DNA of 64,000 nucleotides, taken from a virus. Lineage: Duplodnaviria; Heunggongvirae; Uroviricota; Caudoviricetes. The position numbers and the translations under genes were made by a program. Below the pieces are notes generated by a model. It was not told the DNA's origin. It searched no databases and saw only the letters and a list, made by a program, of their open reading frames with translations. How positions within the stretch are numbered: position 1 is the stretch's first letter; every line of letters starts with the position of its first letter. Shown here in pieces: positions 1-64,000 of the stretch. The stretch lies in the IMG/VR virus record IMGVR_UViG_3300020050_006655. The stretch is one strand, 5' to 3'.

Positions 1-151
1 CAGAAACAGTGCCATTTATATTATAAATTCTTAGTGTGGTGTAGGAAGTAGTTAATAATCAATAAGTTAGGTGAAAATAGAACGTGTAATTTAATATTAC
101 ACAGTCTAATTCAACCTAATCAGTTAATAATCAATCAGATATAAAAGTACA

Positions 152-649
152 GTGAAAAAGACAGACAAAGAAATGCTGAATAACAGCAAAAGTCCATTCA
201 TACACTGGTTAGAAATACCAGTTAGAATGTTTAAGAAGAAGCATCAAATTGCATCTTCTACAGATAAGAATATAGTACACAGGTTTGAGGTAAATACAAC
301 TGTTCAATCCATAGTAATGGAACAGTTACCAATAACCAAAGTATTTACAACGTTTGAATACAGAGAGATGATAGCCATGTTGAGTAAGGACGCAAAGTGT
401 CTTATGCTATGGTTACTGTATGAAATAACGCCGGGTCAAGATTGGTTCCAGTTAAACCGTAAAAGATATGTTGATGAAACACGATTGTCTTATGTTGAAT
501 TAAGTCGTGCTGTTTTACATTTAACCAACGCTGGTGTAATTAGCCCAACGACCGTAAAGAATTGTTATTGGTTTAATCCAATGTTCTTCTTTGCTGGTGA
601 TAGGATAAGTAAATATCCTGATAACCTTGTTGGAGATAATCAGATATGA
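152..649 (+). CDS. hypothetical protein (165 aa)
   Basis: Long ORF on the coding strand of the region. No recognisable motif. Confidence 0.4.
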   Translation: MKKTDKEMLNNSKSPFIHWLEIPVRMFKKKHQIASSTDKNIVHRFEVNTTVQSIVMEQLPITKVFTTFEYREMIAMLSKDAKCLMLWLLYEITPGQDWFQLNRKRYVDETRLSYVELSRAVLHLTNAGVISPTTVKNCYWFNPMFFFAGDRISKYPDNLVGDNQI

Positions 650-746
650 TAGGAAAATTAGTGTAACTTTCATCATCAATCTTTTCTCTCTTTCCAAATC
701 ACAAATTTATCCTGCTAAATACAGGATTACTAAATAATAAAACAAC

Positions 747-920
747 ATGCCCAAGTCAACACATTTTCTTGCATCAGACGGTAATGAAATCTGGTTTGTT
801 ATTCCAATCGAACTAAAAGAACAATGGACTAATGAAACATTCATGTCACCAAAAGATTGGGAAAAATATATGCAATTCCAACAAGATATTGAACATCTTG
901 AAATCACCATTAACAAATAA
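747..920 (+). CDS. small hypothetical protein (57 aa, MPKSTHFLASDGNEIWFVIPIELKEQW...)
   Basis: Found by manual translation. It lies co-directionally in the gap between flanking + genes and is a better candidate than the antisense 707..988 ORF. Confidence 0.25.
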   Translation: MPKSTHFLASDGNEIWFVIPIELKEQWTNETFMSPKDWEKYMQFQQDIEHLEITINK

Positions 921-1017
921 CATATAGTTATTCTACCCATTTGTATAATGCAGAAGATATTTACATCACAGAATAACAATTCATACAAAATTATGGACTA
1001 TACAAAACTCAACAACA

Positions 1018-1236
1018 ATGAAAAAAATAAAAGTTTATTTCAGTCAATTATATGATGAACAACGTCAAAATGCTTTAATGCAAATGGTTGCGTTTGAAAA
1101 CGAAGGTAAGCAAAAAGAAGATATGATAGGTGTAATATACCTTGAATTTCGCTTTTCAGATGAAAATCCTGATGCTTATTACGAATTCTGGATCAATGAA
1201 AATGATACGGAAAACGTAGAAGTAAAAAAGAAATAA
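1018..1236 (+). CDS. small hypothetical protein (72 aa)
   Basis: ORF on the + strand with a clean start. Acidic and Glu-rich. Confidence 0.35.
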   Translation: MKKIKVYFSQLYDEQRQNALMQMVAFENEGKQKEDMIGVIYLEFRFSDENPDAYYEFWINENDTENVEVKKK

Positions 1237-1745
1237 GAAACTACTTCAACAAACCCAACCTAATAGAATCCCTCGAAAGATTCTTAGGTCTGGTAGTTCG
1301 GATGACAAACTCGTCTAAAGACGTAGGTTGGTGTTTGTTGATTTTAAGATATAGAGATACAGGTAGGTTGGTAATCAATCCAAATATCTGGAAGTAGGTG
1401 TGCAAATAATTCCTGTTATCTCTTAAATAATACACATGAAAATCGGCCATTGGCTCCCTTTATAATTGTACATGAGGGTATAAAGAAAACGCAGCAATTA
1501 AAGTAAAAAACTCAATCCCTTTTCAAGATATTGAGAACACCAGTTTCTTTGATAGATAAAACAGAAATCCAATGATATAATATTGCACTAATTTCATTTA
1601 GTGTTATCAATATTATATACAACGGTCATTGTATAATCTATCAAAGTTTTAGGTGTAAAATACGGTTCTATTAAATTCTTACCTGAAAGAATTTGCTCGT
1701 ATGTTTATCGAGAACTATAAACAATAATATTCATAACTATACACA

Positions 1746-2126
1746 ATGAATATCGAACAAACAAAAATCGTTCTTGTGCCTGAAACAGGTTACAAGCGTA
1801 CCATCACACTCAAACTTATCAAAGCGGAAATGTGTGAGGGTAAATGGATGATTAGACACAAAGGATTTGTATCCCACATTGTTAAACATAAACAAGCACG
1901 TTTTGCAATTATCATCACGGATGTAAACGGCTTGCCAGCCAGAGAAATAAAATACCAATTTCACATACACGAATCTCGTGGTGAGATACTGAAAGATTAC
2001 AATGATGTTGTCGCTTATTATAAAGCAATGGCATTTAAAGAACAAAATCCGGGACCAAAACCTTTAAATGGAGTAGAATACAACGGTCTAAAATACGAAT
2101 GGCCAACTCATCCTTGGGATAAATAA
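1746..2126 (+). CDS. hypothetical protein (126 aa)
   Basis: ORF. The next gene starts 8 nt downstream, which suggests an operon. Confidence 0.45.
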   Translation: MNIEQTKIVLVPETGYKRTITLKLIKAEMCEGKWMIRHKGFVSHIVKHKQARFAIIITDVNGLPAREIKYQFHIHESRGEILKDYNDVVAYYKAMAFKEQNPGPKPLNGVEYNGLKYEWPTHPWDK

Positions 2127-2134
2127 GCAATACT

Positions 2135-2419
2135 ATGCACAAAATAACATTCAATGTATCTGGCACAAATACTGCTGCTTTTTTAGAGGTTCTTCTCAAA
2201 GGACATCCGGCAGTTAGTAATGTTACAACAGAAGAAATGACAGGTACTCCATTTAGTACTCAATTGATTAATATTGTTGATCGTAACTTTCGTTTTTCGG
2301 CTGGTTACTTTGCCGAATGGCTTCGAGTAAATAATATAAAATCAATCGAAGAAGCAATTGAAAAAACTAGAATTGTTGGTATGGCTGAATTTCTTCAAAA
2401 GGCTTTAAAATATACTTAA
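2135..2419 (+). CDS. hypothetical protein (94 aa)
   Basis: ORF tightly packed after 1746..2126. Confidence 0.45.
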   Translation: MHKITFNVSGTNTAAFLEVLLKGHPAVSNVTTEEMTGTPFSTQLINIVDRNFRFSAGYFAEWLRVNNIKSIEEAIEKTRIVGMAEFLQKALKYT

Positions 2420-2883
2420 ATAATAATACAATAGGATCTACGACTATTGTATTTGCATCCTTTTTTTGCATCCTTAGTAGATATAGATTTTCCATAGATC
2501 ACAGTGGAAAACAGAAACATGGTGATTATCCCAAGCAGTGAACCTGCTGACAAAGTTCAAACCTTTTGCTCGTAAGTGTTAGTAATAACACCAGAGCATC
2601 AAAGGTGTCTCTGTTGTCGGGACATAAACTGCTTGGGTATTTTTTAAATCTTTTAAAATCACAAATATGCACTTTTGTATTTTTAAATCAGGACAATTCA
2701 ACGGGATATTCTTAATTCTAAATACAAAGAGTATTCAATTCACTATTGTAAGATATAAACTCAAAATCAGATTATACGATAAACCCAATACCAATATTCT
2801 AATAGATAGAGGTTATAAGTGGGTTGTTGGTATTACACCTAATTTTATAGGTATTGCTTTTTAAATCTTTTAAATAAAATAAT

Positions 2884-3237
2884 ATGACTACCTATCAAGA
2901 AAACAATGTCGAAACATCTGCTGGTAGATGTACAATTTTATTCAGATGTTACTGGTGTACCAAGTCCTTGAATTTCTTAGCACAGGTATTCTGCACCTCG
3001 AAGGCAGATATACCAGATATTTGGTCATTCAGTAAAACTGGCAGCAACATCACAGCAGAGCATCCACAGGGTGTTCAATATGCCTGGAAAAAACTGTTGA
3101 AAGAAACGGAAAACACCAAAAACACAATTGGCTTTGCCAATGAAATGAACAATGGACATCCAATGTGTACCTATGCAAAATCTTGGTTTGACAATGTATA
3201 TGGTGTGGACAATAGAGAAAACAAGGTACTCGCTTAG
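2884..3237 (+). CDS. hypothetical protein (117 aa)
   Basis: ORF with no known motif. Confidence 0.35.
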   Translation: MTTYQENNVETSAGRCTILFRCYWCTKSLNFLAQVFCTSKADIPDIWSFSKTGSNITAEHPQGVQYAWKKLLKETENTKNTIGFANEMNNGHPMCTYAKSWFDNVYGVDNRENKVLA

Positions 3238-3636
3238 GGTAAATCGGTTAAGGGTTTAGGCCAATGCTTTCCCCGCAAGTGGTAAGGTCATGTTTAGATC
3301 ACCAGCCTTGTGACAAACCTGTGGGGCAAATAGATAAAAGTAAATAAGAGGACGGATATACGTGGTATGGGACGTAGCCAGAAATTCTTATTTAAATTAT
3401 AGATCATCAAAACATACCGATTGATGCTATAATATCTATATTGTGCGGACTTAAAAATCAGGTAGTGGTACAGCCTTAATCTGTATAAGTCTTTAATGTG
3501 AATAATATACCTTGCACGAAAGATTTACAAGAGAATAGCAAATATCTTGTTCCAGCCATGGGTAAAATGGAAGTCGTTTTTCATAAAAATTAAATATGTG
3601 CTACTTTGTTGTAAGATAAAGTAGCATTATTAAATT

Positions 3637-3720
3637 GCTTCCTTGTTGTAATTGGTAGCCAAGCCAGATTTAGGATCTGGTGTTCGTAAGAACGTAAGAG
3701 TTCGAGTCTCTTAGGAAGTA
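3637..3720 (+). tRNA. tRNA-Leu (anticodon TAG), class II with long variable arm
   Basis: Hand-folded cloverleaf. Acceptor gcttcct/aggaagt, 3-bp D stem, anticodon stem ccaga/tctgg with loop tttagga. Variable-arm hairpin gttcg-taa-gaacg. T arm aagag-ttcgagt-ctctt. Confidence 0.7.
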
Positions 3721-3881
3721 CAAATCAATAAGTAATACCTTGTACGGTTAATCTCAAACATCGTTATTAATAGATGTTAAACTACCCGTTATGATTGAAT
3801 TAACCAACACAGGGAGAATGTTGGTAGGTAGATTTGAGAGAAAGGTGCCCAATTCCTTTCGTTACTTGTTGATTTTTAAAT

Positions 3882-3952
3882 TGATTCATGGTGTAATGGT
3901 AGCACGGCGGATTTTGGTTCCGTTGGTTGTAGTTCGAGTCTATGTGAATCAA
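3882..3952 (+). tRNA. tRNA-Gln (anticodon TTG)
   Basis: Acceptor tgattca/tgaatca. D arm gtgt-aatggta-gcac. Anticodon stem gcgga/tccgt with loop ttttggt. T loop ttcgagt. The T stem has two G-U pairs. Confidence 0.6.
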
Positions 3953-4262
3953 CTGCTAAAAATGCCCACTTGAACTGGGCAATGGTAACGTCATTATTGA
4001 CGTTTTTTGGTATTGCTTTTTTCATAAAAATTATTGTCATTTTCTGTTGTAAAATAGGAAATGATTTTTCTAAACTAAACGGGTTCACGTCCCATCTGGA
4101 GTACAAACAAAAATCAATACAATGATTATATCTATATTACTAAACTGTTTTTTCTTAGCAATATTAAAATATGAAGATGAACTAGAAATACCATTTAATC
4201 AAAAATGGTTTATAGTTTTAGTTGTACTTACATGTTGTTACATAATTACAATACTATAAAAA

Positions 4263-4574
4263 ATGCAAATAACATCAGTAGAATACAAACGCAGGACAAG
4301 AGAAAGACTAAGAGTTTTTCTTCATCAACTATCTAACGAAACAGATTTTTCAGTTGAAGAATTATTAGAAGGGATAAACAACCCTTTATCAGAATTGGTA
4401 CAATTGGCTTTACACCTAATCAAACCAGAAGATTCTCACAGAAAAATAGCAAGAATTGTTGTAACTCTTTGTGAGGGTAGGGGTGAAGATAAATTACAGA
4501 TGGTAAAAATTGTCAAAGAGATAACTCAACTAGGTCTTAAAGAATGTAAAGACTTAGTTGATTCAATGTATTAA
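4263..4574 (+). CDS. hypothetical protein (103 aa)
   Basis: ORF. Confidence 0.4.
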   Translation: MQITSVEYKRRTRERLRVFLHQLSNETDFSVEELLEGINNPLSELVQLALHLIKPEDSHRKIARIVVTLCEGRGEDKLQMVKIVKEITQLGLKECKDLVDSMY

Positions 4575-4827
4575 CAATAATGAACAATCCATTTAACAAA
4601 GATCAGTCCAACCCTGATGGTAAAATTACCGGATGGGATTGGTTCCTATCAGCATTCATTTGGATAGGGATAGGAATATTCATCTACACAGTGATTTGTG
4701 TACTATAAAAATATAACAATAATACTAGTATCGTTAAGTCGATAGTAATCCTAATAACTATACCGTTGATCTGGTATGTACGCGAAAAGATTATTCAATG
4801 CTGATAGCAATGTGTTATTGTTTAAAT

Positions 4828-4900
4828 GTGATCGTAGCTCAATTGGTAGAGTTCCCGGCTTTTAACCGGGAGGTTGTTGGTTCGAGTCCGGCCGATCACA
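4828..4900 (+). tRNA. tRNA-Lys (anticodon TTT)
   Basis: Acceptor gtgatcg/cgatcac. D arm gctc-aattggta-gagt. Anticodon stem cccgg/ccggg with loop cttttaa. T loop ttcgagt. Confidence 0.7.
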
Positions 4901-4912
4901 CAATTAATTATT

Positions 4913-5482
4913 ATGAACAATTATTTTATCACCGACCGTAACATTAAAGACTTGACGATAGTCGTTAGTGTAGGAGGTGCCGCAACATCTAAGGATGTTG
5001 TGAGTTCTTATCGTCCATTCGACGCATTTAATCAAATAGACTCAAAAGGGCAAAAGTATGTTATTGGTCTACATACTTTAATGTTACCAACTGTTTCAAA
5101 CAAGAAATTGGATGGAATCTTGTATCGCCAAACAGCCAAGAAAATTGATCGGACACCTGAATATCCTGTTTGGGCCGATCCTCGTGACTTTGCGATAAAG
5201 CAACACAGGAATAAAAATCCACAGGCATTTTGCAACAAATCTACCCAATTCATTCTTCGGAATATTGGAGCAGAAATCAGTTACAGTACAGCCAAAGAAG
5301 TTCTTGGTAATCCAACGAGGAAAGGCAAGTTCCTTGTATGGCCTACAGCATCTTTTGAGCAAGAGGTTGTTATGACAGCCATTGACCAATGCCATGACCG
5401 TTGTAATGGAGCAATCTACAATGGTGTCATTACAATTGGCCATCAACAGATCAAGATTGCAGACTATCTCAAGAAAATGTAA
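4913..5482 (+). CDS. hypothetical protein (~189 aa; start moved to second Met)
   Basis: The ORF-track start at 4874 lies inside tRNA-Lys. The Met at 4913 (MNNYFITDRN...) sits just after the tRNA 3' end. Confidence 0.4.
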   Translation: MNNYFITDRNIKDLTIVVSVGGAATSKDVVSSYRPFDAFNQIDSKGQKYVIGLHTLMLPTVSNKKLDGILYRQTAKKIDRTPEYPVWADPRDFAIKQHRNKNPQAFCNKSTQFILRNIGAEISYSTAKEVLGNPTRKGKFLVWPTASFEQEVVMTAIDQCHDRCNGAIYNGVITIGHQQIKIADYLKKM

Positions 5483-5572
5483 TAGCAAGTGGTAAATCAT
5501 CCACGGGTCGAAGACTAAATCCCTACGTAATGTACAGGGGCTGTTACAAAACTAACGGTTAATCTTTAATTT

Positions 5573-5624
5573 GCAAAACCATGTACGTTGACCGTGTACA
5601 ATATGGTTTTGCTTTATTTTTATT
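5573..5624 (+). terminator. putative rho-independent terminator
   Basis: Hairpin of about 10 bp, gcaaaaccat...atggttttgc, followed by tttatttttatt. Confidence 0.4.
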
Positions 5625-5627
5625 ACA

Positions 5628-5891
5628 ATGAAATACAAGAAAATTATCCGTCCAGATACGGATGCTGTACAATCACATACTACCATTCGTGGTATGAAAT
5701 TGGCCATGCGCCAAGGTAAAGTGAAAGAAGGGGTTTTCCATTGTTATTGTCCAAATGGTAACATACATACTTGGGAAATCAAACAGTCCGGTACTCATAC
5801 GTGTGCTGGTTCTACTGGAACTAAGGGTAAGATAGGTAAAGGTGTAACAGTAACAAACTATGCTGCAAAATTTATACCAAAAGTAAAATAG
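5628..5891 (+). CDS. small Cys/Gly-rich hypothetical protein (87 aa)
   Basis: ORF. Its stop is adjacent to the start of the next gene. Confidence 0.35.
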   Translation: MKYKKIIRPDTDAVQSHTTIRGMKLAMRQGKVKEGVFHCYCPNGNIHTWEIKQSGTHTCAGSTGTKGKIGKGVTVTNYAAKFIPKVK

Positions 5892-5892
5892 T

Positions 5893-7923
5893 ATGTTTAT
5901 AGAACTTAAAAGTAAAATACAAACTAGATTTGCTCTTATGATAGAGAGCAATCCAGTTTTATTTGATGTAAGACCAGATAAAGACCATATTTGGGAACTT
6001 TATCTAAACAGTTTTCCAGAAGGAGAAATCCGACAAGGAAACAATTGTAATTGCTGCAAGTCCTTTTTACGCCAATGGGCAGGAATTGTAACAATAAAAG
6101 ACAACAAACTCTTATCAATTTGGGACATTGAAGATGTGCCAGAGGAATATAAAGAGGCTGTTAGAGCAATACGCCAGTACATCCATCTCCTAAAGATTGA
6201 AGATGTATTTATGAACAGTTTTCCAAGGCTTGGGACAGATCAAAACAAACAAATACTTGAAAGTGGATCTGTAATTACATGGAACCATTTTTACTTGTAT
6301 CTACCAAAGAATTATGTTCATACTGGTTCTGCAAGCATTGAATCAATTCAAGGTGAAAAGCGAGATAACAAAGATGTTTTAAAACGTTCATTGAACGAAC
6401 TAAGACAAGATGTGACAGAAACTGTTCTGGAGCTGATTACTCAAGGTAGTTTGTATCGTGGTAATGAATTCAAACCCACTCTTGAAAAGTTTCTAAAACT
6501 TCAAAAAGAATATGTTTTGATTACAGACAACCGTCAGAAAGATAATTTCTGTTGGTCACAATCTGTAGTTCCCGGTACTCCTTGTAGGATTAGAAATAGT
6601 GCCATTGGTACTCTTTTGATTAATTTATCAGAAGGAATGGAGTTAGACCATGCTGTTCGGGCATATGAATCAGTTGTCGCACCAAGTAACTATCAACGTA
6701 CAACAGCACTGGTTACACCAAAAATGCGTGAAGATGCTAAAAGAAAAATAGCAGTGAATGGTTATGGTGATTCATTATTCCGTCGCTTTGCTATTCCAAC
6801 CGATTTAGACGTAAACAATCTTTTGTTCACAAGTCAACAAGAAGTTGCAACATCTACAGATCCTTTTGCCGAATTAGCAAAGAATGATATAATTGATCCA
6901 AAGAAATTTGGGAAAGTTGAGGAAGTACATATTGATGATTTCATCAAGAACATTCTTCCAACAACTCGATCAATTGAATTGTTTCTTGAAAATCAGCATC
7001 TACCTAACTTCTGTTCGTTGATTGCTCCACAAGTATCTACCGCAAAGAATATGTTCAAATGGAACAATCAGTTCACATGGGCATATACTGGTGGAATTAC
7101 AGACTCTATGAAAGAAAGGGTTAAGGCTGCTGGTGGTAAAGTAGACGGTGTTCTTAGATTTTCAATACAATGGAATGAGAACAAAGAATCACCCAATGTG
7201 GATTTTGATGCTCATGCTATTGAAGAAGGCGGAGATCACATTTATTTCAGTTCTTCTTTTAGAAAAGATAGAGGTTCTATTAAAAGTAAAATGTCAGGTC
7301 AACTTGATGTTGACATGATTAATCCTGTTGGAGTAGGTGTAGAAAACATTGTGTGGACTGATTTATCTAAGATGAAGAACTCCATAATATTATCTATAAA
7401 AAACTATGGAGAAAGAATCAATAAAGGTTTCAAAGCCCAAGTTGAATTTGAAGGTAAGATCTATGACTTTTCCAGTAACGGTAAAGCAATGGGTATGACT
7501 CAAGTAGCCAAAGTTATTGTCAACCCAGATAAAACATTTACTCTTGTTCCTACATTAGATCCTTCAATGAGTAAAGTGGTATCAAAAGAAAAGTATGGAC
7601 TTAAAACAAATCAATTCCATAAAGTAAACTATATGATGCTGTCACCTAACTTCTGGAACGACCAGAAAATTGGTAATAAGCATTTCATGTTTATGATTGA
7701 TAATTGTATTGCTGATGAATCTGTACGACCATTCTTTCCAGAATATCTAAACGGAGAATTATATGAAGATCGTAAAGTATTTGATCTTCTTGGCGATGTG
7801 CTTAAAGTAGAGCCAAATCTAAATCAACTAAGCGGTTTAGGATTTTCTGATACACAACGCAATAGTATTACAATTAGAGTCAAATCTAATCTACTACAAA
7901 GACTGCTTAAAATTAACTTTTGA
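5893..7923 (+). CDS. large hypothetical protein (676 aa)
   Basis: Long uninterrupted ORF. I recognised no catalytic motif. Confidence 0.55.
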   Translation: MFIELKSKIQTRFALMIESNPVLFDVRPDKDHIWELYLNSFPEGEIRQGNNCNCCKSFLRQWAGIVTIKDNKLLSIWDIEDVPEEYKEAVRAIRQYIHLLKIEDVFMNSFPRLGTDQNKQILESGSVITWNHFYLYLPKNYVHTGSASIESIQGEKRDNKDVLKRSLNELRQDVTETVLELITQGSLYRGNEFKPTLEKFLKLQKEYVLITDNRQKDNFCWSQSVVPGTPCRIRNSAIGTLLINLSEGMELDHAVRAYESVVAPSNYQRTTALVTPKMREDAKRKIAVNGYGDSLFRRFAIPTDLDVNNLLFTSQQEVATSTDPFAELAKNDIIDPKKFGKVEEVHIDDFIKNILPTTRSIELFLENQHLPNFCSLIAPQVSTAKNMFKWNNQFTWAYTGGITDSMKERVKAAGGKVDGVLRFSIQWNENKESPNVDFDAHAIEEGGDHIYFSSSFRKDRGSIKSKMSGQLDVDMINPVGVGVENIVWTDLSKMKNSIILSIKNYGERINKGFKAQVEFEGKIYDFSSNGKAMGMTQVAKVIVNPDKTFTLVPTLDPSMSKVVSKEKYGLKTNQFHKVNYMMLSPNFWNDQKIGNKHFMFMIDNCIADESVRPFFPEYLNGELYEDRKVFDLLGDVLKVEPNLNQLSGLGFSDTQRNSITIRVKSNLLQRLLKINF

Positions 7924-7924
7924 T

Positions 7925-8329
7925 ATGTCAAACGAACTATTTATCCTTGCGTCTCGCAAGAAGTACCGTTTTCCATGTGTCCTTGGTAACTTAACTACAG
8001 AACAACTATGGGAACTTCCACTCACATCAGAACGTGCTGGTGTAGCAACACTCGACAATGTAGCAAAATCTATTAACGCAGAAGCAAAAAACGCAAAAGA
8101 GGAATCTTTTGTTGTTATTAAATCTTCTGCTGCAACAGAATTGGAAAACAAACTCGAAATTGTTAAGCATATCATCAGTGTAAAACTTGCTGAACTGGAA
8201 ACAGCAAAACAAAAAAGAATCCGTGAAGATCAACGTGCTTTGGCCAAAGAAATTCTGGCGAATAAGCAAATTGAAAAAATGCAAGGTATGAGTGAAGAAG
8301 AACTTCTTCGTCTTGCAAATGGAGAGTAA
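7925..8329 (+). CDS. coiled-coil hypothetical protein (134 aa)
   Basis: ORF starting 2 nt after the previous stop. Lys/Glu-rich helical sequence. Confidence 0.4.
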   Translation: MSNELFILASRKKYRFPCVLGNLTTEQLWELPLTSERAGVATLDNVAKSINAEAKNAKEESFVVIKSSAATELENKLEIVKHIISVKLAELETAKQKRIREDQRALAKEILANKQIEKMQGMSEEELLRLANGE

Positions 8330-8880
8330 GAAGTTATGGTATGGTGACAGTAACCATCCTATTGGTAACTGTGACAGTAGGGAAAGACCTACCCGATATT
8401 GGCTCGAAAGAGATCATGTAAGTCCTTAAATGGAATAAGATTGAGTTAGTAGAATTGTATGGTTGAAAATGAGAACCTTTGGTTACATTTCAATTGCTTG
8501 TTAAACACAAGTTTGAACAATTAATAACCTTAAACTCAATTGATGGCAGCAGGCTTGGAAGCCAGACAAAACAATGTAAAAAACGCATAATTCATGGTGA
8601 ACAAGCGTTCCAGAAATTATTTGATATTCCATGAATACATTGTTAAGGTCTTTAATATGCGTTTTGTATATCTAAGTGTACACTAAGCCCAAATAAGGGA
8701 TGTGTTTAAATAGTCTAAGGACAGACAGCATACAAGTGATATAAGTACTAAGACAAGTATGTGCTGAGCGCTTATATTTACTGATATACAATCCTAACAA
8801 TTAGATTCAAAGGCCACGAATTTAATTGTATTGTGCGGCCAGAGTAATCTGGTAACTTAAACAAAAATAAATAATAAAAC

Positions 8881-9267
8881 ATGTTCAACCCGATTGATAT
8901 TCGAGAAGTACAAGTTTGTGCGTTTCTTGAGGGTGCTATTGTAGCACTTAAAAAAAATGATCCTGATAATATTGAAGATTTTCCACAATTTAGGGAAAGT
9001 ATTCAGTTAACAGTTAAAAAATACTGGAACCTACCACTATATAGAGACGGACTTATAAACACGTTGAAGAAATTTAGTGTTAATTTTATCTGTTTCAAAT
9101 GTGGTGGAGACATTGAACAAGGACAAGCACTTGATAACACATGGATAGGGTTTAATGATTTCGGTGGTGATGCAGGTCAACCCGGAACAACCATAAGTAA
9201 AATAGGCCCACCCAACTTAATAAACTGCCACAAATGTAAATCTTGTGGTCATTCATTCACCTCTTAA
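8881..9267 (+). CDS. hypothetical protein with C-terminal CxxC...CxxCxxC zinc-ribbon-like motif (128 aa)
   Basis: ORF containing FKCGGD...CHKCKSCGH. Confidence 0.4.
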   Translation: MFNPIDIREVQVCAFLEGAIVALKKNDPDNIEDFPQFRESIQLTVKKYWNLPLYRDGLINTLKKFSVNFICFKCGGDIEQGQALDNTWIGFNDFGGDAGQPGTTISKIGPPNLINCHKCKSCGHSFTS

Positions 9268-9285
9268 ACAAAAAATTTATCAAAC

Positions 9286-9882
9286 ATGATAAGTGGAGGA
9301 CTTTTAATTTTATTTTTATTTTGTGGAATTATTGTTTACAAAAGCAGATACAGAATTCCATTGAACGAAAGACTTGAAAAAGAAGAATTTAACAAAGAAG
9401 TTGATGCTTCTCGAAAGGAATTACCTTCTGTAGAATATCCCTCGTTTAACGAAGCGGTTATGCAAGAATACAAAACTGCTGTTGAAACAGGTGATAATGT
9501 AGTAAAGGAAACGTATGAGGATAAGTATGGGGAAGCAGTAGTTATCACTAAGTCAAATCGGTACAACGTGGATGTGACCATTATTGATAAAAATAATCTA
9601 TTACCTATTCTGATAGGTATGTTGATGTGTTTGTCATCTATTGGTTTTTCACAACGACCGTCTGTTGAAGATTTTAAGGAGGATAAAACACTCATTGATT
9701 TCTATACCTCTGCTTATAAACAAGCACAAAGAGATAGTATAGCAATCTTTGCTTTGATAAATAATCAGAAGCAAGTCTATTGGAAACAAAGACCTGTTTT
9801 TGTATTGGAAACAAAAACCGAGTATATCCTTGTGGTTGCTTGGTGGGATGGAGAAAAGTTCATTTGGAAAGAGATTGAATAA
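9286..9882 (+). CDS. membrane-anchored hypothetical protein (198 aa), paralog of 10912..11526
   Basis: N-terminal transmembrane helix. C-terminal motif QVYWKQRPVFVLE is shared with 10912..11526. Confidence 0.45.
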   Translation: MISGGLLILFLFCGIIVYKSRYRIPLNERLEKEEFNKEVDASRKELPSVEYPSFNEAVMQEYKTAVETGDNVVKETYEDKYGEAVVITKSNRYNVDVTIIDKNNLLPILIGMLMCLSSIGFSQRPSVEDFKEDKTLIDFYTSAYKQAQRDSIAIFALINNQKQVYWKQRPVFVLETKTEYILVVAWWDGEKFIWKEIE

Positions 9883-10317
9883 TTGCACATGTTATCATTG
9901 GAACATTGTGCTTCGGGGTTTGAACAACTTGAATTGTCTCAAACCCTGCGGATAGGCTAAACATTAATCCTTGTAGAAATACTAAAGATATTAATCCTGA
10001 ATTGACAGGATGTTAAATCATAGGAAGCGGCGACTCGACCGAGGCTTTAAAAATTCTAATCCTAAAATGATGAACGGTGTAAACCTAAACATGTTGTTCC
10101 CTTGAGAAAGGAATAAAGCAATAGATGAATTCATAGCTAATCTATCAACATGAATGAGTTCTCGGCAAATAGTTGATTGGTTAGTACAGTGACTGTTGAA
10201 CAGTGATGTTTAATGTAGAGGTAGCCAATTAACTATGTGACCCTATTTTTACTTTTGAGACTTGGTGCTGTCCGAAAAGCACGACAAGTAAAAAGGGTGC
10301 TAAACAAATTTTAAACA

Positions 10318-10698
10318 ATGATTATTTACACACTATCAGACATAAAAGACCAACTTATAGGTCTTCCAGAATCACCGGAAAGATCAAAGTATGAACTTGA
10401 TCTTTTGATCTGGCAACTAAAACACGGAAAAAGAAAACCAACATCTATAAGTATGGGAATAACTAATAAAGAAGGGTTACAATTGATGAGTAGTCAAGTA
10501 ATCCATCCAGAAGAAATAAATACTCAAGAATTTCCAGAAATGGATGTTCTTGCTGTAAAGATTACTGTTCATATTGATAAACAATTAGCATTTCAGGAAT
10601 TACAAAAGTCTTTTGGTGGAGATGTTATTGAGCATCCAACTAAAAAAGGTTTTGTAATCCTTAACTGGAAAAAACATTATAATACAACTTTTGTATAA
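10318..10698 (+). CDS. hypothetical protein (126 aa)
   Basis: ORF. Confidence 0.4.
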   Translation: MIIYTLSDIKDQLIGLPESPERSKYELDLLIWQLKHGKRKPTSISMGITNKEGLQLMSSQVIHPEEINTQEFPEMDVLAVKITVHIDKQLAFQELQKSFGGDVIEHPTKKGFVILNWKKHYNTTFV

Positions 10699-10933
10699 AA
10701 TGGGACATAATGATTCTGTTAAATGGTGGAATACCTTAAACAAAGCACAAAAAAATCACATACAAAAAACACACGGTAATATGAAAACAGCCGTGACAGG
10801 TTTTTCTAATTCAGAAAAATCTAATTTAATGAAACAATATCAACATGATTTAACTTTCTGTAATTTAAATACAGGAGATAAATACAAACAACAAAGTCCA
10901 ACACCAACAGATTGGACAGAATTTACAAAATGA
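10691..10933 (+). CDS. small hypothetical protein (80 aa)
   Basis: ORF overlapping its neighbours by a few nt. Confidence 0.3.
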   Translation: MYKMGHNDSVKWWNTLNKAQKNHIQKTHGNMKTAVTGFSNSEKSNLMKQYQHDLTFCNLNTGDKYKQQSPTPTDWTEFTK

Positions 10934-11526
10934 AAAATTATAAAAAAATTGCAATACTACTTATTCTTATAGGACTCGCTCTTGTAGGATATGCTACATA
11001 TCTTGAATTGTCACCTACTTTTGGTGAGAAGGAAGTTGCCAGATATTTCCATCACAACAATACAGAATATATCCACCAGATAGCCTTTATAGGTATGTGT
11101 ATGATTATTATTGGTATGGTGACACTTGGTTGGAAACATATTGTTCCAGTTATGTTTTTGTGTGTAACTCAAATTGGGTTTGCACAACAATCAGATAACA
11201 GTTTACTTGGATATACAACAAAGAATGATACGCTTATCAAAATGTCTGGTAAAGACATTCGCCAGAGTGATAAGAAAGAATTTTCTCGAACAAAATCTTT
11301 AGTTGCTTTTTATAAAGCAACAGAAAAGAAAGAAAATCGTGCTGGTCGTCCGTTTAGACCGTTAAAAGATAATGGATTACAAGTATTCTGGCGTAACATG
11401 CCTGTATTTGTCTTACAAAGAGAAAGGAAAGAAGGCGGAAAAAGAATCATTTATGATATTCATGTTGTTGCTTTTGAGCAACTTAGTGAAAACACAACTA
11501 CTTGGCAATGGGTTATAATTCAGTGA
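10912..11526 (+). CDS. membrane hypothetical protein (204 aa), paralog of 9286..9882
   Basis: Two transmembrane helices. C-terminal QVFWRNMPVFVLQ motif. Confidence 0.45.
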   Translation: MDRIYKMKNYKKIAILLILIGLALVGYATYLELSPTFGEKEVARYFHHNNTEYIHQIAFIGMCMIIIGMVTLGWKHIVPVMFLCVTQIGFAQQSDNSLLGYTTKNDTLIKMSGKDIRQSDKKEFSRTKSLVAFYKATEKKENRAGRPFRPLKDNGLQVFWRNMPVFVLQRERKEGGKRIIYDIHVVAFEQLSENTTTWQWVIIQ

Positions 11527-11747
11527 TAAAAAAAGTAACACAAATGATATTTAGTTCGGTCGTTGTTCTTTGTTTTTTAGCATTTTGCTTTGAAGATAAA
11601 GTAAAAGTAATAACCGAACAATATCAAGAATCACCCAATAAACAATATTTTATAACTCAAGTTGTGATGACAATCTTTCTTTGCGTTTTATGTGGAGAAG
11701 GTTTAGTTAAACTTGCTTATCTTATTCCAAGATGGCTAAAAAAGTAA
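11502..11747 (+). CDS. small membrane protein (81 aa)
   Basis: Hydrophobic ORF. Confidence 0.3.
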   Translation: MAMGYNSVIKKVTQMIFSSVVVLCFLAFCFEDKVKVITEQYQESPNKQYFITQVVMTIFLCVLCGEGLVKLAYLIPRWLKK

Positions 11748-11965
11748 AAGTAGGATATGCCTATAAAACAATGCCCGGCGGCATTAGAGTTTATTTATCA
11801 CAAATGGGTACAGATGATGCTGTAGGCCCATTTGACGCAATGATGATGCGTTATGATGAATTTAAGTCTAACTATTCAGGATCATACAAGTTTGAAGAAG
11901 AATTGGCTGGTAGTGATGAGACATTCACTGATGATTATACGGGTGATGCTTTAATAATGATATAA
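11732..11965 (+). CDS. small acidic hypothetical protein (77 aa)
   Basis: ORF. Confidence 0.3.
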   Translation: MAKKVKVGYAYKTMPGGIRVYLSQMGTDDAVGPFDAMMMRYDEFKSNYSGSYKFEEELAGSDETFTDDYTGDALIMI

Positions 11966-12171
11966 TGAAAAGATTAGACGATATTTTTATAGGATCCATG
12001 TTCTTGTCTTGGATATTAATGTTCATAGCAATGATGAGCAGGGTTACTATAAATCCGACTATACCAAGATTCTGTCCAAAAGGATGGTGTAAAGAATATG
12101 AAACATCTAAAGTACTTAAATGTACCAGATGTATTCCTTGGAACAATGACACTTTAACAATTAATAAATAG
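11965..12171 (+). CDS. small membrane/Cys-rich protein (68 aa)
   Basis: ORF with ATGA overlap. One transmembrane helix and a CxxC motif. Confidence 0.3.
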   Translation: MKRLDDIFIGSMFLSWILMFIAMMSRVTINPTIPRFCPKGWCKEYETSKVLKCTRCIPWNNDTLTINK

Positions 12172-13038
12172 ATGAACAAATTTAAAATTTTTGCGATTAT
12201 TGGAGGAATGATCTTGTTGTCAATGCTTTTAACAAAAGCCTGTTTGTATAAATATATTCAACCTAATGAGGTTGGTGTATGGATGACAAACGGTGGGATG
12301 AACGGAGCGTTAGATTACCAAGTTTGGACAGGCCATTTTCCTGTTGACTTTAATCCATTGACCAAATCATTTACGCTTCCAGCACAACCTTGGACAGTAG
12401 ACCTTCCTGAAAAGAAAGTTTATTCAAAAGAGAATGGTGAGTGGACAATTGATCCTTCTTTTACTTTTAGTATTGATAGGAGTCAAGCACCACTTGTATG
12501 TTGGAAGAATAATGCTCTTTTAGGGTCAGGGGATGAAAAGTTTCTTGAATCAGTAGGGAATCACATTCTTACACCACTTGTGAATAATGCTTTTATTGAG
12601 ATTCTTGGTGATAATCGTGATACAGTAATGATGAACGAGAAAGTCAAGATTCAAAAAATGCTTGAAGATTCGGTTCGTTCAGCCTTTAAGCGTGTTGGAT
12701 TTAATGTTGAGAATTTTGTTACTGGTGTTACACCACCAGAAGCGATTCTTAAAACAAATCAGGCTAAAAACAATGCCTTACAGGCAGTGTATAAAGCAAA
12801 GGCTGATGTTGAACAAGCAAATGCAGAAGCAGCAGTTAAAATAGCAACAGCCAATGCTGATGCTAAGGCTATGTTAGTGACAGCAGAAGCAGATGCTAAA
12901 GCAACACAAATGAAACAGCAAGTTCTTACACCATTGATGATTCAAAAACTTTGGATTGAAAAATGGGACGGGGCTTTACCGTATTATCAAACTGGTGGAA
13001 ATACTAGTATGTTAATGCAAATTCCAAACAAACAGTAA
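12172..13038 (+). CDS. SPFH/band-7 (prohibitin/HflK-like) domain membrane protein
   Basis: N-terminal transmembrane helix. The Ala/Lys/Glu-rich C-terminal segment AKADVEQANAEAAVKIATANADAKAMLVTAEADAKA is typical of SPFH-domain tails. Confidence 0.45.
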   Translation: MNKFKIFAIIGGMILLSMLLTKACLYKYIQPNEVGVWMTNGGMNGALDYQVWTGHFPVDFNPLTKSFTLPAQPWTVDLPEKKVYSKENGEWTIDPSFTFSIDRSQAPLVCWKNNALLGSGDEKFLESVGNHILTPLVNNAFIEILGDNRDTVMMNEKVKIQKMLEDSVRSAFKRVGFNVENFVTGVTPPEAILKTNQAKNNALQAVYKAKADVEQANAEAAVKIATANADAKAMLVTAEADAKATQMKQQVLTPLMIQKLWIEKWDGALPYYQTGGNTSMLMQIPNKQ

Positions 13039-13158
13039 AAACCAAAGGATAATAATAGTATAGCGTATCAGGTTAATAGGCTTGTAAGATTCTGAATGGT
13101 TGACGCTATTATATCGTGGTTTTTAAGGAACTTCCTACTTGCCAGAAGTTCCGATTTA

Positions 13159-13247
13159 GGAGAGGTGACAGAGTCCGGTTTAATGTAGCAGTCTTGAAAA
13201 CTGCCGAACCATCAATGGTTCCGTGGGTTCAAATCCCACTCTCTCCG
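13159..13247 (+). tRNA. tRNA-Ser (anticodon TGA), class II
   Basis: Acceptor ggagagg/tctctcc. Anticodon stem gcagt/actgc with loop cttgaaa. Long variable arm. T arm gtggg-ttcaaat-cccac. Confidence 0.7.
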
Positions 13248-13272
13248 CATTTTTAAAATTAAAAATAAAAAC

Positions 13273-13689
13273 ATGAATAAATTAATTATTGCTTTATTGG
13301 ATTTGGAAAACACAACAACCCAAATACCAATGTTTGAGGATGTCCTCAAACAAGCATACAACAAACAAATCACTTATCTCCCTATTGCTATGGAAACAAC
13401 TAACCCTATTTATTATAGGAATGTTTGTTCTGTACCAGCAGGACGTTGGTGTAGAAATGGAGAACCTGGAACTTACCAAGGCTTTCGTTATGAAGGCTTA
13501 ACTGATGACCGTCGGGCTATAAATGCTTTCATGTCAGATGCTTTTAATATGGTTAAACTTATTGCTGCTGGTAGAAATCAGATTGTAGTTTTACATAGTG
13601 AGACGTATGTTCGTGAAGCAACAATGTTGACAACTCTGATTAAAGGACTACAACTCGAATGTGAAGTAATACAAACTACAGAACTATGA
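13273..13689 (+). CDS. hypothetical protein (138 aa)
   Basis: ORF. Confidence 0.4.
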   Translation: MNKLIIALLDLENTTTQIPMFEDVLKQAYNKQITYLPIAMETTNPIYYRNVCSVPAGRWCRNGEPGTYQGFRYEGLTDDRRAINAFMSDAFNMVKLIAAGRNQIVVLHSETYVREATMLTTLIKGLQLECEVIQTTEL

Positions 13690-13862
13690 TAACAGGTTAT
13701 GTTATTTTTGCATTACTAACTTCTATAATAGAAGGATGTAGAGAAGGTATTAAAGGACATGGTGTTAGTTACCAAGTAATATGTTATTTAATTCTTTATT
13801 CTATATTTTGGCCGTTATATTGGGGAATTCATCTTGGTTTTATTTGTATTGATAAAAAATGA
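13686..13862 (+). CDS. small 2-TM membrane protein (58 aa), paralog of next gene
   Basis: Manually translated: MITGYVIFALLTSIIEG...FWPLYWGIHLGF. ATGA overlaps at both ends. Confidence 0.3.
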   Translation: MITGYVIFALLTSIIEGCREGIKGHGVSYQVICYLILYSIFWPLYWGIHLGFICIDKK

Positions 13863-14041
13863 TTTACTATTTTACGATAGGATTTATAGTAGCAATTTGG
13901 TCTATCGAGTCTTTTAAAAAGACAGAGAAAAGAAAGTTAAGTTTTAAACATGTAATTATACTATTATTTATTATGACTTTTTGGCCGTTTCATATAGTCC
14001 TCTGGTTAAAGAAATTATACACACTCTCCAATAGGAAGTAA
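13859..14041 (+). CDS. small 2-TM membrane protein (60 aa)
   Basis: ORF. Shares the FWP motif with 13686..13862. Confidence 0.3.
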   Translation: MIYYFTIGFIVAIWSIESFKKTEKRKLSFKHVIILLFIMTFWPFHIVLWLKKLYTLSNRK

Positions 14042-14175
14042 ACAATGGGTCGTGCCGATGTGAAGTAATGGCACAGGGAGAGTTCTTGGTAAATTACCAA
14101 AAACCATTACACAACGGAATTTAGGATCTGTCTTATTCTTCTCTTATTCCGTAGAAGTTGACAGATTTTATTAAA

Positions 14176-14247
14176 GCCTGTATAGCTCAATGGTAGAGCA
14201 GTTGATTTGTAATCAACAGGTTGGGGGTTCGAGTCCCTCTATAGGCT
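14176..14247 (+). tRNA. tRNA-Thr (anticodon TGT)
   Basis: Acceptor gcctgta/tataggc. D arm gctc-aatggta-gagc. Anticodon stem gttga/tcaac with loop tttgtaa. T arm ggggg-ttcgagt-ccctc. Confidence 0.7.
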
Positions 14248-14282
14248 CATTTTTCATTCATTAAAATTATCACTACAACAAC

Positions 14283-14555
14283 ATGAAAAGTATCTTATTG
14301 TTTTTTTGCATTATTCCATCGTTCATTTTTGCACAGAAATGTGTGAAAGTAGAATCATTGATGGATATTAAACAATCTATTGTAGTAGAAACTACAATTA
14401 GTAAATTGAAACTTCAAACTTATGGTCAGAGACAACTGGAAGGAAATGTTTCTTTTCCAGTATTTGTTTCTCCAGAAGGAGACGAATATATTCTTAAACT
14501 TTACAATAAAAAACCTGTCTTTGAAAAGATTGACGGGTATTATATGTTCCCATGA
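14283..14555 (+). CDS. small secreted hypothetical protein (90 aa)
   Basis: N-terminal signal-peptide-like hydrophobic segment. Confidence 0.35.
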   Translation: MKSILLFFCIIPSFIFAQKCVKVESLMDIKQSIVVETTISKLKLQTYGQRQLEGNVSFPVFVSPEGDEYILKLYNKKPVFEKIDGYYMFP

Positions 14556-15157
14556 TAGCAATAGCACAATACTTCCATTACAAGATAGTGGAAACAATGC
14601 CGCTTGAAAAACTTGAGGATTTTAAAGATCATCACAGACTTCAAGTCTTTTACCACAAAGGTTGCAAATGTGTACAGTGTGGTATTGAGGGTACACAATT
14701 AGCAGTTGGCATTGGAAGAAACAGCACACATATTGATGTTTACACGGATGATTTTTACCCGTTGACGGTAGATCATATTCAACCTAAATCTTTAGGTGGA
14801 TCAGATGATCTATCTAATCTACAACCAATGTGTTGTTTGTGTAATTGGTCTAAAGGAAACGGAATAAATCCAGCAAGACCAAATAGATCTAAATACCCAA
14901 GCGATAAACCTTTACAGCAAGTACAACCTCAAGGTATTCCATTTAGTAGACTTCATAAACATCAAGTTGTTCTTGTAACAGAAAATACAGTAAAATTAGG
15001 AAAAAAGGTTTATAGAAGAAAAGACAATAACACTTATAAACTACTTGGTGTTATTACTGAAATAACTATTAGCCCTAAAACAAACGAACCTTCTGTAAAA
15101 GTAGCAGATAAACCTGATTCATTTTTTCACATTCGATCAATTTATTTTAAAAAATGA
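14552..15157 (+). CDS. HNH endonuclease
   Basis: CxxC ... TVDHIQPKSLGGSDDLSNLQPMCCLCNWSKGN matches the HNH catalytic motif (DH...N...CxxCN). Confidence 0.6.
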   Translation: MIAIAQYFHYKIVETMPLEKLEDFKDHHRLQVFYHKGCKCVQCGIEGTQLAVGIGRNSTHIDVYTDDFYPLTVDHIQPKSLGGSDDLSNLQPMCCLCNWSKGNGINPARPNRSKYPSDKPLQQVQPQGIPFSRLHKHQVVLVTENTVKLGKKVYRRKDNNTYKLLGVITEITISPKTNEPSVKVADKPDSFFHIRSIYFKK

Positions 15158-16011
15158 AAACATACGGTGATTTTCCCGAAATTATTCGGGAAGTACTTAA
15201 AATAAGAGTTGGGGCAAAATATAATCACGGAACAAAAAGTACTGCTAATACAAGAGGTGATGGTTTTGAGTGGGAAGATTCTCCCGAAGGTTTTGATTTT
15301 TGGGATGAAATATTAAAGTTTGAAAAAATTGAAGTATTCTTTAACAAATATCCTTTGAGTCATTCATTATATCCATGTAACCAACGCGATAAGTGTATAG
15401 CCCGTGTAGATATAGCGTTTGAAGGAGTAGATATAAAACGTGGTACTATTATAAAGAATAGTTTAGGTCATTTACTACACCGTTTATGTGATTACAATTG
15501 CTACATGAAACAGTTTAACCTTAATCCACAACAAGAAGAAAATCCTTTTAACATTGATTATTCCAAATCAGATTGGTGGAAAATTCTTGAAGAAGGTGAT
15601 GAAGTAATTGTTGTGGGGTTAACAAATACTTTAGGTGTTGAATGGCAATACCTTGAAACAGGTACAGTTTTGAAAGTTACAAATAAAGACGTTCGTGAAA
15701 TAGAAAAAAATGAGCATCTTGTCTGTTTTGACAATAATCGTTGTGTTGTTAATTTCACCTACAACATGGTAAAACTACACAAAAAGAAAAATAAACAATC
15801 ACATAATTACAATTTTAATACACATGACGTATCAACAGATTCTGGAACAGTCAGACAACCAATTGGAACAGGAAGCATTAGTGTTCCGGGTGGCAAATGC
15901 CAAATTGCAAATTCAAGCAGACTTGCTGGAACAGCAAAAAGCATTGTCCCTAGCCCGCCAACAACTAAAACTGGTTTACTTTCGCCCGTTCAACTCATCA
16001 AGCATCATTGA
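15154..16011 (+). CDS. hypothetical protein (285 aa)
   Basis: ORF with ATGA overlap to the HNH gene. Confidence 0.45.
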   Translation: MKTYGDFPEIIREVLKIRVGAKYNHGTKSTANTRGDGFEWEDSPEGFDFWDEILKFEKIEVFFNKYPLSHSLYPCNQRDKCIARVDIAFEGVDIKRGTIIKNSLGHLLHRLCDYNCYMKQFNLNPQQEENPFNIDYSKSDWWKILEEGDEVIVVGLTNTLGVEWQYLETGTVLKVTNKDVREIEKNEHLVCFDNNRCVVNFTYNMVKLHKKKNKQSHNYNFNTHDVSTDSGTVRQPIGTGSISVPGGKCQIANSSRLAGTAKSIVPSPPTTKTGLLSPVQLIKHH

Positions 16012-16090
16012 CGCTAAGATGGTTGTTAAAGCGTTGGAGAACGGCTTAAAAGAATTGGAAGAACTGCAAGCAGAATTATTTCCTGCTTAA
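15824..16090 (+). CDS. small coiled-coil protein ending ...ELFPA (88 aa), overlaps 3' end of 15154..16011 in another frame
   Basis: C-terminal motif is shared with 18940..19254. Both lie immediately upstream of a tRNA or tRNA-like element. Confidence 0.25.
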   Translation: MTYQQILEQSDNQLEQEALVFRVANAKLQIQADLLEQQKALSLARQQLKLVYFRPFNSSSIIDAKMVVKALENGLKELEELQAELFPA

Positions 16091-16259
16091 ACAAACATGA
16101 TTTACATACTTCTGGTTGAGCAAGACCCAGACATCATTTTGATGTGGAATTAGAGCAAGGGTGCAAATCCCTTCCAATCTATAAGAATAACACTTTAGTT
16201 ATTTTGGTTGTATCGGGTATGTAAATCTCTTTTAAACAATTTTAAATTCAAATTATATT

Positions 16260-16589
16260 ATGAAACGTCCAAACGGAATTTCACTTTTTTTTGGTAAAGA
16301 TCGGTATGATCGTATTGCCAAATTCTTCACCCCTGTTCTGTTCTTCCTTTGCCTAAGCATTTGTGTTTTTGGTCAACAAGGAGTAAAGCAAAACTGGTCA
16401 ACCAAACCAGTTGCAACCGTTGAAAGTCTAACCAAAGACGCAAAAGTATTTGATACTTTTGTAGACGGTGGAACAGTATATCTTCGTAATAAACCTGATG
16501 ATAAGGGTCAAGATTATCATTTTATCATTGTTCAAAAAAAAGATGGTACGTTGAGTAAAAAACGTATCTATCCGATACTAAACCAGTAA
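16260..16589 (+). CDS. membrane/secreted hypothetical protein (109 aa)
   Basis: ORF with a transmembrane helix. Confidence 0.4.
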   Translation: MKRPNGISLFFGKDRYDRIAKFFTPVLFFLCLSICVFGQQGVKQNWSTKPVATVESLTKDAKVFDTFVDGGTVYLRNKPDDKGQDYHFIIVQKKDGTLSKKRIYPILNQ

Positions 16590-16593
16590 ATCT

Positions 16594-17232
16594 ATGAAAG
16601 CATTCATTTTTTTATTCATGCTGGTTTTTATGGGTTTGGGGTGTGTTGAACACCCTGAACCTATACCGGTATTACAGCCAGAAGTATATTTCCCTAAAGA
16701 ACAACCAAGAGATACAGGTATATACCTCATCTGGTGGTCTGTTCAATTCAGAGAAGGTTATAGTAGTGAAGTATATATCTGTCCCGGTGGTAAAAAATCG
16801 TCAGGATTTGGGAATACACACAATCCTAAGACTACTACTGAACGTGAAGCAGCATACACATTATATGATACGCTGTATTATTATTATAGTGTAGTATCAA
16901 ACAAGTATCCAAGTTTGTCTGAACAACAGAAGTGGGCTGTAGTTAGTATTGCTGCAAATTGCAGGTGGAATAGTATTTTTGGTAAAAATAGTTCTTTTAA
17001 TAAGGCACTGTTAAACCAATCTGTTCCACCATTTGAGTTATATTGTTACGATGGGAAAGGTAATAAGCGTATGAATCTGCTACAAAGCAGGTTGTACGAA
17101 AAAGCCTTATTTACTCATTCAGATAGTCTTATATGGATAAATCCATATCGAGATTATACTGATGAGGAAACAACGGTTTTTGATTTACAAATCTGGTATA
17201 AATACCATTATAAAGATCGTTATGGTAGTTAA
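16594..17232 (+). CDS. putative lipoprotein (212 aa)
   Basis: Signal peptide with a lipobox-like sequence FMGLGC. Confidence 0.45.
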   Translation: MKAFIFLFMLVFMGLGCVEHPEPIPVLQPEVYFPKEQPRDTGIYLIWWSVQFREGYSSEVYICPGGKKSSGFGNTHNPKTTTEREAAYTLYDTLYYYYSVVSNKYPSLSEQQKWAVVSIAANCRWNSIFGKNSSFNKALLNQSVPPFELYCYDGKGNKRMNLLQSRLYEKALFTHSDSLIWINPYRDYTDEETTVFDLQIWYKYHYKDRYGS

Positions 17233-17536
17233 ACTTAATAAGGAATTTTGGTTAAGGCTAAAAGAAATCTATGAACCAAGTACTAATACGATATACACTC
17301 CCGGTTTTTGTTATTTCAGTAAAGAATTTGAAAGTCTTTGGATGACATCACAAGACCAAGATGTTATTGATTTAACAAACCAGTTTTTAGAATCAAAAGA
17401 AGGAAAACCGTTTTCTGATTTATTTCGGACTGATAGTAAATTTTTATTTGTGTGTGCAAAAACAGTTACAGTATCTGAACAAATTGAAGTAAGAAAACAA
17501 TTTCTTGAATGGGTAATAAAACACAGCAATGAGTAA
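17222..17536 (+). CDS. member of KEFW...FLxW paralog family (start moved to Met overlapping upstream stop)
   Basis: Repeat motif KEFWLRLKEIYEP...FLEWVIKH is shared with four neighbouring genes or repeats. Confidence 0.4.
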   Translation: MVVKLNKEFWLRLKEIYEPSTNTIYTPGFCYFSKEFESLWMTSQDQDVIDLTNQFLESKEGKPFSDLFRTDSKFLFVCAKTVTVSEQIEVRKQFLEWVIKHSNE

Positions 17537-17831
17537 CATAAACAAAAAATTGCTATTAGCAATTCAAGCAGAATATCAACCTACCAATGAGGATTATTTT
17601 CTTTGTGATTCTTCTTCTACATTTAAAAGATTATGGTCTAAAGATCGAAACGAGATTAGGGATTTAGCAAGATCTTTTATGGAAATTAAAGAAGAATATG
17701 ATGATTTTTTCTTTGTGGGGTCTGGTGTTTTGTTTGTTCATCATACAGGACTATCTTTTGAATCTGTAGATCAAAAAATACAAATACGTCGAGATTTTCT
17801 TGACTGGTTGATAAAACAAACAGAAGCATGA
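17529..17831 (+). CDS. member of the same paralog family (100 aa)
   Basis: ...YFLCDSSSTFKRLW...RRDFLDWLIKQ. Confidence 0.4.
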   Translation: MSNINKKLLLAIQAEYQPTNEDYFLCDSSSTFKRLWSKDRNEIRDLARSFMEIKEEYDDFFFVGSGVLFVHHTGLSFESVDQKIQIRRDFLDWLIKQTEA

Positions 17832-18457
17832 TACACAATAATATAAAACATAAAGAATTCTGGATAAAAGTTCAAGAAGAATATTCATCTTGCGAAGAAG
17901 ATGAAACATATTTTTGGCTTTGTGAAAGATCTCCGTTGTTCAAGGAGGAATGGCAAGATGATTCTTTTTGCGGGGAGATAAGACAACTTGCGACAGGATT
18001 CTTGTCTCAATTTCCAGAATCTTATGAAGACTTAACTGTAGGATCTGGATTACTTTTTACTTCAAAATCTATGACCGTTGGTATAGAATTAAAAAGACAA
18101 GTGAGACTTGATTTTTTAAAGTATATGATTGATACAACCCCATCGTTTTGGGAAGTTGTAAAACAAGAATATAAAGGGGCGGAAGAAAAATATCCCTGTT
18201 CTCCCTTTATTTGTGATAATTCTCCTACATTTAGAAAAGAATGGGAAACATCAACATCTGAAATATATCAACATGCCATTTTGTTCATAAAAACAACAAA
18301 AAAACCTGTTTATGTAGTTCAAGATACAGGTGCTTTATTTACTATTAGGTCTTCAAAGTTAAGAATTCAGTTTTTAGAATACATGACTCGTAAACCAAAA
18401 GAAAAATTTTGGATTAGGATTAAAAGATTTGTTTATGAAACATTTAAAAACATTTGA
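17828..18457 (+). CDS. tandem-duplicated member of the paralog family (209 aa, two repeats)
   Basis: Two internal copies: KEFWIKVQEEY...LDFLKYMI and SFWEVVKQEY...IQFLEYMT. Confidence 0.45.
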   Translation: MIHNNIKHKEFWIKVQEEYSSCEEDETYFWLCERSPLFKEEWQDDSFCGEIRQLATGFLSQFPESYEDLTVGSGLLFTSKSMTVGIELKRQVRLDFLKYMIDTTPSFWEVVKQEYKGAEEKYPCSPFICDNSPTFRKEWETSTSEIYQHAILFIKTTKKPVYVVQDTGALFTIRSSKLRIQFLEYMTRKPKEKFWIRIKRFVYETFKNI

Positions 18458-19082
18458 TGTAGACGGTAAACAATACTTTGATGAATCTGTTTATGAGATA
18501 GGTGATTATGCTGTTGTAAAAGAAGAAGGTGCTGTATGGCCAGTTAGTACAATTCTTAGATGCTTAGATGAAGCAAGAAATGGTCTACCAGCATATTTTG
18601 AAAGAAAGGGTTCCAAAGAGGAAGCATTACAACATCCTGAATATATTCAGCCATTGTGGATTTATAATAGTGAAATGATTGCAAAGTATTTGGAAAGAGG
18701 TTATCAGATTAGAAACCAAGTAAATACCACAATACCACAGGATATTTTAGTACAATTATTAAAATATCACAATAGTAGAGTATGTCTCTCTTCAAACAAT
18801 TATAAAGAAATAAGAGTATCTCTGTTATTTCATACAGGAGAATCTAAAATGTACCAGATTGATAACTGTGACTCAAAAGATCAAATGTATGAAAAACTTA
18901 AAATTGAACCAACAACAATAAAAATTATTAACAAAGAATATGAAAGACAACACACAACAAACAGTAGTGTCCATCAAGGACACGAACTTTTTATCCTTCG
19001 CGGAACGGCAGTTATTGAGCAAGGAAACAGTACAACAGGAAGATCTTGCAGTATTGGTAATCGAGCGAAAATCATCGTTTGA
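18429..19082 (+). CDS. hypothetical protein (217 aa)
   Basis: ORF. Confidence 0.45.
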   Translation: MFMKHLKTFDVDGKQYFDESVYEIGDYAVVKEEGAVWPVSTILRCLDEARNGLPAYFERKGSKEEALQHPEYIQPLWIYNSEMIAKYLERGYQIRNQVNTTIPQDILVQLLKYHNSRVCLSSNNYKEIRVSLLFHTGESKMYQIDNCDSKDQMYEKLKIEPTTIKIINKEYERQHTTNSSVHQGHELFILRGTAVIEQGNSTTGRSCSIGNRAKIIV

Positions 19083-19254
19083 AATTAGCATTGCTAAAAC
19101 AAAGCAAAGTATTGCTGCTAAAAACCGAGATTTTCAGACTTTTCTACGTGACGGTAATCCTGTTAAAATCGTAGAAACAGCAAGTGAAATTGAAAGTCTT
19201 GAGAAAGGTCTTGAATTGCTTGAAAAATACTACAAGATTCTTTTTCCTGCTTAA
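18940..19254 (+). CDS. small coiled-coil protein ending ...ILFPA (104 aa), alternate frame over 3' end of 18429..19082
   Basis: Paralog of 15824..16090. Ends 25 nt before tRNA-Arg. Confidence 0.25.
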   Translation: MKDNTQQTVVSIKDTNFLSFAERQLLSKETVQQEDLAVLVIERKSSFEISIAKTKQSIAAKNRDFQTFLRDGNPVKIVETASEIESLEKGLELLEKYYKILFPA

Positions 19255-19279
19255 CTAATAAATCTCAAAAAACCAAAAC

Positions 19280-19351
19280 GCACCCGTAGCTCAATGGATG
19301 AGCAATTCACTTCTAATGAATAGGTTACAAGTTCGAGTCTTGTCGGGTGTA
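19280..19351 (+). tRNA. tRNA-Arg (anticodon TCT)
   Basis: Acceptor gcacccg/cgggtgt. D arm gctc-aatggat-gagc. Anticodon stem attca/tgaat with loop cttctaa. T arm acaag-ttcgagt-cttgt. Confidence 0.7.
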
Positions 19352-19386
19352 CTAATCAAAATATAAAAAAAAAGAATAACTAAAAC

Positions 19387-19722
19387 ATGAATATTTTAAC
19401 AAAAGAGTTTTGGTTACAAGTTCAAGAAGAATTTGAAGAAAACCCTTCACATTTCTTATGTTGGGCAAGTGATACTTTTGAACGTGCTTTTACTCTTAGT
19501 AATATTAATGCAGAAAATTATTTTGCAGATCTTGCTGAAACATTTTTAAACGAGCATCCACAATGGGCGGCGTGTTTTAAGTCTTTAAACAACTATTGTC
19601 TTTTATTTAAAACGCGTGATCCTGCTAATACACCAAATTCTCTACGTCAACAAGTTAGAAAAGAATTTGTTGACTGGATGGTTCAAAAATTAAATACTAA
19701 AGATGACAAAACAAGAAATTGA
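19387..19722 (+). CDS. member of KEFW...FVDW paralog family (111 aa)
   Basis: KEFWLQVQEEFEENPSHFLCWASDTFERAF...RKEFVDWMVQK. Confidence 0.4.
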   Translation: MNILTKEFWLQVQEEFEENPSHFLCWASDTFERAFTLSNINAENYFADLAETFLNEHPQWAACFKSLNNYCLLFKTRDPANTPNSLRQQVRKEFVDWMVQKLNTKDDKTRN

Positions 19723-19867
19723 ACAAAAAATTGCAGACTACAAAAAAGTCATGGAACAAAATTCTGACAACATTCAGGTGATAGTTCACTGTGGTGATAA
19801 AATACTTGATCTTGAAGCACAGTTGGAAGGAATCCAAAACCCAATAGTTTATTTACCACCACAATAA
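19703..19867 (+). CDS. small protein (54 aa, MTKQEIEQKIADYKK...LEGIQNPIVYLPPQ)
   Basis: Manually translated. Ends 5 nt before tRNA-Met. Loosely similar to the ...LFPA small proteins. Confidence 0.2.
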   Translation: MTKQEIEQKIADYKKVMEQNSDNIQVIVHCGDKILDLEAQLEGIQNPIVYLPPQ

Positions 19868-19872
19868 CCAAA

Positions 19873-19946
19873 TGGGCCATTAGTTCAGATGGTTAGAACA
19901 ACGACCTCATAAGTCGAAGGTCACAGGTTCAAGTCCTGTATGGCCC
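19873..19946 (+). tRNA. tRNA-Met/Ile2-type (anticodon CAT)
   Basis: Acceptor gggccat/atggccc. D arm gttc-agatggtta-gaac. Anticodon loop ctcataa. T arm acagg-ttcaagt-cctgt. There is one mismatch at the top of the anticodon stem. Confidence 0.6.
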
Positions 19947-19997
19947 ACTAATAAAAACTTTTTTAATTTTTCATAACTTTTTTAACTTTTCGTCAAC

Positions 19998-20429
19998 ATG
20001 ACAACAAATCTTAAATTTAACAGCACTTACAACAATTTTTCCGGTTTGATGAACACCCGAGTGGAAGTCACTTCTGAACCAGTGGATGCAACAGCAGCAC
20101 TAAACGCTGATGTTACAACAATGTCTTTCAATGTGCGTCTTGCAGAAGATGAACGTTTTATCTTTTTCAATCAAATATCTGGTGAAGTTGTTGAAGGAAC
20201 TATTAAAGCAGGTGAATTTTCCGTGACTGCTCGTGGAGCGCAATTCGAGCCAATGGTACATGTAAAAGGCAACAAATGTCTCCTGAACATCAATGTTCGT
20301 GCGGAAGACAATGCTGTACTTTTGACAGCAAGTAAACTGGTTAACACTATCAATCGTCCAATCGTTACTTTTACTCGGAAAGCAGTGGAACCAGTGGTTG
20401 AGGTTGCAGCAGAATTGGCAACAGCGTAA
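19998..20429 (+). CDS. hypothetical protein (143 aa)
   Basis: ORF followed by a strong terminator. Confidence 0.45.
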   Translation: MTTNLKFNSTYNNFSGLMNTRVEVTSEPVDATAALNADVTTMSFNVRLAEDERFIFFNQISGEVVEGTIKAGEFSVTARGAQFEPMVHVKGNKCLLNINVRAEDNAVLLTASKLVNTINRPIVTFTRKAVEPVVEVAAELATA

Positions 20430-20449
20430 TTAATTTAATCATAATATAG

Positions 20450-20493
20450 AACAGTATCCTTGAGAAATGTCTTGGGGATACTGTTTAATTTTT
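20450..20493 (+). terminator. rho-independent terminator
   Basis: 10-bp stem aacagtatcc/ggatactgtt followed by taattttt. Confidence 0.5.
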
Positions 20494-20506
20494 AACATAA
20501 TCTGAT

Positions 20507-20986
20507 ATGGAATTTAAAAGAGTACCGAAAACACAAGAACACAGGCTAACTGCTTCTACTAGAGCAGCATTGGCATACATCTATCTTCTTTCCGAAGAAC
20601 GGGAGAATATGGATAAAGTAGGAATGCCTACAAATATATTTTACTTGTTTCCAATTAAGTTTGTAGATGATCTACAATCTGTTGGAATGGTAGAATATCG
20701 TGGTAATAAAACAATTGACGGGCAAGAACTACCAAACGTCTATATTACGGACTATGGTCGTGCAATAGCACGAAAACATGGTCTTTCAAGTCGGGTATAT
20801 TATATCCCGGAAAATATGCGAAACTACAGGTTCGTACCAAAGCACCTGCTTGTAAAAGCAGTAAACGTTATTATTAGTCTTTTAGCCTTTTGGGGTGAAG
20901 AAGAACTAATTAACAACATCACAAGAAAACTAAATGCTATGACCATATCATCTTGGAAAGACGAATGGAATAACATGGATAAATAA
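20507..20986 (+). CDS. hypothetical protein (159 aa)
   Basis: ORF. Confidence 0.45.
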   Translation: MEFKRVPKTQEHRLTASTRAALAYIYLLSEERENMDKVGMPTNIFYLFPIKFVDDLQSVGMVEYRGNKTIDGQELPNVYITDYGRAIARKHGLSSRVYYIPENMRNYRFVPKHLLVKAVNVIISLLAFWGEEELINNITRKLNAMTISSWKDEWNNMDK

Positions 20987-21007
20987 ATAAATCTCACAGG
21001 TTGGGAA

Positions 21008-21772
21008 ATGGCAGGTATTCTTGCTATTTCCCTTTTTTTACACCCTTCGATGGAAGACAAAGCATATTATAAGATTGGTGATGTGGTTATTCGCAAGAAA
21101 GTTCAAATGACCCTAAAAGAGTTTATTGGATTCAGACTTGCTGAACACCATAACCAGACAGGAAAGAAAAGGGTAACACTTAAAGAGAACCAACCATCTG
21201 ACAGAAATACAGAAATCACCAATACTGAAATCTGGATGGCTGTTACAGAAAATGGTACTTTGTTAAAGGTAAAGATGGAAGTTTCAAAAAGACATGTTGA
21301 TCTGTATGCAAAAGATGAATCTGTATACAATGGAACTGATCGTATAAGTGTTATCAATGACCATAAACCAGAACCGATCACACGTTCTTATGAAGAATGT
21401 GAATCTGGTGAATGGAATTACACAGCATATAAAAAATGGGAAATTGTAGAAAATCAAAAACGGAAACAATTAAACCAGACATTGTTCTTACTTGAGAAAC
21501 ACATTCAATCAAATGTGGTAAGACCAATAGCAAAAGGAACTTCAAGAGCAAAAGAACATCAGGTTAGGTGTGTTGCTATTTATATAGCAATGCTTAAACA
21601 ACAAAGAGCCTATCCTACAATTATAGGACATAACAGGATTAACAGGTTCCTCAAAACATATCCGGGAACTAAGGAATTGTATAACCAGATTTTCGATGAG
21701 TTTATTGCAAAATTTGAATATAAAGAAACGGCAAGTACAAAAGCAAGCCGTAAAAGAGTGGTGGAAGACTAA
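21008..21772 (+). CDS. hypothetical protein (254 aa); possibly N-terminal part of the downstream helicase
   Basis: ORF. Its 3' end overlaps the helicase ORF by 77 nt in another frame. Confidence 0.45.
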   Translation: MAGILAISLFLHPSMEDKAYYKIGDVVIRKKVQMTLKEFIGFRLAEHHNQTGKKRVTLKENQPSDRNTEITNTEIWMAVTENGTLLKVKMEVSKRHVDLYAKDESVYNGTDRISVINDHKPEPITRSYEECESGEWNYTAYKKWEIVENQKRKQLNQTLFLLEKHIQSNVVRPIAKGTSRAKEHQVRCVAIYIAMLKQQRAYPTIIGHNRINRFLKTYPGTKELYNQIFDEFIAKFEYKETASTKASRKRVVED

Positions 21773-22898
21773 ATTTGCTACTGTTCTTATGCATACAGGA
21801 ACAGGTAAAACTTGGGTGTTCTTTGATTGTCTGATAAAGTCTAAATACAGACATTGCTTGATTCTCGCAGAAACAACAATCAGAGAAAGAAATATACAAG
21901 ATGATAGACAGAAATACATTGAAGTATTTGGTATTGATCCTTTTAAAGATGTGACTGTTGTGTTTATGTGTTATCAATCGGCATACAAAACAACAATACA
22001 AAATATCTTTCCAAAAGGAAAAGTATTCGTGTTTGCCGATGAAGTACATGAAATGTGTACAGATACCAGATGGAACTTTGTCCGTAATAGTAATTGGGAT
22101 AAACACTACTTCCTTGGCGAATCTGCTACACTAGATAATGTAGGACAGTTTCAATTTGAAGATACAACAGATACCAAATGGAATTGGTTAAGTCAATTTG
22201 CTCCTGTATGTTTTGAATATCATATAGATCAAGCAAGAGAGGATAATACAACAAGACAGTTAGAGATTATTACATATCTCCACACTCTTGATAAGGTAAA
22301 TAAGAATGTTATTACGGGCAATAAGACACTTAAATGGGCCACAACAGAATATCTTCAAAACGATTTTTTAGATCAAGATTTTAAGAAGACTCTTTGGTTG
22401 CCAAGAAGTCCTACAAAAGATTTTCTTGTTAGAAATAAGGCAATGAATCGTATGAGATTCTTACATAGTCTTCCATCTAAGATTGAAGCATGTAAAAAAC
22501 TACTACAAATTTTACCGGGTAGAACTCTTGTGTTTGCTTATGATTCCAAAACCCTTATTGCTTTAGGGATTCCTGCAATAGTTTCTGAAAACAAGAATGT
22601 CGAGAAAGATTTACAAGATTTTATTAACGCTGAAATATTTCAGATAGGCAGTAATAAGATGTTATTGCAAGGTGCAAACCTAAATAAGATTGATAACATT
22701 ATATTTCTATCGTATGATGGTAAGTCAGGAAAAACCAAACAGAAGGCTGGTAGGGCAAGACAAGACCTTCCTACAGGTAAAATCATTATTTTTAAAACAA
22801 TTGGGACTCAAGAAGAAAAATGGTATGAATCTATGATACCACCACTTTTAGGATTTCCACAAAAAACAATTACTGACATAAATGAGATTAATAGATGA
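21696..22898 (+). CDS. SF2 (DEAD/DEAH-like) helicase
   Basis: Walker A LMHTGTGKT. DEVH box (VFADEVHE). C-terminal motif VI QKAGRARQ. Confidence 0.5.
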   Translation: MSLLQNLNIKKRQVQKQAVKEWWKTKFATVLMHTGTGKTWVFFDCLIKSKYRHCLILAETTIRERNIQDDRQKYIEVFGIDPFKDVTVVFMCYQSAYKTTIQNIFPKGKVFVFADEVHEMCTDTRWNFVRNSNWDKHYFLGESATLDNVGQFQFEDTTDTKWNWLSQFAPVCFEYHIDQAREDNTTRQLEIITYLHTLDKVNKNVITGNKTLKWATTEYLQNDFLDQDFKKTLWLPRSPTKDFLVRNKAMNRMRFLHSLPSKIEACKKLLQILPGRTLVFAYDSKTLIALGIPAIVSENKNVEKDLQDFINAEIFQIGSNKMLLQGANLNKIDNIIFLSYDGKSGKTKQKAGRARQDLPTGKIIIFKTIGTQEEKWYESMIPPLLGFPQKTITDINEINR

Positions 22899-23199
22899 AA
22901 TCCTCGATGACTTTGTAAAGTTTATCGAATTTATTATAGGAATACAGATTCCTACATTTAAACATTGTATCCTTATTACGTGGCTGTGTATATTTACACC
23001 TTGGTTAATACTAAACAGTATTGTTTATAAGTTATTAGATTCTGATATTCTATGCGAAGATAGGACACCACTGGTAACAATTAATGATGACATATCTTTT
23101 CACCATAAAAGATATAAGCAGCCAATTGTTATTTATTATGACATATTGTTTTTTACAGGTACATTATTTCATGCATCAATTCTTTTGGCTTTATGGTAG
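22882..23199 (+). CDS. small membrane protein (105 aa)
   Basis: Hydrophobic ORF. Confidence 0.3.
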   Translation: MRLIDEILDDFVKFIEFIIGIQIPTFKHCILITWLCIFTPWLILNSIVYKLLDSDILCEDRTPLVTINDDISFHHKRYKQPIVIYYDILFFTGTLFHASILLALW

Positions 23200-23402
23200 A
23201 AGATCTAATTGAAGAACCGGAAGGAGAAATAACACCTCTTGTACCAGTTAAGAAGATAGATACTTTTATAGCACCATTTATAAACAGTCCGTCTGGAACA
23301 AGATGGTATGCTGAAAACTGTATTACAGTAGAAGATGATTCTTTAGTTGTAAAAGCAAAAAGACTGTTTTTTACAGTATTTATTCAAAGATTCTTAAACT
23401 GA
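23193..23402 (+). CDS. small hypothetical protein (69 aa)
   Basis: ORF bridging to the polymerase gene. The stop overlaps the polymerase start. Confidence 0.3.
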   Translation: MVEDLIEEPEGEITPLVPVKKIDTFIAPFINSPSGTRWYAENCITVEDDSLVVKAKRLFFTVFIQRFLN

Positions 23403-25312
23403 TGAAGCAACTTGTAGATATTGAAGTGTTTTATCAGCATTTCGAGATTAGTCTCGAAAACTATAAAACACATGAGAAGATTGACTTTCAGGTAAATCAA
23501 TTTAGAGATGACAGAATTGCAGCAAAACAATATCTTAGAGATTATAATGGATTTATGATCCATTTTAATGGTATTAAATATGACTTTGCTGTACTTGCTT
23601 ATATAGATAGGAATAACTGGTTTCTTAATAAGTCTGTATTAGAGTTTTGTAGACTTGTTAAAGAGTTTTCAGATCAACTTATTAACTTACAAGATGAACT
23701 GTTTGTCTATAAGTATATAGGTCATTTTACCAAGATCACACATATAGACTTGTTTCTTTATTGGGCTAAACTCTTACGAATAAGTAAAAAGATTAGTCTC
23801 AAGGCTTTGGGTATTCAGATGAATTATCCGGTTGTTCAAGAGTTGCCATACCCACCATCTATACAAGAGTTAACTTACGATCAGATACAAGAAATTCATC
23901 ATTATTGTTCTGTACATGATTTAGGGATACTTAGGATGTTATGTGACCAAATGGAAGGCGGTAAAACAACTATACCTCTTGGTAATTTAGGTAGTATTCA
24001 GTTACGTCATAAAATCGTACATGAATTTGGAATACCTGCTTGGTCTATGGATGCTCCTAAGATCGCATCAGAGGCATTATTAAATGCTTACTGTAAGGTT
24101 ACAGGTAAAGACAAGAAAAGTGTCTCTAAAATGAAATTTGAGGCTCCTACGATTAGATTTGGTGATCTATTTAAGGATATTGATTTTGGATTCCAAACAT
24201 CCCTATTCCAACAGGTATATAACAGTTGGATGAACAGCGTAAATACCTTTAGTAAGGAATTTGCTGTTATTAACCCGTCTGGTGATGGCATCATGGTTTC
24301 ATGTGGAGTTGGTGGCTTACATAACCTGCTGTCTAATAAGATATACGAATCAGACGATGACCATATTTTATTAGACATAGATATTGAATCTTTATACCCA
24401 GTATTTATTATCAACTACGAAGCATTTGGACTTCCAGAAGTGCTTACCGAATATAAAAAGTTTAAAGAGTACAGGGTAACACAAACAAAACCTATGCTCA
24501 AACAGTATAAAGGTAAACCAGAGGAAATTGAATGGCGATTGATTGATGCTTTCTATAAGGTCATTTTGAACGGTGTTTCAGGTCATTTAGATTCTGAACA
24601 TTCTTGGCTATTTAACAGACCGGGAATAATGAAAGTTAGATGTGGTGGGCAACTAGTTTTGTTGACGCTTATAGAACAATGTCAAATCAATGATATAACG
24701 CTTGTACAAGCCAATACAGATGGTTTGACGGTTAGAATACATAAAGACAAGGTTGAACTGTTTAAGTCGATTGTAGAGGCTTGTGAGAAGAAATTCAATG
24801 TTAAATTTGAGTATGCTGAATACAAGAAGATGGTATTTAGTTCTGTCAACTCTTATCTTGCTATTGAGACAAACGGAAAGATAAAAGAGAAAGGAGAATT
24901 TGTAAGATTACCCGAACTTGGCAACTCAACAGACTTTCTTATTATTCCACATTTGTTACATGATTATTTTGTACTTGGTATTAAGCCGGAAGTAGCAATT
25001 TATAACTATACCAATATCTTCTTGTTTTGTGCAAGTCAAAAGGTTGATAAGTCATATCATGTTGAATGGAATAATCAAATACTTCCACAACGACTTAACA
25101 GATATTATGTATCTAAGAAAGGAGCGTATTTATATAAATGTAGAGGTGGAAAGAAAAGCCATATGTTAAAAGGGTTTGGTGTACAAATTTATAATAGTCA
25201 TATCCCACAAGACATGAGCCGATATAATATCAACTACCCATTTTATTTAAAACAAGTAAATGATATGATATGGAACCTTGAAGGATCAACAAACCAAACA
25301 AAATTATTATGA
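23402..25312 (+). CDS. family B DNA polymerase (compact, 636 aa) with 3'-5' exonuclease motifs
   Basis: Exo I VDIEVF. Exo II HFNGIKYDFAVL. Polymerase motif A LDIDIESLYPVFII (Dx2SLYP), motif B KVILNGVSGHL (Kx3NSxYG-like) and motif C QANTDGLTV. Confidence 0.6.
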   Translation: MKQLVDIEVFYQHFEISLENYKTHEKIDFQVNQFRDDRIAAKQYLRDYNGFMIHFNGIKYDFAVLAYIDRNNWFLNKSVLEFCRLVKEFSDQLINLQDELFVYKYIGHFTKITHIDLFLYWAKLLRISKKISLKALGIQMNYPVVQELPYPPSIQELTYDQIQEIHHYCSVHDLGILRMLCDQMEGGKTTIPLGNLGSIQLRHKIVHEFGIPAWSMDAPKIASEALLNAYCKVTGKDKKSVSKMKFEAPTIRFGDLFKDIDFGFQTSLFQQVYNSWMNSVNTFSKEFAVINPSGDGIMVSCGVGGLHNLLSNKIYESDDDHILLDIDIESLYPVFIINYEAFGLPEVLTEYKKFKEYRVTQTKPMLKQYKGKPEEIEWRLIDAFYKVILNGVSGHLDSEHSWLFNRPGIMKVRCGGQLVLLTLIEQCQINDITLVQANTDGLTVRIHKDKVELFKSIVEACEKKFNVKFEYAEYKKMVFSSVNSYLAIETNGKIKEKGEFVRLPELGNSTDFLIIPHLLHDYFVLGIKPEVAIYNYTNIFLFCASQKVDKSYHVEWNNQILPQRLNRYYVSKKGAYLYKCRGGKKSHMLKGFGVQIYNSHIPQDMSRYNINYPFYLKQVNDMIWNLEGSTNQTKLL

Positions 25313-25851
25313 TAGACGTAAAAGAACTAAGGGAACTATTTAAACAATCAGGTTTTCTTCCTGACGAGTTGATACTTACCTGTTTAGCAATATATCATGG
25401 ATTAACAGTTAATTTTCCAGATGGTCATTTAATGTGGCTTAGCCAATCAGGTTTCTTACAAAGAACCAGATCTGGTAAGTTAGAACTTTTGATTAAATTG
25501 TATGACAATGAAGAAGTTATTGAAAGTACTGAACAACCAATCAGCATTGAATTACATCAACGAATAAACGAGTATAGAAACCTATTTAAAGGTATTAGAC
25601 CAACAAGTAAAGGGAATAAGCAATCTGTTATAAGAAATATGGAAGATTGGATGTGTGAACATCCAGATATATCTTTTGATACTATTGTTGCTGCAACCAA
25701 GTTATTTATAGAAACAAGTCCAGACAAACAATATATTCCTAATGCGGATAATTTCATACTAACAATCAAAAATGGACAACCATATTCTCTATTGGAAATG
25801 TGTGTGGAAGATTTTGATGAAACAAAAACGGTAGATACAAAATGGTTGTAA
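25309..25851 (+). CDS. hypothetical protein (180 aa)
   Basis: ORF overlapping neighbours by 4 to 10 nt. Confidence 0.4.
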   Translation: MIDVKELRELFKQSGFLPDELILTCLAIYHGLTVNFPDGHLMWLSQSGFLQRTRSGKLELLIKLYDNEEVIESTEQPISIELHQRINEYRNLFKGIRPTSKGNKQSVIRNMEDWMCEHPDISFDTIVAATKLFIETSPDKQYIPNADNFILTIKNGQPYSLLEMCVEDFDETKTVDTKWL

Positions 25852-26132
25852 CATGCAAAACAATCTCTGGATGGAAATTAATTAAGATTCCAGAAGATAT
25901 TAAATTTGAAATCTTTCATTATCTAATAGGATATTGGAAATGGAATGAAGAATATCAGTTACTTATTGATCCGTTTAACGTAATACGAAAAGCAGACAAG
26001 GATGTTTTCTTACGTTATGTAGGCAAATATCAAAGTGTTTATATGCAGACAAGTAATAAAATATCTGGTATGTTAATAGATCAATTAGAGTTATTTAACC
26101 ACTGGTACGATGAGCAAGAAAATAGAAATTAA
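25842..26132 (+). CDS. hypothetical protein (96 aa)
   Basis: ORF. Confidence 0.35.
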   Translation: MVVTCKTISGWKLIKIPEDIKFEIFHYLIGYWKWNEEYQLLIDPFNVIRKADKDVFLRYVGKYQSVYMQTSNKISGMLIDQLELFNHWYDEQENRN

Positions 26133-26514
26133 AGATATCAAATCACTTTGTAATGTAGAAAATTCAGAATTGTTATTTGGTATTCCTCTACCGCCTAGAC
26201 ATCAGTGTCCAGAAATTAATAAAATCATTTCAACAGTACGCAATTGTGAAAAAGAAGCAAACTCAATCGAAAAATATGATGATGTTGATGATTGTCATAG
26301 TTCAGCATCAGACATTTCATGGGATCTTTCTTCACTTCAAAGTGATGTTGAAAAATTAAGAAAAGAAATAGAAAAACTTCGTAGTTGGGGTGAAGAATGG
26401 AAAGGTCTTGCTAAAACGTTAATTGAACATAATCCTAATATTTTGCTATCGGTTATAGAAGATGTATTGCATGATAAAGTAAAAAACTATCTAAATGAAA
26501 CCAAAATTCATTAG
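26110..26514 (+). CDS. hypothetical protein (134 aa)
   Basis: ORF. Confidence 0.35.
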   Translation: MSKKIEIKDIKSLCNVENSELLFGIPLPPRHQCPEINKIISTVRNCEKEANSIEKYDDVDDCHSSASDISWDLSSLQSDVEKLRKEIEKLRSWGEEWKGLAKTLIEHNPNILLSVIEDVLHDKVKNYLNETKIH

Positions 26515-27544
26515 TATTGAAACACTTTTTCCACGGTTATTTAAAGTAATACCCGGTTGGTTAAAAGGTGTGATTCATTGTGTAACTGCTGGAACAGGAG
26601 TTGGTAAGACCAAGTTTGTTAAATTTGCATTTCTCTTACACTCATATACTTATTGTAAAGCAAACAATATACCATTTCATTGTTTATGGTTTGCTTTGGA
26701 GGAAGATGAAGACACTTTTTGGATAAGCCTATTATGTGATCTAATGTACGAACGTTATGGTTTAACATTAACATACTATCAGTACAAAAGGTTCCATGAA
26801 GGACGTACAGAAGAACACAACAGAGTTATACGAGAGTTAGAACCAGAGATCGAAGAAATGAAGAAGTGTATAAAAGTTGTAGATTATGTATCTAATCCAA
26901 CAGGTATATACAAAACAATTCAACGATTTATGGAACCTCTTGGTATTAGGGAGGATGGTATTATAGATCAAGACGAATTTGGAAACAAATGGTCTTCCTT
27001 TAATTTTACTTATCACAATCCTGATACACAAGTAATGATTGTAACAGACCATATCACTCTTGTAACTCCAGAGAAAAATCAATTTAACGATGCTTCTGAT
27101 AAACATAAGGCTATAGGTAAATTATCTGAATATACAATTAAGTTTATAGCCAAGAAGTATCAGACAATTCCAGTTTTTATTCATCAGCAAGAAGCGTCAA
27201 GTGGTAATGCGGAAGATTTAAAAATGGGACGTGCAGAACCTACTTTAGATAAACTTGGTGTAAATAAAATAGTACAGCAAGAATATCAAGTTGTATTTGG
27301 TCTTTTTAATCCAGCAGCATGCACTCCACCAATAGATTCTTATGGTGGATATTCGGTTAAGAACTTCGGAGATCATTTTAGGTCGCTTAGAGTTCTAAAA
27401 CACAGGAAAGGAGCAGTAGATAAGAATATCGGACTACACTTTCATGGAGCAACAAATAAATATACAGAACTTCCACCACCAGTTATTACGATAGATGGGA
27501 GAACTGTATTCAACACAGAACTAACACAATTTTATAACAATTAA
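26495..27544 (+). CDS. DnaB-family replicative helicase (RecA-fold C-terminal domain only)
   Basis: Walker A VTAGTGVGKTKF. Walker B-like VMIVTDHITLV. Arginine-finger region KHRKGAVDKNIGLHFHGATNKY resembles DnaB H4 (KQRNG...F.G...F). Confidence 0.5.
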   Translation: MKPKFISIETLFPRLFKVIPGWLKGVIHCVTAGTGVGKTKFVKFAFLLHSYTYCKANNIPFHCLWFALEEDEDTFWISLLCDLMYERYGLTLTYYQYKRFHEGRTEEHNRVIRELEPEIEEMKKCIKVVDYVSNPTGIYKTIQRFMEPLGIREDGIIDQDEFGNKWSSFNFTYHNPDTQVMIVTDHITLVTPEKNQFNDASDKHKAIGKLSEYTIKFIAKKYQTIPVFIHQQEASSGNAEDLKMGRAEPTLDKLGVNKIVQQEYQVVFGLFNPAACTPPIDSYGGYSVKNFGDHFRSLRVLKHRKGAVDKNIGLHFHGATNKYTELPPPVITIDGRTVFNTELTQFYNN

Positions 27545-27554
27545 TTTATTTAGA

Positions 27555-27908
27555 ATGACACAAGTCGTAACAAAAACAGTAACAACCAAAATTACCAAAA
27601 GTGCAGTAATTGCATGGTACCATGATCCGACCCAAAAAGTTGATGATTTCTGTTCACAGTACCAACTTCCCAATGGTAAAGCAGTAACCAAAAAACATCT
27701 TGTTGCTATCCTTGAGCAATGTGGATTGAATTTGACAGAACGCCCAAAGAAAGTGACGATCAAAGAGAAAATTGTCTACGGTGTGGAACTTGTAAATGAT
27801 ACAATAGCAGAACTAGTCAATGATCTTGAAGTTCTTGAAGAAGTTCTTCCAGAACTTGTATCAATGATTGGTGACACTAACGAAGAAGAAACACTTACTC
27901 AAGCCTAA
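27555..27908 (+). CDS. hypothetical protein (117 aa)
   Basis: ORF. Confidence 0.4.
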   Translation: MTQVVTKTVTTKITKSAVIAWYHDPTQKVDDFCSQYQLPNGKAVTKKHLVAILEQCGLNLTERPKKVTIKEKIVYGVELVNDTIAELVNDLEVLEEVLPELVSMIGDTNEEETLTQA

Positions 27909-28768
27909 TGTTTGATTTATCTAATCTACCCAATGAGGAATTTGGCCCTCTAATGCCATCCAGACTTGTTCTTGGTTCACACCAAGGAACAGGTAAAACT
28001 GTAGCCCTATCCTTGTTGCCAAAATGCTTAAATCTTGATTTAGAATCAGGCACAGAAGGTTATGGTGGTTTTAACTTTGATCTTCGTAAGAAGATGAATG
28101 AGTACAATATGAAACTATCTGCTGGACAAGAACCACTGACACTTCTTGGTACATTTAGAATGTTTGTAAGTTCTTTGAAAGACGCTAATGCCAAAAAAGG
28201 AGATTATGTATATGATTTCCTTGGTGTGGATACGCTTACACAACTTCAAAAACTGGCTGAAATCAGGGCTACAAGTAATTTTAACAAGTCTATTATTGGA
28301 CAAGGAATGATTAAGAAAGGTAGTCCGCCAGTAGCAGATGTTATTAGTGAGTTACCAGAAGGTGCTGGTTATAGGTGGTTATATATGGCTTGGGATGAAC
28401 TGTATCAAGAATTGAAAGGTTTGGTGCGTTATGGAATTATTTTCCTTGGACATACCAAGCAGGGAAGTTTGTTAAAGAATGGCACGAGTGTTGCAGCAAA
28501 GGATTTGGATTTGACGGGTAAACTGAAAACAGATTTACTTCGTGATTGTCAGGCTGCTGGATATTTGTACCGTAAGGATGCAAATACTGTTATGTTTAAT
28601 AATGTTGCACAGGAAACAGATTTAATGACTAAAAACAGAGCGCAGCATTTAATGAATGCTGAATTTGTATTTAGTAAGTTTGATCCTGCAACAAAAGAAC
28701 TGACAGTATTTTGGAACCTGATCTATCCAGATTGGGTTAAAGAGCCGATTGTAAAAAAGATTGCTTAA
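27908..28768 (+). CDS. P-loop NTPase (Walker A GSHQGTGKT), possibly RecA/Sak4-like or AAA
   Basis: Only the Walker A motif was recognised. Sits within the replication module. Confidence 0.4.
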   Translation: MFDLSNLPNEEFGPLMPSRLVLGSHQGTGKTVALSLLPKCLNLDLESGTEGYGGFNFDLRKKMNEYNMKLSAGQEPLTLLGTFRMFVSSLKDANAKKGDYVYDFLGVDTLTQLQKLAEIRATSNFNKSIIGQGMIKKGSPPVADVISELPEGAGYRWLYMAWDELYQELKGLVRYGIIFLGHTKQGSLLKNGTSVAAKDLDLTGKLKTDLLRDCQAAGYLYRKDANTVMFNNVAQETDLMTKNRAQHLMNAEFVFSKFDPATKELTVFWNLIYPDWVKEPIVKKIA

Positions 28769-28789
28769 TTATTTATTTATATTTTTATC

Positions 28790-29644
28790 ATGTTAGGAAA
28801 CAAGAGAGAAGAAGGAACGGGGTTTTCTCCCCGTACATTGCTTACAGGCCCACAACAAGTCAAATTTTTGGCAGTAAATCCAGATAGTGCCAAACTCGAA
28901 CAAATTTACGGTAAAGAACAAACACGGGAACCAAACTATGATTTGGTGGACAAGAACGGTAAAACTTATCGTCCGTGTGTGTTTTATTTCCAAGAAACAT
29001 CAACAGGTACGATTGTTAATCTTCGAGTTAACATTGGAGAATTGGAAACAACTCCTACAGACAGTGAAGGTAATCCACGTAACTATAAAATTCTTACAAG
29101 CACAGGTAATGTTACTTGGGCTGGTAAGAAAGAAGATGGTGTGTTGAATATCAAATCCCAATTTGAAGGTTTAACACCACTTCGTAACGGTGAAGATACG
29201 ATTATTGCTTTTGTACAAGCCCTTACCGATTTTAATTACAAGTCAGGTCAAGATTATCCAGTACTTACATCAGAACTTGGTCTAACAGCCAAAGATTTGT
29301 ATGAAGGTAAATATGACGGGTTTAACAACTTGACCGTTGAGTATCCTCTCAACACGTTTATTTGTATGTTTGTTGTTTCGGCAAGTCTGGATACTCCACC
29401 AAAGTATTATCAAAATGTCTCGTCTAATCCTGAAATGTTCTTTGCTGATAAGTATGGCTCTGGTGCTGGTGAATTTCATACCAAACGATTGAAAGATCGT
29501 CATGCAAACAGTCTTACTGGTGGTCGTGATATGTTCCAAGGATTTTATTATTCCTTTGAGCCACAAGCATTTACCGTAGAAAATTCTCTAGGCGGTGTTC
29601 CTAACAATCCTTCAATCCCACAAACCGCAAGTTGGAATGATTGA
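28790..29644 (+). CDS. hypothetical protein (284 aa)
   Basis: ORF. Confidence 0.4.
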   Translation: MLGNKREEGTGFSPRTLLTGPQQVKFLAVNPDSAKLEQIYGKEQTREPNYDLVDKNGKTYRPCVFYFQETSTGTIVNLRVNIGELETTPTDSEGNPRNYKILTSTGNVTWAGKKEDGVLNIKSQFEGLTPLRNGEDTIIAFVQALTDFNYKSGQDYPVLTSELGLTAKDLYEGKYDGFNNLTVEYPLNTFICMFVVSASLDTPPKYYQNVSSNPEMFFADKYGSGAGEFHTKRLKDRHANSLTGGRDMFQGFYYSFEPQAFTVENSLGGVPNNPSIPQTASWND

Positions 29645-30552
29645 TATTAGGAAATCAGCGTAAAGAAAAGATAAACTACAAAGACCTTTTACATAATATA
29701 AATCAGGAAGAAGTATTTCAATCTATATTGGGATATTTCCCTGATTTATATAAAAGGTTTAAAAGTCCTTTTAGGTCAGATAAAAATGCTGGCTGTAGAT
29801 TTGAATGGAAGAATGGTTATTTGTGTCTTGTAGAAAACACTGCTTATAAAGGAAAACTCTATTGGAATATTTTCAATACCGTGATGGAGATTAAAGCGAT
29901 AAAATTTTATCAGTCAGTTGAATTCATAGCACAAGGCAGATACACAGGAAGTCCATCAAATCCTATTTACAAGGACAAACTGACAATAAGATTTACCAAA
30001 AAAGATTGGTCTAAAGACAATATGTTCTATCTTCCTGTGGAAGCGCTGGAAAAAGAACATATATATCTTGTGGAAGATTATTGGTCGCATAAGAATGGTA
30101 TATGGAAAAAGAATTTCTTACATAAAAATGCTTTATGTATAGCATACCATTTTCCAGAAACAGATCATGTGAAATTGTATTTTCCAGAAAAGATCGAGAA
30201 CAGATGGTATTCTAATTGCAACAATCAAGACATATTTGGTCTTGATTCATTAAACGAAACAGGTGATTTACTTATTATCAGTAAGTCACAAAAAGATAGG
30301 ATGACACTTAAATACCATTATGGTTTTGAAAATGTCATTGCTTTACAAAATGAAGGTTGTTATATTCCACAGAATATTATAGACAATCTAAAATTGCGGT
30401 TTAAAGACATTCAAATCATTTTTGATAATGATTTAACTGGATTTGAACAAGCTGCTAAACTATCATCTTTATATAACATTAACTATAAAATTATAGAATG
30501 TTCCTATAAAGATCCTTACGAAATGTATATTAACAGTTATAAAATTTTTTGA
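29641..30552 (+). CDS. putative DnaG/T7-gp4-like primase (Cys cluster + TOPRIM-like DxD)
   Basis: N-terminal CRFEW..GYLC. C-terminal ALQNEG ... IIFDNDLTGFEQAAK resembles the TOPRIM E...DxD...G...A pattern. The first acidic motif is degenerate. Confidence 0.4.
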   Translation: MILGNQRKEKINYKDLLHNINQEEVFQSILGYFPDLYKRFKSPFRSDKNAGCRFEWKNGYLCLVENTAYKGKLYWNIFNTVMEIKAIKFYQSVEFIAQGRYTGSPSNPIYKDKLTIRFTKKDWSKDNMFYLPVEALEKEHIYLVEDYWSHKNGIWKKNFLHKNALCIAYHFPETDHVKLYFPEKIENRWYSNCNNQDIFGLDSLNETGDLLIISKSQKDRMTLKYHYGFENVIALQNEGCYIPQNIIDNLKLRFKDIQIIFDNDLTGFEQAAKLSSLYNINYKIIECSYKDPYEMYINSYKIF

Positions 30553-30553
30553 A

Positions 30554-31246
30554 ATGAAATTTAACGTATTCGGCACAAAAGCATCGGAAAGATTTGCAGG
30601 ATTGGAACTACCGGAAGATGTAAAGAACTTCGGTCAACTGGTTCAATTCCTTATAACAAAACACAACATTGATGTAACAGGTTTCAAAGTGACTTGGTTT
30701 GCAAATGGTGATCCACTTCATAATTCAAGTCCTGAAACAGCAATGGCATCCATTCCTATAACGGACGGATTCTCTATTGCTCTTACCCCTCACACAACCA
30801 ACAAAGGATTGGGGTATAATGAAATGAAATCCTTTGTAAAGGAACAACGTCAAAAAGCAATTAATGCTGGTAACAAGCATATTGTTGAATTGATTGGTGA
30901 TTATTCGCGTCTTACTGCTGCACAAATGACAGCATTGTATAACAGGCTTCAACCTACTAATACAACAGCAACAGTTGTAACAAACAATCAAACCAGTACA
31001 ACCAGTACAAATGAACTTGCTAATATGGAAGCACGGGTAGGTCGTTTGGAAGTAAAACTTCAAACACTTGAAACTCGTATTTCTGCTTTAGCAGACCGTT
31101 TGGCAGATGTTGACGAACTGGAAGAAGATGAAAATGATGAACTGGAATATGAATCCAGTGATCCAGAGCCTGTAGTTCAAAGACCTACTGTAGTAGAAGT
31201 ACCGGATGATATTCTGGCTTATATGCAATCAAAAGGTGTAAGATAA
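30554..31246 (+). CDS. protein with N-terminal ubiquitin-like (β-grasp-like) domain, central coiled coil and acidic C-terminus (230 aa)
   Basis: The first ~88 aa (MKFNVFGT...IPITDGFSIALTPHTTNKGLG) align by eye with the ubiquitin β-grasp pattern and end in GLG. The remainder is Gln/Thr-rich coiled coil followed by a DELEEDENDELEYE stretch. Confidence 0.4.
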   Translation: MKFNVFGTKASERFAGLELPEDVKNFGQLVQFLITKHNIDVTGFKVTWFANGDPLHNSSPETAMASIPITDGFSIALTPHTTNKGLGYNEMKSFVKEQRQKAINAGNKHIVELIGDYSRLTAAQMTALYNRLQPTNTTATVVTNNQTSTTSTNELANMEARVGRLEVKLQTLETRISALADRLADVDELEEDENDELEYESSDPEPVVQRPTVVEVPDDILAYMQSKGVR

Positions 31247-31260
31247 TTGTCTTTAAAAAA

Positions 31261-31294
31261 GGGGTTAGCAATAACCCCTTAATTTTTGTTTTAT
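31261..31294 (+). terminator. rho-independent terminator
   Basis: ggggtta-gcaa-taacccc hairpin followed by ttaatttttgtttt. Confidence 0.5.
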
Positions 31295-32207
31295 GACAAA
31301 AGAAAAAATCAAGAGTTTTGTATCTGATATAGAATTTTTCTCAAGACAAATAAAAGAAGTTGATGATTTTGCTGATTGGTTATTTGAGTTTCTTGAAGGG
31401 TTGGGTTGGGAATGGGATTGTTCAAGTACAGTTATTGTATTAAAATATCCTGATTCTTTTTGTACTAATGTTTATGGTCAAAAAACACCTATAACAGATT
31501 TGTATGTAAAGATTGACTATAATGGAGATGTTGAAATGAGACGATGTAGTTTTACTTATGCACAAGAAGCAAGTAGATATCTTCATTCTCATGTAAATAT
31601 GCAAACACAATTATATAGTTGGTCATCATCTATATGTTTTGGCCCTAACATGTCTTTTAGAGAATCTAGTTTACCGTTTGACGAACAGTTGATAAGGATA
31701 GTATCATTACTTCCAGATTTCATTGAAACAGAATCAACAAACCATAGTCCATATTCATACATTTCCAAATTACCTCTTTATTCAAATCAATATAGAGATG
31801 TAGTAATGATAGGCCGGGTATCTGATTTTATCAGTAAAGTTCCCATACAAGTATCCTTACCAAGCATTAATGGTGCTTACCAAATATCAATAAGTGCTGA
31901 TAAAGAACTAACAGATAAATGGTTAATAGAAAATAACTTTACAGGTTATTTTGTTAATAGTCTTTGGTATAAAGATTGTATAAATGAAGACAAACCAGAA
32001 ACAAGAAGGCCAATTACTTTCAAGTTTCGAGATGAACCTGTTGTCTTAGTTATCAAATCAGATACAACAGATACAGTAAATACAGCAAACAAAATACCTT
32101 GCGAAATAGCAAGAGAAAGAATATTAAAAGACGTTTATGACTCAATTATCAACTCAACAGATTTCTGGAAAGAAATCATCTCTAGCACTGGTACACTCCG
32201 ATGTTAA
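31293..32207 (+). CDS. hypothetical protein (304 aa)
   Basis: ORF. It contains HSHVN...SSICFGPN, a weak E2-like resemblance that is speculative. Confidence 0.45.
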   Translation: MTKEKIKSFVSDIEFFSRQIKEVDDFADWLFEFLEGLGWEWDCSSTVIVLKYPDSFCTNVYGQKTPITDLYVKIDYNGDVEMRRCSFTYAQEASRYLHSHVNMQTQLYSWSSSICFGPNMSFRESSLPFDEQLIRIVSLLPDFIETESTNHSPYSYISKLPLYSNQYRDVVMIGRVSDFISKVPIQVSLPSINGAYQISISADKELTDKWLIENNFTGYFVNSLWYKDCINEDKPETRRPITFKFRDEPVVLVIKSDTTDTVNTANKIPCEIARERILKDVYDSIINSTDFWKEIISSTGTLRC

Positions 32208-32829
32208 AATACCAGTAAAACTTACAAAACCGTTCATAGACGCTTGTCAAGCAGCGTGTAACAAGTTTCCAAATATCGAATGGTCAGGAATCTGTTTCTA
32301 TAAATTGTTTAATGTTGAATCTGTTCAACAGTTAAATATTGAAATATTTGATTTCCTTCCACTATCTGCCGATACAGCAGCACATACAGGATTTACTTAT
32401 GATGCTACTTATCTTCAATACTTGATGGAAAGAGGTCAAGACCCAATGGCTGTACAGTTGGGTGATATACACTCACATAACAGAATGGATGTATTCTTTT
32501 CATCAACGGATAATCAGGATTTGGCAGATAATACACAATACTATGACTACTTTTTGTCGGTAGTATGTAACAATGCGGGACGATTCTGTATTAAACTGGC
32601 TATACCAGCAAGTACGTCTTATGAGATCAAACATCCAACAACAGGTAAAATAGAAAAATTTATCACAAGTAACCAAGCACTTATATTTGATTGTGATGTA
32701 ATCCTACCAGAAGGTTTCAAAGCAGATGATATATTTATGTCTTGGTTGGATAAAGTTCAAGCAAAAACACTAGCACCAGTGTCAAGCATGTTTCCTAAAG
32801 GAAATGGAACATATGAATCCTACAGTTAA
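32137..32829 (+). CDS. JAB/JAMM (MPN+) metallopeptidase-domain protein
   Basis: Exact JAMM motif H-x-H-x7-S-x2-D in GDIHSHNRMDVFFSSTDNQ, with an upstream Glu (NIEIFDF). The true start may be an internal Met because the 5' end overlaps the previous gene by 70 nt. Confidence 0.55.
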   Translation: MTQLSTQQISGKKSSLALVHSDVKIPVKLTKPFIDACQAACNKFPNIEWSGICFYKLFNVESVQQLNIEIFDFLPLSADTAAHTGFTYDATYLQYLMERGQDPMAVQLGDIHSHNRMDVFFSSTDNQDLADNTQYYDYFLSVVCNNAGRFCIKLAIPASTSYEIKHPTTGKIEKFITSNQALIFDCDVILPEGFKADDIFMSWLDKVQAKTLAPVSSMFPKGNGTYESYS

Positions 32830-33199
32830 GAAAATACCTTATCAAGGATCTTTTAATTTTGAAGAAGATAGTTATTTGGCCAACCGGAATACTTATACTC
32901 CAAACAAAGTTGTTAAAAAGACTTTGCCGATTAACGACTTTATTCAAGAGTATATATTTGAGGATTATTCGGTTAAGACAATTGAACAACTGATGATGGA
33001 ATATCAACATCAGTTTCCAATTGAATTGGTTAATTTTGAGGACTTTGTTGAAACAACAGGTGTTACGAATCAAGAACTATGTTCTTATATCCAAAGAAGT
33101 GTAACGGCTATCATACCGTACAAATCAAAAAATCAGAATCTTGAAGAACTGATTCCAAATCTGAATCGGTTAATTAGAGAACTAAATCAGTTAAAATAA
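32804..33199 (+). CDS. hypothetical protein (131 aa)
   Basis: ORF between the JAB and E1-like genes. Confidence 0.4.
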   Translation: MEHMNPTVKKIPYQGSFNFEEDSYLANRNTYTPNKVVKKTLPINDFIQEYIFEDYSVKTIEQLMMEYQHQFPIELVNFEDFVETTGVTNQELCSYIQRSVTAIIPYKSKNQNLEELIPNLNRLIRELNQLK

Positions 33200-33843
33200 T
33201 GAACACAAATAGATATAAAGATGCTGATTTCATGCAGATTCCGCCAATGGATATACTGTTTGTAGGTCTTGGTGGTATTGGTTTTGGTACAGCAAAAAGA
33301 TTACTTGACTGTCAACAGAAACTGACAATCTTTGAACCGGATACTGTATCAGAACACAATTGTATTCCACAAGGATTTGCAAAAGGTCAGATAGGTCAAA
33401 CAAAGTTTAAGTGTCTGGAAGATTATCTAAAAGGTTTTGTTGGTAATGCCCAAATTGAGTATTATACAGGTAAATACCAAAATGATTCTATAGCATATCC
33501 TATTATGGTATCTGCTGTTGATAATTATGAGACAAGAAAAATTATGTTTCATAACTGGAAACAGCAGGAAGATCGTGAATTATTTGTTGATGGTAGATTG
33601 TTGGCAGAATTCTTTCAAGTATTCGCTATTACACCAGAGAATGAAGATTGGTATGAAACAAATTTCTTGAATGGAACTGTTGATGATAATGATGGTGTTA
33701 TGTGTACTTATCAGCAAACAAGTTTTGTAGCATCTATTATTCATGGCGTAATTACACAAAAGATTCTAAACTATGGAACAGGAAAGCCTTTCAGTAGATT
33801 TACAGAATACAACGGAATTATTGATTCCTTTAGATCTGAATAA
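33199..33843 (+). CDS. ThiF/MoeB/E1-like adenylating enzyme (minimal, 214 aa)
   Basis: ILFVGLGGIGFGTAKRL (GxGxxG) followed by KLTIFEPDTVSEHNCIPQ (hLxxxDxDxVxxSNLxRQ-like). Then KxxxLxxxhxGNxQIEY and VSAVDNYETRKIM (DNxxxR), with a Cys further downstream. The order and spacing match the E1 Rossmann fold. Confidence 0.55.
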   Translation: MNTNRYKDADFMQIPPMDILFVGLGGIGFGTAKRLLDCQQKLTIFEPDTVSEHNCIPQGFAKGQIGQTKFKCLEDYLKGFVGNAQIEYYTGKYQNDSIAYPIMVSAVDNYETRKIMFHNWKQQEDRELFVDGRLLAEFFQVFAITPENEDWYETNFLNGTVDDNDGVMCTYQQTSFVASIIHGVITQKILNYGTGKPFSRFTEYNGIIDSFRSE

Positions 33844-34159
33844 CTTTCAATTTGGTGAAACTCACAATTTCACAGGAAGTTATAAATACTATTTTCCTTT
33901 TGGTTTCTTTATAAGAAATAGTATTGATCGCCCACTTTGGAATAGGATTGAATCTGTTCCTTCTTATTGTTCTACAAATACTTGGAGATATGCTTCAAGA
34001 ACAATAGCAAATCATAGTTTATATAATTGTGAAATAGGCGGTAAACGGTATACAATTGGAAAAAACTGTATCTTTGATAAAGACTTTAACTTGTTAGTTT
34101 ATGTAAAGAATGCTCATTATAGTTCCAGATTTACTTATAGAAAATTTATGTTAGACTAG
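33773..34159 (+). CDS. hypothetical protein (128 aa)
   Basis: ORF overlapping the 3' end of the E1-like gene. Confidence 0.35.
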   Translation: MEQESLSVDLQNTTELLIPLDLNNFQFGETHNFTGSYKYYFPFGFFIRNSIDRPLWNRIESVPSYCSTNTWRYASRTIANHSLYNCEIGGKRYTIGKNCIFDKDFNLLVYVKNAHYSSRFTYRKFMLD

Positions 34160-34325
34160 GTTCGTTTATTGACGGTCGATCTGAAAAAAACGCACTGGCT
34201 TATTTCAGAAGTAATTCTGAACATCTTGAATTTGTTGATGACATGTCACCTTTTTGTTTTAGACTTAACGTTAATTTCAAAACAAGATTTGAAAAGAAAG
34301 CATTTGATGTAAAACTAACTGAAAT

Positions 34326-35048
34326 ATGCAACAACTTACTGAAAGCATCATAAGAAACATTCATCCGTCGTTTCTTAGACTACTTCAATGTCCAGCAGAA
34401 AAAGATGGTTTGGTTATAGATTATTTAGATGATGCAATAGAAAAAGTATTACGTCATAAACAGCAATACAAGTCTAAACTTTGTCCCGATAGTCCAGACA
34501 AGATTTTAAAATGTCTTGAGATTGATCCGAACAAAATTAAGGTTGTTATTGTTGGACAGGATCTATATCCTCAACCGGGAGTTGCAACAGGACATGCTTT
34601 TGCTTGTATTGATGGTAAACAACCATCTATGCAAATTCTGATTAGAGAACTTGAAAAAGAATACGGACTATCTGATCTTGCTCAAACGTTTGATACAACT
34701 CTAAAACATTGGACAGATCAAGGAGTTTTACTTCTCAATTCAAGTTTATCTTGTGATGAGTATAAGCCGGGATCACATGCTGAATATTGGAAAGAATTTA
34801 TGGTAGAATTGATAATCACGTTAAACGATTTGTTTATCTCAAGAGAAGAAACGAAACCTATTGTTTTTGTTTTATTGGGAAGACAAGCACAACTGTTTAA
34901 CAGGCTTATTAAGACAAAGTGGAACTTTTTAATTCAAAGATGTCATCCTGCTGCTGAAACACATGGAGATCATAAATTCGTTGGATTCTTTAAAGAAGTA
35001 AACAGATGTCTTGTTGAATCAGGACAAGTAGAAATATCATGGAGTTAA
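34326..35048 (+). CDS. uracil-DNA glycosylase (family 1-like)
   Basis: VVIVGQDLYPQPGVATGHAFA aligns with the UNG motif [20 protein letters not shown]. C-terminal HPAA...H resembles HPSPLS. Confidence 0.55.
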   Translation: MQQLTESIIRNIHPSFLRLLQCPAEKDGLVIDYLDDAIEKVLRHKQQYKSKLCPDSPDKILKCLEIDPNKIKVVIVGQDLYPQPGVATGHAFACIDGKQPSMQILIRELEKEYGLSDLAQTFDTTLKHWTDQGVLLLNSSLSCDEYKPGSHAEYWKEFMVELIITLNDLFISREETKPIVFVLLGRQAQLFNRLIKTKWNFLIQRCHPAAETHGDHKFVGFFKEVNRCLVESGQVEISWS

Positions 35049-35467
35049 AATTTGATACTGGAATACCATTCAACCCAAAGTTGATAGTCAAACCTAAGTT
35101 TAAGATTGGTCAAACTGTTTACGCTGTTAGAAATTATTATAGTGAAGTAAGAAAACTTGAGATAACCAATGTTTCATTGAATTTTTTGTGGGTAGATAAT
35201 AGTTATAGATCTTTCTATAAAACAACCATTATGTATAACGCAGAGGATTCTGCTGGTTATGGAGGTAGTGATGAATTTACCGAACAACAACTTTTTACCA
35301 AGAAGTATCAAGCACAACTTCAACTTGATATTTGGAAAAAAGAAAATAAGGTACAGATTTATAATTATCAAAAAGAAGAAGTTCGAGAATTAGAAAAACA
35401 AATAAGCAGTTTAAAACAAAGGATAAGTGACTATGAACAAGAACAGAGACAAAGGGCACAGATTTGA
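35039..35467 (+). CDS. hypothetical protein with C-terminal coiled coil (142 aa)
   Basis: ORF. Confidence 0.4.
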   Translation: MELKFDTGIPFNPKLIVKPKFKIGQTVYAVRNYYSEVRKLEITNVSLNFLWVDNSYRSFYKTTIMYNAEDSAGYGGSDEFTEQQLFTKKYQAQLQLDIWKKENKVQIYNYQKEEVRELEKQISSLKQRISDYEQEQRQRAQI

Positions 35468-35804
35468 ACTTCAAATCAGAAAAATGTTTGAACAATACTT
35501 TCCACTTGTGAAAACAGCAAGACAGGTAAGTAGGGCTATGGATGATTGTGGTATTGATCTTGTGAACATTCCGTTTAACGTTCAGTGTAAAAGTGGATAT
35601 GAGAAAACAAATTTTAAGTTTGCCGAACTATCTGCTCAAACAAAAGAATTGTTAAAAAAGTTCTTTACGTTAGACAATCCTGTTCATAATTATCCATACA
35701 TAATAATCCATAAAAGAGGAAGGAAAGAAGAAGATACGACAGTCACAATGTCACTAAAGACATTTGAGGACTTATTAAAAAAAGGATATGAGACTAGAGC
35801 ATAA
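35427..35804 (+). CDS. putative Holliday-junction resolvase (Hjc-like PD-(D/E)xK nuclease)
   Basis: GHRFELQIRKMFEQ...SRAMDDCGIDLV...FNVQCKS matches the archaeal Hjc pattern G..FE(R)...D...hDhh...(E/Q)xK. Confidence 0.4.
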   Translation: MTMNKNRDKGHRFELQIRKMFEQYFPLVKTARQVSRAMDDCGIDLVNIPFNVQCKSGYEKTNFKFAELSAQTKELLKKFFTLDNPVHNYPYIIIHKRGRKEEDTTVTMSLKTFEDLLKKGYETRA

Positions 35805-36315
35805 CATAAAGAGAAGTTTTGTTAATAAAAGCAGGGAGTATCTATGGCCAAGTATCGTGTTGTTAAAGTCTTATCAAGATATTAAATCTGTAGTACCATC
35901 CATCATTACTGTTGGGGCAGGAATACAGAGTTGTCTTGGATTGACATTGTTTTTCCAAGTAACAGATTTTGATAAGATAACTCAAATAATCTCCAGAGCA
36001 AAAGAGCATGGGGAATATTTGATGGATACTATAATCGATACGGACATACATGCAATAGTATTGAAATGTCCTGTCGACATAAATGCCTTCTTGAAAGGAG
36101 AGTACAGTAAAGTATATACGGACAATCAAATTAGGGTTGTCAAAGAAGACAAAAGAAAAATACTACAAAGGGATAAATCGGCAAGAGATGCTTTCATACA
36201 GAAAGTTATTGATGTTGCTGGTGATCTTCGATCAGACACAATAGAGCATTTAACAAAGGGGGAATATGATTTCCCGCCTATTTACCAACAAGAAATAATT
36301 TACTCAACAATATGA
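35788..36315 (+). CDS. hypothetical protein (175 aa)
   Basis: ORF. Confidence 0.4.
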   Translation: MRLEHNIKRSFVNKSREYLWPSIVLLKSYQDIKSVVPSIITVGAGIQSCLGLTLFFQVTDFDKITQIISRAKEHGEYLMDTIIDTDIHAIVLKCPVDINAFLKGEYSKVYTDNQIRVVKEDKRKILQRDKSARDAFIQKVIDVAGDLRSDTIEHLTKGEYDFPPIYQQEIIYSTI

Positions 36316-36785
36316 ATACACTGAAAGTAGAAAAATTAACAGAGACAGCAAAACTACCAGTTAGAGCAGAAGAAGGTTCTGTAGGACTTGATGTATTTGT
36401 TGATTCAATCAGTATTAGAGAAGGAGCCTTGTGCTACAATCTTGGTATAGGAATTGAACCACCAGCAGGATTCTTCGCTATGTTAGTTCCAAGAAGTAGT
36501 CTGTCAAAAGTAGAATGGGTATTTGGTAATTCTATCGGAATTATTGATCCTTCATACAGAGGTGAACTACAAATAAGAATGCGTCCTGTAGGAACCGTAA
36601 CACTTTTGAACGAAGAAGGTATTATCACGTCTACTCATAGTAAGAGGCAAGATCTTCCATACAAGATTGGAGAGAGAGTTGGTCAATTGATTCTTGTACC
36701 TGCTATTTTTGCAGAAGTGAAAGAAGAAACTCTTTCTAAAACAACAAGAGGTGTTGGAGGATTTGGCTCAACAGGCAAGAAATAA
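36312..36785 (+). CDS. dut: dUTP diphosphatase (dUTPase)
   Basis: Canonical motifs GSVGLDVF, GIIDPSYRGEL and RGVGGFGSTG. Confidence 0.75.
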   Translation: MNTLKVEKLTETAKLPVRAEEGSVGLDVFVDSISIREGALCYNLGIGIEPPAGFFAMLVPRSSLSKVEWVFGNSIGIIDPSYRGELQIRMRPVGTVTLLNEEGIITSTHSKRQDLPYKIGERVGQLILVPAIFAEVKEETLSKTTRGVGGFGSTGKK

Positions 36786-37906
36786 TGTTGGTGTGTAAAC
36801 TAATCTTTGTAGATCCTGTTTCTAACCACAACAAGTTCTACAATATGGTAGAAAAGAACGGTGAAATAGAGATTGAGTTTGGTCGTGTTGGTGCTGGTAG
36901 TCAAAAAGCAAAATGTTCTACGAGTCAGTTTTCAAGTAAGAAAAATGAAAAGTTGAGAAAAGGATATATTGATGTTACACACTTTTTGGAAGAAAAATCA
37001 TCTGAATTATCTTTTGATGGAGTTGATCCAAATATCAAGTTGTTGTTTGAGACATTGATGAAATATGCCAATGAATCAGTTGTAAAGAACTACAATCTAA
37101 ATCTTGGTTCTGTAACAGAACTACAAATTAAAGATGCTCAAACAACTCTTGATAATATAGCAAAGGCAACATCAATAGAACACATACAGGTATTATGTAG
37201 AAACCTGTTTATAATTTTTCCAAGAAAAATGCACAGAGTAGTTGATTATATACCAACGTCTGACTGGAGTACGGAAAGGTTAAACAAGTTTCTATCTGAT
37301 GAACAGGATACTCTTGATTCATTGAAAGGTATGGTTACACAAACAACATCTAACTTGTTTGATTGTGGTAACTATAATCTTAGATCAATTGAATATCGTC
37401 CAGAATCAACTATTGAACTTGACTCACTAAGAATTAGAACACCTAAAAAGATATTCAGAGTAGAACACAACAAACAAAGTTTCTTTGATGAACACGTTAA
37501 TCAATCTAGTAATAAAACAACAAGATTGTTAATTCATGGTTCAAGAAGTCAAAACATATTAAGTATCCTAAAGAACGGATTATTAATTCGTCCTACAGGT
37601 GCTTATTATTCTGGTTCTGCTTATGGTGATGGTGTTTATCATGCTGATGTACTTGATAAGAGTCTTGGTTATTGTGGTTATACACCAGACAAGTTCATTA
37701 TGATCCAAGACGTACATCTTGGAAATACATATCAGTACACAGGAAGGAATAGACACGACAAACCAACAAACTTCTTCACCGAAACAGGATTGCAAAAAGA
37801 AGGATGTGATTCTCTTTTTGCTAAAGGTGGGAACGATCTAATAAACAATGAATACATTGTTTATAATTCTAAACAAACAATAATAAAATATCTACTATGG
37901 TATTGA
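36785..37906 (+). CDS. poly(ADP-ribose) polymerase homolog (WGR domain + PARP catalytic domain)
   Basis: N-terminal WGR-like NKFYNMVEKNGEIEIEFGRVGAGSQ. Catalytic signature LLIHGSRSQNILSILKNGL, GDGVYHADVLDKSLGYC and NNEYIVYN (His-Tyr-Glu triad context). Confidence 0.6.
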   Translation: MLVCKLIFVDPVSNHNKFYNMVEKNGEIEIEFGRVGAGSQKAKCSTSQFSSKKNEKLRKGYIDVTHFLEEKSSELSFDGVDPNIKLLFETLMKYANESVVKNYNLNLGSVTELQIKDAQTTLDNIAKATSIEHIQVLCRNLFIIFPRKMHRVVDYIPTSDWSTERLNKFLSDEQDTLDSLKGMVTQTTSNLFDCGNYNLRSIEYRPESTIELDSLRIRTPKKIFRVEHNKQSFFDEHVNQSSNKTTRLLIHGSRSQNILSILKNGLLIRPTGAYYSGSAYGDGVYHADVLDKSLGYCGYTPDKFIMIQDVHLGNTYQYTGRNRHDKPTNFFTETGLQKEGCDSLFAKGGNDLINNEYIVYNSKQTIIKYLLWY

Positions 37907-38538
37907 AACAACCAGACATTAATGTAGCCAAACAAATGCTTGCTGATTGGTGGCTTAACAACAGCACTATAAGTTCATTAGAACTTAAAGAAGAACTTCG
38001 TCGGGATTATCCAGATCATGTATGGACACAACAGTGGACGAGTTGGTTTTTAGGTGAGCAAGGTCTTCACTTTGATGACAATGGAGTGTATAAAGTGTAT
38101 TATGCACAACAAGTATTACCTACAAATACTACAACAGTAACAGTAGTTACAACAGTTGCTGTAAGTTTTCCTGTTACAATTGATAATCTTGATGATTTAG
38201 GTCAAGACTATCATGGTACAAGATTCACCAAAGAGAAGATTAAAAATATGCTTCGAGATGAAGGTATTACAGATTTTACAGACTTTGATGGATGCTTTGA
38301 AAATTCTGGTTGGGTATTTACTGGTAAATACACAGCAGACAACAAGAAGATTTATGTGTGGATTCAGAACTACGAATACTTCTCAAGAAGTAAACAACAA
38401 ATTCTAAGGTTGTCTGAAATTTCAAGACCACATCTTAAAAACGCTTTGTTGAAAAGATACCCTAATGTAACAATTGAATATCTTGTTAACAATCCGTTCA
38501 GTGAAGCAAGTAAACTCCTTAAACACTTTTCAGTATGA
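37897..38538 (+). CDS. hypothetical protein (213 aa)
   Basis: ORF. Confidence 0.4.
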   Translation: MVLKQPDINVAKQMLADWWLNNSTISSLELKEELRRDYPDHVWTQQWTSWFLGEQGLHFDDNGVYKVYYAQQVLPTNTTTVTVVTTVAVSFPVTIDNLDDLGQDYHGTRFTKEKIKNMLRDEGITDFTDFDGCFENSGWVFTGKYTADNKKIYVWIQNYEYFSRSKQQILRLSEISRPHLKNALLKRYPNVTIEYLVNNPFSEASKLLKHFSV

Positions 38539-38810
38539 CCGTTATTTTTCAACAAGATAAAACACTTATAAAAGTAGCGGTTGAATCAATAAAGATTCAT
38601 CCTACTGTTACAAGTGAAATGGAGTTAAGAACAGGGCCATCCTCGTTACTTCAATTTGTTATTCACGATGAATCTGATTCTTATGTTCTTCCTTCTACAG
38701 TATTTGACGGGACACCATTTGCTCTGTTTCAGAAGATTGATATAGAACCTTTAACTTGGTCTGATACAATATCGGTAAAAGAATTTATCAATTTAATTGA
38801 ACTATTGTGA
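38535..38810 (+). CDS. small hypothetical protein (91 aa)
   Basis: ORF. Confidence 0.3.
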   Translation: MTVIFQQDKTLIKVAVESIKIHPTVTSEMELRTGPSSLLQFVIHDESDSYVLPSTVFDGTPFALFQKIDIEPLTWSDTISVKEFINLIELL

Positions 38811-39223
38811 TGACTTGGGATGATACTTTTATGTCTATTGCCAATACTGTTGCTTTACGCAGTAAAGGCAATAGACTGAAAGTTGGTGCTGTACTTGTAA
38901 GAGATAATAGAATACTCTCGTTTGGCTACAACGGACTTCCGTCAGGCTATGAACCTGATATACTTGAAGATGATAACAATGTTACCAAACCAGATGTAAT
39001 TCATGCAGAACTAAACTGTATTCTTAATGCTGCCAAAGAAGGTATATCTCTTAAAGATTCTATTCTCTATGTAACACATAGTCCATGTAGACATTGTGCA
39101 GCATTAATTAAACAGTCAGGAATAACTAAAGTGATCTTTGGTAATTATTACCGAGATACACAGGGATTAGACAAACTAACTGAATATAAAATTCAATACG
39201 TTAAACATGACAACAATTCTTGA
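38807..39223 (+). CDS. dCMP/cytidine deaminase (zinc-dependent)
   Basis: HAELNCILNAA ... HSPCRHCAALI matches the H(A/C)E...PCxxC zinc-binding motif. Confidence 0.65.
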   Translation: MMTWDDTFMSIANTVALRSKGNRLKVGAVLVRDNRILSFGYNGLPSGYEPDILEDDNNVTKPDVIHAELNCILNAAKEGISLKDSILYVTHSPCRHCAALIKQSGITKVIFGNYYRDTQGLDKLTEYKIQYVKHDNNS

Positions 39224-39416
39224 AGCATTGGAAAATGCTAAATATAATGTAGATAATATACCGAAACTAGGATCGTTTTTAATTCCGTTGGTTAAAATGC
39301 AATTGGAAAATAGTATAATCTTACTTGAAAAAGGTTATCCTGTTCATACTGAAATGGACAATCTCCTAGAAAGATATCCAGATTTAAATAATGCGCCTGA
39401 TTATGAAACTACTTAA
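39207..39416 (+). CDS. small hypothetical protein (69 aa)
   Basis: ORF. Confidence 0.3.
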   Translation: MTTILEALENAKYNVDNIPKLGSFLIPLVKMQLENSIILLEKGYPVHTEMDNLLERYPDLNNAPDYETT

Positions 39417-40176
39417 CAAGAAAAGATATATTGAAGATAGAAAATGGTTTAGATTCTATCCTAAATGGGATAGAAACCATACCACCATATCTGAATCTCA
39501 ATATTTTGATCCAAGGCCTACAATACACATCCAACTCACAACAGTCTTATCATTACTTCTAATTCCTTTTCTTGGATGGTATTCATTGATCCTATTGCCA
39601 TTTATCTTTTATGGATGGGGAGATATGTATATATCATTACCCTTAGATTCAGGTATTGAAGATTCGGCAGACTATAAAGAATTTGGATTTTACTTTTATG
39701 GTGAGCCAAAATTCAATATAGAATGTCTTGTTATTCAAATGGGGAGAGATGAAGGTGGTATATACATATATATGCCTTGGTCATTGAAATGGTATAGAAC
39801 TTCAGCATTACGAAAAGATGGTGAATGGGAACATGAGATAGGAAAACATAACAAAGAGTTCTACAATACAGAAAAATGGAAAGATATTCTTTTCTATGAA
39901 ACACATCCTTATACCTATACAACATCTTATAATGAAAAACAAAATGCCTTAGCTACAATTAGAGTAACCGAAAGAGAATGGAGAAGAAGATGTTTGTTTA
40001 ACTTTACATTACTCAATCGTGTTACTAGATCTATTAATGTTGAATTCTCGGAAGATATTGGCGAAAAGAAAGGATCGTGGAAAGGTGGAACGGTTGGTTG
40101 TTCTTATGAATTATTACCTAACGAATCTCCGTTTGAATGTTTAAAACGAATGGAGAGAGAAAGAGTTTTTAAATGA
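39391..40176 (+). CDS. membrane hypothetical protein (261 aa)
   Basis: Two transmembrane helices (LLLIPFLGWYSLILLPFIFYGW). Confidence 0.4.
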   Translation: MRLIMKLLNKKRYIEDRKWFRFYPKWDRNHTTISESQYFDPRPTIHIQLTTVLSLLLIPFLGWYSLILLPFIFYGWGDMYISLPLDSGIEDSADYKEFGFYFYGEPKFNIECLVIQMGRDEGGIYIYMPWSLKWYRTSALRKDGEWEHEIGKHNKEFYNTEKWKDILFYETHPYTYTTSYNEKQNALATIRVTEREWRRRCLFNFTLLNRVTRSINVEFSEDIGEKKGSWKGGTVGCSYELLPNESPFECLKRMERERVFK

Positions 40177-40556
40177 AAAAGCTTAGAGCGTGGGATATAG
40201 TTAGTAAATCCTTTTTAGACAATTCCAAATGGACTTTTGATCCTGTCTTAGGAAAAGCAAGGTCTATTGAAATAATATCGTTTATTCCAATATTAGGTGA
40301 TCCAATAGACTCTGTTGTTATCGAACAATATATAGATCGAAATGATACCAATAACCAAGAAATATATGAAGGTGATATTGTTAAAATTTATGACAATAAA
40401 ACCAAAAGAACATTTAGGGGTGAAGTAATATTTAAAAACGCTTCATTCTGTATAGAAACAGATGCTGCTATTCATTATAGATGGATAGATTATGCCATTA
40501 CTAAAATTGGAAATAAACATGATGATATTCAAATTATTTTACGGGAAGGTTTGTAA
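40173..40556 (+). CDS. hypothetical protein (127 aa)
   Basis: ORF with ATGA overlap. Confidence 0.4.
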   Translation: MKKLRAWDIVSKSFLDNSKWTFDPVLGKARSIEIISFIPILGDPIDSVVIEQYIDRNDTNNQEIYEGDIVKIYDNKTKRTFRGEVIFKNASFCIETDAAIHYRWIDYAITKIGNKHDDIQIILREGL

Positions 40557-40595
40557 CGTTTGTTTCAAATCGGTATTAAATTGTACTTGTAAAAA

Positions 40596-41429
40596 ATGCT
40601 ACAACAAAAATTAGAATCAGTAACAATACAAGAAATTCCTTTTAAAGCCTATAAAGGCGTAATAAAACAAACAGATGGTATTTACGCTACATCAAATGGT
40701 AATGGTAAATACAAATTTGACAGAGAAAATATCTGTGAGAATGACAGACCGTTACAATTATGTAATAGTAGCGGATTTCATTTTTCTTTAATGTTAAAAG
40801 ATGTATTAAAACATGTACCTTGTGGTAAAAATACTGAATACTATGAAATAGAAGTGTTTGGTGAACACCTACTTGGTAAAGATAAAGGTATAACCAAAGC
40901 ATTTAGATTTGGACGCAAGATTGAAGATTCAGAAATTGATGATCTTATAACATCTGAAAATATGGGTGAAATATTGAAATCAGTTCAGAAGATTCAAAAT
41001 GATTTTCCGTATTCAATTCTTGGTGGATCTTTGGCTTTATATCTATATGGTTGTAAGTTAGAAAGATTTAAGGATTATAATTCAGATATTGATATTTCAG
41101 TTCCGTTTTACTATGGATTTGAAAACGTATCAGATGTTAAACCTGTTGATGGTTCTTGGGTTCAAAAGACTACTGACAAAAACTATGGTAATGATTTTAA
41201 CTACTCATTTACTATAGATGATACAGACGTTGATGTTAGAATTGATGCTAATCAGAAATATCAAGTAATTGAATATTGTGGATTTAAGTACAAAGTTGCA
41301 TTACTACCTGTTATTATTGCTGCTAAATGTGAATATGCTCTGAAAGGACAAATTAAACATAGTGGTGATCTAATGGAATTAATGGCAAATAAAACTAAAC
41401 CTAAAAATACAGACGACTTTATACTTTAG
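40596..41429 (+). CDS. Pol-β-superfamily nucleotidyltransferase-domain protein
   Basis: ILGGSLALYLYGCKLERFKDYNSDIDISV matches the GS...(D/E)h(D/E)h core nucleotidyltransferase motif. Confidence 0.4.
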   Translation: MLQQKLESVTIQEIPFKAYKGVIKQTDGIYATSNGNGKYKFDRENICENDRPLQLCNSSGFHFSLMLKDVLKHVPCGKNTEYYEIEVFGEHLLGKDKGITKAFRFGRKIEDSEIDDLITSENMGEILKSVQKIQNDFPYSILGGSLALYLYGCKLERFKDYNSDIDISVPFYYGFENVSDVKPVDGSWVQKTTDKNYGNDFNYSFTIDDTDVDVRIDANQKYQVIEYCGFKYKVALLPVIIAAKCEYALKGQIKHSGDLMELMANKTKPKNTDDFIL

Positions 41430-41431
41430 AT

Positions 41432-41716
41432 ATGACAACAAGCGATAGAATTAAAGATTTAGAAACACAATTAGGAGTTTTGTGTTTGACTAAACCACCA
41501 CAAATAAATCAAGCAGAGCCAGAGTTTTTCAAGTTTCAGGTTCCAGTACCATTGTTTGTAAACGATGTTCAAATTACAGTTCATAAAAACAATTTGAATA
41601 TACCGTCTGTAATTGAAAAAATTATTATAGCGGTGTATGAGGCTGGTTGTAACAACGGTATAGTACAAGGTAATAAACAGATTGTAAACAAGTTTAAAAC
41701 TTTATTTGAGATATGA
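41432..41716 (+). CDS. small hypothetical protein (94 aa)
   Basis: ORF. Confidence 0.35.
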   Translation: MTTSDRIKDLETQLGVLCLTKPPQINQAEPEFFKFQVPVPLFVNDVQITVHKNNLNIPSVIEKIIIAVYEAGCNNGIVQGNKQIVNKFKTLFEI

Positions 41717-42990
41717 TTACTCAAACTAAGATAGGATTGAATAGTAGAAGTGAAGCAAACCCGTTCAACGAGGACGGATTTCTTCCTTTGATTACAGCAC
41801 CAATGTATTCTGTGGTAGACGAATCTAATTATCAGTTATTTCTTGATAATAAGGTTCAGGTTTGTTTACCAAGAGGATTGGGGAAAACAAAAAACAACTT
41901 TGATACAAGTTACCCAATGTTTGTGAGTCTTTCTTTGGACGAGTTTGAAGAACAGTATATAAACGATAAAACACCTTTAAACGGTTTTACAAAAAAAGTT
42001 TGTATTGACACAGCAAATGGTAATATACCTAATCTTCACGATTTTATTAGAGAGGCCAAACAGATTCATGGTAACAATCTTATAATCATGGCTGGTAATG
42101 TAGGTTCAGTAGAAGCATTCGTTGAACTTGCTAAGACTGGTTGTGATTATATTAGGGTTGGAATAGGTGGTGGAGGTGGATGTAATACTACATCTAATAC
42201 TGGAGTTGGACAATACGATCTACATGACTTAATAACGTTTTGTAAATATCCAATTGAAGATGCTATAAAAACATTGAAACAAATAAAAGAAGAAGGGAAA
42301 AGTGAATTCTATCAACGACATGGATTTGGTTCTTCTGTAGGAACATCGCTTATAGAGACTCATTACAATGATACAGTAACCATGTCCAAAGTCAAAATAG
42401 TAGCAGATGGTATTTCATCTTATATTAACTATTGTCAGAAAGAATATAACTTTAATGATAATGGTTATGCTGCTATTAATAAACTATTACACGCTGGTGC
42501 TGATCTGGTAATGGTTGGTAAATTGTTTGCTCAATGTGTAGAATCGGCTGGTGAGAAAGGTATTCAACAAATGCACGGAGTTGAATCGTTTGAACACTGG
42601 CAAGAAAGTAGGAAAAATCTTTTTGGCCTTCCTGATTTATCCACACCATCTAAATATTTTAAGGTAACTAATAAGTATTTAATGGTTAAATACTCTGGTA
42701 TGTCCACACAACAAGAGCAGAAGAAGTATAAACCAGAATTATGTGATGTTAACCTTTTATCTCAACCTAAACAACTATTTGATGGAAGTTGGGAATATGA
42801 GGTGGAGACAGTTGGTGACTCTTATCAAGTAATCAAACCGTCAGAAGGATCTGTTCAATGGATTCCTGTTAGATGGACATTAAACGAATGGTTGAATGGA
42901 TCAGATAAACAAGATGAAAGTCCTTATTTAATGGGATTTGTAAATGCTTTAAAATCAATGATGGCTTATACAAACAGAACTAAATTATAA
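41713..42990 (+). CDS. IMP dehydrogenase / GMP reductase family TIM-barrel enzyme
   Basis: PLITAPMYSVVDE (compare PLxSAxMDTVTE). Catalytic Cys loop IRVGIGGGGGCNTTSNTGVGQ (compare GIGPGSICTTR...GVGxPQ). GADLVMVGKLFA (compare GAxxVMxGSLLAG). Confidence 0.6.
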   Translation: MITQTKIGLNSRSEANPFNEDGFLPLITAPMYSVVDESNYQLFLDNKVQVCLPRGLGKTKNNFDTSYPMFVSLSLDEFEEQYINDKTPLNGFTKKVCIDTANGNIPNLHDFIREAKQIHGNNLIIMAGNVGSVEAFVELAKTGCDYIRVGIGGGGGCNTTSNTGVGQYDLHDLITFCKYPIEDAIKTLKQIKEEGKSEFYQRHGFGSSVGTSLIETHYNDTVTMSKVKIVADGISSYINYCQKEYNFNDNGYAAINKLLHAGADLVMVGKLFAQCVESAGEKGIQQMHGVESFEHWQESRKNLFGLPDLSTPSKYFKVTNKYLMVKYSGMSTQQEQKKYKPELCDVNLLSQPKQLFDGSWEYEVETVGDSYQVIKPSEGSVQWIPVRWTLNEWLNGSDKQDESPYLMGFVNALKSMMAYTNRTKL

Positions 42991-43165
42991 TGGGATATGT
43001 TACGAAACAAGATTTTTGGTTAGGTACTTTATATCTAACCAAAACAGGTAAAACATGGTCTATGTTTATTCTTAATGCTGGGCTATATTCTCGGAATGAA
43101 TATGAATCTATTAATAAAGATGGTTTGTATAATTTTGTAGAAGCAACACTTAATCCTTTGCAGAA

Positions 43166-43747
43166 ATGATTTCACTAAAAATATTCCAAAAGAAGTATAA
43201 TCATCATATCAATAAAGGTTTATCTTTCTATAAAATATCTAAATGGCCTGAATATTTTAAGATTGATTTTGACGTGTTTCTTCCAACTAAAGGTGTCAAT
43301 TTACAAAGAGACTTTGTATGGACAATAGAACAAAAACGATCCTTTATTCTTTCAATTTTAAAAAATCAAAAGGTTAATCCTATTGTTGTAGTTCAGCATT
43401 ATGACAGAAATCTTGAAGGAACCAGAGGCTCGTCTTGGGATGTCATTGACGGTAAACAAAGGTTGAATACCATTTTTGATTACATTAATGATAAGTTTCC
43501 AATTACAATTGATGAAGGAATATTCTTTTTTAAAGATTTACCAAAAGATTGTCAAAGGCAAATTGAGTTTTTCGATTTAAAAGTTGATGTACATTATAGT
43601 TATCCTGAAAACCCAATTTCAGACGATACCAAGATAAGTCTTTTTGAAGATTGTAACTGGTTAGGAACACCACAAGATATTGAACACTTTAACAGAATTA
43701 AAAATGGGAACAATGAGGACAATAGAAGAAATAAAGAATCTTTTTGA
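43166..43747 (+). CDS. DUF262/ParB-like (GmrS-type) domain protein
   Basis: VIDGKQRLNTIFDYI matches the DGQQR motif of the ParB/Srx/DUF262 fold. Confidence 0.5.
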   Translation: MISLKIFQKKYNHHINKGLSFYKISKWPEYFKIDFDVFLPTKGVNLQRDFVWTIEQKRSFILSILKNQKVNPIVVVQHYDRNLEGTRGSSWDVIDGKQRLNTIFDYINDKFPITIDEGIFFFKDLPKDCQRQIEFFDLKVDVHYSYPENPISDDTKISLFEDCNWLGTPQDIEHFNRIKNGNNEDNRRNKESF

Positions 43748-44108
43748 CCAGATGCAAAAACTTGAGCAAGAATGTATTATTGTTGCTCGTCATAAAAAAC
43801 CAATACTTACTCCAGACAAATGGTTATTTCACGAGATTGAATACAACTATGAAAATTTAAGTGTTTATGTTCAATTTGAAGAAAACTGTAGGTATGAACC
43901 TGAACGCGAAGGTATTGGATTTCCGATAGAAGATCTTTTAGTTGATGTAGAAATTCTTAAACAGCAATATGCTGATGAACAAGAAAAACGTCGATTAAAA
44001 GAAAAAGAAATAAGGATGAAATTAAAACAAGAGGCTATTGAAAAGAAAGAGAAAGAAGAAAGAACTACTTACTATAGATTAAAACAAAAATATGGACATA
44101 CTGATTGA
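43680..44108 (+). CDS. coiled-coil hypothetical protein (142 aa)
   Basis: ORF. The true start may be an internal Met. Confidence 0.35.
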   Translation: MNTLTELKMGTMRTIEEIKNLFDQMQKLEQECIIVARHKKPILTPDKWLFHEIEYNYENLSVYVQFEENCRYEPEREGIGFPIEDLLVDVEILKQQYADEQEKRRLKEKEIRMKLKQEAIEKKEKEERTTYYRLKQKYGHTD

Positions 44109-44508
44109 TTTTGATGGAACAGTTGTAACACATGTTTGGCCTGAAATTGGTGAAGATATTGGTGCTGTTCCTGTACTAAAAGAGTTAGTTGCTAAAGGGC
44201 ATAATCTGATTCTCTTTACAATGAGATCGGGTGAATCGCTAAAAGAGGCTGTAAAATGGTTTAAATTACAGGATATTCCTTTGTATGGAGTACAATCAAA
44301 CCCAACACAACATACTTGGACATCTTCTCCAAAGGCTTACGGGCAACTGATTATTGATGATATTTGCTTAGGTATTCCTTTAATTCATAATGCTGTAGCA
44401 TATTGGGATAAAGAAGACTATCAAGAAATAAAACTACCTTATTCGGAAAGACCGTATGTGGATTGGGTAAAAGTAAGACAAATGTTAATTCAAAAACGTA
44501 TTTTATGA
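44092..44508 (+). CDS. HAD-superfamily phosphatase (nucleotidase / polynucleotide 3'-phosphatase-like)
   Basis: N-terminal MDILIDFDGTVV (DxDGT motif I). Also ...LFTMRSG and ...IDD. Confidence 0.55.
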   Translation: MDILIDFDGTVVTHVWPEIGEDIGAVPVLKELVAKGHNLILFTMRSGESLKEAVKWFKLQDIPLYGVQSNPTQHTWTSSPKAYGQLIIDDICLGIPLIHNAVAYWDKEDYQEIKLPYSERPYVDWVKVRQMLIQKRIL

Positions 44509-45704
44509 TTCAAGTACTAACAATTAAAAACAAAATTCCTCTTTTTAAAGGAGAAGTGCCAGCAGAAAAGATCGAACTTCTACAATTTGAAGAAGTTGAT
44601 TTTGAAGTGGTAAGAATGAAAGGGTTGAACGAAGTCAATGAACAAGTTCTATTTGTTTATCCAGATTACTGTTTACCAGACAATGAACTATTTACAGAGT
44701 TTGTAAATCCCTCTGACGGATCAAAATCTAAACTTGGTGGTAATAACCGAGTAAGAGCCATTAAATTTAATCTTCACAGAGGTGACAATGAACCCGTATA
44801 TAGTAATGGTATAATCTTCGGATTCAATGAAATCCAAGACTATCTAAGATTGTACAAACCTAATCTTCAAGAAGCTTTTGAAACGCTTGAAAGTGAAGAT
44901 TTGGGTATTACAAAATGGGTTACAGAAGAAGATCGTCCGGGTAATACTGGTAAATCAAGAAGTGGTAAACCATTATCATCATTTATTTACAAGACAGATG
45001 AGCCAAACATTCTTGCTGCAAGACTACCGTTTCCGGCAACTTATAGAGGAACTGTTAAAGTAGATGGTTCGAGTATTACAGTCTTTGCTACATCTGATGG
45101 ACAGTATGGTGTATGTAGTAGAAACTTAACTAAAGATCTAACTGTTCAAAAAGTTATTGGTCAAAGAAAACTGAAATGGTTTGAGTATATTACACGGTTG
45201 TTTAAACCAATTAATCTGAATATTTATGAAACAGTTCCATCTGATGATAAATTTGTTGTTGCAGCAAGACCATATTTGCAAGTGTTAAATCAATGTACAC
45301 AAAAATACGGTTCATCAATTGCTTTAAGGGGTGAATTGTGTGGTCAAGGTAATAGTGGTTCTGGTAATGCTAAGAATCCACATGCTAAATTACCGTCACA
45401 GATTCTTTGGTATAATCTTGATTCAATCGAAACGAAAAACAAACATCGAACGGCTATACCAATGATGTTTGAAGATTTACAAAATGCTGTTGATTACTTA
45501 AATGAATTTGACTACGGTGTTAACTTCAAAACGGTTGATTCAATCTTTAATAGAGAATTTCAATCAAAAACCGAACTTGTCCAGTTTTGCTATGATTATT
45601 TCAAAACAAATATGATTGAAGGTATTGTAGTTAAGACAACAAACGAGAAAGGGCAAGTTGTTAGTGCTAAAGTAATGAACTTAGAATACGATTCTAAAAA
45701 ATGA
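44463..45704 (+). CDS. ATP-dependent polynucleotide ligase (RNA-ligase-like nucleotidyltransferase)
   Basis: Motif I TVKVDGSSITV (KxDG). Motif IV IEGIVVKT (EGhVhK). Downstream Lys present. Confidence 0.55.
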   Translation: MGKSKTNVNSKTYFMIQVLTIKNKIPLFKGEVPAEKIELLQFEEVDFEVVRMKGLNEVNEQVLFVYPDYCLPDNELFTEFVNPSDGSKSKLGGNNRVRAIKFNLHRGDNEPVYSNGIIFGFNEIQDYLRLYKPNLQEAFETLESEDLGITKWVTEEDRPGNTGKSRSGKPLSSFIYKTDEPNILAARLPFPATYRGTVKVDGSSITVFATSDGQYGVCSRNLTKDLTVQKVIGQRKLKWFEYITRLFKPINLNIYETVPSDDKFVVAARPYLQVLNQCTQKYGSSIALRGELCGQGNSGSGNAKNPHAKLPSQILWYNLDSIETKNKHRTAIPMMFEDLQNAVDYLNEFDYGVNFKTVDSIFNREFQSKTELVQFCYDYFKTNMIEGIVVKTTNEKGQVVSAKVMNLEYDSKK

Positions 45705-45979
45705 TTATGTGGATTATAATAGCGGCTATTTTACTTGGGACTGGTTGGTGGGCTTTTACAAAAGATAAATCCGAACAGGAATCTAAAGATAACCGTTACA
45801 TTAGATTTGATTACAATGACGGTACAACCAAAACAACAATGGTGATGAATGTAGAAAAATATACAGGTAAACCCGGACATACTTTTAAATGGGGTACTGT
45901 ATATTTTTGCATTATTGATTCATACCATGTTGAAGATGGTATTGTATATGTCGCAAAGGAAATAATGAATGCAAACTAA
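45701..45979 (+). CDS. small membrane protein (92 aa)
   Basis: N-terminal transmembrane helix. Confidence 0.35.
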   Translation: MIMWIIIAAILLGTGWWAFTKDKSEQESKDNRYIRFDYNDGTTKTTMVMNVEKYTGKPGHTFKWGTVYFCIIDSYHVEDGIVYVAKEIMNAN

Positions 45980-46328
45980 AATAGTAGCGAACAAGGAAGT
46001 TGTTGCAGATGAAATAGAAAAACTATTTGATGATCTGTCATCTAAAATGAAGATTAAGGCTCTTGAATATTCAAGAGACGGTGATCCGTTTCACAACTTT
46101 AATCAGGGAGCAATACTGACAGAGCAAGATCCTCGTGTTGTTCTGTATGGTTTTATGTTGAAGCATTTAGTAAGTCTACAAGATTTAATTACAGATATTA
46201 AATCTGGTAAAGATCCTGAACAATCTGTATTGGATGAAAAGTTAGGTGATATTATTATCTATTCTGCTTTACTCCGGTCAATGAATAATGTAGTTGCCAA
46301 TGAAAAGTTGGGAATCCTTCCGTTCTGA
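45969..46328 (+). CDS. possible MazG-like NTP pyrophosphohydrolase (all-α)
   Basis: KLGDIIIYSALL resembles the MazG E..LGDhLf motif. The other acidic motifs are unclear. Confidence 0.35.
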   Translation: MQTKIVANKEVVADEIEKLFDDLSSKMKIKALEYSRDGDPFHNFNQGAILTEQDPRVVLYGFMLKHLVSLQDLITDIKSGKDPEQSVLDEKLGDIIIYSALLRSMNNVVANEKLGILPF

Positions 46329-46515
46329 TCTAAACAGGACAATTAAAGAAATAGGGCAAGGTGTAGTAGATGAATCTAAAGTTCAATACTACACCAAATG
46401 CCCTGATTGTAAAAAAGAATACATAACCGACGAAGGTCATTTATGTAGTAAATATCAAAAAACAAAAAGAGAAATGCGTTATGAGAAAAGGGACGAACAC
46501 ACCGGAGAACATTGA
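46294..46515 (+). CDS. small zinc-ribbon protein (73 aa)
   Basis: CPDC...HLC. Confidence 0.3.
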   Translation: MPMKSWESFRSDLNRTIKEIGQGVVDESKVQYYTKCPDCKKEYITDEGHLCSKYQKTKREMRYEKRDEHTGEH

Positions 46516-46897
46516 AGAATTGTTACCAAATCAAGTATTTGTTTTTGGTAGCAATCTTGCGGGTTTTCATGGTTCAGGTGCAGCATTCACAGCGAAAACA
46601 TTATTTGGTGCTGAAATGTATGTAGGATTGGGTATAACAGGACAGTGTTATGCCTTACCAACAAAGAATAAATATGTAATGACTCTACCACTATCTGATA
46701 TTGATATTCAGATAAGACTGTTTTACCAACATGCTTTGATGAATCCAGATAAAGAATATCTTGTAACTAAAGTTGGTTGTGGTCTTGCTGGCTATACTGT
46801 TGAACAGATCGGAGAGTTGTTTCAACAAGTAGAACGTGAGTATGCTGAACTGTTATGGTCAACACACAATATTATTTTACCAATAGAATTTGAATAA
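46481..46897 (+). CDS. Gly-rich Rossmann-like hypothetical protein (138 aa)
   Basis: VFVFGSNLAGFHGSGAAFTAKTLFG...VGCGLAGY. Family not recognised. Might be a nucleotide/ADP-ribose-binding fold. Confidence 0.4.
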   Translation: MRKGTNTPENIEELLPNQVFVFGSNLAGFHGSGAAFTAKTLFGAEMYVGLGITGQCYALPTKNKYVMTLPLSDIDIQIRLFYQHALMNPDKEYLVTKVGCGLAGYTVEQIGELFQQVEREYAELLWSTHNIILPIEFE

Positions 46898-47150
46898 AAT
46901 GACAATTAATTTTACGAATGGTGTTTTAATCATTAACAACAAAAAAGTCCAAACTGTTGTATTTACAGATCAAACGGCAATGGTCTTTCCAATAGATGTT
47001 TCTAATGAAGAAGTATCTTTATATTCCGAAGTAGGTGGACATATTGCTACAACAAAAGGTAGTGGAGTTGCTATTTCAAATAGCAAAAACGTAATAACTC
47101 CGGGAAGTACTATTATTACTGGTGGTAGTTTTCATCTTGGCGATAAATAA
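46890..47150 (+). CDS. small hypothetical protein (86 aa)
   Basis: ORF. Confidence 0.35.
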   Translation: MNKMTINFTNGVLIINNKKVQTVVFTDQTAMVFPIDVSNEEVSLYSEVGGHIATTKGSGVAISNSKNVITPGSTIITGGSFHLGDK

Positions 47151-47158
47151 AAAAATAG

Positions 47159-47818
47159 ATGATAAAGATCAATGTAACTAAGGACTTTCGTTGTTTTAAA
47201 CAAGGAGAATCTTTTGACTTTTCACACCTATTTGAATTAAAACATATACTTTTAGTTGGAGAAAACGGTTCGGGAAAATCTACATTATTTCAATCTGTCA
47301 GAGGAAAATATGAGAAGCCTATTTACTCTACATCTATGATTTTAAGTTCTATAAAACAAAATGTCAGTCCTCACTTTTTAGTGGAATCTGATTATGAAGT
47401 GGTTTATGGATTTGACGCTCGTGTTGAAGGTGGTTCTTCTTTAGAAAATTCTTTTGACGCAAGTGCTTATGTTGAAAGCGGTGCTTTTACTGCCGATAAA
47501 CTATCACACGGCCAATCTGAAATATACTTAATAAATAAATTTGTTAAGCGTATAGAGTCGCAAATAATTAAAGATAGAACATTAATTTTACTAGATGAAT
47601 TCGATAAAGGTTTTTCCTTATCTAATCAAATAAAATCAATCAATATTATTAAGTATTTGGTTTCTAAAGGTTGTCATGTTTTATCTATTTCACATAATAT
47701 TTTTTTAATAAAAAGTAGTATGATAGTATATGATATGGTATCAAAAAAAGAAATGCTTGCAAGAACGTATATTGATAGTCAAATAAACAAAAATAGCCCG
47801 TCCCTACCATTACGGTAA
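47159..47818 (+). CDS. small ABC-type ATPase (219 aa)
   Basis: Walker A LVGENGSGKSTLF. ABC signature-like LSHGQSE. Walker B ILLDEFDKGFS. Confidence 0.55.
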   Translation: MIKINVTKDFRCFKQGESFDFSHLFELKHILLVGENGSGKSTLFQSVRGKYEKPIYSTSMILSSIKQNVSPHFLVESDYEVVYGFDARVEGGSSLENSFDASAYVESGAFTADKLSHGQSEIYLINKFVKRIESQIIKDRTLILLDEFDKGFSLSNQIKSINIIKYLVSKGCHVLSISHNIFLIKSSMIVYDMVSKKEMLARTYIDSQINKNSPSLPLR

Positions 47819-47841
47819 GAACGGGCTTAATAACTAAAAAC

Positions 47842-48111
47842 ATGAAAACGTTAATATTTTGTTGTTTTATATTTCTATCGTGTGTTGACAGAAAATATAA
47901 ACAGTATGACTTTTTCTATTATTCTAAAAGAATATTCCTATTACAAGATTCTTTGATAAACTTAGGTGTATCCAATGCTTATCACAATAAAGTAAACGGT
48001 ATAATATTCACATGTAAGTGTTCACCAGCATTCATACAAAAATATGAAACAGGATCTACGCTTGTTGCTGTAATCCCTAAAGGAACAGGAAAAATAGAAA
48101 CGTTTAGGTAA
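47842..48111 (+). CDS. small putative lipoprotein (89 aa)
   Basis: Signal peptide with lipobox-like FLSC. Confidence 0.35.
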   Translation: MKTLIFCCFIFLSCVDRKYKQYDFFYYSKRIFLLQDSLINLGVSNAYHNKVNGIIFTCKCSPAFIQKYETGSTLVAVIPKGTGKIETFR

Positions 48112-48133
48112 GTCTTCGGGCTTACCTTTTTTT
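48107..48133. terminator. bidirectional rho-independent terminator at convergence of + and - gene blocks
   Basis: ggtaag(tc)-ttcg-(gg)cttacc hairpin with a UUCG tetraloop, followed by ttttttt. The + gene ends at 48111 and the - gene ends at 48141. Confidence 0.55.
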
Positions 48134-48140
48134 ACACCCT

Positions 48141-51100
48141 TTAGTTCTGTTGACCAAGATATTGGACATCATCAGACATCACGTTAAAGAACTGGAACAA
48201 TCCACCAAAACCGGGAATCCAAGCATGTGTGTATGAACCAATATTCTTTCTGTCGTCTGAATCCTTCTCACCAGTAATTAATGTTTTTTCTCCAAGAGTT
48301 ATGTTACCTTGACTTACGTCATAAAGTTCATCAAACATGTTATTAATCGTTTTAACAGCATCTTGAAGAAGACCTATCATTGGAATAGGGTTTTTTGTAA
48401 GATTGATAAATTCTGTTGGATTAACAAAGAAACTAATTTCTTGTTTCACTTTAAGAATTACAGACACAAGTTTTTTGGTTAAGAAATACTTCTTATAATC
48501 CTTTTCCCCATCATCGTCCCAATCTCCCATAGCAAGAGTTGCAAGTAATAAGAAACCAAGTATAATACGAAGTTCAATAATAGACGCTTTAAGTTGTTTC
48601 TCTTGAACACTTCTAAATTCCTTGTAAGATACTTTACCGTCATATTGTGGATTTCTTGCCAGCCAGTTCTCATACATCAATCTTGCCGTACCATCGTCCT
48701 TCATCTTAAATCCTTTAAAGTACCCACCAATGGTATGGAAACTTGCTACTTGCATTGCAAGTTGACCTAGTTTTGGAAGAACAATATCTCTAACAAAAAG
48801 GCCAAGTTGAAGATTTTCATTTTGACTATTTATTTTTTGCGTCCCAAATTCCTGCATAATTGCGGTGAATCTACCCATATAAACAGTGTCAACACGTTTG
48901 TCATACTTAACCTTACCAAATCTTTCGGTCATTACACCGGGCATCCACGATTTAAAGTTACCTACGAGTGTTCCTACCAATTGTCCTTGCCATACAGCCT
49001 TATCTTCTTCTGGTATGGTTCCTTTAATACCTGACTGTACAACTTGTACAGCACGTCTAAAAGCAATCCATATTTGTTTCTGTTGATCTTCTGGTATGTT
49101 AAGTGTAGCCTTACCATCTTCATACTTAAATAGGTCTTTGATAAACCTTCCTTTATACTTTTCCTTATCTTCTGGAAACTGGACTTTTTTAAGTAGACCG
49201 TCCGGTGTTACATAATAATTCTGACTAAGCGCGTATGTAACTACTTCTTCAATGTATTCATCACCTATACTATAAGGCTTCATAAGCAGTCTTGAATTAA
49301 CATACTTATTGATAAAACCACGTTGGGACGAATCACCCAATTGCGTTTCTCCAACGGTAGATTCTTCCAATCTTACTGCCCCATATCTATGACCCATTGG
49401 ATCGAAGTATGCAGATAGTGCTAGAAACTCCTTACGTGACTTGTAAGAGGCTTTTATTGATTCGGAGTATTGTTGCTCGTCATAATAAATGCCTGTCTTA
49501 CCAGTGATTACAGACTGAATCTTGGCTGCTATAAAACCGCCTGTTGCAGATAGTATATTAAAGCCAAGTTTCTTGATCGTAAAGTAGTTCTTCATTTGAA
49601 GAAGCATCTTTTCGGTCTTACCACTTTTATCTCCAATAACAGGTTCAACAGATAAACCATAAACATACATCTGAACAAAACGATCAAATGTTTTTACAAT
49701 ATCTGTTTCACTTAACTTTTGGGTAAAGTTATTACCAAGCAAATTTGTCTTTAACCCTCTATCAGATTGTTGTAACTCAAGTCCTTTTTCAACAAGTAAT
49801 TCTCTAAGACCAAGTACCTCACCTTCAATCTTGGTCATTTCATCATAGTTATAAGCCATCTTAGCAAACAACAATAAACTACGTCCAAGTTGATATGATT
49901 TCTCACCATTGATTATATTACCATCCTTATCCCTAAACGGGTTAAGAAAGAACTTGGGAATAGAATCTCTTTTAAGATATGAATCATCAGACGATCTATC
50001 ATCTTCTCGAACTGAAAAGTCTTTGATAAAATCATCAACACTTGAAGATACACCTTTCATACCCCATTCATCAATACGTTCAGATGCTGATTTACGAATG
50101 TTAGGAATAAAGTTGTTTGGTAATTGTTTATATTCAACACCAAGCATCTTTCTAAATTCACGATTCTTTGATTCAAGCAAATTGTAATAATTCAGAAACT
50201 CTGGAACCTGTCTGATCTTTTCAAATTCAGCACTATAGACAATAACATCTTCTTTAAAAGTCAATTTACCATTTGCTCTGGCATTCTTCCAAGCAAGTGG
50301 GAACATTGCTTTCCCATTGGTTTTTAATTCAAGACTGTTCCTACCGTCCCATTTTTCCAATTCACGTTGTACCCTTGCAGGATCACTTGGATATAGACTA
50401 TCTAATTTCTTCTCATAAACGTTACGTCTTTCTTTCCAGTCGTAATATTCAACAACATTGAATTGATTTGGATAATCCTCTCCCGTCCCATCAGAAACTT
50501 CTTTTAGCCATTTTTTATCAGTCTTTTCAATAAGATTATCTTCCCTATTGATTATAAGTTTGATAAAATCTTGCCAAGTCATTCCTTTTTGTTTCAGGTA
50601 TCTGATTACATCATTTTCTGTTTTAACAACCTGTTCTGTTAATTCGTCAATCTTCTTATTCTTTTCAAAATGTGCCTTATCTAATTTAGCACGTAATGTT
50701 TGAAAGATAGGATTATTAAACTGGCTAAGTTGATAAAACCATGCCGCAAAATAACCTTCTGGACTGAAAGGAATAATATTACCTGCTTCATCAACAATCT
50801 TTTCACCTGTTTCTTCTGCAACAACACGGGCTAATCTATGATTGAACCATTCCTGTTTTACCCTTGCAAGTGTATCGTTGATGAGTGTATTGATGATTAT
50901 AGTTTGTTGTTCAATAGCAGATGTATCAATTCCCTGATCGTTTAAGAACTTACGATATTCAAATGTGGCATCGTTAAGTGTTTTAAACAAATTCAATTCG
51001 TTATAAATGTTTCCTAAATCATCAATAGACAAATCATCCATATTCTCTAACTGTTTGTTAATATGGATTACAAACTCTTGAATAGCATTTACAGACTTCT

Positions 51101-52142
51101 TGGTTATGATCTCCTGTTTGATCTTTTCAAGATCTGCTATTTGCTGATTTACATACTGACGTTTGGACACATCCTTATTACGGGCAAGTCTTTCTATACG
51201 TGCATCAATCTTACCCAAGAAATCATCAAGTGATTCAAAACCTGTTTTCTCTGTAAAAGGAATAATCTCATCAATTAACTTATCTTGTCCCGGCCCTGCA
51301 ACATACTGAATCTTGTTATCAAATGTTTTGGTTCTACTATTAAAAGCAGAAAACAATTTAATCGGAATAAGCCTATTACTATAAACACCTTTAAAACCAT
51401 ATCTCTTTCTAAGAATACTAGCATACATACTTATTTGAGTCTTATATTTCTCAAGTGACTTATAGTGTATCAATGTTACATCAGGTTTCAAATCACCAAC
51501 AGCATCCAACGATTCTCTTTTAGAAGATATGGTCTTGTAATCTCGGATAACAAACGTATTGTCTGAAAGAATAGCAAGGAAGTCTATTGTACCACCGATA
51601 TTATCAACAGGATCAATAACCAGATGTTCCAACTTAACAACAGGTAATTCATTCACACCTGTCTTTTGGTTAATTGCTTGTTGTGCTTGATAAACAAATA
51701 CAAATTGGTTTCTAATTATATCAAACAGGTTGTCTCTGGATTTTTGATCCAAAGTCTTACCTGTTTTTTTTAAACCCTTTTGACGTATTGAGGTAAGTAT
51801 TCTCAATGATTCGGTAACACTTTTACCAGATAATTCATCAAGAATCTGTTGACCATATTCTTCCAGTACATCATGTACATAATTACCTGTTTCAGCAGCA
51901 CCCTCACCTCTTTCAGATTCAAATGTTTTATTCCCTTGAATCTTAGTTGTTACTGTTGTTTTAAGTTTGATGTCTGGATTATCAACCAGAACATACTTAC
52001 CATTATCTTTAACAAACTGAACATTGTCAGAATCCAAGTATTCCAAGGATTCTGACCTGTTCATATTTTGTCTAACCACATGAAAAGCCTTGTGATTATC
52101 TATTGCTGTTTTAATATCTGATTGTGTAGGACTACACCTCAT
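48141..52142 (-). CDS. giant hypothetical protein (1333 aa), probable virion/cargo-type protein
   Basis: Uninterrupted 4 kb ORF. Its start overlaps the stop of the upstream 3116-aa gene. No motif recognised. Confidence 0.6.
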   Translation of the reverse strand: MRCSPTQSDIKTAIDNHKAFHVVRQNMNRSESLEYLDSDNVQFVKDNGKYVLVDNPDIKLKTTVTTKIQGNKTFESERGEGAAETGNYVHDVLEEYGQQILDELSGKSVTESLRILTSIRQKGLKKTGKTLDQKSRDNLFDIIRNQFVFVYQAQQAINQKTGVNELPVVKLEHLVIDPVDNIGGTIDFLAILSDNTFVIRDYKTISSKRESLDAVGDLKPDVTLIHYKSLEKYKTQISMYASILRKRYGFKGVYSNRLIPIKLFSAFNSRTKTFDNKIQYVAGPGQDKLIDEIIPFTEKTGFESLDDFLGKIDARIERLARNKDVSKRQYVNQQIADLEKIKQEIITKKSVNAIQEFVIHINKQLENMDDLSIDDLGNIYNELNLFKTLNDATFEYRKFLNDQGIDTSAIEQQTIIINTLINDTLARVKQEWFNHRLARVVAEETGEKIVDEAGNIIPFSPEGYFAAWFYQLSQFNNPIFQTLRAKLDKAHFEKNKKIDELTEQVVKTENDVIRYLKQKGMTWQDFIKLIINREDNLIEKTDKKWLKEVSDGTGEDYPNQFNVVEYYDWKERRNVYEKKLDSLYPSDPARVQRELEKWDGRNSLELKTNGKAMFPLAWKNARANGKLTFKEDVIVYSAEFEKIRQVPEFLNYYNLLESKNREFRKMLGVEYKQLPNNFIPNIRKSASERIDEWGMKGVSSSVDDFIKDFSVREDDRSSDDSYLKRDSIPKFFLNPFRDKDGNIINGEKSYQLGRSLLLFAKMAYNYDEMTKIEGEVLGLRELLVEKGLELQQSDRGLKTNLLGNNFTQKLSETDIVKTFDRFVQMYVYGLSVEPVIGDKSGKTEKMLLQMKNYFTIKKLGFNILSATGGFIAAKIQSVITGKTGIYYDEQQYSESIKASYKSRKEFLALSAYFDPMGHRYGAVRLEESTVGETQLGDSSQRGFINKYVNSRLLMKPYSIGDEYIEEVVTYALSQNYYVTPDGLLKKVQFPEDKEKYKGRFIKDLFKYEDGKATLNIPEDQQKQIWIAFRRAVQVVQSGIKGTIPEEDKAVWQGQLVGTLVGNFKSWMPGVMTERFGKVKYDKRVDTVYMGRFTAIMQEFGTQKINSQNENLQLGLFVRDIVLPKLGQLAMQVASFHTIGGYFKGFKMKDDGTARLMYENWLARNPQYDGKVSYKEFRSVQEKQLKASIIELRIILGFLLLATLAMGDWDDDGEKDYKKYFLTKKLVSVILKVKQEISFFVNPTEFINLTKNPIPMIGLLQDAVKTINNMFDELYDVSQGNITLGEKTLITGEKDSDDRKNIGSYTHAWIPGFGGLFQFFNVMSDDVQYLGQQN

Positions 52143-55100
52143 AATTTACATTGAATTTGTACCTGACCATTTTCGATCAGTTGTGCATAGGCTGTTTTAT
52201 CTTCTTCCGATAAATGCAAGTAATCATCAAAATACCTGTCCCAATTGTTCACAACATCTTGACCCATTTGACCAAGACTTGTTTCCATTTGTTTCTGGTT
52301 ATATTCTGCAACTACCCTATTATCTTGTTGTTGCTTACTGATAGTATCAACATCATTGGATATTCTTAAATACCATTTATCGTTTGGTGCTTTATAAAGA
52401 TTAAGTGATTTACCAAATTCACGATTAACCTTTGCTATGTCTTTCAATAGACTTGGCCAATCAGCATTCTTGTTTATCTCTTTCGATCCTTTATATTTCA
52501 CACCATACTTATTGAGTATCTTTTGATATTCTTTTTCAAGACTTGTTTCACGTTGCAATGATTCAAACAAATCAATACCTAAAGATTCTTCACGTTCTAT
52601 CTGATTTAATAGATTTTCTGCATGGAACATTACTTCTTCAAACAATGTATTCTGTTTGGGAGTAAACTGAAACAGTTTAGAAAACCATTCGATCAATTTG
52701 GTCATTACATTGGAACCTTGATATGGAATCTGTTGTAGGGCCAACATAAAATTACGTCTCGTAAATATACCAGTGATAAACTCATCTAAATCTTCAAGAG
52801 GATAAATAGCCTTTGGATCAATACTCATTGCTTTACTCCTTGTATAAGCAAGTAACTTTTCGAGTTCTTGAACTTCTTTACTATTTGGATTATCTCGAAT
52901 ATACTGATGTGTTATGGCGTGAATTTGTTCATGTAATATTGTTCTACTTGGAAACATTACCTTAGGTGAAATCTTGATTTCTCTTGTTGAAGGAAAATAT
53001 GCGGCCAAAGATTCACCATAAATACGTCCAGTATCAGTACCCTTAACAGGATTAGGTAAAACATTCTCTGTAATCATAACAGGTACGTTAGATTTAAATC
53101 TAAGTAATCTGGTAGCAAGAGGACTAAGAACATCTGAACTATCTGCTATATGCTGAACATATTGTCTCGCATTAGTAAATCCAAGATTAAAAATTGGGTC
53201 TTCTGTTTGTGTTGTTTCTCCAGTATCGGGTAACGGCTTAGAATCAATTTTTTCAACTTCAAATCTTGTATTATGAACAACAAGTTTATTCTTACTTCTT
53301 GACATTGCAACATAAGCAAGTGCTTGTCTTTCCGTTGTTACTTGTACGTTATTTTGATCTACAATTGGAATATTTGTTGCAGGACTTAAAGAATCAGCAT
53401 TGAAATAAACATTTTCGATTGTTGCACCTTGAGACTTGTGTATTGTTATAGCATGACCATAATCAATATCTTTTTCAAACTTTAAAGAGCCAAGACCTTC
53501 CGTTTTTATGTTTTTATGTTTTACCGCATCAAATAATTCCATTTGATCTGTAGACGGATTAAAAACATAAGTGTTACCAACAGACACTTTTCTTAAAGCA
53601 GCACCGATACTTTGTAGTTCTTCAATATATACACCATAAGATATTGATTTATTCTGATAATTTTTATTAAGATTATGAATCTGTTTAAAGTATGAAGAAA
53701 CATCATTATTATTATTCGTAAAATCTTTTGACGTTAAATGGTTAAACGTTAAACTGTCATTCAGCGATAATTGAAAATAATTAGTGTAGCCTGTTGGTGG
53801 AATACCACCTATCCCCATTTCAGATAAACGATCTAACTTATCAGATTTTATAGTCAGTCCAACCGATGATCCTGTCTTGTCAAATTTTACAATCTTATAT
53901 TGTATTGAATTTGCAACATCTCCTTTTTCAATTTGTTTTGTACCATAACCCAAATAACCAATAACAATATCACCAATCTGTGTTTCTCCAACACGACCAA
54001 GAACCTCTCTTGCTTTTTGATTAATTGTTTGAACCTGTGAATTTGTATAAGAAATCTGAACAGTGTTTGTTGGATCAGCCTGTAAATCATTAACATACTG
54101 TTTGTTAAATTCTGCCAACGGTAAAAACTGAACAGAATCATTGTTTATTCTTGGCTGAAACAACTTAAACTCTGTTTGAATTCTCATTTTACTAAGCAAG
54201 TCAAGAAGAATGTTGTTTTTTTGACGAAAAACCTGATTCAAACTTAACTGTTTAAATCGTGTAAAAGCAGGTGATAAGTTTTTTACGGATGGATTTCCTG
54301 TCATAACTTGAGGAATCTGTTTGGAATCTCCCATAAAAATTAACTTAACTCCAGCGTTTTTAGATGCTTCAACAAGTAACCTTACATCCTTTTCACCAAG
54401 CATTGAGGACTCATCTACAACAACAACCGAATTATAACCTATGTATTTGGTAGCAGATGAAGTAAAGAAGCCTTCACGTTTATTTGTACCAAGAATTTCT
54501 TTTTCATATACTGATTTGGCAACAGTCAACGGAAGTTTATTATTACCCGTTTTTACAGTAGCAAAAGCAAGTTCGGCTACAGCAGCATGTGTTGGAGCCA
54601 TATACAAAAAAGATCTGTTTCCAAAATATTTTTGCAGATAACCTATAACAGATGTTTTACCTGTGCCAGCAGCACCCTGTAAAGTTATAGCAGGATCGTT
54701 AGATGATTCAACATAATCTATTAAATCTCTTAATGCTTTAGATTGATCTACACCTAATTCAAATTCAGTCTCTATTGTTTTTCCTTTATAAGAAAATACC
54801 AACTTACCCAAACGGTTAGATTGTGACTGACTCTGATTTTCATCAGATTGTTTATTAAGAGTTTTAGGTTGTTGAACAATTAAACCACTGACATGATACC
54901 TCTTAACATTCCTATCACCCAAAAGAGGGACAACTATTTCTTTCCCCTTTTCTTCTCCCTTTACAACATACACAATAGATTTCTGACCAGTCTGATAATC
55001 AGTTACATTTTTCTTTCTAACAACATTTGCGTTATATCTTGAAGCAAGAAAGTTGGGGTTGTTAAGATTGAAAAGCATTAAGAACTTATCAATCATCAAA

Positions 55101-58100
55101 TCTCTTTCTTGTTCGTTCAAACTCTCAAATTGCTCAAAAGAATCATTGATTATATCTTGGGCATAATACAAATGTTCATTGTCTTCTGTTCTTGTTGCAT
55201 CTTTACCTTGAGGTACAACATTGAAGAAGTTAAGGATACCTTGGTTTAAACCGTTCTGAAAGAATAACACATTGATAATATCTTTGTATAATTGACTATC
55301 TAATTCATGTAATTCTTCAAAAGCCTTAACCATATCATTAGATGAATAACCATCAAGTTTCTTTTCATAAAGACGAAGATTATCAACTCTGATTTTGGTC
55401 TTGTTCTTTTCACCAATTAAAGGTTGGAGTGCTTTTAAGAATGGATTGTTTGGAAGTTTTTCTTTAGCAACCCTAACTCTTTTAGCAACTGAGTTTTGTC
55501 CAATCATCAATTCCATAAAAGAATCTTTATTGAAGTTAAAGTTATGGACAAGATAAAGAATAAAATCATTATCGAATGTTGACATCAATCTATCTTTTGT
55601 AGCACCTTTCTGGCTCTTAGCCAAAGCAAGTTTGATATTACTTAATCTTTCAGAAAAAGGTTTACCTTCTGCAAAACCATAAAAAGGTTCATACAACTTT
55701 CTATATAATGTACGTCCGTATTTATAGAAAGGACTCAACAAACCTTGTTCATCATGGTAATTAACAACTTCTTCTGGTACAAGATTGGCAAGTGCTATTT
55801 GATCTCTCAACTGTCTATCCTTTAACCAGTCTTGACTATCGGCCCAACCAGCAGTATCAGAGTTTTGAGTCTTTAAAAAATCACCATAAACAATAGATAG
55901 GTTTTGAATCTCAAGAAAAGATTGAAGATAGTTGGCCTGTCTTGTTCTATAATCATCAGACGATTCAGGTTTAAGAAGATCGTTTGTTAATTGATTTTCT
56001 GTTATCTCAAAATCAGAAAGAGTCATAAAACCAACTTTTGCCTGATAATCAAGCATACTGGCTTTTCCAACCGTCTCTAATATTTTCTTGATAAACTCTT
56101 TTTTATCTGTTTCTTCTCTTGTAAGAACTATTGTTTTATACTTCGGTTGTCCATTTTTATCAAGTACTGGTTTTTTATCTTTATCATATACCGGAATATC
56201 TTTCTCATAAGTATCATTCTTCAAATACATAGATTCATTAACCTTTTGCATTGTCAGATACTTTTTAATAATCGGTTGAGATAAAAACTTGGTTATTTCT
56301 GCTGCTGATACATTATTCTTAATCAGATAATCTACAACATTTGCTGTTTGAAGTGTAATGTTCATAAGAACAGCATAAGGTTCTTTAACACCATCCACGT
56401 ACATGGTAAGCAATTGTGACATTACTTCTGACAAAGTATTAAACTGATTATCTGTATAACTTGAAAAATCATATTGACTGGCAGACCCAAATCTAACAGC
56501 AGATGGAAGGAATACAGGATTACCTTCTTTATCTTGACCAACATAGTATTCAGAATTGATGCTATTACCAGCAACAGAATTAACTTGGTTAACAGCAGCA
56601 AAAGTAATACTCAACGCTCCAATACCAACAGCGAATTTACCTTGAACAAATATAACTGCTTTCTTGGCATTTGTAATTGGATTAAGAATCGTAAAGAAAT
56701 TATCATTCTCACCCTCAATCAAACCTGATTTAACAAAGAATCTTTTGTAAAGTGTTTCTACAAAAATATCATTTGTTAAAGGCATCAACAAATGTTGGAC
56801 GTTATTTGGATGAAGAAGAATTTCTTTTTCAATAGATAATAACTGATTATCCAAATTAACTGTTGTAACCTTTTCAGGACTAAAAATTCTATTTTGTATA
56901 TCACTTGTCCAATAGATATTTATTTTGTCGATGTCAAAATCTGACCCAACTTTAATAACTATCTCTGATGGTACAATAGCATAAGCCTGAACAGTAGGAA
57001 GTGTAAACTTCTTAACCCTAAACATATCATTGGATGACAATTGCTGGTTAGGAATCCTAAGACCTTTCACAATAAACAAATCACCATCGGATTTCTTATC
57101 TTCTGCTACTTTATTGTTTAACCATTCAAGGGCTTCAATCAAGTTATTTGTTCCGGCAGCCTTATACAAAGAAGGAATCCATTTACTCGGAAGTGGTATA
57201 ATAACTTCTGCTGGCTTAACCTTAAGCAAATTTCCATCATTGTCAAATACAGGTTCATAGAAATCTAATTCCTGACTCTGATAAGTTCCATCTTCCAATC
57301 TAATCCTTGAACCATAAGGCTCATAACCAGTTGATGCTGCTTGAGGATATGAATTACCAGCACGATCAAAATCAATAACATTACTTGTTACAAGAGCATG
57401 AAGAACATTCTCAATCTTTTGTCTAAGACTAAGTGTTTCTATATTCTTGGGATCATTCAAGAAGTTCTCTACAAGGTTCTTTAGATTATCAGCAGCATTT
57501 GCTACTTGGCTTGAGTTAAGAACCACTTCTTTTAATTTCTCATAAGAAGTAAAATCACCATCCCAACCAAGTTCGGTCAAGAAAGAATCTTGATTTGCTT
57601 TTACCATTTGATCTATGATCTCCAAATATCGCTTAACAATATCCATTGCTCCCGGAAACCTTTCTTGTCCATTAACTATTAGATTGGATAACAAGATTTT
57701 TAAAGACTGTGTGGAACCAGATATTTCTGATTTTTCTTTATTACCAATCTTAACCTGATCTTTGTAGTATTCCCAATCAAATAGATAATTGGCAAACCCT
57801 GTTTCTGGATTAGATGCTAAGAGAAAAGCGTCTTGATTAAATGCTCCATTCTCATCATAAAAGGTAAGACCTTTATCAGCAATTTTACCGACAATCGGAT
57901 TATCTTTTCTTGTATCATTTTCATCTTGTTGAACTTGTTTAGCAGCAATCTTTGGATCAACAGCACCTACTTTATTAGCAGAACCCATATGGGCTACTTG
58001 GACACCAGATACAAGCATTGAATGGTTCATTGCTTGTAAGTTGGTTCCCATAATAGCAGATGGTTGAAGCAAGTGATTAGAAGTCTTAAATACGGTAAAG

Positions 58101-61100
58101 AAACTGTATTCTAATTCTTCTCGTCCTTTAGCAAATGCTTCTTGAACTGATGGGCCAGCATATTGCACTTTAAGTGTGTGCATTGCCTCTAACTTGTAAG
58201 GAACACCATTTTCATCTTTTCCTTTATTAAATGCTCCTTCAAACGGTTTAATTATAAGACCGTTGTACTTATTCTTACCTTTAATCGTAACAACTAAATC
58301 TTTTGCTTCTGACAGACTCCTATATTTAAGAAGTTCCATTTCAACTTGATAAGCAACATCCATTTCATCTGTCCAGTTACCAAGTCTTATTTGATAGTTC
58401 TTAAATGCTGGAAGTGTCATATAAGACAGCCCATCATTTTCATTAACTTCTGAATACTTCTTTTCTGCCTGTTCGATCTTAGAAATCATTTTAGATTTTT
58501 CAGATTCTGTGGGATTGGGTATATCCTGTAAGAATCCCCATTCCATAGCAGAAGCAATTTTAGTTGGATTCTCTATACCAAGTTTAGACTGGACTCCAGA
58601 TGGAACGAGCAACCTTGATTTATAATCATCTTGTTCTTTGATCGTAACACCTCTAACTTTTGTATCGTTTAGATTATCCGACGCATTGATTGTAACAGTT
58701 TTACCTGTTGCAATGTCAAACACTTCATAAGACTGATTCAACTCTTGTCTGATAACACTATTTGTCAGATCATCTGTTGCGGTTAAAAGACCATTAGAAG
58801 ATTGTGTTGCAAGACGTTTGTATAAGTCATTGGCATTCTTAAACATTCTATTATCTCCCGTAAACAATCTACTTTCATTCATGTGGAACAAATGCTCATT
58901 CACATAAGAATAAAGAAGTGTCAACTCAATAGCAGAATTTTTAAACCCTTTGGTTTCACCAGTAAAAGGTAATGTTCTTTTATTAAATTCAGCAATAGTA
59001 GATGGATTGATACCAGCAATATGTACACCCGGAACATACAATTCATTCTCCTTAATAGTGTCCATAAACTTCTTGAAATCATCCTCAACCATTTTATATA
59101 GTTGAGTTTTATCAGATTCATTTATTTCCTTACCGTTAAGAATTTCCGTAAGTCTTGTTTCGGATAGGAGTTTTGAATAACCTGTTTTAAGACCATCTTT
59201 ATTACCAATATACTGCATTGGGAGATTACTATATTCCGATCTTGCAAATTCAACTTCCTTCTGAATCTCTTTAACAAGCCCTTCAACAATAATATTGATA
59301 CCCGGTGTTTTAATATCAGAACTGTTACCAAACATATCTGTTATATTAACAAGAGGATCTGTCTTATATGCAAAGAAGGTACTTCTATCAGAGTGTTTCA
59401 TTGACATGAAATTACCAGTCATGGCACCATTTATATGGAGTGCTATTAGATCGGGTTCAGACATTTTATCAACATACATCTCATCTTCTTGACTATTCTT
59501 TGCTGCATAAGGAATAGTAATGTCAAAGTTGTTGTCATAAATAGCAGCAAGCAATGGCTGTAATCTCCAATTACCAAGTTCGTCTTTGGACATGTTCCAG
59601 TTATTGAACATCTCTGGCATCTCTTTTCTAAGACGATTTAATATATCTTGTGTAGATTGTGATTCTTTCTTAAACCTGTTTACAAGATACTTGGCTTTGT
59701 TGACCATGATTGTCTGTTGTGTATTCAAACCAAGAGCATATATCTTGGTATCAAGTACTGTAATCATGGTATCAACAGATTCTTCATACTTTGCTTGTAT
59801 CTTGGCAATCTTATTTATCTGACCACCAATATCAAACTTGGCATATATAGAACGACCATTCTCTTTATACTTTGGTTTACCAAGAATTGCTGTTGCAGCA
59901 GCACGAAGATGTGGATAAGACTTATCAATAGTTCTTTCGTCAAGAACAATCCCAAACACATCAGCCATTTGTCTAGCAACTGTCTTAACATCACGACTTG
60001 TGATCTTGTTAAGATTATCCCTAAAGTATTTTAGATATTGTACCTGCTGATCTTCTATAATAAAATCCGTTTTGGCTAAAAGATTACTGTTCCACTTTCT
60101 GATAAGATTGGCTTCTCTCGTTTCAGAGTTAAGATTACTGAATCTGATTTCAGTATTCTTTTTATCATCTTCACCATATTGAAAGAACGTAAAGTTATTC
60201 TCTGTTAAAGCCATCTTACTAACAAACTCGTTTCTAAGTTTGATTGTTTTGGTATTCCAGCCTTCTGGTGTTTTACCTAGTTTTGTAAGTAGATCTTCAA
60301 CAAATGGTAGATCAAGTTTTTCCAGTTCTTCCAAAAAGTATTTAGTTGGGATACCAGCCATACCCAAAGCAATTTGGTTATATGCCGTACTTGCAGAAAC
60401 TGTTACAGGAACACCAACAGATGTTTTATTAACTGGATGTTGAAAAGATGCAAGCAACAATTTAACTCTTGTACTCAAACCATCTTTAGGATTGACTTTA
60501 ATAGCAGATACAAACTCTCTTGTAGCAGATGTTTCCCCAAGAACAGATTCTGTTTCTACATCTTCTGCTGTCTGATCTTCTTTTACAATCTTTCTTTTCT
60601 TTTGTACAATCTCCAAACCATAGTATTCAAGTTTAGAAATTATCTCTTGCCAGACAATACCATCTGAATCCAGATTGTCACCAATATCATTTAATAGATC
60701 AGTATCAACATACTGTTCCAGTTGACCATGAGCATCCCATTTTAAATCTTCAAGAACATCTGTATAACCCTCAAGATCTTTATTAACCAAACGACCAATA
60801 ATTCTTGCCGATAAAAAGTTTACAATATCGTTCTTATCAGTAACAGATATTTCTCTATTTGATTCACCTATAACAATACTATCAGCATCTTTAGAATAAG
60901 GAATCCTTGGTGATCCTGTAAACTCTTTAGATAGAATCCTATCATAAATTGTTTTTATATCGTCTAATTTAAGACCAAGTACTTTCTTGATAAAGTTTAA
61001 CAGTCTTTCAAATAGCGATTTGTTAGGTTGAACTTTATATGAATCTGGTTGTAACTGATAAGTTTCAAATTCATCAGCAAAAAATTCTTCAATCAGATCT

Positions 61101-61489
61101 TCATCTGTAAGATTAGGATAATTGATTTTATAATTCTCAATTGTTGATTTCCAATCAGGTTTATATTTAAACTGTCTAATAGCATCTGCGCGTTCAGCAG
61201 GAGTTAAAAACATTCTCCATACTCTATGGAATGCTTCATGTCTTGCTGTTCTTATATCTGCTTTCTCTGATAAAAGAATTTTACCATCCGCTTTAAATCG
61301 ACCAAAAGATTTATTATCTATCAGTCCAGCAACAATAATAACTTCTTCTCTTGACATACCAAGATACTCTTGTAAGAATCTGATATTAGATTCTTGATCT
61401 TGGTTTGGCATTTCTTCTACCAACAATCGTTTGATCCTATCTGTTGAAAACTGTTTTCCTTTATAGGTGTAGGTACAATTTATTTGCAT
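52139..61489 (-). CDS. giant multidomain protein (3116 aa) with HExxH zincin-like motifs, Asp-rich DFDID loop and SF1 Pif1/RecD-like helicase core
   Basis: HEAFH near N-terminus (~nt 61227-61245). VGSDFDIDK (~nt 56925-56945). SF1 helicase motifs GAAGTGKTS (~54650-54680), VVVDESSML (~54395-54425), GDSKQIPQV (~54306-54335) and IHKSQGAT (~53430-53450). Second HExxH LHEQIHAITH (~52900-52940). Confidence 0.65.
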   Translation of the reverse strand: MQINCTYTYKGKQFSTDRIKRLLVEEMPNQDQESNIRFLQEYLGMSREEVIIVAGLIDNKSFGRFKADGKILLSEKADIRTARHEAFHRVWRMFLTPAERADAIRQFKYKPDWKSTIENYKINYPNLTDEDLIEEFFADEFETYQLQPDSYKVQPNKSLFERLLNFIKKVLGLKLDDIKTIYDRILSKEFTGSPRIPYSKDADSIVIGESNREISVTDKNDIVNFLSARIIGRLVNKDLEGYTDVLEDLKWDAHGQLEQYVDTDLLNDIGDNLDSDGIVWQEIISKLEYYGLEIVQKKRKIVKEDQTAEDVETESVLGETSATREFVSAIKVNPKDGLSTRVKLLLASFQHPVNKTSVGVPVTVSASTAYNQIALGMAGIPTKYFLEELEKLDLPFVEDLLTKLGKTPEGWNTKTIKLRNEFVSKMALTENNFTFFQYGEDDKKNTEIRFSNLNSETREANLIRKWNSNLLAKTDFIIEDQQVQYLKYFRDNLNKITSRDVKTVARQMADVFGIVLDERTIDKSYPHLRAAATAILGKPKYKENGRSIYAKFDIGGQINKIAKIQAKYEESVDTMITVLDTKIYALGLNTQQTIMVNKAKYLVNRFKKESQSTQDILNRLRKEMPEMFNNWNMSKDELGNWRLQPLLAAIYDNNFDITIPYAAKNSQEDEMYVDKMSEPDLIALHINGAMTGNFMSMKHSDRSTFFAYKTDPLVNITDMFGNSSDIKTPGINIIVEGLVKEIQKEVEFARSEYSNLPMQYIGNKDGLKTGYSKLLSETRLTEILNGKEINESDKTQLYKMVEDDFKKFMDTIKENELYVPGVHIAGINPSTIAEFNKRTLPFTGETKGFKNSAIELTLLYSYVNEHLFHMNESRLFTGDNRMFKNANDLYKRLATQSSNGLLTATDDLTNSVIRQELNQSYEVFDIATGKTVTINASDNLNDTKVRGVTIKEQDDYKSRLLVPSGVQSKLGIENPTKIASAMEWGFLQDIPNPTESEKSKMISKIEQAEKKYSEVNENDGLSYMTLPAFKNYQIRLGNWTDEMDVAYQVEMELLKYRSLSEAKDLVVTIKGKNKYNGLIIKPFEGAFNKGKDENGVPYKLEAMHTLKVQYAGPSVQEAFAKGREELEYSFFTVFKTSNHLLQPSAIMGTNLQAMNHSMLVSGVQVAHMGSANKVGAVDPKIAAKQVQQDENDTRKDNPIVGKIADKGLTFYDENGAFNQDAFLLASNPETGFANYLFDWEYYKDQVKIGNKEKSEISGSTQSLKILLSNLIVNGQERFPGAMDIVKRYLEIIDQMVKANQDSFLTELGWDGDFTSYEKLKEVVLNSSQVANAADNLKNLVENFLNDPKNIETLSLRQKIENVLHALVTSNVIDFDRAGNSYPQAASTGYEPYGSRIRLEDGTYQSQELDFYEPVFDNDGNLLKVKPAEVIIPLPSKWIPSLYKAAGTNNLIEALEWLNNKVAEDKKSDGDLFIVKGLRIPNQQLSSNDMFRVKKFTLPTVQAYAIVPSEIVIKVGSDFDIDKINIYWTSDIQNRIFSPEKVTTVNLDNQLLSIEKEILLHPNNVQHLLMPLTNDIFVETLYKRFFVKSGLIEGENDNFFTILNPITNAKKAVIFVQGKFAVGIGALSITFAAVNQVNSVAGNSINSEYYVGQDKEGNPVFLPSAVRFGSASQYDFSSYTDNQFNTLSEVMSQLLTMYVDGVKEPYAVLMNITLQTANVVDYLIKNNVSAAEITKFLSQPIIKKYLTMQKVNESMYLKNDTYEKDIPVYDKDKKPVLDKNGQPKYKTIVLTREETDKKEFIKKILETVGKASMLDYQAKVGFMTLSDFEITENQLTNDLLKPESSDDYRTRQANYLQSFLEIQNLSIVYGDFLKTQNSDTAGWADSQDWLKDRQLRDQIALANLVPEEVVNYHDEQGLLSPFYKYGRTLYRKLYEPFYGFAEGKPFSERLSNIKLALAKSQKGATKDRLMSTFDNDFILYLVHNFNFNKDSFMELMIGQNSVAKRVRVAKEKLPNNPFLKALQPLIGEKNKTKIRVDNLRLYEKKLDGYSSNDMVKAFEELHELDSQLYKDIINVLFFQNGLNQGILNFFNVVPQGKDATRTEDNEHLYYAQDIINDSFEQFESLNEQERDLMIDKFLMLFNLNNPNFLASRYNANVVRKKNVTDYQTGQKSIVYVVKGEEKGKEIVVPLLGDRNVKRYHVSGLIVQQPKTLNKQSDENQSQSQSNRLGKLVFSYKGKTIETEFELGVDQSKALRDLIDYVESSNDPAITLQGAAGTGKTSVIGYLQKYFGNRSFLYMAPTHAAVAELAFATVKTGNNKLPLTVAKSVYEKEILGTNKREGFFTSSATKYIGYNSVVVVDESSMLGEKDVRLLVEASKNAGVKLIFMGDSKQIPQVMTGNPSVKNLSPAFTRFKQLSLNQVFRQKNNILLDLLSKMRIQTEFKLFQPRINNDSVQFLPLAEFNKQYVNDLQADPTNTVQISYTNSQVQTINQKAREVLGRVGETQIGDIVIGYLGYGTKQIEKGDVANSIQYKIVKFDKTGSSVGLTIKSDKLDRLSEMGIGGIPPTGYTNYFQLSLNDSLTFNHLTSKDFTNNNNDVSSYFKQIHNLNKNYQNKSISYGVYIEELQSIGAALRKVSVGNTYVFNPSTDQMELFDAVKHKNIKTEGLGSLKFEKDIDYGHAITIHKSQGATIENVYFNADSLSPATNIPIVDQNNVQVTTERQALAYVAMSRSKNKLVVHNTRFEVEKIDSKPLPDTGETTQTEDPIFNLGFTNARQYVQHIADSSDVLSPLATRLLRFKSNVPVMITENVLPNPVKGTDTGRIYGESLAAYFPSTREIKISPKVMFPSRTILHEQIHAITHQYIRDNPNSKEVQELEKLLAYTRSKAMSIDPKAIYPLEDLDEFITGIFTRRNFMLALQQIPYQGSNVMTKLIEWFSKLFQFTPKQNTLFEEVMFHAENLLNQIEREESLGIDLFESLQRETSLEKEYQKILNKYGVKYKGSKEINKNADWPSLLKDIAKVNREFGKSLNLYKAPNDKWYLRISNDVDTISKQQQDNRVVAEYNQKQMETSLGQMGQDVVNNWDRYFDDYLHLSEEDKTAYAQLIENGQVQIQCKL

Positions 61490-64000
61490 GTTTTAGTTAT
61501 TTCTCCAGACTGGAGTTTGATTTGTAAAAGTTCATCTGCCGTAAATACTTTATCAGCATCTAAATTACCAGATGCCTTTTTGTTTCTATCAGCATATTTA
61601 TTGCCTTTTTTGATAGGTTCGGATTTCATTGTTTCTTGAACAACCGTTTTTCCTGTAGACCAACCAATATAAAGATTCTTTTGTAGTCTTGATGGATAAT
61701 CGGGATGAACAACAGACATTGTTAAAAGATCATTTTCAAGAGCGTTACTTAAATAAGTACCGTTAGTCTGTTGTGATCTAATACTACCCTTGTCAAAAGT
61801 AAACTTAACAGCAGGAGATTCAACAAGACGTTTATTAAATGCTTTTCTTTTAGATAAAAGAAAATCTTTAAAATCCTGTAAAGCATCACTATCTTTATAT
61901 AAATCGGCAAGTGCTATTGTTCTTTGTTCTTGCCCATAAGGATGATAAACTACTATTTGACCTTCAACATAAAAACCACCTTCACCCTTACTAAATCTTG
62001 TGAAGTAGTTAAACAATGGAACTTCTGTATCTGTAAATACGCCAATGTTATTTCTTGATTTAACACTAGTAATAGGAATTGAAACGTCTAACACAATATC
62101 ATCAACAGATTGGTTATTTAACAATGAAAGCATATGAACAATCATGTCTGCTTCCTCTTTATTAATATTCCTAACTCTAAGAGGATATAGATTAATATCG
62201 TTTGATATTGCTACAACATCACCTTTATTCACATTAACAATCTTTCCTGCAAAATCAACAGTACCTGTTTCTGAAACAACTACTTGATGGACGCCTGATG
62301 GTATGTTTGTAGATGCTTGGTTCCATATAACATTACCAGAATCATCATACCTCATTACCATGTGGCCTTTTGTAACCTCATTGATAGAAACTTCTGTTGG
62401 TTCTTTAAAACCGTAATACCATTGTTCATAAACAGATTGGGCATTGCGTAATTTTTCAGCATAAGTATCTCCGGGGAACTTATCTATGTGGCTATTTGCT
62501 ACACGAACATTACCAGCCTTGTATGTTGTTTCTGGACGCTGAATACTTGTAAATACAAATTGACCATCTACTTTTACAGGTTGTCCATTCTTATAAAGCA
62601 CTGACCATAAATCATTATCGAATATCTCGATACCCGATATTTCTTTAGAAATCTGTGCAAACAATTCTTCATTCTCCTTAATCTTGTTGAACGGATAAAT
62701 AACAATAGTATCTGCTTCTGTAATCTCCATCTGATCTACATACTTAAACCATCTTTGTTGAGCAGGAGTTCCAAGTACAGGTAAACCTTCTGGTGTAAGA
62801 TTATCTTTATAAACCTTACCGTCAAACGTATAACTTGCATTAACACCACTTGTATGTTTATCGGATATAGGTAATTTACCAATCTCTTGTTCTACAAGAT
62901 CAGATGTAGAAACATCTTCAAGTGGTTCATCTGGTAAACTAGATGTGGGAGAAAGATCAACTCGTGTGTCATCTATAATCTGAAAATCAGACGGGTTAAA
63001 GTCTTCTACTACTTGTTGAGCAGATTCGTCTATCAGTTGAAAATCAGTAAAATCTTCCGGTCTTAATTCAATTAGTCCTTCATCTGTCAATTCTCCTATA
63101 CGAGTACCTTCTGGAGTATCAGTAACAGTTAATTCTTTTTTCTCTCCTGTAGATGTTTTCTTAACAGGAACAGGCTTACGTGTAATCTTAACCTTTTCAG
63201 ACGGTATTGGAGTACCAACTACAGGCTCGTTTGTAGACTTTGAATACTTCTCAAGTAATAACTTAGATATTTGCTGTCTTATTATTTTATTCTTTGTTAG
63301 TTTTTCACTGGACAAATAGTCATCTATGTCGGTTTGGCTTGGAACAACTCCTTTTGGAAGTTTGTCAAAATATTCCCAAATCTCAAACATCTTATCTGAA
63401 AAAACAGACCTGTCTGAATAATCTCGAACATTTGACCAGTTTTTATAGACATCTTCATTGTCTAAAATATCTCTAAAATTGTCAAATATATTAGACTCTT
63501 TTCTTTTACCGTTTTCTATTACAGGTTCAATTGGTTCAGAAGCCTTGATTATTTCTTCTTCTTTCTTAGCAATAGCCTCAACTTTTGTTTTTACTTCTTC
63601 TTTCTTCTTAGATGTATCTTTAGCAACTTCTTCCTCAACATTCAGATCATCCTTAATAACAGCATCATATAAAGCATTAACAGTTTCTTTATCAAAAAGA
63701 CTTTCATAGTTTTGATTTGTCTGTGTTTGCTTTTTATCTACTTCTTTAAGAAGTTTAAAGTAGTCTTGAATCTGTTGTCCTTCTTTTGCTGTAATACTAT
63801 CCTTGATCTTATATCCAAAATCATCCAACCTTTCAACTTTAGATTCAAGATTCAAACGTCTAAATTCTTCATCTGCTTTTGTTTTAACTGTTTTAAGAGA
63901 TTCAAACTCAAGTAGTGTTTGTAACTTAGCGTTAAAATACTTTTGTCTAAAAGAAGCATATTGATTGGTAGAACCTTTTTCTGGTTTTATAAAACGTTCT
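61480..64000 (-). CDS. giant protein, C-terminal ≥840 aa (N-terminus beyond window end)
   Basis: The track ORF 61480..63855 begins at a TTG. The reading frame stays open to nt 64000 with no stop, so the gene continues outside the window. The sequence is acidic, low-complexity and Glu/Lys-rich. Confidence 0.55.
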   Translation of the reverse strand, partial: ERFIKPEKGSTNQYASFRQKYFNAKLQTLLEFESLKTVKTKADEEFRRLNLESKVERLDDFGYKIKDSITAKEGQQIQDYFKLLKEVDKKQTQTNQNYESLFDKETVNALYDAVIKDDLNVEEEVAKDTSKKKEEVKTKVEAIAKKEEEIIKASEPIEPVIENGKRKESNIFDNFRDILDNEDVYKNWSNVRDYSDRSVFSDKMFEIWEYFDKLPKGVVPSQTDIDDYLSSEKLTKNKIIRQQISKLLLEKYSKSTNEPVVGTPIPSEKVKITRKPVPVKKTSTGEKKELTVTDTPEGTRIGELTDEGLIELRPEDFTDFQLIDESAQQVVEDFNPSDFQIIDDTRVDLSPTSSLPDEPLEDVSTSDLVEQEIGKLPISDKHTSGVNASYTFDGKVYKDNLTPEGLPVLGTPAQQRWFKYVDQMEITEADTIVIYPFNKIKENEELFAQISKEISGIEIFDNDLWSVLYKNGQPVKVDGQFVFTSIQRPETTYKAGNVRVANSHIDKFPGDTYAEKLRNAQSVYEQWYYGFKEPTEVSINEVTKGHMVMRYDDSGNVIWNQASTNIPSGVHQVVVSETGTVDFAGKIVNVNKGDVVAISNDINLYPLRVRNINKEEADMIVHMLSLLNNQSVDDIVLDVSIPITSVKSRNNIGVFTDTEVPLFNYFTRFSKGEGGFYVEGQIVVYHPYGQEQRTIALADLYKDSDALQDFKDFLLSKRKAFNKRLVESPAVKFTFDKGSIRSQQTNGTYLSNALENDLLTMSVVHPDYPSRLQKNLYIGWSTGKTVVQETMKSEPIKKGNKYADRNKKASGNLDADKVFTADELLQIKLQSGEITKTCK

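Follow-up and report, generated by a model that had tools for sequence, protein, structure and literature searches.

The DNA analysed here, a stretch of 64,000 nucleotides hereafter called the window, carries next to its DNA-replication genes a conserved crAss-like phage cassette that, judging from sequence comparisons and structure modelling, encodes a ubiquitin-like (Ubl) protein, a putative E2, a JAB/JAMM peptidase and a minimal E1 (table 1). As this gene order is that of the bacterial anti-phage Bil operon, crAss-like phages may tag proteins with a Ubl modifier of their own. We give about even chances to the reading of the cassette as a phage Ubl protein conjugation pathway that resembles the Bil operon (Ubl, E2, JAB, E1) and is reduced to minimal parts.

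Table 1. The cassette and its surroundings in the window, by position, strand and supporting features.
Feature	Position	Strand	Basis or remarks
Putative pro-Ubl protein, 230 aa	30554..31246	+	Predicted N-terminal β-grasp Ubl domain, aa 1-79 (nt 30554-30790)
Intrinsic-terminator-like hairpin, 9-bp stem AAGGGGTTA/TAACCCCTT, then T-rich tract	31259..31290	+	Scan, fold
304-aa candidate E2-like transfer protein, founding member of a sequence-orphan family	31293..32207	+	Conserved His/Cys
JAB/JAMM (MPN+) metallopeptidase domain, 230 aa	32137..32829	+	E48, H112-S-H114-x7-S122-x2-D125
C-terminal domain of the JAB protein, helical, unannotated	32804..33199	+	Separate ORF in this window only by frameshift
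Minimal single-domain E1/ThiF-like adenylating enzyme, 214 aa	33199..33843	+	Pfam ThiF, family profile, residue alignment
Fifth gene	33773..34159	+	Often kept after E1; crAss001 Gp75-like; motif G..YYGG.G.ILDKD.N.L

Conservation and surroundings of the cassette

An earlier note on this DNA had read three of these ORFs as a ubiquitin-like conjugation module, and all the ORFs that it named, those three included, are present where it placed them. The module reading itself is partly supported: about 75 of 82 phage loci keep the four genes contiguous and in a single, syntenic order, the 74 phage records that contain JAB are precisely those that contain E1, BilABCD shows the same arrangement, and a conserved glycine occupies the predicted position of a Ubl C-terminus. 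Where UDG has moved across the cassette, the neighbour of the Ubl gene is still the gene of the candidate E2 and not the primase gene. Nucleotide-metabolism genes (UDG, dUTPase and an IMPDH-like gene) lie around the cassette, and a strong match (136 bits) to the CBASS inhibitor Acb3 is found within the same window.

The fifth gene, which has no Pfam or PDB match, encodes 193 residues in close relatives and 128 residues here, where it is shortened by a 1-bp deletion near position 34139. As both this gene and the JAB gene are frameshifted, the cassette may be impaired in this window, or the assembly may be wrong. In the cultured crAss001, two of the genes are already annotated (Gp76, ‘ThiF’; Gp77, ‘metalloprotease domain’; the Ubl counterpart there is Gp79), so that the components are not new to databases; we found no paper interpreting Gp76/Gp77 as a Ubl system.

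The adenylating enzyme and the peptidase

Pfam and profile matches assign the last of the four proteins to the E1/ThiF superfamily (PF00899). Residues 11-205 (195 of the 214) match Pfam ThiF with E 2.3e-11 and a score of 43.8 bits, the cut-off being 28.1, and the profile of its family retrieves UBA5 (2.7e-17), ThiF (3e-13) and MoeB (7e-11) from the PDB, as well as MccB, UBA6, Uba1, NAE, SAE2, TcdA and Cap2. The ThiF/E1 identity proposed earlier is thus upheld, and the protein is not a dehydrogenase or another non-E1 Rossmann protein. With the adenylation residues of MoeB as yardstick (R14, N70, R73, K86, D130, R135), the alignment with Escherichia coli ThiF and MoeB recovers most of the motifs noted before: the GxGGxG loop (GLGGIG here; G23, G25, G26, G28) is invariant, as are D48, N54, Q58, D108 and R113, together with R5 and K69. 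The arginine of ‘SNLxRQ’ (MoeB R73) is absent, being replaced by P57 here and by Pro or Gly across homologues. A cysteine of the crossover loop, Cys169 (codon 33703-33705), does not vary among 26 diverse homologues and is the counterpart of ThiF C184 and MoeB C187 in the alignment; this position and invariance predict that it could accept the activated Ubl C-terminus. The protein lacks zinc CxxC pairs and has neither a separate Cys domain nor a UFD. Its best NCBIfam match is ThiF, at 36.9 bits far under the equivalog cut-off of 159, and its only PADLOC matches, which are weak, are to models of the CBASS E1-E2 protein (Cap2).

The peptidase can likewise be placed among the JAB/JAMM (MPN+) metallopeptidases. 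The exact HxHx7Sx2D motif that had been noticed is found at 32470 (HSHNRMDVFFSSTD) and has no other in-ORF match in the window, with 0.19 expected per six-frame translation; E48, H112, H114, S122 and D125 are invariant across 23 diverse homologues. The window protein alone falls under the Pfam Prok-JAB cut-off (19.3 versus 25 bits), 19 of the 23 family members match Prok-JAB (best E 9e-7), and none of the 23 matches RadC. The family profile finds Pyrococcus furiosus JAMM1 (E 4.8e-6) and CSN5 (1.6e-4), then AMSH and Rpn11, and the PADLOC JAB model matches weakly. The protein therefore groups with Ub/Ubl isopeptidases and Prok-JAB, and not with RadC. The ORF boundaries given earlier for this gene are wrong, because a net deficit of 2 bp within the linker between the two domains (about 32832-32845) splits it in this window: 32137-32829 is only its N-terminal part and forms a single ORF of approximately 354 aa with 32804-33199 in nine close relatives. 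The two domains are fused in the relatives L003 and L004, where the protein has 354-356 aa; seven further close relatives are in frame, and the fusion extends to all other relatives, at 318-440 aa. The start of the JAB ORF overlaps the 3′ end of the candidate E2 gene by 71 nt, in the +1 frame.

The ubiquitin-like protein and the candidate E2

The N-terminus of the first protein models as a ubiquitin-like β-grasp, as had been predicted. The AF2 model has a ββαββ…β topology over residues 2-79 (pLDDT 60-78), and its best structural matches are Ubl domains and ubiquitin, not ThiS or MoaD. A flexible, basic tail follows, ending at Lys84-Gly85 (Gly codon 30806-30808); beyond it lie a helical region (aa 88-132), a coiled coil (aa 152-186) and an acidic C-terminal tail. 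T78, K84 and G85 are the most conserved residues of the whole protein, and the last two sit in the disordered tail, six residues past β5, where ubiquitin carries RGG. According to the model, the conserved glycine is located exactly at the expected Ubl C-terminus. The proposed ending in GLG holds for its first glycine (G85, with K84) and not for the remainder, and in lineage L014 alanine occupies the position. In every homologue the site is internal, with a C-terminal extension of 60-170 aa; since no member ends at the conserved glycine, proteolytic processing is obligatory in the conjugation model.

A terminator-like hairpin (dG −13.4, z −4.3) is located in the 46-nt gap separating the Ubl gene from the candidate E2 gene. 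Of 77 loci, 62 have a hairpin and T-tract here, in 21 different hairpin sequences, against 2/64, 0/78 and 0/81 loci at the other junctions of the cassette.

The protein encoded by 31293..32207 is a candidate E2. Its family comprises at least 351 clusters; among 145 representatives, H100, C115 (codon 31635-31637) and G117 are invariant, and P53, Y96, H98, S99, E147, S148, P153 and F245 are nearly so. The faint E2-like HxN...IC pattern noticed earlier survives in H100 and C115, and not in its asparagine (N102), which is not conserved. The motif is rather HSH-x14-C (HSH…CxG), that of canonical E2s being HPN-x7-9-C. Neither 22 family members nor 10 long members gave any Pfam or NCBIfam match, to UQ_con, Prok-E2_A-E or another family, and PDB sequence searches with profiles of 22 and 145 sequences returned no match.

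A putative conjugation pathway and its alternatives

In the proposed pathway, the first protein would be produced as a pro-Ubl, probably in excess over the enzymes because of the terminator-like hairpin after its gene; this hairpin is equally compatible with transcription of the Ubl gene as part of the primase operon, separately from the enzyme genes. [quoted passage not shown] The minimal E1, probably a homodimer like ThiF and MoeB, would then adenylate this glycine and load it onto Cys169, from which the Ubl would be handed to Cys115 of the candidate E2, a protein that may select the target itself, as proposed for Bil E2s. In the early or middle phase of infection, the Ubl would finally be attached to a lysine on a protein of the phage or the host, and the peptidase could also undo the mark. 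With slightly less than even confidence, we extend this proposal to a large crAss-like branch (including crAss001, DAC15/17 and the Flavobacterium Fpv phages), which would run a complete cascade in infection (pro-Ubl, JAMM maturase/deconjugase, minimal Cys-bearing E1 and an unrecognized, sequence-orphan E2 family) and tag phage replication proteins or host proteins, e.g. defence factors. Several features speak against conjugation, namely the extension carried by all Ubl members, the alanine of L014, the spacing and composition of HSH-x14-C as opposed to HPN-x7-9-C, the missing SNLxRQ arginine and an E1 size more like that of sulfur-carrier E1s.

It is conceivable, if unlikely, that the cassette is a sulfur-carrier pathway rather than a protein-tagging one. 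The JAB would expose Gly85, the ThiF-like E1 would adenylate it and host persulfide would convert the Ubl to a thiocarboxylate, with an acyl-disulfide at Cys169 as in ThiF; the candidate E2, through its His/Cys, would thiolate a nucleotide, a tRNA, a phage DNA base or a cofactor. The size and single-domain type of the E1, which are those of ThiF and MoeB, its best NCBIfam match and the alignment of its invariant Cys169 with the acyl-disulfide residue of ThiF are consistent with such a role, as are the location amid nucleotide-metabolism genes and the existence of Ubl/JAB/E1 triads in sulfur-assimilation neighbourhoods (PMC1779556). However, no rhodanese, cysteine desulfurase, PP-loop ATPase or ThiG/MoaE-like partner was found in or beside the cassette, the E1 lacks the zinc CxxC pairs that ThiF and MoeB have, and the Ubl tail presents a single Gly after Lys/Ser instead of Gly-Gly. 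The structural preference for Ubl domains and ubiquitin over ThiS or MoaD and the Bil-like gene order also speak against a sulfur carrier.

Strict co-conservation of the four genes, intact adenylation residues and the invariant cysteines of the E1 and the candidate E2 argue for a working forward pathway, whereas deconjugation needs the JAB alone. A counter-defence against ubiquitination-like immunity of the host, in which the phage JAB would remove Bil Ubl marks or, like Cap3 of type II CBASS, cGAS conjugates, and the E1, E2-like and Ubl proteins would serve as decoys for, or compete with, the Cap2 or BilD machinery of the host, is hence improbable. The Acb3 match does indicate that the phage lineage faces CBASS, and a phage deubiquitinase would be useful given that Bil targets phage tail proteins (10.1101/2023.09.04.556158). 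PADLOC also offers only Cap2 models for the E1 and a JAB model for the JAB, all of them weak, and Cap2 is among the PDB matches of the E1 profile. Yet the similarity to Cap2/Cap3 is weaker than that to generic E1 and JAMM proteins, and the cassette is part of the replication block rather than of a set of typical early anti-defence genes. We give equally little credence to a chemistry devoid of Ubl, in which the E1-like enzyme would adenylate a peptide, a protein side chain or a nucleic-acid carboxylate like MccB, PaaA and TcdA, the JAB being a maturation protease and the β-grasp protein an unrelated, neighbouring replication accessory factor. In the profile search, these three enzymes reach scores (E 1e-14 to 1e-11) on a par with those of true E1s, but the 214-aa E1 is devoid of the peptide-clamp N-domain of MccB and PaaA. 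The coiled coil and acidic tail of the Ubl protein are reminiscent of replication adaptors, but the strong conservation of its tail Lys-Gly is hard to explain for a mere adaptor; and although the hairpin separates its gene from the three downstream ones, this gene keeps with the cassette when neighbours rearrange.

To our knowledge, prokaryotic Ubl conjugation has so far been shown only as a bacterial anti-phage weapon (Bil, Bub and type II CBASS). If the cassette does conjugate, such machinery would also serve the phage side of the conflict, in Crassvirales, which are among the most abundant human-gut viruses and in which the function of most replication-block genes is not known. Such a pathway would be the first ubiquitination system of a virus of bacteria, a mirror image of the Bil defence, and, since both crAss001 and its host Bacteroides intestinalis are cultured, a minimal E1/E2/DUB/Ubl set amenable to genetics. 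It would add a new protein family in the E2 position and open a testable route to the benefit that a phage draws from protein tagging, e.g. replication control, host takeover or counter-defence. A sulfur-carrier pathway would instead point to an unknown thio-modification made by crAss-like phages.

Comparison with known systems

In type II CBASS, the modifier is the C-terminus of the cyclase itself and Cap2 is an E1-E2 fusion, whereas the cassette has a β-grasp protein and an unfused E1; with no CD-NTase or effector in the neighbourhood, membership in this system (Cap2/Cap3) was rejected. ThiF and MoeB share with the cassette E1 its size, domain make-up and catalytic residues (R5, N54, K69, D108 and R113 align), and ThiF also its cysteine (C184). 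Their partners ThiS and MoaD are β-grasp proteins with a C-terminal Gly, and in some neighbourhoods, where Ubl, JAB and E1 form triads, they are associated with a JAB (PMC1779556). The cassette differs in having no zinc CxxC pairs, no Gly-Gly end and no equivalent of MoeB R73, and no sulfur-transfer or synthase partner genes were found in or next to it; the ThiF score (36.9 versus 159 bits), the single tail Gly and the missing partners speak against membership in the ThiS/MoaD pathway.

PRTRC, the ParB-related, ThiF-related cassette of plasmids and ICEs, is likewise a mobile-element cassette combining a ThiF-family protein with a JAB-like ‘protein A’. The cassette E1 and JAB match its NCBIfam models weakly (E 1.8e-8 and 1e-3), at scores far under the equivalog cut-offs (34 versus 144.75 bits and 18.6 versus 101.8 bits), and membership was rejected; no ParB or PRTRC B-F homologue was detected with the cassette, and no plasmid match for it was found. 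The only phage pairing of Ubl and JAB that we know to have been noted previously is TAPI/TAPK of lambda and T1. TAPI is a Ubl with a conserved Gly followed by a C-terminal domain, TAPK is a JAB-NlpC protein, and cleavage of the Ubl fusion after the conserved Gly has been predicted there (PMC1779556). This pair belongs to the tail-assembly module and has no E1 or E2, whereas the cassette belongs to the replication module and includes an E1 and a Cys-bearing fourth protein.

Type I Bub (6E/DUF6527) also relies on minimal parts related to E1, E2 and JAB and on a precursor Ubl fused to a downstream polypeptide: BubCD cuts the BubAB Ubl-X fusion just after the conserved Gly via its JAB peptidase (PMC11601596), a cut that is only predicted for the cassette. 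Bub consists of Ubl-E2 and JAB-E1 fusions, operates through oxyester (Tyr/Ser) intermediates with no catalytic cysteines and has the BubE serine protease; the cassette has unfused genes and an invariant cysteine in both the E1 and the candidate E2, and lacks a DUF6527 gene.

Bil (BilA-B-C-D: Ubl, E2, DUB, E1; PMC11601596; 10.1101/2023.09.04.556158) resides in bacterial defence islands, and the cassette in the replication block of virulent crAss-like phages. The full Bil architecture was rejected: the Bil E1 is an IAD-AAD-CYS protein and the Bil Ubl has two β-grasps ending at Gly, in contrast with a single 214-aa adenylation domain and one β-grasp with a 145-aa extension. Bil has an E2, whereas the protein in the E2 position here has no detectable sequence similarity to any E2 family, and no significant match between Bil and cassette proteins emerged from NCBIfam and PADLOC. 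Nevertheless, both have four genes, in the same order if the 31293 product is the E2, with three of the four roles verified in the cassette; both have no E3, a conserved Ubl glycine, which in the cassette is the putative site of activation, and a cysteine conserved in the E1 and in the E2-position protein.

A conserved gene cassette in crAss-like phages

Eighty-two phage loci were collected by means of the E1-like gene, and iterative profiles were made for each gene of the region (table below). The gene order, i.e. Ubl-like, 31293-family, JAB with its C-terminal domain (CTD) and E1, is contiguous in approximately 75 of the 82 loci, many of which are closely related Steigviridae and are not to be counted as independent events (the tally sums architectures of 58+4+3+2+2+2+2+2+1+1, the remainder being interrupted by contig ends). 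Diverse lineages agree on this order, namely the clade of the window, the loci L010, L011, L013, L014, L027 and L087, the Fpv phages and the Steigviridae. Searches by tblastn with JAB and with E1 retrieved an identical set of 74 phage records. The UDG gene lies 3' of E1 in most lineages and between the primase and Ubl genes in others, and the Ubl gene remains with the cassette under both placements. In 148 representative members of the 31293 family, no fusion joining the parts (Ubl–E2, JAB–E1, etc.) was found.

Within the phage collection, protein-level relatives of the E1 gene belong to crAss-like phages only: Bacteroides phage crAss001 and other Steigviridae, DAC15, DAC17 and the Flavobacterium psychrophilum Fpv/FpV4 phages. 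Intestiviridae were not among the BLAST-level matches of the E1 and JAB searches of phage records. Compared with phage records at the nucleotide level, the region gave no match, the above relatives being visible solely in protein searches; several metagenome assemblies from JGI and Logan contain close relatives, with nucleotide identities of 94–98%. Among 185,579 species genomes, a single E1 match was obtained, on a 3.7 kb contig of a Spirochaetia MAG that is probably phage DNA, and plasmids gave none, so that a bacterial origin of the cassette could not be traced.

A fifth gene, placed 3' of E1 and similar to crAss001 Gp75, is homologous in the window clade and the Steigviridae and was detected in 65 of 81 loci; its family matches nothing in Pfam or the PDB. 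A 1-bp deletion shortens it in the window, and since further close relatives have other indels in the same stretch, the gene is apparently in decay, or prone to errors, within the window's clade.

Features of the window and of two related loci (positions refer to the window unless a locus is named)
Feature	Position	Strand	Remarks
Ubl-like gene	30554-31246	+	230 aa
Hairpin and T-tract	31259-31290		terminator-like
31293-family gene	31293-32207	+	304 aa
31293/JAB ORF overlap	32137-32207		same junction in loci L001-L087
JAB domain ORF	32137-32829	+	
JAB CTD ORF	32804-33199	+	
Net 2-bp deficit	near 32832-32845		variable interdomain linker
E1-like gene	33199-33843	+	214 aa
Fifth gene	33773-34159	+	crAss001 Gp75-like
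1-bp deletion	near 34139		in fifth gene
Indel-bearing stretch	33773-34354		other close relatives
WGR then PARP catalytic domain	36785-37906	+	PF05406, 23 bits; PF00644, 84 bits, E 1e-23
CBASS inhibitor Acb3 (Pfam)	39391-40176	+	PF25187, strong match, 136 bits, E 2e-39
IMPDH/GMP-reductase-domain protein	41713-42990	+	65 bits; downstream in same + strand block
RNA-ligase-domain protein	44463-45704	+	38 bits; downstream in same + strand block
ORFs of 1333, 3116 and 791 aa	48141-63855	-	coding strand and GC skew switch at ~48 kb
Helicase position, L089	1-1998		close relative, Logan SRR28520284
Split JAB, Flavobacterium phage Fpv2 (L088, NC_031931)	3599-5891		'endonuclease' at 4115-4864, opposite orientation

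The E1-like and JAB proteins

The E1-like protein matches Pfam ThiF over nearly its full length (43.8 bits, for a gathering score of 28.1), whereas NAD_binding_7 stayed under its cut-off. A dehydrogenase was thus ruled out, and the ThiF/MoeB/E1-type identity proposed in the earlier note, as opposed to a non-E1 Rossmann family, holds. With a profile of 26 family sequences, the first match was UBA5 (E = 2.7e-17), followed by MccB, UBA6, PaaA, ThiF, Uba1, NAE1/UBA3, SAE2, TcdA, MoeB and Cap2. In an alignment with ThiF and MoeB of Escherichia coli, no variation is seen in the Gly-rich loop, R5, D48, N54, Q58, K69, D108 and R113, and the invariant Cys169 shares its column with ThiF Cys184 and MoeB Cys187; both zinc CxxC pairs and the equivalent of MoeB R73 are absent. 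At their N-terminus, E1s of the crAss001 type are extended by a small domain, which is specific to the lineage and unconnected with the other families.

The JAB ORF bears HSHNRMDVFFSSTD, i.e. HxHx7Sx2D, the sole in-ORF match to this motif in the six-frame translation, with 0.19 expected. Across 23 diverse homologues, residues E48, H112, H114, S122 and D125 never vary, and 19 of these homologues match Prok-JAB and none RadC; the window protein by itself falls under the Prok-JAB cut-off. The family profile retrieved JAMM1 of P. furiosus (E = 4.8e-6), then CSN5, AMSH-LP and Rpn11. The motif is accordingly genuine, as had been claimed, and a RadC-like repair protein was ruled out. The ORF to which it was assigned does exist, as do all the others named in the earlier note, but represents just part of a gene. 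Indeed, the JAB domain and the CTD form a single protein of 318–440 aa in the close relatives L003 and L004 (DNA identity 97–98%) as well as in all other relatives, and the 2-bp deficit turns the gene of the window into two overlapping ORFs. The gene is in frame in nine close relatives, namely L003, L004 and seven from independent assemblies. An exact-sequence look-up found the truncated ORF on record nowhere, which fits a frameshift private to this assembly; the split may have arisen by true gene fission, mark a pseudogene or stem from faulty assembly. The downstream piece has its own ATG, and both halves might still be produced.

In phages of the Fpv1, Fpv2 and Fpv20 types, the JAB match also lies in two pieces, here around an oppositely oriented 'endonuclease' gene, with the break just 5' of the HSH motif; JAB is intact in FpV4 and Fpv3. 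This arrangement looks like a homing-endonuclease insertion.

The Ubl-like protein and its hairpin

The best-conserved residues of the whole Ubl-family protein are T78, K84 and G85, the latter two being placed by the model in a flexible tail, six residues past β5. The 'GLG' end proposed earlier is therefore upheld for Gly85, conserved with Lys84, and not for its remainder. The family comprises at least 4458 members (E ≤ 1e-3) in a collection of 5.8 billion proteins and matches nothing in Pfam but coiled-coil noise. None of the three findings that the earlier note had named as able to overturn its reading (a non-E1 Rossmann family, a RadC-like JAB protein, and an N-terminus of the 30554 product that is not a β-grasp) did so.

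The gap 3' of the Ubl gene is occupied by a terminator-like hairpin. An equivalent element, in 21 different sequences, is present at this junction in 62 of 77 loci and is nearly missing at the other junctions of the cassette (2/64, 0/78 and 0/81), so that its structure is conserved and its sequence is not. This fits a modifier produced in excess over its enzymes; the hairpin could instead delimit separate transcription units.

The 31293-family protein

The 31293 family (351 cluster representatives at 50% identity) is defined by the pattern Y-x-H-S-H … C-x-G, in which H100, C115 and G117 do not vary across 145 representatives. The HxN…C pattern suspected earlier is thus right in its conserved His and Cys and wrong in its form. 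The window protein has no match in Pfam, PHROGs, NCBIfam or PADLOC; 22 members gave none in Pfam or NCBIfam, 10 long representatives none in Pfam, and PDB profile searches with 22 and with 145 sequences returned nothing.

Both structure models, of this protein and of the Ubl, are of moderate or low confidence. The AF2 model of the 31293 protein is poor overall (pLDDT 48) and better in its N-terminal half (57–83), where a helix, a β-meander whose last strand ends in HSH, a loop with Cys115 and a long helix would follow each other in the order of the UBC fold. Since unrelated α+β proteins score comparably and Foldseek found nothing in the PDB under E 0.3, we keep 'E2-like' as a hypothesis, not a membership, based on the place of the gene in the cassette, its invariant His and Cys, and a weak signal for the fold.

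Most loci show an overlap of 44–107 nt between the 31293-family ORF and that of JAB, and for 75 of 77 the frame of JAB is +1; starts were set at whichever start codon came first, and many of the loci are closely related. For these two reasons, we regard the overlap as a possible lead; it may reflect translational coupling, or frameshifting yielding a fusion.

Genome surroundings

The window has a G+C content of 33% and is coded on the + strand up to the switch. The cassette is surrounded by genes for a DnaB-like helicase, a Sak4-like ATPase, a primase, UDG, a PD-(D/E)XK nuclease and dUTPase. Immediately 3' of the dUTPase gene lies one whose product is predicted from its domains to be a PARP-like ADP-ribosyltransferase of a crAss-like phage. 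The helicase of the window (349 aa) is without the Hom_end_hint/LAGLIDADG part matched in the 731-aa product of L089, suggesting that the latter strain has an intein in its helicase.

Proposed pathway and alternatives

In our view, it is highly probable that Ubl, JAB and E1 act as one functional unit, a claim that we rate above any particular pathway. The simplest reading of the cassette, in a window where two of its genes (JAB and the fifth gene) are frameshifted, is a putative four-step biochemistry to which we give an even chance. The JAB protein would mature pro-Ubl at Gly85; E1 would adenylate Gly85 and then take the Ubl onto Cys169; the Ubl would pass to Cys115 of the 31293 protein, and would end on a lysine of a target, a mark that the JAB protein could reverse. 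Cleavage of a Ubl precursor by a JAB peptidase right after the conserved Gly has been shown for BubCD on BubAB (PMC11601596) and predicted for phage TAPI/TAPK (PMC1779556).

A sulfur-carrier pathway would suit an E1 of ThiF size with a cysteine like ThiF C184, as well as the nucleotide-metabolism surroundings; no sulfur-transfer partner is present, however, and we hold this reading to be unlikely. The Acb3 homologue suggests that the phage lineage encounters CBASS immunity and is relevant to counter-defence, in which the cassette would interfere with host Bil or CBASS machinery; even with this strong inhibitor homologue in the window, such a role appears quite improbable. Equally doubtful would be a chemistry of the MccB/PaaA/TcdA type, with the β-grasp protein an unrelated neighbour.

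Relation to known systems

Membership in PRTRC, type II CBASS or the classical ThiF/MoeB pathways was ruled out, as the cassette does not show their defining features. In crAss001, the counterparts of E1 and JAB are already annotated, Gp76 as "thiamine biosynthesis protein ThiF" and Gp77 as "metalloprotease domain containing protein", so that components of the cassette are partly known; Gp78 and Gp79 are annotated as hypothetical. No paper tying crAss-like phages to ThiF, JAB or ubiquitin-like systems was found in the full-text literature, from whose coverage most subscription journals are absent, and an earlier description is possible.

With the 31293 protein taken as the E2, the phage order would equal that of BilABCD, i.e. 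Ubl, E2, JAB, E1 (PMC11601596; 10.1101/2023.09.04.556158). However, the phage E1 is without IAD and CYS domains, the phage Ubl is a single β-grasp with an extension, and no sequence-level link ties Bil or Bub to the cassette, whose context is a virulent phage genome. The cassette would thus resemble both systems in its working and belong to neither; by this comparison, we classify it as a putative, minimal Ubl pathway of the Bil-like kind that is carried by phages and has an orphan family in the E2 position.

What the first reader, a model, noticed from the sequence alone, without database searches (positions are those of the whole stretch)
36785..37906. WGR-PARP homolog in a phage genome
The protein combines a WGR-like N-terminal domain (…EIEFGRVGAGSQ) with a complete PARP catalytic signature: H-G-S nicotinamide pocket (LLIHGSR), the Tyr-rich GVYHAD segment, and the catalytic-Glu context NNEYIVYN. 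PARP-family enzymes are rare in prokaryotic viruses. It sits between dUTPase and dCMP deaminase, which would fit DNA-break sensing or ADP-ribosylation of host or phage factors during replication. A Gly-rich Rossmann-like protein at 46481..46897 and a nucleotidyltransferase at 40596..41429 could be functional partners, but that link is speculative.
Basis: partly seen in the sequence, partly recalled or inferred. Interest (0 to 1): 0.75.

Follow-up and report, generated by a model that had tools for sequence, protein, structure and literature searches.

The report
Phage PARP enzyme with winged-helix partner
This phage gene encodes a real and apparently active relative of the human DNA-break sensor PARP; such phage PARPs are already catalogued, but it travels with a small, uncharacterised DNA-binding-type partner gene, and in related phages with strand-sealing and NAD-making genes.

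Summary
ORF 36785..37906 (+) encodes a 373-aa protein with a WGR domain, a compact PARP-type helical domain and a PARP catalytic domain. His251, Tyr285 and Glu356 and the rest of the NAD+ pocket are intact. They are invariant in 65 of 65 viral homologues, and the gene is under purifying selection (dN/dS 0.15).

It is not a new kind of thing. Phage PARPs were reported in 2005 and 2014. They form PHROG 23333, are annotated in Cellulophaga phage phi4:1 (35% identity), and occur on at least 276 IMG/VR contigs. The window is an unsequenced, distantly crAss-like phage.

I found a different one. The ORF that overlaps the PARP stop codon (37897..38538) is a tandem winged-helix protein with no Pfam or PHROG match. 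Its family lies beside PARP, on either side, in 16 of 43 viral lineages, and in 3 of 3 independently sampled cases.

Phage PARP neighbourhoods repeatedly hold ATP-dependent DNA ligase, RNA ligases, RlaP, PNKP, NAD synthase, NAPRTase and NADAR. No PARG or macrodomain is detectable in the window.

The best reading is a nucleic-acid-break-activated ADP-ribosyltransferase linked to strand repair. No biochemistry exists for any phage PARP.

The parts
36785..37906 (+). PARP gene: 373 aa, WGR - helical domain - ART, including the stop codon
   Evidence: ORF. Pfam PF00644 E=1e-23 and PF05406 E=6.6e-5. phrog_23333 E=8.8e-65. AF2 model pLDDT 85.8. Foldseek aligns the whole length to PARP1 and PARP2 WGR-CAT chains at E~1e-20. 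dN/dS 0.15 against a 96%-identical relative.
36785..36988 (+). WGR domain (aa 1-68): four strands plus a helix, with motifs N16-K17-x-Y19 and F32-G33-R34
   Evidence: Pfam WGR covers residues 4-66, just above the cutoff. The family profile aligns to the PARP2 'NNNKYY...RWGRVG' region. N16, K17, Y19, G33 and R34 are invariant in 65/65 viral homologues; position 32 is Y, W or F.
37028..37348 (+). Compact helical (PARP regulatory, HD-like) domain: helices at aa 82-102, 112-127, 131-144 and 163-188
   Evidence: There is no PF02877 hit. The family profile nevertheless runs co-linearly through the HD of PARP2 and PARP1, and Foldseek alignments of ~455 columns span it. P146, R147 and E173 are invariant.
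37373..37903 (+). ART (PARP catalytic) domain, aa 197-373. H251 is at nt 37535-37537, Y285 at 37637-37639, E356 at 37850-37852
   Evidence: PF00644 covers residues 222-371. The alignment to PARP1 is ungapped through the donor loop. H251, G252, R254, Y285, K292, Y296 and E356 are invariant in 65/65 sequences.
37897..38538 (+). PARP-associated tandem winged-helix protein (213 aa). Its start overlaps the PARP 3' end by 10 nt
   Evidence: No Pfam, PHROG or PADLOC hit. The family lies next to PARP in 16/43 lineages, on either side. All 3 independently sampled homologues have PARP 0.3-2 kb away. AF2 model pLDDT 84.3 shows two winged-helix units and a disordered Thr/Val linker at aa 72-87. Only winged-helix matches appear in the PDB. 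The one significant viral match is the PARP-adjacent protein of phage phi4:1, E=8.8e-4.
36312..36785 (+). dUTPase. Its TAA stop overlaps the PARP ATG (TAATG), so the two are probably co-translated (context gene)
   Evidence: PF00692 E=3e-13.
38535..38810 (+). 91-aa ORF of unknown function. It is syntenic downstream of the partner only in close relatives (context gene)
   Evidence: No Pfam or PHROG hit. It is present in L001 and L003 and in 2 groups only.
38807..39223 (+). dCMP deaminase (context gene)
   Evidence: PF00383 E=1.5e-27.
44463..45704 (+). Rnl2-type RNA-ligase-family gene 6.5 kb downstream. It is a possible functional link, because ligases recur near phage PARPs
   Evidence: PF09414 E=2.2e-9. 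The recurrence of ligases near PARP in other lineages is shown.

Best explanation
The gene encodes a minimal 'clade-1' PARP with the layout WGR - helical domain - ART, the same three-domain core as PARP2, PARP3 and the bacterial PARPs. It is expressed from the phage's replication and nucleotide-metabolism operon.

Shown here: the domain architecture, the intact NAD+ pocket and H-Y-E triad, purifying selection, and a conserved gene partnership with a tandem winged-helix protein.

Inferred by analogy with PARP1-3 and Herpetosiphon PARP: the WGR domain binds a 5'-phosphorylated nick or end in nucleic acid. This loosens the autoinhibitory helical domain and admits NAD+. The ART domain then transfers ADP-ribose, as single units or chains. 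The acceptor could be the enzyme itself, the adjacent winged-helix protein (whose disordered linker, Thr/Val-rich here and Ser/Thr/Asp/Glu-rich across its homologues, resembles an acceptor segment), or the terminal phosphate of the break.

More speculatively, the mark flags or shields breaks in replicating phage DNA, or in damaged RNA, and coordinates their sealing by the ligases that so often sit beside phage PARP genes.

My confidence is about 0.9 that this is a catalytically competent WGR-HD-ART PARP. It is about 0.55 that it is activated by nucleic-acid breaks and works with the repair machinery. It is lower for any particular acceptor.
For: Architecture and active site:
- Pfam, PHROG and PDB sequence hits.
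- The profile of 42 homologues aligns co-linearly with PARP2 (E=4e-33) and with the PARP1 WGR-CAT chain.
- AF2 model pLDDT 85.8, and Foldseek E~1e-20 to DNA-break-bound PARP1 (4dqy_C, 4opx_C) and PARP2 (7aeo, 6x0l) over ~455 columns.
- The H-Y-E triad, the G-R of the WGR motif and HD residues are invariant in 65/65 viral sequences; dN/dS is 0.15.

Repair link:
- The commonest neighbours over 43 dereplicated lineages are ATP-dependent DNA ligase (19), Rnl2-type ligase (11), Rnl1 (9) and RlaP (5).
- Outside the T4-like synteny block, 15 of 30 lineages still have a ligase or RlaP within 8 kb, in varied arrangements.
- The ligase overlaps or abuts PARP in L004 and L055.
- Phage phi4:1 has the order CCA-adding enzyme, PARP, partner, DNA ligase.

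NAD+ use:
- NAD synthase, NAPRTase and NADAR are among the recurrent neighbours.

Partner:
-.

Literature:
- HaPARP needs DNA for activity, and CdPARP makes PAR in assays run with activated DNA (PMC8120803, PMC5966428).
- PARP1-3 ADP-ribosylate phosphorylated DNA ends. The PARP3 product may serve ligases, and modified ends are protected from phosphatase, possibly also from nucleases (PMC8385414).
Against: - No phage PARP has been assayed; I found no such paper.
- The WGR hit is only just above the Pfam cutoff, and the domain lacks the C-terminal extension seen in PARP2.
- PF02877 is not detected by Pfam.
- H-Y-E does not prove polymer synthesis: PDB depositors name the H-Y-E enzyme PARP4 a mono-ADP-ribosyltransferase.
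- The residue aligned to the Tyr before the catalytic Glu of PARP1 is Asn, and the loop before that strand is ~17 residues shorter.
- No PARG, macrodomain, ARH or Nudix is detectable in the 64-kb window, so a reversible cycle is unproven here.
- Ligase proximity is partly inherited synteny: 13 of 43 groups form one T4-like block. It is also partly expected for any early or replication-module gene. My crude binomial test was only borderline.
- In this window no DNA ligase was seen. The nearest sealing enzyme is an Rnl2-family gene 6.5 kb away.
Confidence: 0.6

Rival explanations
1. Host-takeover enzyme. Like T4 Alt, ModA and ModB, the PARP ADP-ribosylates host proteins such as RNA polymerase or the translation apparatus to reprogramme the cell. 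Nucleic-acid breaks play no role.
For: Two comparative surveys speculate that phage PARPs act like other phage ARTs but add chains (PMC7824862; PMC9503650). The gene sits among early and middle-type genes.
Against: T4-type ARTs belong to the R-S-E clade and lack the WGR and helical domains. Here both regulatory domains are strictly conserved, which argues for a nucleic-acid-gated enzyme. PARP genes are not found in the head-packaging contexts described for host-takeover ARTs. The ligase, RlaP and PNKP neighbours are left unexplained.
Confidence: 0.15
2. RNA-break sensor or capper. The enzyme recognises 5'-phosphorylated RNA ends, for example tRNAs cut by host anticodon nucleases. It ADP-ribosylates them or marks them for the phage RNA-repair pathway.
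For: Rnl1, Rnl2-type ligases, RlaP, PNKP and CCA-adding or poly(A)-polymerase-family genes recur next to phage PARPs. This window has an Rnl2-family gene and seven tRNA genes. Several PARPs and TRPT1 ADP-ribosylate 5'-P RNA in vitro (PMC8385414).
Against: The closest structural relatives (PARP1 and PARP2) are bound to DNA breaks in the matching structures. ATP-dependent DNA ligase is the single commonest neighbour. The RNA-modifying PARPs named in the literature lack WGR domains (my own knowledge, not tested here).
Confidence: 0.12
3. NAD+ drain. The PARP burns host NAD+ to disable the host's NAD+-dependent DNA ligase and NAD+-using defences. The phage meanwhile relies on its own ATP-dependent ligase.
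For: PARP frequently co-occurs with an ATP-dependent, not NAD+-dependent, DNA ligase. Bacterial replicative ligases use NAD+ (PMC9503650).
Against: Several lineages place NAD synthase or NAPRTase beside PARP. That points to supplying NAD+, not exhausting it. The conserved autoinhibitory helical domain argues against unregulated consumption.
Confidence: 0.08
4. A phage-carried toxin or superinfection-exclusion (defence) module, or an inactive decoy.
For: ARTs occur in toxin-antitoxin and defence systems carried by phages (PMC9503650). The tight two-gene arrangement superficially resembles a toxin-antitoxin pair.
Against: Neither PARP nor the partner matches any PADLOC model. The gene lies inside the replication operon with overlapping stop and start codons. 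The catalytic residues are invariant and dN/dS is 0.15, which excludes a decayed or decoy gene. The partner is a winged-helix protein with no hydrolase fold that could act as an antitoxin by reversal.
Confidence: 0.05

Closest known systems
Cellulophaga phage phi4:1 gp031 and phi17:2 'poly (ADP-ribose) polymerase' (PHROG 23333)
   Same: Full-length homologue, 35% identity over residues 6-372, with the same WGR-HD-ART layout. It is followed by a member of the same winged-helix partner family, gp030. It also sits in a nucleic-acid-metabolism block.
   Different: That phage is a 146-kb myovirus (Lightbulbvirus). There PARP is flanked by a CCA-adding enzyme and an ATP-dependent DNA ligase. Here the phage has a distantly crAss-like replication module. 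The flanks are dUTPase and dCMP deaminase, and no DNA ligase was found in the window. Neither protein has been studied experimentally.
Human PARP2 and PARP1 (WGR - HD - ART core), DNA-break-activated poly(ADP-ribose) polymerases
   Same: Co-linear sequence and fold match across all three domains. H-Y-E and the other NAD+-pocket residues are identical. The donor loop is ungapped relative to PARP1.
   Different: About 20% identity. There are no zinc fingers, no BRCT or automodification region and no basic N-terminus. The WGR lacks the C-terminal extension, the helical domain is smaller and undetected by PF02877, and the loop before the catalytic-Glu strand is ~17 residues shorter. Asn replaces the Tyr two residues before the Glu. 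No HPF1 or PARG is present.
Bacterial PARPs (Herpetosiphon aurantiacus HaPARP, Clostridioides difficile CD160 CdPARP)
   Same: The same minimal architecture of WGR, a poorly defined helical domain and PARP. A Y, W or F occupies the first position of the 'WGR' motif, as reported for bacterial PARPs (PMC5966428). Both bacterial enzymes auto-PARylate in vitro; HaPARP is reported to require DNA, and CdPARP was assayed with activated DNA (PMC8120803).
   Different: Those bacteria also encode a PARG that reverses the modification. No eraser is detectable in this window. I did not compare the sequences directly. A bacterial homologue sampled here (P0083) stands alone, with no ligase or partner nearby.
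[quoted passage not shown]
   Same: Phage-encoded, NAD+-dependent ADP-ribosyltransferases.
   Different: They belong to a different ART clade (R-S-E versus H-Y-E). They have no WGR or helical domain, act as mono-ADP-ribosyl or RNAylating enzymes on host proteins, and are often packaged in the head (PMC9503650). The window protein hits only PF00644 among ART families.

Membership tests
PARP / ARTD, H-Y-E clade (Pfam PF00644) | Sequence match to the PARP catalytic domain above the curated threshold | tested here: met
   84.3 bits against a cutoff of 26.7, E=1e-23. PDB PARP1 fragments match at E~5e-14.
PARP / ARTD, H-Y-E clade (Pfam PF00644) | Catalytic triad His-Tyr-Glu, plus the Gly/Ser/Lys/Tyr residues that hold nicotinamide | tested here: met
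   H251, Y285 and E356 align to the PARP1 motifs. H251, G252, R254, Y285, K292, Y296 and E356 are invariant in 65/65 viral homologues; S293 is present in 62/65.
DNA-dependent PARPs (PARP1/2/3-type, WGR-HD-ART) | WGR domain directly N-terminal to the catalytic region | tested here: met
   PF05406 scores 23.4 bits against a cutoff of 22. The profile aligns to the PARP2 and PARP1 WGR. Foldseek covers it. G33 and R34 are invariant.
DNA-dependent PARPs (PARP1/2/3-type, WGR-HD-ART) | Helical regulatory domain: Pfam PF02877 match | tested here: not met
   No PF02877 hit at E<=1.
DNA-dependent PARPs (PARP1/2/3-type, WGR-HD-ART) | Helical regulatory domain present by profile alignment and by fold | tested here: met
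   Four long helices at aa 82-188. The profile alignment is contiguous through the PARP2 and PARP1 HD. Whole-chain Foldseek alignments reach ~455 columns.
DNA-dependent PARPs (PARP1/2/3-type, WGR-HD-ART) | Activity switched on by DNA breaks | not testable with these tools
   Needs an enzyme assay with and without nicked or 5'-P DNA.
Poly(ADP-ribose) polymerases in the strict sense | Synthesis of ADP-ribose polymers rather than single units | not testable with these tools
   H-Y-E is necessary but not sufficient; PARP4 is named a mono-ADP-ribosyltransferase in the PDB. The donor loop has the PARP1 length, but Asn replaces the Tyr before the Glu and the preceding loop is shorter.
Complete reversible PAR system (writer plus eraser) | A PARG, macrodomain, ARH or other ADP-ribosyl hydrolase encoded alongside | tested here: not met
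   No such Pfam family appears in any ORF of 60 aa or more in the window. The window is only part of the genome. NADAR genes occur near PARP in a few other lineages.
PHROG 23333 (phage PARP family, labelled 'polymerase') | Full-length profile match | tested here: met
   E=8.8e-65, residues 6-372 on profile positions 6-381 of 383.
Known or candidate anti-phage defence systems (PADLOC-DB 2.0) | Match of PARP or its partner to any defence-system model | tested here: not met
   No family matches either protein at E<=1e-3.

The most novel reading that the evidence does not exclude
PARP and the adjacent tandem winged-helix protein form a conserved two-component phage module. PARP is a break-sensing writer. 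The partner is a DNA-bound adaptor or acceptor that stands in for the missing automodification or DNA-binding regions of PARP1. The module works with phage ATP-dependent DNA ligases, RNA ligases and phage NAD+ synthesis. It would be a viral counterpart, and possibly an evolutionary source, of eukaryotic PARP-dependent break signalling. One possible mechanism is ADP-ribose capping of 5'-phosphate ends, which would shield them from host nucleases or hand them to ligase.
Probability: 0.3. Interest if true: 0.7.

Novelty: new member of a known kind. Interest (0 to 1): 0.4.

Why it matters
As a sighting of PARP in a phage, this is a routine new member of a catalogued family, and the annotation should simply say so. 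The value lies in what the comparative work adds.

No phage PARP has a known function. Three features point to regulated, NAD+-consuming chemistry at nucleic-acid breaks rather than generic host modification:
- the strictly conserved break-sensor domains;
- the recurring ligase, RNA-repair and NAD+-synthesis neighbours;
- a previously unannotated winged-helix partner.

Cellulophaga phage phi4:1 is cultured and carries PARP, partner and ligase in a row, so the idea can be tested directly. A positive result would give a minimal, tractable model for PARP activation and substrate choice. It would also bear on where eukaryotic PARP signalling came from.

Tried and rejected
ORF 40596..41429 hits only DUF7666 and phrog_33731. 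ORF 46481..46897 hits only phrog_2072. Neither is a recognisable nucleotidyltransferase or Rossmann protein, and the former is shared only with close relatives. Rejected.
- **PF02877.** Not detected by Pfam. The helical domain had to be shown by profile and by fold instead.
- **Identifying the genome.** Megablast of 15 kb found no phage match. Only distant DNA polymerase similarity to crAss-like phages was found.
- **Erasers and NAD+ salvage in the window.** None found.
- **Other PARP-adjacent unknowns as hidden partner homologues.** I tested clusters c2, c16, c30, c3 and c5 of the T4-like clade with hhalign and with jackhmmer enriched by 168 database homologues. No link appeared.
- **Domain fusions of the partner family.** The 46 longest representatives were scanned. 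Only weak winged-helix echoes appeared.
- **Fold searches of the partner.** The PDB gave only generic winged-helix hits, none at E<=1e-3. AFDB50 was unavailable. BFVD gave the phi4:1 neighbour only.
- **Defence-system membership.** No PADLOC hit.
- **Literature.** Searches for functional work on phage PARPs, or for PARP in crAss-like phages, found nothing relevant.
- **Chance expectation for ligase proximity.** My binomial estimate used rough background rates and 9/31 rather than the final tally of 8/30. I treat it as suggestive only.
Full report
**1. The observation**

Every quoted motif is present.
- Pfam gives the PARP catalytic domain PF00644 at E=1e-23 (84.3 bits, cutoff 26.7, residues 222-371).
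- The WGR domain PF05406 is just above its cutoff (23.4 against 22 bits, residues 4-66).
- PHROG 23333 matches end to end at E=8.8e-65.
- PARP1 catalytic fragments in the PDB match at about 5e-14. LLIHGSR, GVYHAD and NNEYIVYN align to LLWHGSR, GIYFAD and YNEYIVYD.

The flanks are as stated: dUTPase at 36312..36785 and dCMP deaminase at 38807..39223. The dUTPase stop overlaps the PARP start (TAATG). The next ORF starts 10 nt before the PARP stop. These genes are therefore probably expressed together.

**2. The protein**

An alignment of 42 homologues at 33-96% identity shows the whole NAD+ pocket invariant: H251, G252, R254, N257, Y285, K292, Y296 and E356, with S293 in at least 90%. The WGR residues N16, K17, Y19, G33 and R34 are invariant too. 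Across 65 distinct viral sequences, H, Y and E are each 65/65. The first 'WGR' position is Y (51), W (8) or F (6). The same pattern was reported for bacterial PARPs (PMC5966428).

Against a 96%-identical relative, dN/dS is 0.15.

The region between WGR and ART gave no PF02877 hit. It is a helical domain all the same.
- The AlphaFold model (pLDDT 85.8, pTM 0.76) has four long helices at residues 82-188.
- The family profile aligns in one piece through the WGR, helical and ART regions of PARP2 (E=4e-33) and of the PARP1 WGR-CAT chain.
- Foldseek aligns the entire model, about 455 columns at E~1e-20, to PARP1 and PARP2 chains solved on DNA breaks: 4dqy_C, 4opx_C, 7aeo_A and 6x0l_P.

The architecture is therefore the minimal WGR-HD-ART core. 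It differs from PARP1 and PARP2 in several ways.
- There are no zinc-finger, BRCT or automodification regions.
- The WGR is shorter.
- The loop before the Glu-bearing strand is about 17 residues shorter.
- Asn (64/65) stands where PARP1 has the Tyr two residues before the Glu.

The donor loop aligns to PARP1 without gaps. Whether the product is mono- or poly-ADP-ribose cannot be read from sequence. H-Y-E enzymes such as PARP4 are named mono-transferases by PDB depositors.

**3. The genome**

A 15-kb stretch has no megablast match among 50,697 phage records. The family-A DNA polymerase (23402..25309) is closest to crAss-like phages, at about 29% identity.

The + strand carries a replication and nucleotide-metabolism block:
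- helicase, DnaB-like protein, AAA_24 ATPase, ThiF-like protein;
- UDG-like protein, PD-(D/E)XK nuclease, dUTPase, then PARP;
- dCMP deaminase, an Acb3-like protein, YopX, an IMPDH-like protein;
- GmrSD_N-domain protein, an Rnl2-family ligase and an ATPase.

Near-identical or related contigs share the local order. They include L001 (96% PARP identity), L007 and L008 (100%), and L003 (56%, on a 108-kb contig).

**4. Is a phage PARP new?**

No. PARP genes were reported in Aeromonas phage Aeh1 and Cellulophaga phage phi4:1 (PMC4245714) and in jumbo phages (PMC7824862). A survey of 21,191 viral proteomes names PARP ('PART') among the most frequent viral ART families (PMC9503650).

In the phage collection, 15 records encode a relative. 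The best are phi4:1 and phi17:2 at 35% identity, annotated 'poly (ADP-ribose) polymerase'. IMG/VR holds at least 276 contigs with a relative. The large protein database gave 259 hits at E<=1e-5.

What is missing is function. I found no paper reporting an assay or a phenotype for any phage PARP.

**5. Neighbourhoods**

I called ORFs in 87 loci: 80 from IMG/VR, 6 from assemblies, and the window. I clustered them by BLASTP and dereplicated the loci into 43 groups at 80% PARP identity.

The commonest neighbours within 8 kb are:

| Neighbour | Groups (of 43) |
|---|---|
| ATP-dependent DNA ligase | 19 |
| Rnl2-type RNA ligase | 11 |
| Rnl1-type RNA ligase | 9 |
| RlaP | 5 |

Thirteen groups share one T4-like gene order (Rnl1 ... 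ligase ... Rnl2 - c3 - PARP - c2 - c5), so they are not independent. Among the other 30 groups, 8 have a DNA ligase and 15 have some ligase or RlaP, in differing arrangements.
- In L004 and L005 the ligase overlaps the PARP start.
- In L055 the ligase abuts PARP.
- L006 has RNA ligase, RlaP and PNKP upstream.
- Cultured phage phi4:1 reads CCA-adding enzyme (gp032), PARP (gp031), hypothetical protein (gp030), DNA ligase (gp029).

A Pfam scan of the remaining recurrent neighbour clusters added these families:
- NAPRTase (E=2e-77), NAD synthase (8.5e-46) and NADAR (4.6e-42);
- PNKP and PolyA_pol;
- thymidine kinase and Thy1.

NAD synthase lies near PARP in L043, L081 and L082. It follows the partner directly in L089, L090 and L092. 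NADAR-like genes lie 5-6 kb upstream in two lineages.

These links are suggestive, not proof. Early-gene modules gather such functions anyway, and my chance estimate was rough.

**6. A conserved partner**

The ORF overlapping the PARP stop (37897..38538, 213 aa) has no Pfam, PHROG or PADLOC match.
- Its cluster is a remote homologue of another PARP-adjacent cluster (hhalign probability 95%, E=3e-8).
- Profile iteration finds the family in 16 of 43 groups, always on the PARP strand. In 14 of them it lies within about 500 bp.
- It is upstream in L010, L023, L069 and L073, and downstream in the window, L003, L004, L014, L017 (phi4:1), L022, L050, L056, L043 and L006.

As an independent test I took three homologues found by sequence alone (P0135, P0130 and P0142). 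All three have a WGR-PARP gene 0.3-2 kb upstream.

The shared part is an N-terminal domain of about 70 aa (motif TTxLD[IV]KxxLR ... Q..VS ... NGxYRxY). The C-terminal halves vary.

The model (pLDDT 84.3) shows two winged-helix units joined by a disordered Thr/Val-rich linker. Homologues have Ser/Thr- or Asp/Glu-rich linkers. PDB matches are all winged-helix domains, none individually significant. The only significant viral match is the phi4:1 protein next to its PARP, at E=8.8e-4.

An exhaustive profile search finds 1,109 representative clusters at E<=1e-3. No informative fusions appeared. The T4-like clade lacks a detectable member.

**7. Mechanism**

Shown: a selected, catalytically intact WGR-HD-ART enzyme in a replication operon, with a winged-helix partner, and in many relatives with strand-sealing and NAD+-supply genes beside it.

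Inferred from PARP1-3 and HaPARP (PMC8120803, PMC5966428, PMC8385414): the WGR domain binds a 5'-phosphorylated break, the helical domain releases autoinhibition, and ADP-ribose is transferred. The acceptor could be the enzyme, the partner or the terminal phosphate. That would mark or protect the break and aid ligation.

Rivals are host-protein takeover, RNA-end capping within tRNA repair, NAD+ depletion that favours the phage's ATP-dependent ligase, and a toxin or defence role.
- The conserved regulatory domains argue against constitutive takeover or an NAD+ drain.
- The NAD+-synthesis neighbours argue against depletion.
- The lack of PADLOC hits and the operon position argue against a defence module.
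- The invariant catalytic residues and low dN/dS rule out an inactive gene.

No PARG, macrodomain, ARH or Nudix gene is visible in the 64-kb window. Reversibility is therefore open here.

**8. Verdict**

The finding is real and correctly identified, but it is a new member of a known kind. Interest is moderate. It comes from the unannotated partner and the repair and NAD+ context, which make the unknown function of phage PARPs testable in a cultured system (phi4:1).

Noticed in passing
window 39391..40176 (+): A 261-aa protein matches Pfam PF25187 'CBASS inhibitor Acb3' at E=2.2e-39, 1.5 kb downstream of PARP. It is syntenic in L003. This is a candidate anti-defence gene inside the same operon-like block.
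   Followed up: partly
window 48141..63855 (-): Three very large ORFs lie head to tail on the minus strand. The 3116-aa ORF (52139..61489) has a RecD/PIF1-type SF1 helicase at aa ~2245-2740. The 1333-aa ORF (48141..52142) has a PD-(D/E)XK or exonuclease-like N-terminus. The 791-aa ORF (61480..63855) has no hit. Together they would make a giant helicase-nuclease set of unknown role.
   Followed up: partly
window 4263..4574 (+): A 103-aa ORF carries a ribosomal protein L7/L12 C-terminal-like domain (Pfam E=1e-8), which is unusual for a phage.
   Followed up: partly
window 3637..19948 (+): Seven tRNA genes (Leu-TAG, Gln, Lys, Ser, Thr, Arg-TCT, Met) are scattered through the early region.
   Followed up: no
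window 33199..33843 (+) and 41713..42990 (+): The replication block contains a ThiF-family (E1-like) protein (E=2.3e-11) and an IMPDH/GMP-reductase-like protein (E=5.5e-18). Both are conserved in the related contigs L001 and L003.
   Followed up: no
window 43166..43747 (+): This protein has a GmrSD_N (DUF262-type) domain and also matches the PADLOC models NsnA and PD-T4-2_A. A related gene recurs near PARP in L004.
   Followed up: no
RefSeq NC_021788 and NC_021798; PHROG 23333: RefSeq and the PHROG label shorten the product name of the phage PARP to just 'polymerase'. That would mislead annotation transfer, since it reads as a nucleic-acid polymerase.
   Followed up: yes
L089, L090 (3356-4204) and L092 (3529-5232): In another phage lineage the order is PARP, small ORF, winged-helix partner, NAD synthase. 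In L092 the synthase is the glutamine-dependent form with a CN_hydrolase domain. DUF7831 follows, and in L092 an RNA ligase.
   Followed up: partly
L013, L026, L040, L048, L079, L083 and other T4-like loci: In the T4-like clade a different unannotated 237-aa protein (cluster c2, no Pfam hit) sits immediately downstream of PARP. A 67-aa ORF (c3) sits upstream. Neither is detectably related to the winged-helix partner, so they may be analogous partners.
   Followed up: partly
window 37897..38535 versus L001 9964..10614: Between the window and L001, the partner gene is much more diverged at synonymous sites (dS 0.54) than the adjacent PARP gene (dS 0.15). This hints at a recombination boundary at the PARP-partner junction.
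   Followed up: no

Follow-up and report, generated by a model that had tools for sequence, protein, structure and literature searches.

A crAss-like phage virion RNA polymerase homolog with an embedded SF1B helicase and zincin-like domains at both ends

The closest described relatives of the protein considered here are virion cargo proteins of crAss-like phages. Homologs of this cargo were detected in phi14:2 virions by mass spectrometry (bioRxiv 10.1101/2020.03.07.982082; Drobysheva et al., Nature 2021). Alanine substitutions in the catalytic motif of phi14:2 gp66, 1361-DFDID-1365, abolish its activity, and the purified enzyme transcribes single-stranded DNA but hardly double-stranded DNA, with no recognisable early promoter (bioRxiv 10.1101/2020.03.07.982082). 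In PhiCrAss001, gp47, gp50, and gp49 were all found in virions by the same technique (PMC10172136). A further point of reference is gp50 of phage N4, a giant, virion-delivered RNA polymerase (vRNAP) which, according to Iyer et al. (2017, PMC5512222), is always fused to a lethal-factor-like zincin; N4-type vRNAPs also bear further enzymatic domains, ART among them, that vary from one to another.

Within the 64,000-nucleotide stretch of viral DNA analysed (the window), an unbroken reading frame with an ATG start and no internal stop encodes such a protein (Table 1). The first-pass annotation had described a 3116-residue giant with SF1 helicase motifs deep inside it and an HExxH motif near either terminus; the frame is indeed intact, and each motif lies where it was placed. 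Two HExxH motifs are seen against 0.027 expected by chance from the protein's own composition, and an alignment of 25 sequences shows no variation at H84, E85, H88, E134, D1517, D1519, or D1521. Judged from the sequence, the listed motifs are not chance matches. The unusual length of the gene, and the frequent splitting of its relatives (17 of 58 homologs end inside DFDID), could point to an assembly chimera or read-through that joined a helicase from another gene to the polymerase. Such an artefact is extremely improbable. A near-identical 3116-residue protein (P0001) was called on an independent JGI metagenome contig; coding composition and strand skew are even along the whole gene; its start and stop codons overlap the adjoining genes, at the junctions ATGCAAATAA and ATGA; and the order of RNAP core, helicase, and conserved C-terminal tail recurs in P0019, P0147, P0154, P0166, and the P0005-P0017 group.

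Table 1. Coordinates of the giant gene, its predicted domains and motifs, and the adjoining cargo genes (window positions)
Feature	Residues	Nucleotides	Strand	Basis
Whole gene, predicted virion RNA polymerase (gp66/gp50 family) plus accessory domains	1-3116	52139..61489	-	Intact ORF, 3116 aa
N-terminal zincin-like domain	1-200	60890..61489	-	HEAFH, aa 84-88 = nt 61226-61240
RNA polymerase body	223-2181	54947..60823	-	Colinear with phi14:2 gp66 aa 110-2053
Predicted catalytic Mg-binding motif DFDID	1517-1521	56927..56941	-	Aligned to gp66 D1361/D1363/D1365
Predicted inserted SF1B helicase module	2211-2752	53234..54859	-	Pfam, PHROG, PDB matches; motif positions
Helicase motifs	I 2272, Ia 2297, II 2356, III 2387, IV 2420, V 2682, VI 2727			GAAGTGKT (Walker A) aa 2272, nt 54676; VVVDESSM aa 2356; GDSKQIPQV aa 2387; HKSQG aa 2684, nt 53440
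C-terminal gp65-type zincin-like domain plus conserved tail	2753-3116	52142..53233	-	HEQIH, aa 2853-2857 = nt 52919-52933
Cys5	5	61475..61477	-	Invariant C5
Cys3114, third residue from C-terminus	3114	52148..52150	-	Invariant C3114
Upstream cargo gene (gp67/gp47-like)		61480..>64000	-	Cut by window end; synteny with phi14:2 g067
Downstream cargo gene (gp65/gp49-like)	1333 aa	48141..52142	-	hhalign, Pfam, PHROG
PD-(D/E)XK nuclease domain, N-terminal in downstream cargo protein	80-295	51258-51905	-	Pfam PDDEXK_1 5.1e-07, PHROG exonuclease

The largest part of the giant protein is its polymerase body. A family profile (A1) matches the gp66 structure, PDB 6VR4_A, over nearly its full length, gp66 aa 124-2067, in three colinear stretches (E=2.2e-52), BLASTP connects the giant directly to gp66 (E=4.5e-10), and hmmalign places the connector, the bridge helix, and the trigger loop of gp66 on the giant's sequence. 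The acidic residues of DFDID correspond residue for residue to those of gp66 and do not vary across the family alignment; the flanks GSDFDIDK and RIPNQ..SSND are common to both proteins. The motif had been thought loosely RNAP-like: the likeness stands, but "loosely" does not, as this is the exact gp66 family motif. A tblastn search with the giant returned matches in Crassvirales only. As shown by homology, the protein is the predicted counterpart of phi14:2 gp66 and PhiCrAss001 gp50, a DNA-dependent RNA polymerase of the two-barrel type that a divergent crAss-like phage (order Crassvirales) packages in its virion; a double-psi β-barrel fold is likewise expected from homology to the solved structure.

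Zincin-like domains sit at either end of this body, as had been suspected from the HExxH motifs. The N-terminal one is a conserved, anthrax-lethal-factor/PPEP/ArdC-like zincin with E134/E135 as candidates for the third ligand. Its HEAFH motif is kept in 55 of 58 homologs, always ~1430 residues upstream of D[FY]D[IV]D. A Foldseek search of the PDB with this domain yielded no significant hit; a zincin domain of the same type was found structurally in gp14 of phage cr118_1. By profile comparison, the C-terminal HEQIH domain has a homolog within phi14:2 gp65, the zincin-like domain at aa 180-334 (HEIMH245; hhalign probability 96.9%, E=1.6e-10). The H, E, and H of the HEQIH domain and a downstream E-F are invariant in 11 homologs; its AF2 model is poor (pLDDT 54).

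The surroundings of the gene match this assignment. Both giant neighbors reported earlier are real, each overlapping the gene by a few bases. The upstream one, which runs off the window, is 55% identical to a 1474-residue protein of the closest relative, L005, and the downstream one resembles crAss001 gp49 (hhalign probability 90%, E=1.4e-6). The gene order is that of phi14:2 g067-g066-g065, at the border of an opposite-strand replication block, and the contigs of two relatives encode a muzzle protein (Pfam crAss_MUZ) upstream. The giant is in the usual cargo block of muzzle, two smaller cargo proteins, gp67-like protein, RNAP, and gp65/gp49-like protein; the earlier suggestion of a crAss-like virion-RNAP/cargo module is borne out by gp66 homology and cargo-gene synteny alike.

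The giant protein contains only two cysteines, Cys5 and Cys3114. A cysteine falls within the last 12 residues of 127 of the 137 family representatives. The upstream cargo protein has a single cysteine, third from its C-terminus (...KTCK), and the downstream one a single cysteine at position 3. This pattern suggests a disulfide-linked cargo chain, in which the two terminal cysteines would most likely link the giant to both neighbors in the virion. The single terminal cysteines of the neighboring proteins disappear where the genes are fused.

Between the polymerase body and the C-terminal domain lies a predicted complete SF1B (Dda/RecD/Pif1) module with all seven motifs intact. The region aligns with SF1 profiles, namely Pfam AAA_30 (5.5e-21, 75.6 bits against a cut-off of 27) and PHROG 325, Dda-like helicase (E=1.2e-56), and matches Pif1 chains and 9kwf in the PDB; Pfam PIF1 (25.1 vs 25.9 bits) and UvrD_C_2 (19.9 vs 27.4) fall just under their cut-offs. 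Polar low-complexity linkers border it at residues ~2205-2231 and ~2747-2770. It is a clean 542-residue indel relative to L005, which is 71-78% identical and is without exactly that segment, and the window contains no other SF1 helicase. The first-pass annotation considered a helicase in this position unusual. Uncommon it is, being carried by 16 of 137 full-length family representatives (~12%), but it is not unique, given these and RefSeq cr118_1 gp14. Because the closest relatives and ~88% of the representatives do without it, the helicase is not essential for vRNAP transcription. Where present (19 of 198 family proteins), it is always C-terminal to DxDxD and belongs to one of at least two types; in L010, this same helicase type has a gene to itself, located precisely between those for the RNAP and the gp65-like protein.

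What else occupies this position bears on the function of the module. The same C-terminal slot in homologs holds NADAR, ART-PolyVal, cpYpsA/SLOG, His_Phos_1, AlkB-like, or extra zincin domains. The first five look like host-directed or counter-defence effectors, a reading that fits the helicase too, and their interchangeability is the logic of polyvalent proteins co-delivered with DNA. A polyvalent protein had been posed as the alternative to a cargo/vRNAP module; both are supported, and the either/or falls away since the two are compatible. The helicase could then be an exchangeable cargo effector, unrelated to transcription, that protects or prepares phage DNA after injection by stripping restriction/CRISPR proteins, by initiating replication in the manner of T4 Dda, or by working jointly with the adjacent PD-(D/E)XK nuclease on host or phage DNA ends. 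This reading, which we regard as unlikely but worth weighing, draws on the variable slot, on the relatives that lack a helicase, and on the nuclease in the neighboring cargo protein. Moreover, identity to P0166 is 52.6% in the helicase and 27% in the RNAP core, a discordance suggesting that the module evolves or moves independently; among cultured crAss-like phages, the helicase's closest stand-alone relative is found in the replication block, beside UDG and PolB; and N4-type vRNAPs repeat the pattern of a zincin plus variable effectors (PMC5512222). Set against it, at least two SF1B types occupy one and the same site, immediately C-terminal to the RNAP core, and helicases often stand alongside NADAR rather than in its stead. 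Fusion in cis to a polymerase that needs a single-stranded template is also the more specific fit.

That fusion underlies our preferred reading, held with somewhat better than even confidence: a crAss-like virion RNAP with added zincins and a cis-acting helicase. A gp66-like body would have gained the N-terminal zincin, the C-terminal zincin-like domain, and, between body and tail, the helicase. Copies of the giant would be packed in the capsid, travel down the tail in a partly unfolded state, either together with the DNA or before it, and, once ejected, transcribe early genes with no need of the host polymerase. Somewhat more tentatively, and a little short of an even chance, the helicase would act in cis on the phage DNA as it enters, opening the duplex for the RNAP. 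SF1B enzymes move 5'→3', and this polarity was assigned to the module by family membership. Translocation 5'→3' on the non-template strand would run in the same direction as an RNAP reading the template 3'→5', and this shared direction would enable the helicase to open the duplex and clear bound proteins for the polymerase.

The zincin domains would most likely process or activate cargo, which raises the question of whether the giant is itself a substrate. The 3116-residue product might be a polyprotein precursor, cut by its zincin(s), inside the capsid or once ejected, at the linkers on either side of the helicase, such that RNAP, helicase, and C-terminal domain become separate proteins. Two conserved HExxH...E domains, polar low-complexity linkers on both sides of the helicase, the existence of the parts as separate entities elsewhere (the zincin in phi14:2 gp65, the helicase gene in L010), and the HEAFH at the end of crAss001 gp47 all agree with such processing, and Drobysheva et al. 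suggested that fused forms are cleaved, with activation by proteolysis (bioRxiv 10.1101/2020.03.07.982082). Yet no cleavage sites or processed products are known, and the N4 vRNAP retains its zincin and is packaged unprocessed (PMC5512222). We consider a precursor rather improbable; it would in any case be compatible with the preferred cis-acting reading, not exclusive of it.

Among known systems, phi14:2 gp66 (PDB 6VR4) shares with the giant a colinear body, an identical GSDFDIDK segment, the same gene order where the replication block begins or ends, and a complement of only two cysteines, both terminal (C3 and C2179 of 2180 in gp66). The two are only 18.7% identical over aligned columns, however, and the giant is 936 residues longer; gp66 is without HExxH, helicase, or C-terminal zincin domain, the last of which is held by gp65. 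PhiCrAss001 gp50 carries DFDVD, gp49 is homologous to the window's downstream protein, and the terminal cysteines are like those of the giant's block (gp47 C2339/2341; gp50 C5 and C2404/2412; gp49 C5). PhiCrAss001 differs in having gp47 on the opposite strand and no helicase, and its HEAFH motif is at the gp47 C-terminus, not the RNAP N-terminus.

A single polypeptide with an RNAP-homologous region and a C-terminal SF1 helicase recurs in cr118_1 gp14 (YP_010110531.1, 4946 aa, Suoliviridae), annotated 'exonuclease V' / 'DNA helicase', with which the giant 'DNA helicase' of cr50_1 is grouped. In cr118_1 gp14, residues 4439-4909 match AAA_30 (1.7e-25) and UvrD_C_2 (4.6e-11), and the RNAP region is ~25% identical to the giant. 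A literature search brought up no published study of this fusion. Fusion to the upstream cargo protein makes cr118_1 gp14 much longer, and, unlike in the giant, its helicase occupies the very C-terminal end, with no gp65-type zincin tail; cr118_1 is absent among the tblastn matches listed for the window's helicase-containing C-terminal part. The likeness to the N4 vRNAP is one of convergent architecture, not polymerase homology, the N4 enzyme being T7-like and single-subunit versus the two-barrel enzyme here. The Pfam domain ART-PolyVal does occur in the giant family's C-terminal slot, and no helicase fused to an N4-type vRNAP appears in the available text of PMC5512222. Finally, T4 Dda, RecD/RecD2, and Pif1 have all the conserved SF1B motifs in common with the giant's module, but they are stand-alone proteins or subunits of ~440-750 residues, whereas this one is embedded 2200 residues into a polymerase.

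The 3116-residue giant protein lies among three minus-strand ORFs whose junctions overlap: the stop codon of the upstream ORF shares bases with the giant's start (ATGCAAATAA), as does the giant's own stop with the start of the 1333-residue downstream ORF (ATGA), an arrangement resembling a translationally coupled operon. Many short and medium ORFs occupy the plus strand as far as nt 47818; the coding strand then switches at ~47.9 kb, where the GC skew also flips. The plus-strand genes make up a replication block that encodes DNA polymerases, primase, DnaB-like and further helicases, and RNA ligase. A megablast search of window nt 40000-64000 against 50,697 phage records returned no nucleotide-level relatives, and relatives were reached by protein searches only. 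At that level, phage matches to residues 1-2233 of the giant came exclusively from crAss-like phages, with a common segment at residues ~1235-1770 around the DFDID motif, and a near-identical homologue is present on JGI metagenome contig 3300020046|Ga0206646_1000044. In L005, the closest relative contig, and in a second relative, L008, a match to Pfam crAss_MUZ (the crassvirus muzzle protein) lies upstream of the giant gene. Gene order in both is muzzle, two smaller proteins, a ~1400-residue protein, the giant, a ~1333-residue protein and an opposite-strand block, which is the phi14:2 order g067-g066-g065. Together, the exclusively crAss-like matches, the muzzle protein and the gene order identify the window as part of a divergent Crassvirales genome, in which synteny places the giant gene within a cargo/transcription block that adjoins the structural genes and has the replication block facing it. 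Neither BLASTP nor phmmer matched the neighbouring ORFs significantly to phi14:2 gp65 and gp67; by hhalign, the downstream protein aligns weakly to gp65 (E = 0.045) and significantly to crAss001 gp49. The first-pass annotation had listed two HExxH motifs, a mid-protein DFDID loop and, further on, SF1 helicase motifs, all of which recur at the positions it gave in one uninterrupted ORF, the last aligning to the SF1 profiles AAA_30, AAA_19 and PHROG 325; its comparison of the giant and its two large neighbours with crAss-like cargo modules is likewise upheld by the synteny and the gp49 homology. A GC-rich hairpin, GGTAAG-CCCGAAGA-CTTACC, just past the stop of the 1333-residue ORF, lies behind the final gene of the cargo block at the meeting point of the two convergent gene blocks, and may be a terminator.

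The identity of the protein follows from its central region. A family profile built from 25 full-length homologues (A1) matched chain A of PDB 6VR4, the phi14:2 virion RNA polymerase gp66, with E = 2.2e-52 in three colinear stretches (profile 223-2125 versus chain 124-2067), and had no meaningful match in the rest of the PDB. The profile was required for this match, as a single-sequence phmmer search of the whole giant against the PDB retrieved helicases only. Direct BLASTP comparison with gp66 gave E = 4.5e-10. Overall identity between the two proteins, aligned through the profile, is a mere 18.7%, in line with the fast evolution known for crAss-like RNAPs (PMC7886860). When both proteins are aligned to the A1 profile, D1517, D1519 and D1521 of the giant's DFDID motif (residues 1517-1521) fall on D1361, D1363 and D1365 of gp66. 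The flanking GSDFDIDK and RIPNQ..SSND are identical between the two proteins, and the three aspartates are invariant among the 25 homologues. Elsewhere, hmmalign carries the gp66 connector onto giant residues 1213-1381, the bridge helix onto 1603-1633 and the trigger loop onto 1685-1723. Gp66, a virion-packaged RNA polymerase of 2180 residues, has the catalytic motif 1361-DFDID-1365 (Drobysheva et al., bioRxiv 10.1101/2020.03.07.982082). Each of its aspartates is essential, and the fourth position is Ile or Val in all crAss-like RNAPs (bioRxiv 10.1101/2020.03.07.982082), a rule that the giant's DFDID obeys. The invariant aspartates, the 6VR4 profile match and the residue-level alignment with gp66 rule out a chance resemblance of the motif. 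Judged by this homology, the giant is a crAss-like virion RNA polymerase of the phi14:2 gp66/crAss001 gp50 family, a known kind as far as annotation goes, and a two double-psi beta-barrel architecture can be inferred for its RNAP region from the solved structure. The presence of homologues in virions has been demonstrated for phi14:2 and crAss001 (bioRxiv 10.1101/2020.03.07.982082; PMC10172136).

The catalytic motif also coincides with a site of gene interruption. Of 58 homologues, 17 have an ORF that ends within it, after ...VGSD. The corresponding gap in L005 (14567-15528) holds a LAGLIDADG_2 endonuclease ORF with an Rfam group I intron match below threshold on either side (E = 1e-6 and 1.7e-4). 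The ORF after the gap picks up at (M)YDIDK; in cr108_1, the corresponding split-site positions are 13425/13716. Interrupted ORFs, endonuclease and intron matches together point to a homing intron that interrupts the DFDID codons in many relatives. At the equivalent site, the window's giant gene is intron-free.

C-terminal to the polymerase body lies the helicase, which scores 75.6 bits against Pfam AAA_30 (cut-off 27) and 50.2 bits against AAA_19 (cut-off 25.1). Residues 2204-2743 match the Dda-like helicases of PHROG 325 with E = 1.2e-56, PIF1 (25.1, cut-off 25.9) and UvrD_C_2 (19.9, cut-off 27.4) fall just under their cut-offs, and in the PDB the region matches Pif1 helicases together with a RecD-like chain. 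The module is accordingly classed, from its profile matches and its seven motifs, as an SF1B helicase (Pif1/RecD/Dda) with intact catalytic residues, and ATP-dependent 5'→3' unwinding is assumed from family membership.

Features of the giant gene, its neighbours and the cysteines of related cargo proteins (nt positions refer to the window)
Feature	Position	Strand	Remark
Downstream ORF, 1333 aa	48141..52142	-	ORF listing
Giant, 3116 aa	52139..61489	-	ORF listing and translation; no interruption
Upstream ORF	61480..>64000	-	ORF listing; truncated by window edge
Hairpin	48100-48140	-	
PD-(D/E)XK nuclease domain of downstream protein	51258-51905	-	aa 80-295
N-terminal HEAFH domain	60890-61489		
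RNAP core	54890-58192		
DFDID codons (intron site in relatives)	56927-56941		intron-free
Variable slot equivalent	~52142-54950		
Helicase module	53234-54859		
Motif I GAAGTGKTS	aa 2272		intact
Motif Ia MAPTHAA	aa 2297		intact
Motif II VVVDESSM	aa 2356		intact
Motif III GDSKQIPQV	aa 2387		intact
Motif IV VFRQ	aa 2420		intact
Motif V TIHKSQG	aa 2682		intact
Motif VI VAMSRS	aa 2727		intact
Giant C5	61475-61477		
Giant C3114	52148-52150		
Upstream ORF, sole Cys	near 61486-61488		third from C-terminus
Downstream ORF, sole Cys	52134-52136		residue 3
phi14:2 (L004) cysteines			gp67 C1797 of 1797; gp66 C3 and C2179 of 2180; gp65 C3
crAss001 (L009) cysteines			gp47 C2339 of 2341; gp50 C5, C1334 and C2404 of 2412; gp49 C5

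The helicase is a discrete module. Polar linkers border it, and the L005 counterpart of the giant is without exactly residues 2211-2752, being 78% identical over residues 1-1517, 71% over 1518-2210 and 76% over 2753-3116. Since close relatives do without it, the helicase is accessory rather than required; no second SF1 helicase was found in the 64-kb window. The wider family comprises 787 representatives (50% identity level) matching the RNAP core, and 198 family proteins were taken into a helicase census by profile search, a phmmer pass having missed the second helicase type. An SF1 helicase is present in 19 of these 198 (16 of 137 full-length proteins), every time C-terminal to the catalytic motif, and at least two types occur. 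The window type shares 51-53% identity with the helicases of P0019 and P0166, two family proteins with RNAP cores that reach only 42% and 27% against that of the giant. In a comparison of module against core that took in P0166, P0154, P0147 and P0019, the values were 52.6% versus 27% for P0166 and 43% versus 27% for P0154, the helicase being far better conserved than its attached polymerase. Conversely, the 'GRGGTGKT' type of P0005-P0015 is ~30% identical to the window's helicase, though the attached RNAPs are closer (43%). This discordance would reflect either exchange of the module between phages or far faster evolution of the RNAP core. Relatives of the module at 39-56% identity are mostly proteins of 490-940 residues. 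One, P0077, combines a HEFAH-zincin with the helicase and is encoded exactly between a 4251-residue RNAP giant and a gp65-like gene; stand-alone versions that are more distant also exist, among them the product of a 482-aa gene beside UDG and PolB in Rudgehvirus jaberico.

Such fusions have been hiding in public records. RefSeq cr118_1 gp14 (4946 aa; NC_055872.1 16381-31221) carries an RNAP region and a helicase (AAA_30/UvrD_C_2) at its C-terminal end, under the annotation 'exonuclease V'; helicase-bearing vRNAPs are mis-annotated in RefSeq under that name or as 'DNA helicase'. Other RNAP-bearing giants occur in cr130_1, cr109_1, cr113_1, cr6_1 and cr60_1. Public names for these proteins, which also include 'DprA-like DNA recombination-mediator protein' and 'nuclear pore complex protein-like protein', come from accessory domains, not from the polymerase. 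A literature search of incomplete coverage found no published description of an RNAP-helicase fusion. The architecture of zincin, RNAP, SF1B helicase and gp65-type zincin is an uncharacterised variant, present mis-annotated in public records.

What might a helicase do in such a protein? Single-stranded or denatured DNA is a good template for gp66 and duplex DNA a poor one, and an early promoter motif is absent (bioRxiv 10.1101/2020.03.07.982082). Cargo passes constrictions of <50 Å in a partly unfolded state (PMC10172136). Building on the homology, intact catalytic motifs, modularity and synteny established by sequence comparison, a mechanism can be proposed in which the giant would be ejected along with the genome, would then refold and transcribe early genes, and would apply its helicase in cis to the incoming DNA. 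SF1B enzymes translocate 5'→3'. Such movement on the non-template strand would be co-directional with an RNAP reading the template 3'→5', so that a fused helicase could open the duplex or strip proteins where the RNAP needs a single strand. This role as an in-cis helper of transcription is put forward tentatively, its chances being a little short of even. The main rival arises from the company that the helicase keeps. Across the family, the slot behind the RNAP core, with or without a gp65-type tail, holds NADAR (alone or with helicase), ART-PolyVal, cpYpsA (SLOG), His_Phos_1, a 2OG-Fe(II) (AlkB-like) oxygenase or an extra HExxH domain, some of them alongside helicase (C-terminal tails of P0005, P0016, P0018, P0034, P0035, P0042, P0049, P0051 and P0056). 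The helicase could be another host-directed or DNA-protecting effector of this variable slot, a reading that sits well with such neighbours and is considered somewhat unlikely. The fusion bears on how an enzyme nearly inactive on duplex in vitro, and lacking a recognisable early promoter, starts on the entering genome.

The two HExxH motifs are far in excess of the 0.027 expected from the composition of the giant. At the N-terminus (residues 1-200), HEAFH is present in 55 of 58 homologues, always ~1430 residues ahead of the catalytic motif, and H84, E85, H88, E134, E135 and A138 are invariant. At the C-terminus (residues 2753-3116), H2853, E2854 and H2857 are invariant along with a downstream Glu-Phe. 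Conserved candidates for the third ligand are thus at hand in both domains: E134/E135 in the former, and the Glu-Phe 46 residues past H2857 in the latter. The AF2 model of the N-terminal domain (pLDDT 86.7) had no significant Foldseek match in the PDB; its profile aligned weakly with PPEP-1/Zmp1 (E = 0.16), pairing the HExxH and an EE(F)xA(D/E)xF third-ligand helix. A BFVD search with this domain retrieves stretches of numerous crAss giant proteins (E down to 2e-6) and, more weakly, 'large polyvalent protein associated' proteins along with an M34 peptidase and a PolyVal ART protein. The AF2 model of the C-terminal domain is unreliable (pLDDT 54) and a PDB search with the profile of this domain gave no meaningful match, while hhalign matched it to phi14:2 gp65 residues 180-334, around HEIMH245, with a probability of 96.9% (E = 1.6e-10). 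The phi14:2 authors called this gp65 region zincin-like (bioRxiv 10.1101/2020.03.07.982082), and, on this alignment, the C-terminal domain is homologous to it. A search with 25 N-terminal domains gave no Pfam match to a curated peptidase family at a useful E-value. That the putative zincins release parts of the giant by proteolysis, a reading compatible with either a helper or an effector helicase, would suit the conserved putative ligands and is deemed rather unlikely.

The two domains do not respect gene boundaries. The gp65-type zincin begins the next protein in phi14:2, whereas it is part of the giant in the window; the HEAFH domain lies at the C-terminus of the preceding protein, gp47, in crAss001 (2157 of 2341; L009:10120-17145), whereas in the window's clade it forms the N-terminus of the RNAP. 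Domain order is therefore kept while the boundaries shift. The downstream gp65/gp49-like protein carries an N-terminal PD-(D/E)XK (RecB/Cas4-type) nuclease (Pfam 5.1e-07) where phi14:2 gp65 has its zincin-like domain; this nuclease is kept at 82% identity in the helicase-less L005. In the window, a virion-delivered nuclease would thus adjoin a virion-delivered SF1B helicase.

Those shifting boundaries are marked by cysteines. The 1.5% cysteine content of the window's plus-strand proteins predicts ~47 at the giant's length, and the giant has exactly two (P(≤2) = 4e-18), one at each end. Save at their extreme ends, the three RNAP-associated cargo proteins are nearly devoid of cysteine (0.07% versus 1.5% in replication genes). 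Gp67-like proteins have one at the C-terminal end, the RNAP one per end, and gp65/gp49-like proteins one at residue 3-5, a pattern found also in L005, L008 and cr108_1; the observation covers the window, L004, L005, L008, L009, L010 and L011. The 137 full-length representatives (mean 3074 aa) have a median of two cysteines, with one in the last 12 residues in 127 and in the first 8 in 87, as against 6 and 1, respectively, of 61 plus-strand ORFs of the window. In fusions of gp67-like protein and RNAP, the junction cysteines are usually lost, leaving a single C-terminal one (P0121, 4240 aa, C4239; P0153, 5096 aa, C5096). In L010, the product of the separate helicase gene carries a pair itself (C3 and C926 of 927); the RNAP before it ends in Cys, and the protein after it has C3. 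The cysteines appear to follow polypeptide ends, not domains. A 'cysteine switch' on the N-terminal zincin is unlikely as a general role of Cys5, because gp66 and crAss001 gp50 keep the N-terminal cysteine without HExxH. The pattern suggests, as its simplest reading, that head-to-tail disulfides would re-create a polyprotein inside the virion and be reduced in the cytoplasm. Many inter-subunit disulfides are known in the tail and portal vertex of crAss001 virions (crAss001 atlas); cargo cysteines are not mentioned in that atlas or the phi14:2 preprint. A fuller proposal, possible if rather less than probable, is that disulfides join the gp67-like C-terminus to the RNAP N-terminus and the RNAP C-terminus to the gp65-like N-terminus, so that the cargo would form a redox-cleavable 'polyprotein', threaded in order through the tail and freed by cytoplasmic reduction. 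The SF1B helicase, which is fused in the giant and forms a link of its own in other phages, would be a working part of this injected transcription machine, opening duplex for an RNAP needing a single-stranded template. Either way, the terminal cysteines bear on how several 150-350-kDa proteins are packaged, kept in order and driven through a channel of <50 Å.

Crassviruses are the most abundant human gut phages, and no closer relative of the eukaryotic RNAi polymerases is known than their injected two-barrel RNAP. As an annotation, the vRNAP of a crAss-like phage is ordinary; the interest of this gene is moderate, and higher for the helicase and cysteine questions that it raises. The first-pass annotation had wavered between crAss-like virion-RNAP cargo and a polyvalent protein. 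Both turn out to be right, and its overall finding and interpretation stand on the gp66 homology, the helicase profiles and the variable slot, whose organization is the polyvalent format. A zincin and lineage-variable, unrelated enzymatic domains share a large protein encoded with virion genes, which is polyvalent organization as defined by Iyer et al. (PMC5512222). Co-transfer of the giant into the recipient cell with the DNA would follow, we infer, from the virion proteomics of its homologues. The same work describes N4-type virion RNAPs as always fused to lethal-factor-like zincins, plus ART or lysozyme (Iyer et al., PMC5512222), and it is on the design of these N4-type polyvalent proteins that the crAss two-barrel vRNAP has converged.
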